Source: an uncultured euryarchaeote
Lineage (GTDB): Archaea > Thermoplasmatota > Poseidoniia > Poseidoniales > Poseidoniaceae
NCBI GenBank assembly: GCA_937899865.1
Contig: CALBRH010000005.1
Span: 1 to 22,855, forward strand
Reading direction: 5' to 3'
Length of the DNA stretch: 22,855 nt
The notes under the pieces were generated by a model. It was not told where the DNA came from. It made no database searches and saw nothing but the letters and a program-made list of their open reading frames with translations. A program made the translations under genes and the position numbers. Below, one piece after another: positions 1-22,855 of this stretch (positions are counted from its first letter, which is position 1; each line of letters opens with the position of its first letter).

Positions 1-55
1 GATCGCTACCTTGGCATGGTAGAGGCCCCGAGTTCAAATCTCGGCACGTCCACCA
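1..55 (+). tRNA. tRNA-Ala(GGC), 3' portion (5' end lies outside the window)
   Basis: Anticodon stem CTACC(6-10)/GGTAG(18-22) with loop TTGGCAT, anticodon GGC at 13-15. T-arm CCGAG-TTCAAAT-CTCGG (28-44). Acceptor 3' strand CACGTCC has U at position 70, as expected for the G3:U70 Ala identity pair. Discriminator A and encoded CCA (53-55). No intron. Confidence 0.96.
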
Positions 56-127
56 CCTTTGATTAAATCGACATAATTTAAGATATTGAAAGCAAGGATT
101 TGTTGGCGTAATAATTAATCAGTAGAG

Positions 128-1054
128 TTGTGTGTCATTGTCATGGTAAGTCAAGGTGAAGATGAGGTTGTCACCCAAATACCCAAAGTTAAGCAGGTTA
201 AGATTGCCTCTTCATTCAACGAATTTCGTGAGTTTATTCAACATAACACACCGTGTGTTCTCTCTCAAGATTCAATCTATTCATTTCAAGATATTTTGGG
301 TGAATCTTGGCTAAGAGAACATGCGGGTCAAAGCCAAGTTTGCTTACGAAAGTCTCCAACTGGAAGATTCATAGATCCATCAGATAGTATTTTGAACATT
401 GCAAAGTCGCTAAGTGGAAAGAAAATTACGCTAAATGAATTTTTAAACCTTAAACAGTCGAGGACAATGTTATCTGGCACTGACACATATATTTTCACAA
501 AAGATTCAGTAGTTGAACAATGGTCAGATTTATGGTCTCATGCTCAAGAGGTTTTGCATGAACACGGGGGTGAAAAATCATTGATTTCAAGATCAAGACT
601 ATCCACTGTTGGTTTTTGGTTAAGTCGAGGTGGAATTCAATCAATCACTCATTATGATAATTCTCTCGACAATAATTTGAACTTTCAAATCAAAGGAAAA
701 AAAGAGTTTTTGATGTTCCCCCCTCAAGACTGGAAATATTTGAAAACATTCAAAGCGATGAGCATGCATCCTTTTTCATTCTTTCATGATATTAAAAAAG
801 GTGATTTCAACTCAATTCAGCAACAAAACTGTCAACCTCAAATGGTTGAGTTGAATGAAGGTGACATCCTATTCATCCCTTCAGGTTGGTTCCATTTTGT
901 GGAACATGTTGATGACTTGAACATCAATATGACCTACTGGTTCAAAACAGGATTGACAAAAAAAGAAATGATTAAGCCAAAACAAAGCCTTAGGAATATT
1001 TTCATTCCAATGAAATTGTCAATCGCATTCCTATTGGGATATTTTGTATCATAA
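128..1054 (+). CDS. JmjC / cupin-like (Cupin_8 type) Fe(II)/2-oxoglutarate-dependent oxygenase
   Basis: Numbering from the ORF track: FWLSRGGIQSITHYD gives H175-x-D177; NFQIKGKKEF gives the 2OG-binding Lys192; ELNEGDILFIPSGWFHFVEH gives the distal H256; INMTYWF closes the beta-helix. The likelier start is the ATG at 143. The C-terminus is hydrophobic. Confidence 0.9.
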   Translation: MCVIVMVSQGEDEVVTQIPKVKQVKIASSFNEFREFIQHNTPCVLSQDSIYSFQDILGESWLREHAGQSQVCLRKSPTGRFIDPSDSILNIAKSLSGKKITLNEFLNLKQSRTMLSGTDTYIFTKDSVVEQWSDLWSHAQEVLHEHGGEKSLISRSRLSTVGFWLSRGGIQSITHYDNSLDNNLNFQIKGKKEFLMFPPQDWKYLKTFKAMSMHPFSFFHDIKKGDFNSIQQQNCQPQMVELNEGDILFIPSGWFHFVEHVDDLNINMTYWFKTGLTKKEMIKPKQSLRNIFIPMKLSIAFLLGYFVS

Positions 1055-1076
1055 TTCAATAGATTATACTACCAAA

Positions 1077-1835
1077 TTAATTTTTTAACTTAATTGGTTG
1101 TTGAACTCTCACCCTTTTATACACCAATGTCAAACAAGCTATCATGCATAAGCATGTTGCAATTATATTGATAGTATTATCTAGTTTAGTGTATTGAACT
1201 AAACCTGGCAAAATTGATTCGTAAAATCCAAGATTTCCATCCCTACCAATTAGATCAAGTGTTATGATTAGGTAAAGGCTGTAGACTCTAAAATTTAACC
1301 ATTCAAACCAGTTTTTCGTAAAGACAGGCAGAAGTATACCGAGAGTTAAAATGATAATTCCAGGTATAATGTACTCAGTATGCCCATCTAATCTAAGGAA
1401 TCCTAAAATTAGTGTAAAAGTGTATACGCAACTCCATAACGGGTCATTGAACCCTAAATATCCGTTTTTGTTGAGTTCAAAATTCGGCATCGAAAGTATC
1501 AAGCAAAGCCCCATCAAAAAAATTGCATAATCCGAATATGACAAAGAAAAAATTGCCGGTATCAAAATATTAAGAAGTAGAACAATTTCTAAAAAACCTA
1601 TCAGAAAAGAATTTTCTTTTATCTTAAAGTTGAAACCTTGCAAGTATGCAAAACATATAATTGGAAAAACAACAACTATAACTTTCAATCTAAAAAACAA
1701 ATTTAGATCCTCATAAGCTCCAAACAGCATTACTGATATTGAGAATAGTGTAACAAAATAAAAGCTAGTTTTTGTGTACTTTTTCATTAACCAAACAAAA
1801 ATCAAAACTAAAGCAGAAAGGAGCGGTATAAACAA
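1077..1835 (-). CDS. Polytopic membrane protein of unknown function (about 7-8 TM helices; possibly DUF5692-like)
   Basis: Series of hydrophobic segments. The motifs NIL..A, W..VYT and W...RVYSL resemble my recollection of DUF5692-like proteins (unverified). It is the last gene of the minus-strand operon. A GGAGG at 1856-1860 suggests the start may be the in-frame CTG at 1847. Confidence 0.7.
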   Translation of the reverse strand: MFIPLLSALVLIFVWLMKKYTKTSFYFVTLFSISVMLFGAYEDLNLFFRLKVIVVVFPIICFAYLQGFNFKIKENSFLIGFLEIVLLLNILIPAIFSLSYSDYAIFLMGLCLILSMPNFELNKNGYLGFNDPLWSCVYTFTLILGFLRLDGHTEYIIPGIIILTLGILLPVFTKNWFEWLNFRVYSLYLIITLDLIGRDGNLGFYESILPGLVQYTKLDNTINIIATCLCMIACLTLVYKRVRVQQPIKLKN

Positions 1836-1855
1836 AATTAAATCCAGAGTTAAAA

Positions 1856-1860
1856 CCTCC
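1856..1860 (-). promoter_or_regulatory. Shine-Dalgarno-like GGAGG upstream of the 1077-1835 gene
   Basis: Minus strand reads TAA-GAA-GGAGG-TTTTAACT-CTG-GAT-TTA-ATT-TTG, directly after the stop of the upstream gene. Confidence 0.5.
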
Positions 1861-1863
1861 TTC

Positions 1864-3468
1864 TTATTCTTCGCATTCTAACGTCCTCCGCATTCCAGCA
1901 GCAAAATATGGTATTGCATATATTGTAAACACCCAAATAGAAGAAAGTGTCCAAGCTAGCCAAACTGGAATTGAGGCTGGAGGGTCGACCTCTAATGTGA
2001 TATGATCGCTAAACTCTTCACCAGCAATCGACGCCTTAATCTCCAATGTTTGATTTCCGCTGAATGTGAAATAATTTTCACCAAACCAGATAGATTGCCC
2101 AGGATATTGTTTGAATTCTTGAATCATCCTTACTTCGCCATTATCATCAAGATAGACAATCTCTGTCCACATTTTATCAATGCGCGATTCATTGTCTTCA
2201 GCAACTAATAGAATCTCACATGATTGGGGTGCTTTTGGTGGCCAAAGCATGAATTCTACCCAGACCTCAATTCCATCTATTTCGACTTCGATGCGCATTG
2301 GAGCATCAAATCCTGAACCTTCCTCGAAATTGTTGTCATGTGCGCTGACCGGAGTTATGAATAATAGAACCAATAATATCGCAAGAGATTTTGTTCTTGG
2401 TTTGAATTCAATGATTCCACTTTCTAGCGAAGAAAGGATTCTTGCAAAGTATTTGAGAATTAAAGGTATGCTAAGCCTGAGCAATAAGAATGCGATTACC
2501 AAATTCGCCATTGTGACCAAAAGTCCCACTTTTGATGGATAAAAGACCGGGAGAAAAGGTGAGAAAATTACATCGCTTAGTAATGCAACAATTACCAGTA
2601 AATTTGGACGATTAGCCAAATCGAATTTTGCAAATACAAATGCGACCAAGACGAAAAGGTATGTAACACAATGTGCAGCCCATACTGTGTTTGGAGCACC
2701 TGGACGATAAGTGTGTGAAGGACCCATTAGAATGTCTACTGTGATAGGAATAAAAATGAACATAGCACTTTGGATTACGAAGGTAAATCCGCCGAGAATA
2801 TAGATTACTTTAGGATCAAACCATTGCTTAGCAATTAGCAATATTGCAATTACAACTATTGGCCCAAAGTATAGATGTAACATCGTCGTAAATCCGAAAA
2901 CCGAAATTGTTGCTGCTCGAGGGTCAATGAAGTTCAAAAATGCGAAGCTTCCATGTAATAATAAAGTCCACAGGAGTATCGCTGCAAGAACATTTTTGCC
3001 TCTGAATTGATTCTCAGTATCATATTTCATCAAATCTCTAACCAACAAAACACTGGCAAATTCAGCCAACATTCCGCCGAATAATGTAAACATGTGTGGT
3101 GGAGTTATCACAGTGGTGTCGATACCAAATTGAGCATGCCAATAATCATCATAAATCGCACCTATTCCAATTGAAAACATCCCAAGTAAAATCATCCAAA
3201 CAGAACCTGGGGCAACAAATCCGAATATTTTGAATCCTGAAATTTCTTTGCCAGATTTGTAGTCTTTTGTATTGATAAATAAATAGTATAATGAAAACAA
3301 TATACAGAACGGAAATCCTGCCAAAATCATCACATGAGGTGGAGTCAACATTCTGTCCCTACCCACATCTAAATGCCATTGAATATCGATTGAGAGTCCC
3401 AATCTGGCAATTAGATGGTACAGTGTTAAGAAGATACAGAAGAAATAGACGAATCTTGGTCTATTCAA
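1864..3468 (-). CDS. Polytopic membrane protein with an N-terminal PmoC/AmoC-like metal-binding region and a C-terminal extracytoplasmic beta-rich domain
   Basis: Two motifs, D28-IQW-H32-LDVGRDRMLTPP-H45 and D107-DYW-H111-AQFGIDTTVITPP-H125, have the ligand spacing of the PmoC CuC and CuD sites. About 10 TM helices follow, then VSA-H377, a soluble domain and a C-terminal TM helix. The TTG start overlaps the upstream stop and has an SD GGAGGGT at 3474-3480. Confidence 0.75.
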   Translation of the reverse strand: MNRPRFVYFFCIFLTLYHLIARLGLSIDIQWHLDVGRDRMLTPPHVMILAGFPFCILFSLYYLFINTKDYKSGKEISGFKIFGFVAPGSVWMILLGMFSIGIGAIYDDYWHAQFGIDTTVITPPHMFTLFGGMLAEFASVLLVRDLMKYDTENQFRGKNVLAAILLWTLLLHGSFAFLNFIDPRAATISVFGFTTMLHLYFGPIVVIAILLIAKQWFDPKVIYILGGFTFVIQSAMFIFIPITVDILMGPSHTYRPGAPNTVWAAHCVTYLFVLVAFVFAKFDLANRPNLLVIVALLSDVIFSPFLPVFYPSKVGLLVTMANLVIAFLLLRLSIPLILKYFARILSSLESGIIEFKPRTKSLAILLVLLFITPVSAHDNNFEEGSGFDAPMRIEVEIDGIEVWVEFMLWPPKAPQSCEILLVAEDNESRIDKMWTEIVYLDDNGEVRMIQEFKQYPGQSIWFGENYFTFSGNQTLEIKASIAGEEFSDHITLEVDPPASIPVWLAWTLSSIWVFTIYAIPYFAAGMRRTLECEE

Positions 3469-4171
3469 TATTTACCCTCCATCTCAAATTAGAGACCCTA
3501 CCATTTCGATTCTTGATGCGATGTGTGATGATTCCGTTCTTTGATTTTGCCCATTCGAAAAAACGAGATACTTGCTCACCTGAAAGCCATTCTGAGGATG
3601 CAATAAATATATCGTCTTCAATACGATGATTGGTAATTTCTGGATCAGAAGTAAATGCTTCTGAATGATATTTTTTGTTCATTATTGCTGTGGAAGTAAA
3701 ACCATTTTGCTGTTTGTAATCAAAACTGCAATCAAGAATTTCCAATGGTCCATCTTTGGAAATAATGGCTACAAATGATATTGGGTTATGATTCCATTCA
3801 GTTTCTTTGTTTGGGCGATAATCGCCCGCTGTGAACAGAGCATACTTACAATCCATTGTCGGCAATAGGTCTGCGATTGTTTCTAGTGCATGATGAGGGC
3901 CACAACTACCGTCAAGAACATCAAAGGAGAATACATGTTTGCTGCTTGAGCTTATATCTTCACATCCAATTTTGAGGGCTTGTTGTAAATGGGCTGCAAA
4001 GGCAGGTTCTTGACGGAAATTTTGGCGATATGTCCCGGTGTGTACAATCAAACCGATATCTTGCAAATCTATTTGATGCTGCTTGCACAATTTATGAGTA
4101 ATACCCTTTAATGATTTTAACAAGGATTTTTTGTTGATTGGCTCAAACCTGAATGCCAAAATACCTACCAT
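3461..4171 (-). CDS. Truncated thiolase-fold / KAS III-like protein lacking the canonical catalytic triad (putative non-catalytic partner subunit)
   Basis: DIGLIVHTG...QEPAFAAHLQQAL...FSFDVLDGSCG...ALFTAGD aligns with the N-terminal half of the adjacent ketosynthase. Ser89 sits at the catalytic Cys position. There is no C-terminal HQ or GN motif, and the protein is only 236 aa. Its ATG overlaps the upstream stop (ATGGTAG). Confidence 0.75.
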   Translation of the reverse strand: MVGILAFRFEPINKKSLLKSLKGITHKLCKQHQIDLQDIGLIVHTGTYRQNFRQEPAFAAHLQQALKIGCEDISSSSKHVFSFDVLDGSCGPHHALETIADLLPTMDCKYALFTAGDYRPNKETEWNHNPISFVAIISKDGPLEILDCSFDYKQQNGFTSTAIMNKKYHSEAFTSDPEITNHRIEDDIFIASSEWLSGEQVSRFFEWAKSKNGIITHRIKNRNGRVSNLRWRVNIE

Positions 4172-5187
4172 TTTTCAACCCCCAAGGGGAGATAAAAATT
4201 CATGCCAATGAGTGATAGTCCTGAACCGAAGGCAATGAAGTAAATCTTCTGATTAGATTCCAATTTTCCGTCTTCAAGCAATTTTTCCAAAACGGTTACA
4301 TGAGAGGTAGATGCTGTGTTTCCTGTGTCATTAATCGAGCGAACTGCTTCTGAGTGACCCAAGGCTTTTCCAATAACTAATGCGCCTTTTTCGACCGCCC
4401 GTGGTGTAGTTTGATGAGAAATAACATGCTGATGTGAACTCCATTCTTCTGGACTCTTAATATCACGTTTAAGATATTCTCCTAGATTTGAAAGTGCAGC
4501 ATTTTGAAGTTTTCTAGATTCTGTTCTCATCGCTGGACCTGGTCTACCAATGGCAGCATCACCAATACACAGCTGGCTATATTGCGCCAATGTTATTGGC
4601 TCAAAGAATCGAATTCTATCTTCTTCGCTTCTAGAAATGACATAAGCTCCTCCAGCATCACCAATGGTCAAACTTGCAAGCGCTTTTGGATTTAATAGCA
4701 GGTTTTTACCTAGTGCTTCGTACAAAGCACCGGTCAGATATTCTCCTGAAACCACTAGTGCATTACGAATTTTTCCAGCCTTAATTTTTCTATCTGCAAT
4801 CAGTAATCCTGTAACCATTCCTGAACAAGCGTTGGCTACATCAAAATTTTGAGCATTGATACCAAGTGCTGTACTGATGTTAGATGCTAGGCATGGTTCG
4901 ATCAAATTTTGAAGTTTGGAATTCAACTTGGTTACCGAGCAAGAAATCACTAAATCAATCTCCTCTTTAGACACCCCTGACCTTTCAATCGCTTTGTTGG
5001 CAGCTTCTACTGCCAGTTCTAGCGAACCTTGGCCTTCTAAGACCTCATGATGAGACTCGATTTTGGTCAATCGCTTGAAGTCGATTCCTCTAGGAAGTGT
5101 GCCAAAAGGAATGGTGTCTTCGCTTGTTTTGAGATTTGGTGGAAGGTAACACGCGAATCCACTTATTTGTGTGTTCAAATCAACCAC
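4165..5187 (-). CDS. 3-oxoacyl-ACP synthase III family (FabH/OleA-like) condensing enzyme
   Basis: FDVANAC121SG nucleophile; ALVVSGE; GDAGGA; SH258Q; GN290TASTSH; FGSG at the C-terminus; OleA-like E97-P motif upstream of the Cys. Confidence 0.92.
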   Translation of the reverse strand: MVDLNTQISGFACYLPPNLKTSEDTIPFGTLPRGIDFKRLTKIESHHEVLEGQGSLELAVEAANKAIERSGVSKEEIDLVISCSVTKLNSKLQNLIEPCLASNISTALGINAQNFDVANACSGMVTGLLIADRKIKAGKIRNALVVSGEYLTGALYEALGKNLLLNPKALASLTIGDAGGAYVISRSEEDRIRFFEPITLAQYSQLCIGDAAIGRPGPAMRTESRKLQNAALSNLGEYLKRDIKSPEEWSSHQHVISHQTTPRAVEKGALVIGKALGHSEAVRSINDTGNTASTSHVTVLEKLLEDGKLESNQKIYFIAFGSGLSLIGMNFYLPLGVEKW

Positions 5188-5234
5188 CTAAGCAATTCTC
5201 GTTTCTTCTCAGTAAAAAAAGATTGAGCCGACAG

Positions 5235-6353
5235 TCATTTACCATTCCATTCGAATTCGTAGGTTGTTGCAGCAATCAAAGAAATTCTACGTCTTAGAGC
5301 AACCATTGTAAATCCGAGCAGTGAAATCAATTGTAAAAATCCAGGCCGAGGGTCAAAGACATTCCATTCTACCGATTTAGACCTCTTGATTGCTTTTCTC
5401 CAGTTCTTGAAATGACCTTTTTTAAAGAGGTTAGATACGAGGTTTATCCACATTGGCAAAACCAATCTTCGACTTGATCCAGTGCATTGGATTACTTCTC
5501 CATTCAAGATTGCATTATCGATCTTATCTTTAGTGGAATACAGATGTAATGCACTGGTTGCTCTGGGATTGCATTCTATTGGCCGTACTATTCCGTCCTC
5601 GCCAAGTATAACATCGAATGAAAGGAATCCAGTGTAGTTACAATTTGATGCGACTTTTTCGATTATACCACCTAAGTCCCCTTTACCGGTTTTCTCGAAA
5701 AAAACTGAACTTTTAGAAACGGTAAATTCGCTAGAGTATGCCACGCATGACAAAACTTTGCCATCTTTGCAAATTCCTTGCAAACAGTATTGTTTTCCAC
5801 CTAGCCTTTTTTGAAGAATCCAAGGGTTTGATTCACTTACATCAATTTTTAATTTGTTTAGATCAGGCTTCATAATAACATTTTCACCAAATCTTGAATA
5901 CACCGGTTTTAGAATATGATCTGGAGTTAGTTTTGATTTGATTTGTGAGATATTTTTTACCAAAATCGTTTCAGGAACATCAATACCTATGCTTTTTGCA
6001 AATTCAATGAATTCAAATTTATTGTGTAATCTATTCAAAGTCTCGATATCTGAACAGAAGTGATCACAATCTAAAGTCCCAAGGTTCAATCCATGGTGGA
6101 AGGTTTCTTCATATACTGGGATTACACAATCAATGGCTTCTGTTTTCACAACATGTTGCAACCACTGCGAAAACTGTTGGCTCTCGAAACGAGGCGATGG
6201 ATGACGCAAACATTTGTTTGGCCAAGATCTCCATCTACCCAAGTGAAATCTCTTAGTATCTGCCAAAATAACAGAGTGCCCTGATTCATGCAACAATCTA
6301 CCGAGGTGTATGGCTGCAGGACTTCTTGCACATGTCACAAGTACCTTTGCCAT
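5235..6353 (-). CDS. ATP-grasp domain protein (PRK06849-like)
   Basis: N-terminal KVLVTCARSPAA..L.R.L...GH.V.LAD; HPSPR; IDCVIPVYEE; LHNKFEF; ILKPVYSRFG; WILQKRL.G.QY; FLSFD; IECNPRATS. Confidence 0.9.
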   Translation of the reverse strand: MAKVLVTCARSPAAIHLGRLLHESGHSVILADTKRFHLGRWRSWPNKCLRHPSPRFESQQFSQWLQHVVKTEAIDCVIPVYEETFHHGLNLGTLDCDHFCSDIETLNRLHNKFEFIEFAKSIGIDVPETILVKNISQIKSKLTPDHILKPVYSRFGENVIMKPDLNKLKIDVSESNPWILQKRLGGKQYCLQGICKDGKVLSCVAYSSEFTVSKSSVFFEKTGKGDLGGIIEKVASNCNYTGFLSFDVILGEDGIVRPIECNPRATSALHLYSTKDKIDNAILNGEVIQCTGSSRRLVLPMWINLVSNLFKKGHFKNWRKAIKRSKSVEWNVFDPRPGFLQLISLLGFTMVALRRRISLIAATTYEFEWNGK

Positions 6354-6376
6354 GAACTTTCCACCTTGATGTATCG

Positions 6377-6383
6377 AATAAAG
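6377..6383 (-). promoter_or_regulatory. TATA-like box (CTTTATT) of the ATP-grasp gene
   Basis: Lies 24-30 nt upstream of the ATG at 6353. The same spacing recurs at several other genes in this window. Confidence 0.45.
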
Positions 6384-6447
6384 TATGGCTATGACAAATC
6401 CTTTAGCCGGCGAAAAAATGTAATATTCGGTCTGGTCTGATTACGCT

Positions 6448-7557
6448 ATGGAAACTCTCTCTCACCTTGATTTAGTGCAGGGGTGGGATGAAATGATTCG
6501 TCAACATGGATGGGCAAATCTTGCTGACAATTTAGAATGTGAATCTGGATTGATATCTATTGGAGATAAGTTGGTTCCATACACTAAAAATCATATGACT
6601 AAAGAAACATTATGCTACACGATTTCTACTTTTACTCACTATTATCATTACTTAAGGGAAGAAATGGATATAGTTGGTCTTCGCTTTTCAAAGTTGATAT
6701 TAATGCCTCCGCTATGGTTAATCGGCTTTTTTCTGCGCTTTGCAAAGGTAGACCAAGCCTTTACCATCAATAATTTTGGTCTTTCAACAAATCTTTTTCC
6801 TAAGGGGTTGAGAGCAAAAGAATGGGAAGAAGTTGTATCAGAGGTTGAAAAATCAAATCCAAAACATGCGATTTTAGTTCGCTCGGTTAACCGGGGCCTA
6901 AATTCTAATGATTATGATGCTCTAATAGGATGTGGATTCAAGCCAATGTTTGCTCGCAATGTGTTGTTGTTTCCACACAAACCAATCGAGCTCTTCCAAA
7001 AAGGAAAAAGGCGACAAATTCTACGTGATGAAAAACTTGAACAAAAGTTGGGCTTTGAATGGCTATCAGAAGTCAAATTAAATGAAGAGCAGGCATCACG
7101 TGTCGCCGATTTATATAACCAATTATACCTAGGTAAATATTCCAAAAATAACCCTCGTTTCACGCCATTATTTCATTACGAGTGTTCCAATCGGAAAATT
7201 TTGAATTATCAATTATTATTCGACGGAGACCAAATCATTGGAGTATTAGGCATGAAGGTTGTAGACGAAGTTTCAACCACGCCGATTTTGGGTTATGATC
7301 ATCATCACCCAAATGCAAATGTTCTGTACCGAATTATTACTGCCAAAATCACTAGAACCAGTTCAGATTGTAATTTCCACCGGCATGCGAGTTCCGGGGC
7401 AAATAAATTCAAGCAATTACGCGGCGGTGTGACAAATGAAGAATTCACCATGGTCAAGACATCACATTTATCTTGGTGGCGTCGTCTAAATTGGGGACTA
7501 ATCCGTTTTATGGCTCAAAAGATTGGTAGACCTTTAACCCACAAATTCGAAACCTAA
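6448..7557 (+). CDS. GNAT-fold (Fem/Acetyltransf_6-like) transferase of the family usually found next to PRK06849-type ATP-grasp genes
   Basis: Motifs CYTISTFTHYYHYLREE, NNFGLSTNLFP, HAILVRSVN, KRRQILRD, LYNQLYLGKYSKNNPRFT, TPILGYD...LYR and SSGANKFKQLRGG. The gene is divergent from the ATP-grasp gene. Confidence 0.75.
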   Translation: METLSHLDLVQGWDEMIRQHGWANLADNLECESGLISIGDKLVPYTKNHMTKETLCYTISTFTHYYHYLREEMDIVGLRFSKLILMPPLWLIGFFLRFAKVDQAFTINNFGLSTNLFPKGLRAKEWEEVVSEVEKSNPKHAILVRSVNRGLNSNDYDALIGCGFKPMFARNVLLFPHKPIELFQKGKRRQILRDEKLEQKLGFEWLSEVKLNEEQASRVADLYNQLYLGKYSKNNPRFTPLFHYECSNRKILNYQLLFDGDQIIGVLGMKVVDEVSTTPILGYDHHHPNANVLYRIITAKITRTSSDCNFHRHASSGANKFKQLRGGVTNEEFTMVKTSHLSWWRRLNWGLIRFMAQKIGRPLTHKFET

Positions 7558-7562
7558 TGATG

Positions 7563-7578
7563 CTTTTTTGAAATTCAA
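7563..7578. terminator. T-tract and short inverted repeat between convergent genes
   Basis: A T6 run follows the stop at 7557 and overlaps the inverted repeat TTTGAA-A-TTCAAA. Oligo-T tracts are typical archaeal terminators. Confidence 0.35.
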
Positions 7579-7613
7579 ATATGTCAACTTCTACAATTCT
7601 AAAATTCAACTTT

Positions 7614-8696
7614 TTATTTTTTCACGAAGTTTTTCCATCGTTTCATATAATCGATAAATACAGGACTTAAGTCAACACTTGCCAAATGTTCTACACTAAA
7701 TGGTGGTCTTTGTGGTTGGTAATTTTCATCAATTAGATTCTGTGGCCAATCTGGATGTGCAATACCTACTCTGGCAACACCAACAATATCTGCGCCTTCA
7801 TCCATCAACCATTGTGCTTCTTTTGTATCCCAAACCGCACCAGTAGAGATAAGTGGAAAATCTGCTGGTATTACATTGCTAAATCGTTTTGTTAGGCTTT
7901 CTTCATTACCATCTCCAACTTCTTCGAAAACATCCCAACATGAGATGTGTAGCATATCAATATCCATCTGGCACAAAGAAAGTGCAAGTTCAAGACTGTC
8001 TTCTAAGTAAATTCCTGCCTTCTCAATAATCGGAGATATGCGTACAGTGATTAGAAAATTTTTGTTTGTGACTTTTCTAATGGATTTGATGATTTCTTTC
8101 AAAAACTTACTTCTCCCGTGGATATCACCACCCCATTCGTCATTTCTTCGATTGGTTTTTGCGCCCAAAAACTGGCATATTAGGTAGGAATGAGCACCAT
8201 GAAGTTCAACTCCATCAAAGCCAGCTTTTTCACAGCGTAGTGCAGCATCTGTAAATGATTGAATCATTTCTTTTACCTCGGTTGAGGTCATTTCCCTAGT
8301 GTATTCTCCTTTCATATTTGGTTCAGTATTTTCACTTGCAGAAATAGGCTGAACACCGTTGATTTCTCTTGGAGCACGCATTCCACCATGAAATAATTGA
8401 ACTAGACTGATTGTTTCGTGGCTGTTTAGTAGTGTTGCTAATTTAGTTAATCCTGGAAGTTGGTGATCGCCCCAAACCCCCATTTCGCCTTCCCAGCCTC
8501 TGCCTGTTTCAGTTACATTTGCAGCAGCAGTAGTAGTAATTGCAAAGTTTCCTTTTGCTCTGCGAACTAGCCAGGTTATTTCTTCATCAGACAAAGTACC
8601 ATCTTCATTACTTTGTTTGTTAGTCATAGCTGCAAGCAAACTACGATTCTTCAAGACGAAACCTCGACCGATTTCTAATGAGTCAGTGGGTTTCAT
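7614..8696 (-). CDS. NADH:flavin oxidoreductase (Old Yellow Enzyme family)
   Basis: LKNR..LAAMT, RRAKG, QLFHGG, AGFDGVELHGAHSYLICQFL, NRRNDEWGGD..GRSKF, VRIS, GVARVGIAHPDW. An SD GGTGA at 8701-8705 suggests co-transcription with the photolyase. Confidence 0.95.
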   Translation of the reverse strand: MKPTDSLEIGRGFVLKNRSLLAAMTNKQSNEDGTLSDEEITWLVRRAKGNFAITTTAAANVTETGRGWEGEMGVWGDHQLPGLTKLATLLNSHETISLVQLFHGGMRAPREINGVQPISASENTEPNMKGEYTREMTSTEVKEMIQSFTDAALRCEKAGFDGVELHGAHSYLICQFLGAKTNRRNDEWGGDIHGRSKFLKEIIKSIRKVTNKNFLITVRISPIIEKAGIYLEDSLELALSLCQMDIDMLHISCWDVFEEVGDGNEESLTKRFSNVIPADFPLISTGAVWDTKEAQWLMDEGADIVGVARVGIAHPDWPQNLIDENYQPQRPPFSVEHLASVDLSPVFIDYMKRWKNFVKK

Positions 8697-8718
8697 GACA
8701 TCACCGAGTAAGTCTCAA

Positions 8719-10263
8719 CTAATGAGTTAAACTCATCTGACTGGATGAATACTCTTGACTTTTATTCAATGCAGAAAGTATTTCTGTGAATGCTTTAATG
8801 TCTTGTTGCTTTTTTTCATCGCTACGTTTGGCAAGATTTCTAAGGGGCATTGCTAACCTTATGTTACCTTCAAATGATTCTTTATGCCGTTCAAGAAAAG
8901 CCCAATATAGATTTGAAACCTTGCAATCTTTCTTTGGATTGAATTTACAATTTTTGCAAAAATCTGACATTTTATTGATGTATGGTGTTCCTGAAACATA
9001 TGGTTTTGTCATCATTGCCGGGCCAAGAGAATATGTCCCCATACCCAATACGTTTGGCTCAACTACCCAATCATAAGCATCAATGAAAGCTTCGTGAAAC
9101 CAAGTAGTTAATTCTCTTGGATTAATATCGAGTAAACTAGCAAAATTACTCAGAACCATCAATCTAGGTATATGATGAGTCCATCCTTCATCTAAGACTG
9201 ATTCTACAACCAAATCTAAGCAATTAAATCCACTTTTTGCCCCCCAAAACGCTTGAGGGAGAGGATTATTCTGATGCAAATAATTTGGTTGATCTAATCG
9301 TTTATCAAATACATCAAGAGTTCTAAAGCCGTCTGTTACATCATGGATATGCTTGACGTATTCTCGCCATATCATTTGTCGGAAAAATCCTTCAATGCTA
9401 TTAATCGGTGCATTATTGGAGATAACTAATTCCACAATTTGTTGTGGTGAAAGTCGGTGAAGATTTACTGAAATCGCTAATTTAGAATGGAATAAATATC
9501 TACTTTTACTACTCATTGCATCTTCATATTTTCCAAAATGCTGCAAATTTTTGATGGCCCAATCTAATGCTTGATGTTGCTGTTCGATACTTGTAGGAAC
9601 TTTACTTAAATCACATTCACCGGGATGGTTTGAGAACTTCTGATTTACTAATTTCATCACAGATTCGTCTATCTCATCTATTGAGAATCGTAATTCTTCT
9701 TGAGTTTCTGGATTACCCTTCCATGGCATGCGATTATCAGCATCAAAACTATACTTGCCTCCTATTGGTTTTCCTTGTTCCATCAAAATACCGGTTTCTT
9801 TTCTCACCCTTTGATAGAATTTATCCATTCTAAATGGTGGTTTAACTCCGACTGATTCGACAAACCACTCACGCTTTGTTAGCCACCCATTGTGTTCATG
9901 TCGTATCAAATTGCCAGTACTAAATAACGGTTCAAGTTCAATTCTCATACTTCTTTCTGCAGGAATTACAACATTAATCGGACCTAAATCATTTGACACT
10001 TTAAACAGTAAATCATGATAGTTCCCTGAAGTGTAAAGATACTTTATCGGATGTCCAAGTTCTTGTGCTTCTTTAGAAAAATGTCTCATATTAGACAATA
10101 ATAATGCCAATTTCTGTTTGTGAAAATTAAGTGATTTACCTTTGGCTTCAGACTCAATGAAAATCAAACCGGTACTAGTTCTATCCCCCTTAGACCAAGG
10201 AAAAATATCATGGTTAAGTTGATCATAACATACGAAATACCAATCTATCTCTTCGTCAACCAT
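8719..10263 (-). CDS. Cryptochrome/photolyase family protein, FeS-BCP (PhrB/CryB-like bacterial-type 6-4 photolyase) with DPRP domain
   Basis: YDQL; FHKQKLALLLSNMRHF; MDKFYQRVRKETGILM; GGKYSFDADNR; LFHSKLA; NSIEGFFRQMIWREY; WTHHIPRLMV; DAYDWVVEPNVLGM; TKPYVSG..YINKMSDFC..C. Four Fe-S Cys are present (GFNC and CKNC...C). Confidence 0.93.
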   Translation of the reverse strand: MVDEEIDWYFVCYDQLNHDIFPWSKGDRTSTGLIFIESEAKGKSLNFHKQKLALLLSNMRHFSKEAQELGHPIKYLYTSGNYHDLLFKVSNDLGPINVVIPAERSMRIELEPLFSTGNLIRHEHNGWLTKREWFVESVGVKPPFRMDKFYQRVRKETGILMEQGKPIGGKYSFDADNRMPWKGNPETQEELRFSIDEIDESVMKLVNQKFSNHPGECDLSKVPTSIEQQHQALDWAIKNLQHFGKYEDAMSSKSRYLFHSKLAISVNLHRLSPQQIVELVISNNAPINSIEGFFRQMIWREYVKHIHDVTDGFRTLDVFDKRLDQPNYLHQNNPLPQAFWGAKSGFNCLDLVVESVLDEGWTHHIPRLMVLSNFASLLDINPRELTTWFHEAFIDAYDWVVEPNVLGMGTYSLGPAMMTKPYVSGTPYINKMSDFCKNCKFNPKKDCKVSNLYWAFLERHKESFEGNIRLAMPLRNLAKRSDEKKQQDIKAFTEILSALNKSQEYSSSQMSLTH

Positions 10264-10286
10264 GTTGTAAACAAACTATTAGAGAA

Positions 10287-10293
10287 CATAAAC
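10287..10293 (-). promoter_or_regulatory. TATA-like box (GTTTATG) of the photolyase-OYE unit
   Basis: Lies 24-30 nt upstream of the ATG at 10263. Confidence 0.5.
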
Positions 10294-10304
10294 CCCTGTT
10301 TTGA

Positions 10305-11555
10305 TTACAGATTTTGAAGTCTTGAATCGTCAACCCATTCATCCCAACTAGAATCGAATCCAACGTAATGAATTAGATAATTATCGCCTTTGACTTCGCG
10401 AATTAATCCATCCCACCAACTACCTTTCCATTCTACTTTTACCTGCTGTCCTGCAGCATAATCAGATTTGTTAAATGGGTGGTCTTGTGGTCTAATTTCC
10501 CAACCTGTAGGGCCTACAATGTAAATCGTATTATTTGTCTCAACTCTAGCAGTTGCTCTATTATCATAAGTCATGCTCAAAATAGCAGATGTCTTTACTT
10601 CAGTATCGCCCAATTTGGGATGCCCATGTACAAATCCATGTAATGAGTCACCGATTATTTTTGCATTTTGAATGATTACTTCAGATTTAGCTTCAAAGGG
10701 TTGAACCATTATTTTTGCAAGATCCTTATAGTTCAATTCTGAATCCATTGAAATTCCCATTTCGTTAAACATTTCTTGAGCTTCAGAAACGTCTAATGGA
10801 TCACCCATCTGTGTTAAAATTTCGAATAATTTGCTAGCATGAATAGTTCCTGAATTATTTTCGTCAAATACCTTAAACGAATCAATCAATTCTTGTTCTT
10901 CTTTCGAGATTTGTTCAACATAGGCTTGAGTCGCTTCTGAATCTGGTTGTTTAGCAATTCTTGAAGGAGGTACTCCAGACTCAACATCACCATCATCGAA
11001 GTGTATCATATAGGTGTGGTGTGGTTGTACTTCAGCGATTTTACCTGGGAAATAAGTGCCATAGTTTTTCCAGTTAACTAATACTCTGTCTCCCTTGTTC
11101 AATGCATCATCCGCACGGCGAATATTTCTTGGCCCATCTCCAATAAGCAAACCTTGCTTTGATTCTACACCACTACTCTTTGGTACATCTACATCATAAC
11201 TTCCATCATCATTTATCTTAGTAACAGTACATCTATCTAGCCATCGTTCATTTGTCGGACTGAAGTATTCGACATGCGTACCAACTTCTAATTCAGGAAT
11301 TATTGGTGATTGTATCATTTCTTCGACTTGAACACTAGTCTGATTTTTGTTAACCATCCCTAAGCGTTCCAATGCAGTTATTACTGCATTTGTAACTGCA
11401 TCAACATCATTGTTAATTACTGTATTATGAACAACATCTCCACCAACTACTGAATCTTGCATATTCAAAGTCTGACTAGCCTTTGGAGGTGCAGGAATCC
11501 ATTCGGAACCACTCCACATAAATTTACCATCGGGACTGTAAATAGGTTCTGACAT
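10305..11555 (-). CDS. Multidomain protein: Trp-rich N-terminal motif, two Tudor/SH3-like barrels, calmodulin-like EF-hand pair, small GHP/TS domain, C-terminal Tudor-knot (chromo-barrel)
   Basis: SPDGKFMWSGSEWIP; GDRVLVNW..YGTYFPGKIAEV..TYMIHFDDGD; SFKVFDENNSGTI...LTQMGDPL...EAQEMF; GQQVKVEWKGSWWDGLIREV...YLIHYVGFDSSWDEWV. I moved the start to the ATG at 11555 because the ORF-track extension to 11609 overlaps the upstream gene. Confidence 0.8.
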   Translation of the reverse strand: MSEPIYSPDGKFMWSGSEWIPAPPKASQTLNMQDSVVGGDVVHNTVINNDVDAVTNAVITALERLGMVNKNQTSVQVEEMIQSPIIPELEVGTHVEYFSPTNERWLDRCTVTKINDDGSYDVDVPKSSGVESKQGLLIGDGPRNIRRADDALNKGDRVLVNWKNYGTYFPGKIAEVQPHHTYMIHFDDGDVESGVPPSRIAKQPDSEATQAYVEQISKEEQELIDSFKVFDENNSGTIHASKLFEILTQMGDPLDVSEAQEMFNEMGISMDSELNYKDLAKIMVQPFEAKSEVIIQNAKIIGDSLHGFVHGHPKLGDTEVKTSAILSMTYDNRATARVETNNTIYIVGPTGWEIRPQDHPFNKSDYAAGQQVKVEWKGSWWDGLIREVKGDNYLIHYVGFDSSWDEWVDDSRLQNL

Positions 11556-11598
11556 AAATAGTCTAAATCGATTAATTAAAAAGAGATTTTGAAGAAAA

Positions 11599-13995
11599 TC
11601 AATCTTCAATTAAATCGTCTTTGTTATTGTTCTTCTTTACTGGAAATAACTTATCCATCCATTTTGGCGACCACCAATTTGCCTTGCCCATAAGCCTCAT
11701 TGTTGCTGGGACTACTAGCGCCCTAACTATTGTTGCATCTAGAAGAATTGCCAATGCTAAACCAAATCCTATTTGCTTTAGTATTACTACTGAAGATAAT
11801 CCAAATGCACTGAATACGACTACCATAATAGCTGCAGCACCAGTAATCAAACGGCCTGTTTTCTGAAGTCCATTTGCGACTGCAAGTGTATTATCTCCTG
11901 TACGCTCCCATTCTTCATGAATTCTAGAAAGCATCAAAACTTCATAGTCCATTGATAAACCAAATACAATACAAAATAGAATTATTGGATTTGTTGTTTC
12001 AATTGGTTGGGGTGTAAAGTTTAGTAATTCAGCTCCATTACCCCATTGGAAAACAAATACCAGCATACCAAATGACGCTGAAACAGATAAAATATTCATT
12101 ATAATCGCCTTAATTGGAATTATTACACTTCTAACTTGAATAAATATGAGTAGAATGGTTGCGACTAGAATAAATGTTATCGCAATCGGAAGATTATCGA
12201 TAATCGCATCAAGAACATCTAAACTGTATGCTGCAAACCCGGCAACCATTAGAACTCCATCATCTCCAGTGTTTAATTCTGATAGTAATTCTCCTCTTTC
12301 TGACCTAACGTCCGATACAAAATCCCTGCTGCTTTCTCCAGTGATAGTTCCTGTCAGTGAAAATATGACAAAAGTAACATTTTCAGAGATAAATTGGTCT
12401 CTAAGATATTCTCGGCTAGCAATAGTATCATTATCTAAAAATTCATCAGGAGTTTGCCAAAACTGGAGTACTTCTGATTCACTCATATTTTCACTAGGCA
12501 ACGCAAATCCTGAAGCATTAATTACTCGATCATCATCTAAATAATTCTTCATCCAACGATACATTGTAACCAGATTATTTTCTTCAAGAGGGTCTTCTCC
12601 ATCAAAGTCGATTACAATCATTGCTCGATTAACTGCACCTTCTGGCCATTTTTCATCTATTAACTCAAAGCCTATTCTGGTTTCATCATCAGGAGGTAAT
12701 GCATCTCTTGAAGCAATAGAAAAATCAGCCTGTAAAAATGGTAAACCCGCACCTAATAGAATGACGAGTGTAGGAATCAATACGGCCCATGGACGTTTCA
12801 TTACAAAATTAGCAATCCTTGCCCATGCTCCGTCTTCTTTCTCTCCTTCAGTAGAAAATGCAAATTTGATTTTATTAGGAATTCTAAACGGCTTTTTTCT
12901 TATCGGCAACTTCAACAAAAATACATCTTTATCTAATTTTGTTCCTAAAATGACCAAGATTGCTGGTAACACAATAATAGAGAATAGCATGGCTATGCTC
13001 ACTGCTAATGTTCCTCCAATTCCTAAACTTGGAAGTCCAGTATTTTCGAAGAAAAGCATACCCATTAAGCCAATTGCAACAGTTATTCCGCTGAAAAATA
13101 CTGCTTTACCAGCTGTTGCAACTGTCATTGCAATTGAAGTTCGAGAATCTCTGCCATGACCCAATTCCTCTCTGAATCTGTATACCATAAAGAGGGAATA
13201 ATCAACCGATACTCCTATTCCTATCAGTGTAATTATGTTAAGCGCATATTGGGTTACATCGGTGATATTGGAAAGCCAAATGGTCACACCCATGGCTGAA
13301 ATGACCGTCAGCATAGCAACTCCAATAGGTAATATTGCAGCAACTATAGTGCCAAAAACTATGCCTAATATAATCAGTGACAAAGGCCCTGAAATTAGTT
13401 CTGCTTTGATTAAATCATCTTGAATTCTAGAATCAAAAATAACATCGATTGCTAAATCTCCTGTACGCCATGAATTAAATTCAGAATCTACATCAATATT
13501 TTCCCAGTTTTCATCATAAATTGCCTTTGCTTCTTTCCGTTCTATAGAAATTTTCACTTTGTTTTTAGCCCAAAAACCATCTTCATCTTGGTAGACAAAA
13601 TTGTCTCGTTTTTCTCCAGAAGTTTCCCAAGAGTACTGTATTGTGACATCATCCATAACTGCAAAGTCGGCTAAAGCAGAAATCACCGCTGCTCGCCATT
13701 CTGGAGAAGAATCGTTTAGATTCGGATGGTTAATCAATAGAATGAAGTTCTCTGACTTGTTTCCTTCATCTTCAGATGCAAAAGCACTCTTTTGCAAGTC
13801 CCCTGCCTCAACAGATTCTAGATCTCCCTCGCCCCAAGATTCTGCCCAGTTTGGCCCCATAGAAATTAGAGAACCTAACATCAAACAAGACAAAATTCCG
13901 ATAATTAGAACTTTTTTATGGTGGTCATGGACTGCTTCTCCTAATTTGTAAAATGCTCTACCTTCAAGCATTTTTGGGTCTGTAGACCACTCCAT
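11599..13995 (-). CDS. MMPL family (RND superfamily) membrane transporter
   Basis: Two MMPL repeats: AELIS.P...L..VFG...AA.LP; GIGVSVDYSLF...RFREE; TAGKAVFFSGITV; FGLSMDYEVLMLSRIHEEW; TGRLITGAAAIM; LDATIVRALVVPATM...G..NWW.P. Confidence 0.95.
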   Translation of the reverse strand: MEWSTDPKMLEGRAFYKLGEAVHDHHKKVLIIGILSCLMLGSLISMGPNWAESWGEGDLESVEAGDLQKSAFASEDEGNKSENFILLINHPNLNDSSPEWRAAVISALADFAVMDDVTIQYSWETSGEKRDNFVYQDEDGFWAKNKVKISIERKEAKAIYDENWENIDVDSEFNSWRTGDLAIDVIFDSRIQDDLIKAELISGPLSLIILGIVFGTIVAAILPIGVAMLTVISAMGVTIWLSNITDVTQYALNIITLIGIGVSVDYSLFMVYRFREELGHGRDSRTSIAMTVATAGKAVFFSGITVAIGLMGMLFFENTGLPSLGIGGTLAVSIAMLFSIIVLPAILVILGTKLDKDVFLLKLPIRKKPFRIPNKIKFAFSTEGEKEDGAWARIANFVMKRPWAVLIPTLVILLGAGLPFLQADFSIASRDALPPDDETRIGFELIDEKWPEGAVNRAMIVIDFDGEDPLEENNLVTMYRWMKNYLDDDRVINASGFALPSENMSESEVLQFWQTPDEFLDNDTIASREYLRDQFISENVTFVIFSLTGTITGESSRDFVSDVRSERGELLSELNTGDDGVLMVAGFAAYSLDVLDAIIDNLPIAITFILVATILLIFIQVRSVIIPIKAIIMNILSVSASFGMLVFVFQWGNGAELLNFTPQPIETTNPIILFCIVFGLSMDYEVLMLSRIHEEWERTGDNTLAVANGLQKTGRLITGAAAIMVVVFSAFGLSSVVILKQIGFGLALAILLDATIVRALVVPATMRLMGKANWWSPKWMDKLFPVKKNNNKDDLIED

Positions 13996-14097
13996 GTTGC
14001 TCGGGGTTAGAATTCCATATTTGAACTGATGTTTTCCAACTAAAATTTTTAGTTTAGAATACGAGATTTGATAACTTAAATCAATTACAGGTTTTTC

Positions 14098-14616
14098 ATG
14101 GCAAGAGCATTGTTAGGCGGTGGTTGTTTTTGGTGCACAGAAGGGGCATTTAAACGAATGAAAGGTGTAATTTCTGCATTACCAGCATATGCTGGTGGAG
14201 AAATGGTAAATCCAGATTATCGCTCTGTATGCGATGGAATTACAGGACATGCAGAAATTGTTGAAGTAAAATTTGATGAATCTGTTATATCATTTGATAC
14301 AATTCTAGATGTTTTTTTCACAGTTCATGACCCTACTCAACTGAACCGCCAAGGCAATGATATTGGCACACAATACCGTAGTTGTATAATGCCGATAAAT
14401 CCAAATCAGCTTGAAATCGCTGAGCAAAAAATTGCTGAAATGCAACCTGTTTTTGACAATAAGATTGTTACTACAATTGAGGAACCTATTAACTTCACAA
14501 TCGCTGAAGATTATCATCATGATTATTATGCTAGAAATCCAAATCAAGGCTACTGTATGGCTGTTGTTGGTCCGAAAATCGCCAAGATAAGGCAAAAATT
14601 TGCTCATCTACATTAG
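14098..14616 (+). CDS. msrA: Peptide-methionine (S)-S-oxide reductase
   Basis: GGGCFWCTE active site; Y..VC.G.TGHAE; HDPTQLNRQGNDIGTQYRS; AEDYHHDYY; GYC. Confidence 0.97.
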   Translation: MARALLGGGCFWCTEGAFKRMKGVISALPAYAGGEMVNPDYRSVCDGITGHAEIVEVKFDESVISFDTILDVFFTVHDPTQLNRQGNDIGTQYRSCIMPINPNQLEIAEQKIAEMQPVFDNKIVTTIEEPINFTIAEDYHHDYYARNPNQGYCMAVVGPKIAKIRQKFAHLH

Positions 14617-14652
14617 GGTGAAATTCAATAGACGGCTATTACAGGGCGGTAC

Positions 14653-16287
14653 ATGGTGAATAATGTACCAACACCGCCGAAACCTGTGAATGAACCTGTA
14701 CTAGGGTATTTGCCGGGGAGTAAAGAACGTGCTGAACTAAAGTCTGAATTACTTAGACAAAGCAATGAAATTGTTGACATTCCATGTATTATCAACGGTG
14801 TTGAAGTTTATACTAACAATGTAGTAGAACAGGTAATGCCTCATAATCACAGTCATGTTATCGCTAGAGTTCATATGGCTGGTGAAAAAGAAGTTAATGA
14901 TGCAATTGAAGCATCTCTAGCCGCACATGATTCTTGGTCAACCATGCCATGGGAAGCAAGAGGTGCGATTTTCCTTAAAGCAAGTGAATTGCTTAGAGGT
15001 GAATATCGTGCTAAAATCAATGCCAGCACGATGATTAATCAGTCAAAGACATGCCATCAAGCAGAAATTGATTCTGCCTGTGAATTAATTGATTTTTGGC
15101 GATTTAATGTCCAATATGCAAGAGAGATTTACGAAGATCTTCAGCCTCCTGTTTCACCTTCAAGCATGTGGAATTCTAGTGAAGTAAGACCTCTAGAAGG
15201 TTTTGTATTCTCAGTAACCCCATTTAATTTTACTAGTATTGCTGCCAACCTACCTTCATCTGCTGCTATAATGGGCAATACTGGTGTTTGGAAGCCTAGC
15301 CGTAATTCATACCTATCAAATTACTACTTGATGCGCCTAATGATGGATGCAGGACTGCCTGATGGAGTAATTAATTTCATACCAGGTAAGGCAAGCATGG
15401 TAGGCAATATATGCCTATCACATCCAATGTTGGCAGGAATTCACTTCACTGGTTCAACCTCAGTGTTTAGACAAATGTGGAAGGATGTTGCAAACAACCT
15501 TGAGAACTTACGTTCATATCCAAGAATCGTTGGAGAAACTGGAGGGAAGGATTTCATTGTTGCTCATCCTAATTGCGACCGTCAAGCACTAACTGTAGCT
15601 TTGATTAGAGGTGCTTTCGAATATCAAGGACAGAAATGTAGTGCTGCAAGCAGAGCATATATTCCAGAATCTGTATGGGATTCTATCAAAGATAATTATG
15701 TCGATGAAGTTGCTAAAATTTCTGTTGGCGACCCAAAAGATTTCTCAAATTTCATGGCTGCGGTTATTGATCGAAAATCCTTTGATAATATTACAGGATA
15801 TATCGATAGAGCGAAGCAAGATTCTGGTTGTGAAATTATCACTGGTGGAGATTATGATGATTCAACTGGTTACTTTATCCAACCAACTACAATAGTGTGC
15901 TCAGATCCAAATTATGAATCTATGGCACAAGAAATTTTTGGACCTGTACTATCGATTTATATTTATCCAGACCATGAATTTGTTGAAACTCTAAAGTTAT
16001 GTGACAGCACCTCTGAATACGCATTAACAGGTTCGATTTTTGCCTCTAATCGTACCGATATTGAAGTGGCAATGGCTGCATTAAGATATTCAGCTGGAAA
16101 TTTCTATATCAATGACAAACCAACAGGTGCAGTTGTTGGCCAACAACCATTTGGCGGAGCTAGAGGTAGTGGAACCAATGATAAGGCTGGATCACCACTC
16201 AATCTATTACGATGGGTTAGTCCAAGGTCAATCAAAGAAACTTTTGCACCGCCGCATGATTGGACTTATGGCTTCCTAAACGAGTGA
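14653..16287 (+). CDS. pruA: L-glutamate gamma-semialdehyde (delta-1-pyrroline-5-carboxylate) dehydrogenase
   Basis: QSKT..QAEIDSACELIDFWRFN; PFNFTSIAANL; HFTGST; GETGGKDF (catalytic Glu); FEYQGQKCSA (catalytic Cys); EIFGPVL; FYINDKPTGAVVGQQPFGGAR.SGTNDKAG. Confidence 0.95.
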   Translation: MVNNVPTPPKPVNEPVLGYLPGSKERAELKSELLRQSNEIVDIPCIINGVEVYTNNVVEQVMPHNHSHVIARVHMAGEKEVNDAIEASLAAHDSWSTMPWEARGAIFLKASELLRGEYRAKINASTMINQSKTCHQAEIDSACELIDFWRFNVQYAREIYEDLQPPVSPSSMWNSSEVRPLEGFVFSVTPFNFTSIAANLPSSAAIMGNTGVWKPSRNSYLSNYYLMRLMMDAGLPDGVINFIPGKASMVGNICLSHPMLAGIHFTGSTSVFRQMWKDVANNLENLRSYPRIVGETGGKDFIVAHPNCDRQALTVALIRGAFEYQGQKCSAASRAYIPESVWDSIKDNYVDEVAKISVGDPKDFSNFMAAVIDRKSFDNITGYIDRAKQDSGCEIITGGDYDDSTGYFIQPTTIVCSDPNYESMAQEIFGPVLSIYIYPDHEFVETLKLCDSTSEYALTGSIFASNRTDIEVAMAALRYSAGNFYINDKPTGAVVGQQPFGGARGSGTNDKAGSPLNLLRWVSPRSIKETFAPPHDWTYGFLNE

Positions 16288-16574
16288 AGTGGTAACTTCT
16301 TGCTTTTGTCAGCAAGTTTGACAGATTCTGTTAATACCCTTGGCTCGAATCCAATACTAACCAACGAAATTATCCACCAGCCAAGAGATAGTAAAAATGT
16401 TGAAATTAGCATCAATAGACAAAGGAACACAACAATATTACCTCCTGATAATTGCCATGACCACCATCCAGAAAATATCATTCCTAATATGAAAAATATT
16501 CTTGCAGCTTCACTTGGAGTTGACCAACCGCGATGGTCTTTCCTAGGTGCAAATAGATACTCCATGAGGCTCAT
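16266..16574 (-). CDS. Small hypothetical membrane protein (2 TM helices)
   Basis: Two hydrophobic segments. A TATA-like TTTTATG lies 24-30 nt upstream of the ATG. The 3' end overlaps the pruA stop by 22 nt. Confidence 0.65.
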   Translation of the reverse strand: MSLMEYLFAPRKDHRGWSTPSEAARIFFILGMIFSGWWSWQLSGGNIVVFLCLLMLISTFLLSLGWWIISLVSIGFEPRVLTESVKLADKSKKLPLHSFRKP

Positions 16575-16597
16575 AGTGACAAAATAATTTTTGTTAC

Positions 16598-16604
16598 CAT
16601 AAAA
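16598..16604 (-). promoter_or_regulatory. TATA-like box (TTTTATG) of the 16266-16574 gene
   Basis: Same -24 to -30 spacing seen at other genes in the window. Confidence 0.45.
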
Positions 16605-16661
16605 ATGCGTGTATATTAGTAAACTTCCGATTAATTATTGAAATAAAACCCATAGGGTCAA

Positions 16662-16732
16662 TCCCGCAGTGATGATTGCTTTGGCCGACTGCTGATTTTT
16701 TCAGTGACGAGTGATGGGCGAACTGAGCGGGA
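16662..16732 (+). ncRNA. Archaeal box C/D methylation-guide sRNA
   Basis: Terminal stem TCCCGC(16662-16667)/GCGGGA(16727-16732). Box C GTGATGA (16669-16675); D' guide 16676-16691; box D' CTGA (16692-16695); box C' GTGACGA (16704-16710); D guide GTGATGGGCGAA (16711-16722); box D CTGA (16723-16726). It is a GC-rich patch in an AT-rich intergenic region, with an AT-rich TATA-like element at about 16631-16638. Confidence 0.88.
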
Positions 16733-16756
16733 CCAATTAGAAAAAAAGGGAAGAAT

Positions 16757-18196
16757 ATGCAAGGAGTGCCACAAACCGGTTTATCTCCTGCTCCAAATAA
16801 TTTGTATCTATCACAAAAATCTTCACCGTGGAAAACTATTTTCTCGATGCTTACATCAGTAATGATTCTATTTTTCTTTGTCCAGATTTTTGTTGTTGTT
16901 GTTTTTGGTTTTGTGGATGGAGATATGGATGGGGATTTAGGGCCAATGGATCCTTTATTGGTTATTTTTGGCACTCTTTGCTCAACACCATTTTTGTTAT
17001 TTTTCCTATTGCTTCGCAAACCAAAACTTGCTCACATAGTAAGATTAGATTCAAGCAGTAATGGTAGTAATGCGCATTACATTACTCCAGGGACACTGAT
17101 TCAATCACCTACACCGACTATTTTACAGCATCACTTAATCCATAATACCGCACCACTTGAAATGCCAAGTGTCAAACAATTGTGGCTTATTTTCATCACA
17201 GGCACTATAATATCAAGCATTTGCATGCTACCGTTATTAGTTATGGGGATTAATTCTTTAACAATTCTATTATTCTTAATTATAGCACTACCGGCATGGA
17301 TTATCGGATTTTCAACTCCAGTATTCGCTTGGTGGTCGACTTCAAACGAATATTTTGGACTCAGTACTACAAGAAGACAAGGAGAATGGATGCTTATTGC
17401 GGGAATGTTGTCAACCTTACCAGCATTACTAATCAATTCTCTAATCTCTCCAATAATTATCAATTTACTTGGACTATCTGTCACTAATGAATATAGTCTA
17501 GGTTATGGAATGATACTATTCCTTTCTGCACCAATTGGCGAAGAAATATCAAAAGCGTTGGCAGTTCTATTTCTTGCCAGATTTATTGATTCCCCTAAAC
17601 GAGGTTTCCAAATTGGTTTTTCTGTTGGATTGGGTTTTGCATTACTTGAAAATATGATTTATATCTTGAGTTCAATATTGAATGGCGAAGGTGCCGCAAT
17701 AAGTTTCGTATTTACTGCTGTCCTAAGAGCGATTGGTTCAATTCCAGGTCACGCTACTTGGACTGCTATTTCGGGATATGCAATTGGCAAATACGTTATC
17801 AACAAACGGTGGCATATACGAAGTTTAGGAGTTTTTGATAAATCTAAAACTCAAAAAGAGAGTCAATGGATCTTATTCGATGGAAAATCTGGCCAACCAA
17901 TAATTTCTTCAAAGACTCAAAAATTACCACGTCTACCAAAATGGCTTTCTGCTGGTCAAGAAAAAATGGTAAGGATTACCAGTAATCCAATCAAAGCAGT
18001 AGCAATAGCAATCATTTGTCACGCGATTTGGAATGGCTCCTTATGGACTGTAGGCGTTCTTTTGAAAGATACTTCAGTAATAATTCAATTTTTGGTAAAT
18101 TTACTATTAATTGTAGTATTAATTGTATTGTTATGGTTTGTTCTGAGACGACTTATTCCATTTGCATTGCTGGAAAACACTCATCAACAACAATAA
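16757..18196 (+). CDS. PrsW family intramembrane glutamic/metallo-protease
   Basis: APIGEEISKA (EE..K motif); GFSVGLGFALLENMIY; R......GHATWT; CHAIWN; many TM helices. Confidence 0.9.
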   Translation: MQGVPQTGLSPAPNNLYLSQKSSPWKTIFSMLTSVMILFFFVQIFVVVVFGFVDGDMDGDLGPMDPLLVIFGTLCSTPFLLFFLLLRKPKLAHIVRLDSSSNGSNAHYITPGTLIQSPTPTILQHHLIHNTAPLEMPSVKQLWLIFITGTIISSICMLPLLVMGINSLTILLFLIIALPAWIIGFSTPVFAWWSTSNEYFGLSTTRRQGEWMLIAGMLSTLPALLINSLISPIIINLLGLSVTNEYSLGYGMILFLSAPIGEEISKALAVLFLARFIDSPKRGFQIGFSVGLGFALLENMIYILSSILNGEGAAISFVFTAVLRAIGSIPGHATWTAISGYAIGKYVINKRWHIRSLGVFDKSKTQKESQWILFDGKSGQPIISSKTQKLPRLPKWLSAGQEKMVRITSNPIKAVAIAIICHAIWNGSLWTVGVLLKDTSVIIQFLVNLLLIVVLIVLLWFVLRRLIPFALLENTHQQQ

Positions 18197-18255
18197 GCAC
18201 CCTACACTCGTAATATATAGGGAAGCAAATTTAAGTTAGTCGTCGTCGAGTAGGT

Positions 18256-19026
18256 TTGGGGAAAACCATGGATTACCTGCTCGAAGGTATCAATCAAGGC
18301 AACTTGATTATCACTTCTATCGTGATGTTGGTATTGGTAATATCCTCAACTAAAGCTCGATTTTTGGATACTGCAGGAGTTGCTGCTGCTGCATTTATTG
18401 GTCTTCTGGTAGGTTTACTGGGTCACTGGAGTTGGCTACTAATTCTACTCTCATTCTTGGTTTTTTCACATTTAGCAACCAAATGGAAGTTTGAAGAGAA
18501 AAAATCTAGAAATATGGCGGAAAGTGATGATGGACACCGTGGCTGGGTGAATGTTTTTGCTAATGGTGGCATTCCAGCATTAATTGCTACAATTGCATTC
18601 TTAAATGAAGAATGGGAATATGGTTTATGGATGTTCGGAGCAGCAGTTTCTGTTGCTGCAGCAGATACATTTGCTAGTGAATTTGGTTGCTTAGACGATA
18701 ATGTTAGAATGATTACCACGTTTAAAAAATGTGAGCCTGGGATCAATGGAGGATATTCAAAAACCGGACAACTCGCTGCTTTTTGTGGAGCTTTAATTAT
18801 TGGATTGATGACATTTAGTGCATGGTATGTAACAAATTTGGATGAACCAATGAGTGGTGGAATATCATTGATGTTTGCAGTAATTATAATTGGCTGGATT
18901 GGTTGCCAAATTGATAGTTTCTTGGGTGCTTGGTTTGAGAACAGAGGATATCTAACTAAGGGTGGAGTAAATACCCTTGCTATAACATCAGGAATGTTGA
19001 TTATGTTTGCTTGGCTTAATTATTGA
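18256..19026 (+). CDS. DUF92 / TMEM19 family membrane protein
   Basis: LD..G...A..IG; ATKWKFEEK; GHRGWVNVFANG; VAAADTFASEFG; RMITTFKKCEPGINGGYS..G; GCQIDSFLGA; GGVNTLA. The start is either TTG 18256 or ATG 18268. Confidence 0.92.
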   Translation: MGKTMDYLLEGINQGNLIITSIVMLVLVISSTKARFLDTAGVAAAAFIGLLVGLLGHWSWLLILLSFLVFSHLATKWKFEEKKSRNMAESDDGHRGWVNVFANGGIPALIATIAFLNEEWEYGLWMFGAAVSVAAADTFASEFGCLDDNVRMITTFKKCEPGINGGYSKTGQLAAFCGALIIGLMTFSAWYVTNLDEPMSGGISLMFAVIIIGWIGCQIDSFLGAWFENRGYLTKGGVNTLAITSGMLIMFAWLNY

Positions 19027-19046
19027 TAATTAACCAAATAGCAGAT

Positions 19047-19053
19047 ACTTATT
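19047..19053 (+). promoter_or_regulatory. TATA-like box (ACTTATT) of the 19078 gene
   Basis: Lies 25-31 nt upstream of the ATG at 19078. Confidence 0.4.
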
Positions 19054-19077
19054 CAACTAATACCAACTCGAACAAGC

Positions 19078-21399
19078 ATGGCCAACCGGGGAATTAGCAT
19101 TGTCTTGCTGATTTTACTGATTGGAGTCATTGCATCTTCAACTGTAGAAGCACAAGATGATTCATATAAACCAGGCTACATAGACTGGCAAGTAAAGCCT
19201 GTTGAACAATTATTTGTTGAAGGAATGACCGAAGATACTGCTGTTCTTCAAAGAGAAAGACCTGACCAAACCGAAGGGGGCATGAGTCTTGATCCATTAT
19301 TTAACGGCGAAATATTTACGATTCAAAGCGAACCTGTTCAAACTGCTTTTTCTCAAGCAGTGAAAATGAGTGTGTTTTTTTCTGTCTATCTTGATGACAA
19401 TGTCGGCCCTGAAACTTGTTTTAGACAACAAACAACGTCTTTGGGAACCTCTGACGCAAGTACAACTCTAACTTACACCGTAAATCTTGGCGGTGAACAA
19501 ATTTATCAAGAATCAGTCACCTATGTCGTTGATGAAATCACTTCTGGTCAAGCAATAAATTTCTCAGGAGCTGAAAATGAAATCAATATTACTGCCAATC
19601 AAGGAGATGTCTTCACATTGTCATTGAGTGCAGTACACAACTGTATTGGTTCAAGCGTTATGGTTCAATGGGGTGGAGGTCCTGAATCACAGAATTCAGG
19701 AGGAATCATCATGGAAGGTGTCCTCTATCAGCCAGAGATGCGTATGATATTGGATGAGTCAAATATTGCTCATATCGAATTTGAACCATTAATGCCATGG
19801 GGTGAATCAGACATTAAGGAAATTAAATGGGAAATTTGGGGTCCTCTAAAAGACTACGAAAAGATTTCATTATCCAATGACAACAAAATGGAAGACTCTA
19901 CGGGTAAAACAATGACTGTAAGAGAGATTAGCGACAATAAGTCTATTTGGACATGGTCTGGTAAGAAAGTACTTACTAATGGCGAGTCGAACTTACAAAT
20001 GTGTGTAAGAACTGTATATGGGGATTTGAATAGTGAATGTCATGCATTTGGTATTTTACGATTTGAAGTAGTTTCAGAAGATAGCGGATTTTTAAACGCA
20101 AAATTATTTTTAACACTATCAGCATTTATTGCTCTTCTTGCATTCGTAGGTAATGCATTTAATCAAGGATTAATGATTCCTATACCAATACTTAGCGCTC
20201 TAGCCGTTATGATGTTGTTATTTGTTCCAACAGCATTTAGTCAAAACAACCTTGGTGCCGATGCTGCAATTTACGAAAATACAAGAATACCCAATGCAGA
20301 ACTCTATGATGAGAATGGTGAGTCTTTCTCTATTACTGATTTATTCGATGGAAAAGATGCACTGATAATCGGTGTTGGATTGCCTGCTTCAGAAAATCTA
20401 ATTGAGCAATCTAATCAGTTTAATGAAACATTAGATCGATATGGAGATGACGTCGCCGTTATTCATGTCTTGTCGGGATTAGAACCAATGGCATCAGACA
20501 TTACACAAATGCGACAACAACTGAATACATCATGGCCTATATTGATTGACAAAGATGAACAATTTGCTTCTACATTACCGGATGGAGTCTCAGATTCTGT
20601 AGTTATTGTTGACAAGGCAATGCATGTAACATATTCCAAAACACCCGTAGCTTATGCAGATGATATAATTGAAGCAATAGATGAAATCCCGGCAGGAGGC
20701 TCACAAAACCTTGGTGCTTACTTTGCTATGCTGATTGGACCCGGATTATTCCTCTTCTTCATCGCACTACCAAGAGAGGGTTGGACTCCGCCAGATGAAC
20801 CAGTTCCACCTGGTTCATTGTGGGCTTCTATCATAGGGGCTGGAGCGGCTGGAATTCTACTTGTCAATTTACCAACATTGATTGCCACATTATTACCCAT
20901 TGGTTCAGGTCTACTTTTCTATCTAGATATCGTAATGATGCTATGGTTTGTGGAAATGGCGTTCTTTACCGCCAAGAATGGCAAACCATTCGAAGCGGCG
21001 GTTTTAGCCAAACTAATTCATGGACTATATCCTAAACATTTCCAAGACTGGCGACCATTGGAAGATATGGAAAGAGATTTACTGATTGGTATATGGTTCG
21101 GTTGGTTCGGCCTACTAGCCTTCCCTGCATTATTCCCGCAGGCTGTTGGAGCTGCTTTCCTAAGTGGCTTTGGTGGAATAATTAGATCTGTGATTTCACT
21201 TGTTCTGATTCTTGTTTTGGGCGGGTTAGCGGTACTATCTCTTAGGTTGATTGCCGCCGTTGGAGGGCCTATCTCTCGATTGTTTGGTAGGTTTGGGGCC
21301 GAGTCATTCACTCAATTTGTTGGATGGTTAATTCTACCATTAGCAATTTGGGTAACAATTAATTCTGTCCTCGCAAGCATAAATGCTGGACTGTTGTAG
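19078..21399 (+). CDS. Large secreted/membrane protein with a redoxin (AhpC/TSA-like, thioredoxin-fold) domain lacking CxxC and a C-terminal multi-TM region
   Basis: Signal peptide (…STVEA-Q); about 300 aa acidic beta-rich region; 2 TM helices; IPNAELYDENGESFSITDL...WPILIDKD..FA..L.....SVVIVDK redoxin-like signature; about 6 further TM helices. Confidence 0.7.
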   Translation: MANRGISIVLLILLIGVIASSTVEAQDDSYKPGYIDWQVKPVEQLFVEGMTEDTAVLQRERPDQTEGGMSLDPLFNGEIFTIQSEPVQTAFSQAVKMSVFFSVYLDDNVGPETCFRQQTTSLGTSDASTTLTYTVNLGGEQIYQESVTYVVDEITSGQAINFSGAENEINITANQGDVFTLSLSAVHNCIGSSVMVQWGGGPESQNSGGIIMEGVLYQPEMRMILDESNIAHIEFEPLMPWGESDIKEIKWEIWGPLKDYEKISLSNDNKMEDSTGKTMTVREISDNKSIWTWSGKKVLTNGESNLQMCVRTVYGDLNSECHAFGILRFEVVSEDSGFLNAKLFLTLSAFIALLAFVGNAFNQGLMIPIPILSALAVMMLLFVPTAFSQNNLGADAAIYENTRIPNAELYDENGESFSITDLFDGKDALIIGVGLPASENLIEQSNQFNETLDRYGDDVAVIHVLSGLEPMASDITQMRQQLNTSWPILIDKDEQFASTLPDGVSDSVVIVDKAMHVTYSKTPVAYADDIIEAIDEIPAGGSQNLGAYFAMLIGPGLFLFFIALPREGWTPPDEPVPPGSLWASIIGAGAAGILLVNLPTLIATLLPIGSGLLFYLDIVMMLWFVEMAFFTAKNGKPFEAAVLAKLIHGLYPKHFQDWRPLEDMERDLLIGIWFGWFGLLAFPALFPQAVGAAFLSGFGGIIRSVISLVLILVLGGLAVLSLRLIAAVGGPISRLFGRFGAESFTQFVGWLILPLAIWVTINSVLASINAGLL

Positions 21400-21555
21400 T
21401 GATGCAAAGGGTAGCGTTTTATATGACCCACTGCAACCCCATTAGTTTGTATAATCTGAATACAAGGGTATTACGCACTAACCCACTAATTGATATCTAA
21501 AACAATTAGATTATCGTTTGATTCAGTAATACATTGTTGAATAGTATATAAGTGG

Positions 21556-21584
21556 GGGGCGAAACCTTGCGCCTTGATTTTTTT
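21556..21584 (+). terminator. GC hairpin followed by a T7 tract
   Basis: GGCG(21558-21561)/CGCC(21570-21573) stem, extendable by G-U pairs, followed by TTTTTTT at 21578-21584. It lies in the convergent intergenic region. Confidence 0.3.
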
Positions 21585-21659
21585 AACGGAGATAGTGAAA
21601 TTATCTTTCTTTAACGATTTCAAAAATTAAGTTCTAAATAAAAAGTTATTTTTTTAAAT

Positions 21660-22040
21660 CTAAATTGAATTAGGATTTTCTTTTATTTTCTCTATTGAAC
21701 TTTCACAATAAAATCTTAAATCAGAGTGAAGTTCAAAGTCACCATCTGATTCTTTCAGCACTTTGTCAAGCGCTTCAATGACTAGTTCCTGCGCGGAAGC
21801 ATCGTTAACTTCACCGAGAATCTCAATCGCTGTGAGTCGAAAATTATGCTCATATTGTTCTTCAAGATATTGAATTTGTGTAATTATTGGTTTTCTTCTA
21901 ATGAATTCTGTTATTGCCTCATGGGCCATTTTATTGACACTATATGAGTCTGAATATAATTGATTACAAAGCGGATCAATTGCTCGTTCGTCGCCAACTT
22001 CCACTAGCGCATTTGCAGCTCTCTTACGAATTGCATTTGG
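21660..22040 (-). CDS. C-terminal fragment of a HEAT / PBS-lyase-like repeat protein (cellular-type)
   Basis: IRKRAANALVEVGDERAIDPL...V...A.EAI and FRLTAIEILGEV.D..A...VIEAL are typical HEAT_2 repeats. The segment is acidic, unlike the upstream part of the same ORF. Confidence 0.7.
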   Translation of the reverse strand, partial: PNAIRKRAANALVEVGDERAIDPLCNQLYSDSYSVNKMAHEAITEFIRRKPIITQIQYLEEQYEHNFRLTAIEILGEVNDASAQELVIEALDKVLKESDGDFELHSDLRFYCESSIEKIKENPNSI

Positions 22041-22855
22041 AGTCACGTTAATCATCTTCTCATCAAGTTGTTCACCATCATGATTCAACTCATCACCAGC
22101 CTTGACACAACGGTTATATGTTTTACCAAATAGTTTTTGAGTTCCCGCTTTCTTATATCCTTTCCAACATTTCTTACCAGCTTCGTTTAACTCAATCATA
22201 CCAGCAGCTTCAAGTGCTGCAACTTGCATTGGTGAGAATCCTTCTTTCTTTGTCTTATTACCCCAGTTTTTTGCACCAACTTTACGACACTTTACAAGAG
22301 CACCAGAAGCATAAGCAGAAGGCCAAACATCATAACGTGCTTTCACCTTATGATAACAAGCATCTTTCTTGCCACTACCCTTGCCTTTCTTGTCTTTAGC
22401 TTCATTCACAAATTCATCATTGATAACTCCTTTTGTTTTTACACCACGTTTTGACTGATGATCTTTTTGTCTTTGTAATTGTTCCTTACCTGATATTGAA
22501 GTTGAACCAAAAGCATCCATATCTCTTCTTACTTTAACCTTTCTATCACCCATGACTTTTTTACTCATGCCAGTTTTGTACAGTCCACCACCTTTTATTG
22601 GTTCTGCATCTTTTCTAAGTTTATCATCGATTTTAGCTTCATCGACCAATTTATTTCTATTAAAATAATTCTCTTTCATTTTTCTTTTTGGATCAGTAGA
22701 AACATTAGTTGGTTTTGCTGCACCTGACTTCTGTGGTTGATTTGGATCAGCAGCTCTCTTTCTTCTTGCAGCACTATCTCTTTCACTCTTACTCATCGAC
22801 CTTCTCTTGGAAGATGACACACACTTAGGAGTTGATTTCTGGCCAGGTTGTCTTG
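22041..22855 (-). other. Fragment of a T4-like marine (cyano)myophage hypothetical gene, open at the window edge and fused in frame to the HEAT fragment
   Basis: The frame is open to base 22855 (RQPGQKSTPKCVSSSKRRSM...). It carries Lys-rich modules KKDACYHKVKARYDVWPSAYASGALVKCRK and KKCWKGYKKAGTQKLFGKTYNRCVK, which I recognise from cyanophage hypothetical proteins (recalled, not searched). Confidence 0.75.

Follow-up and report, generated by a model that had tools for sequence, protein, structure and literature searches.

Seven contiguous genes beside a tRNA-Ala gene in a marine Group II archaeon raise the question of whether they serve one pathway and, if so, what it might make. The window, that is the whole stretch analysed, comprises 22,855 nucleotides of the Poseidoniaceae assembly GCA_937899865.1 (contig CALBRH010000005.1, positions 1 to 22,855). 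A sequence-only reading had proposed a lipid or small-molecule cluster at 128-7557. We confirmed its coordinates and open reading frames, including the overlaps of 7 nt between g5 and g4 (4165-4171) and 8 nt between g4 and g3 (3461-3468), and domain, profile and structure matches supported all seven gene identities to some degree (Table 1). The seven intact ORFs encode proteins 92-96% identical to those of a sister genome and sit between tRNA-Ala(GGC) and an old-yellow-enzyme gene. These two flanking genes neighbour each other in relatives without the seven-gene block, and in genomes G009 and G020 a distance of 0.4-1.5 kb separates the tRNA-Ala gene from the g8 homologue and g1-g7 are all absent from the interval, which establishes the island's boundaries. 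ARAGORN reported no tRNA in the window, although Rfam matches the truncated gene; its anticodon loop reads TTGGCAT, giving GGC and hence Ala. g1-g7 is a real, co-inherited island.

Table 1. Features of the island, in window coordinates
Feature	Position	Strand	Description
tRNA-Ala(GGC), 3' part	1-52	+	cut by contig end; Rfam RF00005, 33.8 bits, 5'-truncated; left boundary of the island
g1	128-1054	+	JmjC/Cupin_8 Fe(II)/2-oxoglutarate-type hydroxylase; convergent with the operon
g2	1077-1835	-	multi-pass membrane protein; last gene of the minus-strand operon
g3	1864-3468	-	PmoC/AmoC-like membrane protein with CrdA-like beta-sandwich and final TM helix
g3 C-terminal beta-sandwich domain	1954-2352	-	preceded by a TM helix and invariant His377
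g3 motif 2, D107-x3-H111-x13-H125	3094-3150	-	aligns with PmoC CuD ligands N227/H231/H245; Asp replaces Asn
g3 motif 1, D28-x3-H32-x4-R37-x7-H45	3334-3387	-	aligns with PmoC CuC ligands D156/H160/H173 and R165
g4	3461-4171	-	truncated Cys-less KAS III paralogue, 236 aa; predicted partner subunit of g5
g5	4165-5187	-	KAS III-family condensing enzyme
g6	5235-6353	-	PRK06849-type ATP-grasp ligase; first gene of the minus-strand operon
g7	6448-7557	+	GNAT-fold (Acetyltransf_6/BioF2/FemAB-like) transferase; divergent from g6

The gene-neighbourhood comparison suggested by the sequence-only reading showed that the genes do co-occur in other genomes. About 40 Poseidoniales loci show the order g5-g4-g3, with identities of 31-96%, so the association is not a chance one, and the full g7/g6...g2/g1 layout recurs in one subclade. 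In these roughly 40 loci a five-gene unit keeps the same order. The conserved Poseidoniaceae unit consists of a KAS III enzyme, its half-KAS partner, the PmoC-like membrane protein, an OleD-like reductase (SDR) and an F390/PaaK-like adenylating enzyme (F390-related). Occurrence within the genus is patchy: KAS III was present in 11 of 24 sampled genus members, while for TIGR02304 the counts were 12 of 59 genomes sampled from family f1 and 0 of 59 from family f3. The SDR and F390-related genes are absent from the window, and an intact pair of them lies elsewhere in the same genome (contig C33, 64772-67005) in the arrangement TauE|SDR-F390rel, 68-70% identical to type-B genes. Genes for KAS III, the half-KAS and the membrane protein are missing there: the site is the locus of the other cluster type (type B), which has lost its own first three genes. 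A second species (G139) shows the same split. From this complementary gene content we infer that the window operon and the C33 pair work together. The proposed acyl- or lipid-type cluster is therefore conserved and uncharacterised, as claimed, but not self-contained, two of its enzymes being encoded on C33. In NCBIfam the SDR comes closest to the pair of models for 2-alkyl-3-oxoalkanoate reductase (OleD), with about 150 and 144 bits, although it stays far under their cut-offs (about 150 versus 580 bits). Against TIGR02304 the F390-related protein reaches 388.8 bits, over the cut-off of 251.9, and its adenylating enzyme class is PaaK/F390, not OleC.

The identification of g5 and g4 as an OleA/FabH-like synthase with a truncated partner was borne out. 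g5 matches both KAS III domains (PF08545 and PF08541) and scores about equally against E. coli FabH (69.8 bits) and X. campestris OleA (60.8 bits). Its Cys121, His258 and Asn290 are invariant in 22 homologues, among which the Glu117-equivalent position varies (E/D/S). g4 has no Pfam match and only weak matches to the FabH N-half; its profile matches OleA chains (4ktm/4ku3/3row, E 3e-5 to 1.4e-4) and also FabH chains. Glu55-Pro56 of g4 is invariant and E55 aligns with OleA Glu117 (Glu117-Pro), while the OleA Cys143 position holds a variable residue that is never Cys. The predicted g5/g4 complex scored 0.96 versus 0.00 for the best of three controls; among solved complexes 58 of 80 attain this mark, as do 2 of 110 mismatched pairs. 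At least 95% of contacts agreed between runs and the partner pLDDT was at least 91, but this pass may only reflect likeness to solved thiolase-fold dimers.

OleA Glu117 and the LstAB heterodimer are documented (PMC7064751 and references therein). Like LstAB (lipstatin), NltAB (nocardiolactone) and PqsBC, g5 and g4 are adjacent KAS III-family genes with a predicted heterodimer and the catalytic Cys in one subunit (PMC7064751). The archaeal partner, however, is shortened to 236 aa, without the C-terminal half of the thiolase fold, and the cluster has neither NRPS nor formyltransferase, as in lipstatin, nor the anthranilate chemistry of Pqs. Like OleABCD, the archaeal genes encode a condensing enzyme of the KAS III family in which Glu occupies the OleA Glu117 position, a reductase of the 3beta-HSD type closest to OleD and an ATP-dependent carboxylate-activating enzyme. 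In contrast to OleABCD, the Glu lies on a separate truncated subunit, the activating enzyme and the reductase depart from OleC and OleD as described above, and no OleB was seen in the archaeal cluster.

The PmoC motif noted earlier in g3 was recovered by hhalign against AmoC (probability 86.5%, E 4.6e-6): all six Asp/His ligand positions and the Arg align with the same spacings. Motif 1 pairs with AmoC D136/H140/R145/H153 and motif 2 with N207/H211/H225; both are invariant, motif 1 across 41 archaeal and bacterial homologues. The CuC and CuD ligand identities of PmoC are from PMC12576850, and the pMMO active site is the pocket that holds CuC and CuD (PMC11725843). AmoC chains are the top three PDB matches of the family profile. 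The AlphaFold models of g3 (pLDDT 81.5 for the whole protein and 90.2 for the TM domain) comprise a PmoC/AmoC-like region (residues 1-350), an extracytoplasmic beta-sandwich (about 388-498) and a final TM helix. The TM model aligns with PmoC chain 9cl1 in the expected register (residues 2-155 to 129-275, 16% identity, Z 6.5), and the conserved His/Asp residues lie at helix ends on one membrane face with exact CuC/CuD spacing. g3 thus resembles PmoC/AmoC (PF04896) in its four-helix core, in the placement of the site at the outer membrane face and in the identically spaced D-x3-H-x4-R-x7-H and D/N-x3-H-x13-H motifs; it differs by extra TM helices, the fused beta-sandwich, Asp in place of the CuD Asn and the lack of a detected PmoA or PmoB. 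In the window g3 has no Pfam match, AmoC included, and Pfam AmoC gave sub-threshold matches in only 6 of 30 family members. A search of the genome for AmoA and PmoB homologues found none. g3 appears to be a distant AmoC/PmoC homologue that has kept both copper-site ligand sets and would bind a metal there.

The best structural match of the C-terminal domain of g3 is the copper protein CrdA (9ll2, Z 13.0, rmsd 2.3, 103 residues aligned), the second-best reaching only Z 10.4. H377, E405 and M407 are invariant and M448 nearly so. The fold and the conserved His and Met are shared with CrdA, YtkA (CtaK) and Tp34/HftA; unlike in these proteins, the putative metal-binding domain of g3 forms part of a polytopic protein, with a TM helix on either side. 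Some bacterial g3 homologues have a YtkA-like gene downstream, as in Trueperaceae, or carry a weakly similar domain in fusion. The family comprises 3457 representative clusters, with examples in non-methanotrophic bacteria.

Among the remaining genes, g6 matches NF005315 (278.8 bits, below the cut-off of 406) and PF02655 (ATP-grasp_3). g7 has no Pfam match; its assignment as a Fem/GNAT-like transferase is supported by an Atlas feature score of 0.98 to Acetyltransf_6/BioF2-like clusters, 19-26% of whose members have PF13480, and by the NCBI annotation of several bacterial homologues as GNAT. g2 has no Pfam or NCBIfam match, and its homologues adjoin the cluster in seven other loci (eight in total) of different cluster types at 24-71% identity, with K51, N89, D131, R183 and D194 invariant. 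g1 matches PF13621 (Cupin_8, 108 bits) and, below threshold, JmjC; its best solved relatives are FIH, TYW5 and JMJD5/7, and its HxD...H aligns with that of FIH. g1 adjoins the cluster in seven loci, but its link to the pathway is weak: the gene is convergent and conserved in one shallow subclade only, it is absent from L035, the most divergent type-A locus, and its characterised relatives hydroxylate proteins or tRNA.

The cluster does have relatives. Five gene families, KAS III among them, are shared with a widespread, uncharacterised bacterial cassette of KAS III, NAD(P)-dependent SDR, MBL and F390 synthetase-related genes, with or without ATP-grasp and GNAT genes. Examples are found in Bacillus mycoides (p237, NZ_CP036118.1, 55063-61508), Paraburkholderia (NZ_CP155076.1, 328659-335139), Rhizobium (NZ_CP125641.1) and E. 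coli (NZ_CP141085.1, 85456-92337); our literature search found no paper on the function of this TIGR02304-centred cassette. Archaeal and bacterial proteins are 41% (F390-related), 33% (SDR), 30% (g7) and 29% (ATP-grasp) identical, but only 24% for KAS III. g6 is 27-32% identical to the cassette ATP-grasp genes, g7 matches the last gene of the B. mycoides cassette (30% identity, E 1e-56), and a g7-type gene lies at most 5 kb from an ATP-grasp gene in 11 plasmid records. The ATP-grasp, GNAT-like, reductase and adenylating enzyme genes derive from the bacterial cassette. Bacterial cassettes are compact operons, often with a lipid oxygenase attached, and other versions carry FA_hydroxylase, sterol/acyl-CoA desaturases or a Rieske protein. 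In the archaeal form the gene set is instead split over two loci in this genome, the MBL-fold hydrolase is missing (none by tblastn of genome and loci), and a half-KAS partner, the PmoC-like protein, g2 and, in this clade, the JmjC gene are added. In four bacterial cassettes the KAS III residue that corresponds to Glu117 is Ile or Leu instead of Glu, and head-to-head chemistry is therefore no property of the whole cassette.

We propose, with about even confidence in the scheme as a whole, that g1-g7 belong to an acyl-condensation cassette shared by lateral transfer, of which they are the Poseidoniaceae form called type A, and that they act with the C33 pair. g5, with its Cys-His-Asn triad, and the Cys-less g4, supplying the Glu, would form a heterodimer that condenses acyl thioesters, the likeliest reaction being the joining of two acyl-CoAs head-to-head without decarboxylation, as by OleA, LstAB and NltAB. 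The SDR would reduce the 3-oxo product and the TIGR02304 enzyme would adenylate its carboxylate. g6 and g7 may add an amine or amino-acid group, and g3, with its own CrdA-like metal-binding domain, may oxidise the lipid within the membrane. g2 would be an accessory membrane protein; g1 might act in tailoring or be unrelated.

Several results pull against this scheme, namely the near-equal FabH and OleA scores of g5, the bacterial KAS III without Glu117, the distance of the SDR and the adenylating enzyme from OleD and OleC, and the weak AmoC signal of g3. Alternatively, g5/g4 could extend an acyl-CoA primer decarboxylatively with malonyl-CoA or malonyl-ACP, as FabH does. Reduction of the 3-oxoacyl product would give a 3-hydroxy acid, which after adenylation the ATP-grasp and GNAT enzymes would couple to an amine or amino acid; the membrane oxygenases would then hydroxylate or desaturate the resulting lipoamino acid or aminolipid. 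This route, the nearest to the aminolipid idea of the sequence-only reading, is possible but doubtful. It fits the best solved matches of g5, which are FabH enzymes, the missing OleA Glu in the KAS III of bacterial cassettes, and the joint gain and loss of ATP-grasp and GNAT genes in bacteria and archaea alike. A PPTase and a megasynthase of 2940 aa (KS-AT-ACPx3-KR-DH) encoded in the genome also agree with it and contradict the earlier premise that ACP-based synthesis is lacking, yet PF00550 matched inside the megasynthase only, so that no ACP standing alone was detected in the genome. Moreover, decarboxylative KAS III chemistry makes no use of the invariant Glu-Pro that g4 has at the OleA Glu117 position, OleD models remain the best family matches of the SDR, and type-B clusters keep the five-gene core without ATP-grasp and GNAT genes.

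g3 could also be no oxygenase and play a supporting role: it might handle copper or another metal, act on lipids as a metal-dependent hydrolase or transferase, or carry electrons by haem in the manner of b561. Cytochrome b561 is the best structural neighbour of the TM bundle (Z 10.1, 163 residues; STEAP1, Z 6.5) and, with generic four-helix bundles, ranks above PmoC in fold searches; the C-terminal domain is similar to copper chaperones and to proteins of copper resistance; no AmoA or PmoB homologue turned up in the genome; and homologues from this large family occur in bacteria away from any KAS III cassette. We nevertheless consider this unlikely, as bis-His haem ligands are mid-helix whereas the conserved residues of g3 are at helix ends, g3 overlaps g4 and is a fixed operon member in every archaeal locus examined, and other cassette versions contain bona fide lipid oxygenases. 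It seems more improbable still that the island is not one pathway, with only g6-g2 linked, g1 and perhaps g7 as passengers, and an operon that may be decaying without its reductase and adenylating genes. The position, distribution and solved relatives of g1, the two genes missing from the window and the patchiness in the genus agree with this view; against it stand the intact, highly conserved ORFs, the place of g7 as an ordinary bacterial-cassette member, and the two missing genes, which are intact elsewhere in the genome in an arrangement repeated in a second species.

Overall, we favour the acyl-condensation cassette completed by the C33 pair. Its substrates, head-to-head chemistry, metal, step order and product are what we infer from gene identities, conserved residues and remote homology. 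Most likely, the Poseidoniaceae cluster would make a lipid that is condensed, reduced, activated, and oxygenated or amino-acylated.

All seven ORFs of the cluster were found where the sequence-only reading had placed them, in a 2.01-Mb, 91%-complete MAG. The five genes g6-g5-g4-g3-g2 form a run with intergenic gaps, in this order, of 47, -7, -8 and 28 nt; the second and third are the 7-nt (g5/g4) and 8-nt (g4/g3) overlaps noted from the sequence alone. g7 is divergent from g6 at a distance of 94 nt, and g1 is convergent with g2. The tRNA at the start of the contig, for which ARAGORN gave no match in the window, was recovered with Rfam; its 5' part is cut off by the contig end, and the anticodon loop GGC identifies it as tRNA-Ala. 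A scan for sigma-70 promoters and terminators is not meaningful for an archaeon.

Coordinates of the cluster genes, their surroundings and related loci
Feature	Contig or locus	Coordinates	Strand
tRNA-Ala, 5'-truncated	window	1-52	
Seven-gene block	window	128-7557	
g1, JmjC/Cupin_8	window	128-1054	+
Run g6 to g2	window	6353 to 1077	-
g2, membrane protein	window	1077-1835	-
g3, PmoC-like	window	1864-3468	-
g4, half-KAS (Cys-less KAS III paralogue)	window	3461-4171	-
g5, KAS III	window	4165-5187	-
g6, ATP-grasp	window	5235-6353	-
g7, GNAT-like	window	6448-7557	+
Cryptochrome/photolyase-related gene and 434-aa protein gene	window	8719-11609	
MMPL-family transporter	window	11599-13995	
SDR/F390-related pair	C33	64772-67005	
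Type-B locus with TauE (L099)	C33	63753-67011	
2940-aa megasynthase	C1	82979-91801	
Whole megasynthase region	C1 (L110)	82118-92568 (9519-19966)	
tRNA 3'-end repeats	L115 (G016:C5)	1006-1377	
Hybrid cluster	L033	856-8165	

Two relatives without the cluster have the same tRNA-Ala at a distance of 0.4 kb (G009) or 1.5 kb (G020) from the homologue of g8, the old yellow enzyme gene beyond g7, and none of g1-g7 was found between the two. Therefore, the seven genes constitute one insertion/deletion block, which has the same extent as the cluster first delimited by eye. A second copy of the tRNA 3' end was not found in the window, which therefore has no att-like repeat, and no tRNA-derived direct repeat was present at the far end of the island. 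The MMPL-family (RND-type) membrane transporter gene, 4 kb away from the cluster, lies outside the island, because it adjoins the g8 homologue in cluster-less relatives. Between g8 and this transporter gene the window carries genes for a cryptochrome/photolyase-related protein (DPRP and FAD_binding_7) and for a 434-aa protein that contains an EF-hand pair and matches Tudor-type domains below threshold; neither was found at that position in four relatives, and the gene pair is a second insertion/deletion difference. In locus L115 of another genome, the 16-nt tRNA 3' end occurs five times at a spacing of ~87-92 bp, which probably marks tRNA genes arrayed in tandem.

The cluster is real, conserved and uncharacterised. 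In a search of 40 relatives, the KAS III gene was identified in 11 members of the genus, out of 24. The neighbourhoods retrieved, together with a scan across GTDB based on the g3 alignment, yielded ~40 Poseidoniales loci sharing the order KAS III, half-KAS, membrane protein, SDR and a 424-430-aa protein. The latter, an adenylating enzyme, belongs to TIGR02304 ('F390 synthetase-related'; 388.8 bits, cut-off 251.9), and its solved relatives are PaaK-type ligases. With 59 genomes sampled per family, TIGR02304 was present in 12 for the window's family and in 0 for the sister family, and hence the operon is an accessory trait of MGIIa. The loci fall into two types. Type A (the window, L023-L031 and L035) has g7 and g6 upstream, often with g2, and the JmjC gene lies downstream in type A only within a shallow clade. 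Type B adjoins a TauE gene and has an FA_hydroxylase gene upstream in some members. Homologues of g2 (24-71% identity) occur beside clusters of different types. Locus L033 is a hybrid with type-A g6, g3, SDR and F390-related genes beside an inverted type-B-like half-KAS/KAS III pair, and the two cluster types appear able to exchange parts.

The SDR and adenylating enzyme genes are missing after g3 in the window and in loci L023 and L024. The genome holds exactly one SDR/F390-related pair, located on contig C33, with 68-70% identity to type-B genes and a TauE gene 273 bp away. KAS III, half-KAS and PmoC-like genes were not found at this locus, which is a type-B locus that lost three genes and complements the cluster in the window. 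The genome of L024 has the same split arrangement. We infer that the split arose by reciprocal loss after two paralogous sets had coexisted; such loss between loci argues that the five core genes act as a unit with interchangeable parts, and suggests that they work as one.

The proposal of a synthase with a truncated partner held for both proteins. g5 contains KAS III Pfam domains and the Cys-His-Asn triad in a thiolase fold that is typical of OleA (Cys121, His258 and Asn290, invariant in 22 homologues), and it scores alike with FabH (69.8 bits) and Xanthomonas campestris OleA (60.8 bits). g4 had no match in Pfam and, as a single sequence, none in the PDB, and a 24-sequence profile matched OleA chains (E 3e-5 to 1.4e-4). 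The position of the catalytic Cys143 is variable in g4 (Ser/Thr/Ala/Ile/Asn), and the fold lacks its C-terminal half with His and Asn. In an HMM alignment to 4ku3 the invariant Glu55-Pro56 of g4 falls on OleA Glu117-Pro; Glu55 thus corresponds to the Glu117-type base that OleA receives from the partner subunit, and residues 51-61 are part of the modelled interface. The Glu117-equivalent of g5 itself varies (Glu, Asp or Ser), and it is Ile or Leu in four KAS III enzymes of the bacterial cassette described below. According to PMC7064751, with references 12 and 17 therein, OleA Glu117 was shown to be key to condensing two acyl-CoAs, and LstA/LstB form a heterodimer.

The adjacent, overlapping g5 and g4 genes encode proteins with a complex prediction score of 0.96 (best of 3 controls 0.00); of 80 solved complexes, 58 reached the mark applied, as did 2 of 110 mismatched pairs. 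The resemblance to solved thiolase dimers may explain this score, which measures likeness and not binding because thiolase-fold dimers have solved structures. Contacts agreed by at least 95% between the runs, with a partner pLDDT of at least 91, and the predicted interface pairs residues 51-61 and 79-88 of g4 with residues 113-120 of g5.

Which known system does the cluster resemble? An archaeal thiolase/HMG-CoA synthase/DUF35 complex was dropped, as g5 is a KAS III and g4 is not a DUF35 protein. LstAB/NltAB-type KAS III pairs consist of full-length proteins, whereas g4 is truncated to 236 aa. In OleABCD the adenylating enzyme is OleC, whereas here it belongs to TIGR02304 of the PaaK/F390 class; two OleD models are the best family matches of the SDR (150 and 144 bits), but their cut-offs are far higher (580), and neither enzyme qualifies as an OleD or OleC orthologue. 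An OleB-type alpha/beta-hydrolase gene was not seen in the loci examined. The best 120 matches of a homologue search with the F390-related protein were all from Poseidoniaceae, so that the bacterial context came from the plasmid collection instead.

In this collection, tblastn located homologues of the ATP-grasp, g7 and F390-related genes together. The operon of Bacillus mycoides comprises KAS III, ATP-grasp, SDR, MBL, F390-related and g7-like genes, and that of Paraburkholderia KAS III, SDR, MBL, F390-related, ATP-grasp and GNAT genes, a set to which Rhizobium adds a Rieske protein; Escherichia coli has KAS III, SDR, MBL, F390-related, PAP2, sterol desaturase and acyl-CoA desaturase genes. 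ATP-grasp and g7 homologues are at most 5 kb apart in 11 plasmid records, and the two genes are present or absent together in the bacterial and archaeal loci and records examined. g7 has 30% identity to the last gene of the B. mycoides cassette (E 1e-56), and identity to the cassette proteins is 33% for the SDR (E 3e-53), 27-32% for the ATP-grasp protein and only 24% for KAS III (E 4e-12). Hence, the KAS III, SDR, F390-related, ATP-grasp and GNAT homologues are common to both forms, whereas the MBL-fold hydrolase encoded in bacteria between SDR and adenylating enzyme was not found in the archaeal form: tblastn with three MBL queries (E<=1e-3) detected no cassette-type MBL hydrolase, either in the genome or among 76 related loci. 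The description that fits the cluster best is that of a new archaeal version of the bacterial KAS III/TIGR02304 cassette, one that shows Ole/Lst-like features and includes an added PmoC-like protein. The sequence-only reading knew of no described pathway that combines such genes; our literature search indeed found no paper describing the cassette, the archaeal operon or the g3 family, but five of the gene families are shared with the bacterial cassette.

That reading also presumed that archaea generally lack ACP-based fatty acid synthesis, and this premise fails here. PF00550 matched solely inside a 2940-aa KS-AT-ACPx3-KR-DH protein, which has an enoyl-ACP-reductase-like gene on its upstream side and a gene for a 4'-phosphopantetheinyl transferase on its downstream side; a stand-alone ACP was not found in the genome with PF00550. 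Thus, ACP-based synthesis is not lacking in this genome. The PfaA-like megasynthase with its three tandem ACP domains is a possible source of acyl chains, unexpected in an archaeon.

g1 is a JmjC oxygenase, as proposed, with Cupin_8 at 108 bits (cut-off 27.4) and an intact HxD...H iron triad, whose HYD and later His align with those of FIH. Its role in the cluster is doubtful, because its solved relatives FIH, TYW5 and JMJD5/7 act on proteins or tRNA. The window's g7 matched neither PF13480 nor PF04339, and its profile had no match in the PDB; one of nine homologues matched PF13480 (E 0.0014), and g7 had an Atlas score of 0.98 to clusters with PF13480 in 19-26% of their members.

The PmoC motif recognised by eye in g3 proved to comprise both copper-ligand sets. 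Many polar residues are invariant in 23 archaeal sequences, and D28, W31, H32, G36, R37, D38, T42, P43, P44, H45, D107, H111, G115 and H125 are invariant in 41 archaeal and bacterial homologues. The window's g3 did not match Pfam AmoC (PF04896), and 6 of 30 family members gave matches that stayed under its gathering score (best E 0.0016). An archaeal-only profile had no match in the PDB; AmoC matched only once bacterial homologues were added, and the three best PDB matches of the mixed profile are AmoC chains (E 7e-4 to 2.5e-3). We collected AmoC proteins from the 46-residue AmoC stretch of the PDB match, aligned them and compared them with the g3 profile by hhalign (probability 86.5%, E 4.6e-6, 89 columns). 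D28/H32/R37/H45 of g3 aligned with AmoC D136/H140/R145/H153, and D107/H111/H125 with N207/H211/H225, with Asp replacing Asn. In PmoC, CuC is bound by D156/H160/H173 and CuD by N227/H231/H245 (PMC12576850), and the pocket with CuC and CuD is the pMMO active site (PMC11725843). The spacings in g3 equal those of PmoC D156/H160/R165/H173 and N227/H231/H245, and g3 thus has the CuC/CuD ligand set of a CuMMO subunit C, with six residues invariant and one Asn changed to Asp.

Residues 2-155 of the model of the g3 TM domain (pLDDT 90.2) aligned with residues 129-275 of PmoC 9cl1 in the expected register (16% identity, Z 6.5, rmsd 3.9, 134 residues). Cytochrome b561 (Z 10.1) and other helical bundles ranked above PmoC, and therefore the structural test is compatible with homology and not discriminating. 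Foldseek and a wide VIA search with this model had no PmoC/AmoC chain among the top matches listed, and PmoC reached rank 27 in a second-look fold list. With the full-length model, fold searches matched the C-terminal domain only. This domain (388-498) is a beta-sandwich with the copper protein CrdA as best match (Z 13.0, rmsd 2.3, 103 residues; next match Z 10.4). By the positive-inside rule, applied to sequence and model, the beta-sandwich and both motifs would face outward. Trueperaceae have a YtkA-like gene after the g3 homologue, and some Chloroflexota carry a weakly similar domain next to it or fused with it.

The g3 family comprises 3457 representative clusters (E<=1e-3), and the examples inspected had no Pfam domain and no name. 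An Atlas feature search with g3 returned unnamed Actinomycetota clusters (0.83-0.86), a lead only, and a shape search returned unnamed bacterial membrane proteins. In bacterial loci L066-L098 (Chloroflexota, Deinococcota, Bacteroidota, Acidobacteriota and others) the PmoC-like gene is usually followed by a gene for an unannotated 500-570-aa protein or a YtkA-like gene, and no KAS III cassette was found there. PF02461 (AmoA/PmoA) and PF04744 (PmoB/AmoB) had no match in the 91%-complete genome, with control genomes equally silent. Perhaps, though we think it unlikely, g3 and its family of ~3,500 clusters are copper membrane monooxygenases that work on their own, with a CuC/CuD-type site and without PmoA/PmoB, which in Poseidoniaceae would oxidise a head-to-head-condensed lipid produced by an archaeal OleA-like heterodimer. 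If true, the disputed pMMO active site would gain a minimal model in a single polypeptide, and for marine Group II archaea this would be a first route of non-isoprenoid lipid biosynthesis.

Marine Group II ranks among the most abundant archaea of the surface ocean. Its members are uncultured and their lipids unknown, according to the abstract of PMC8473941. A conserved accessory operon for joining, reducing, activating and probably oxygenating acyl chains is a clonable target for finding the MGII product. The large unannotated family of g3 keeps both copper-ligand sets of the pMMO/AMO pocket in one polypeptide and, if g3 is an oxygenase, would offer a far simpler system for pMMO/AMO chemistry.
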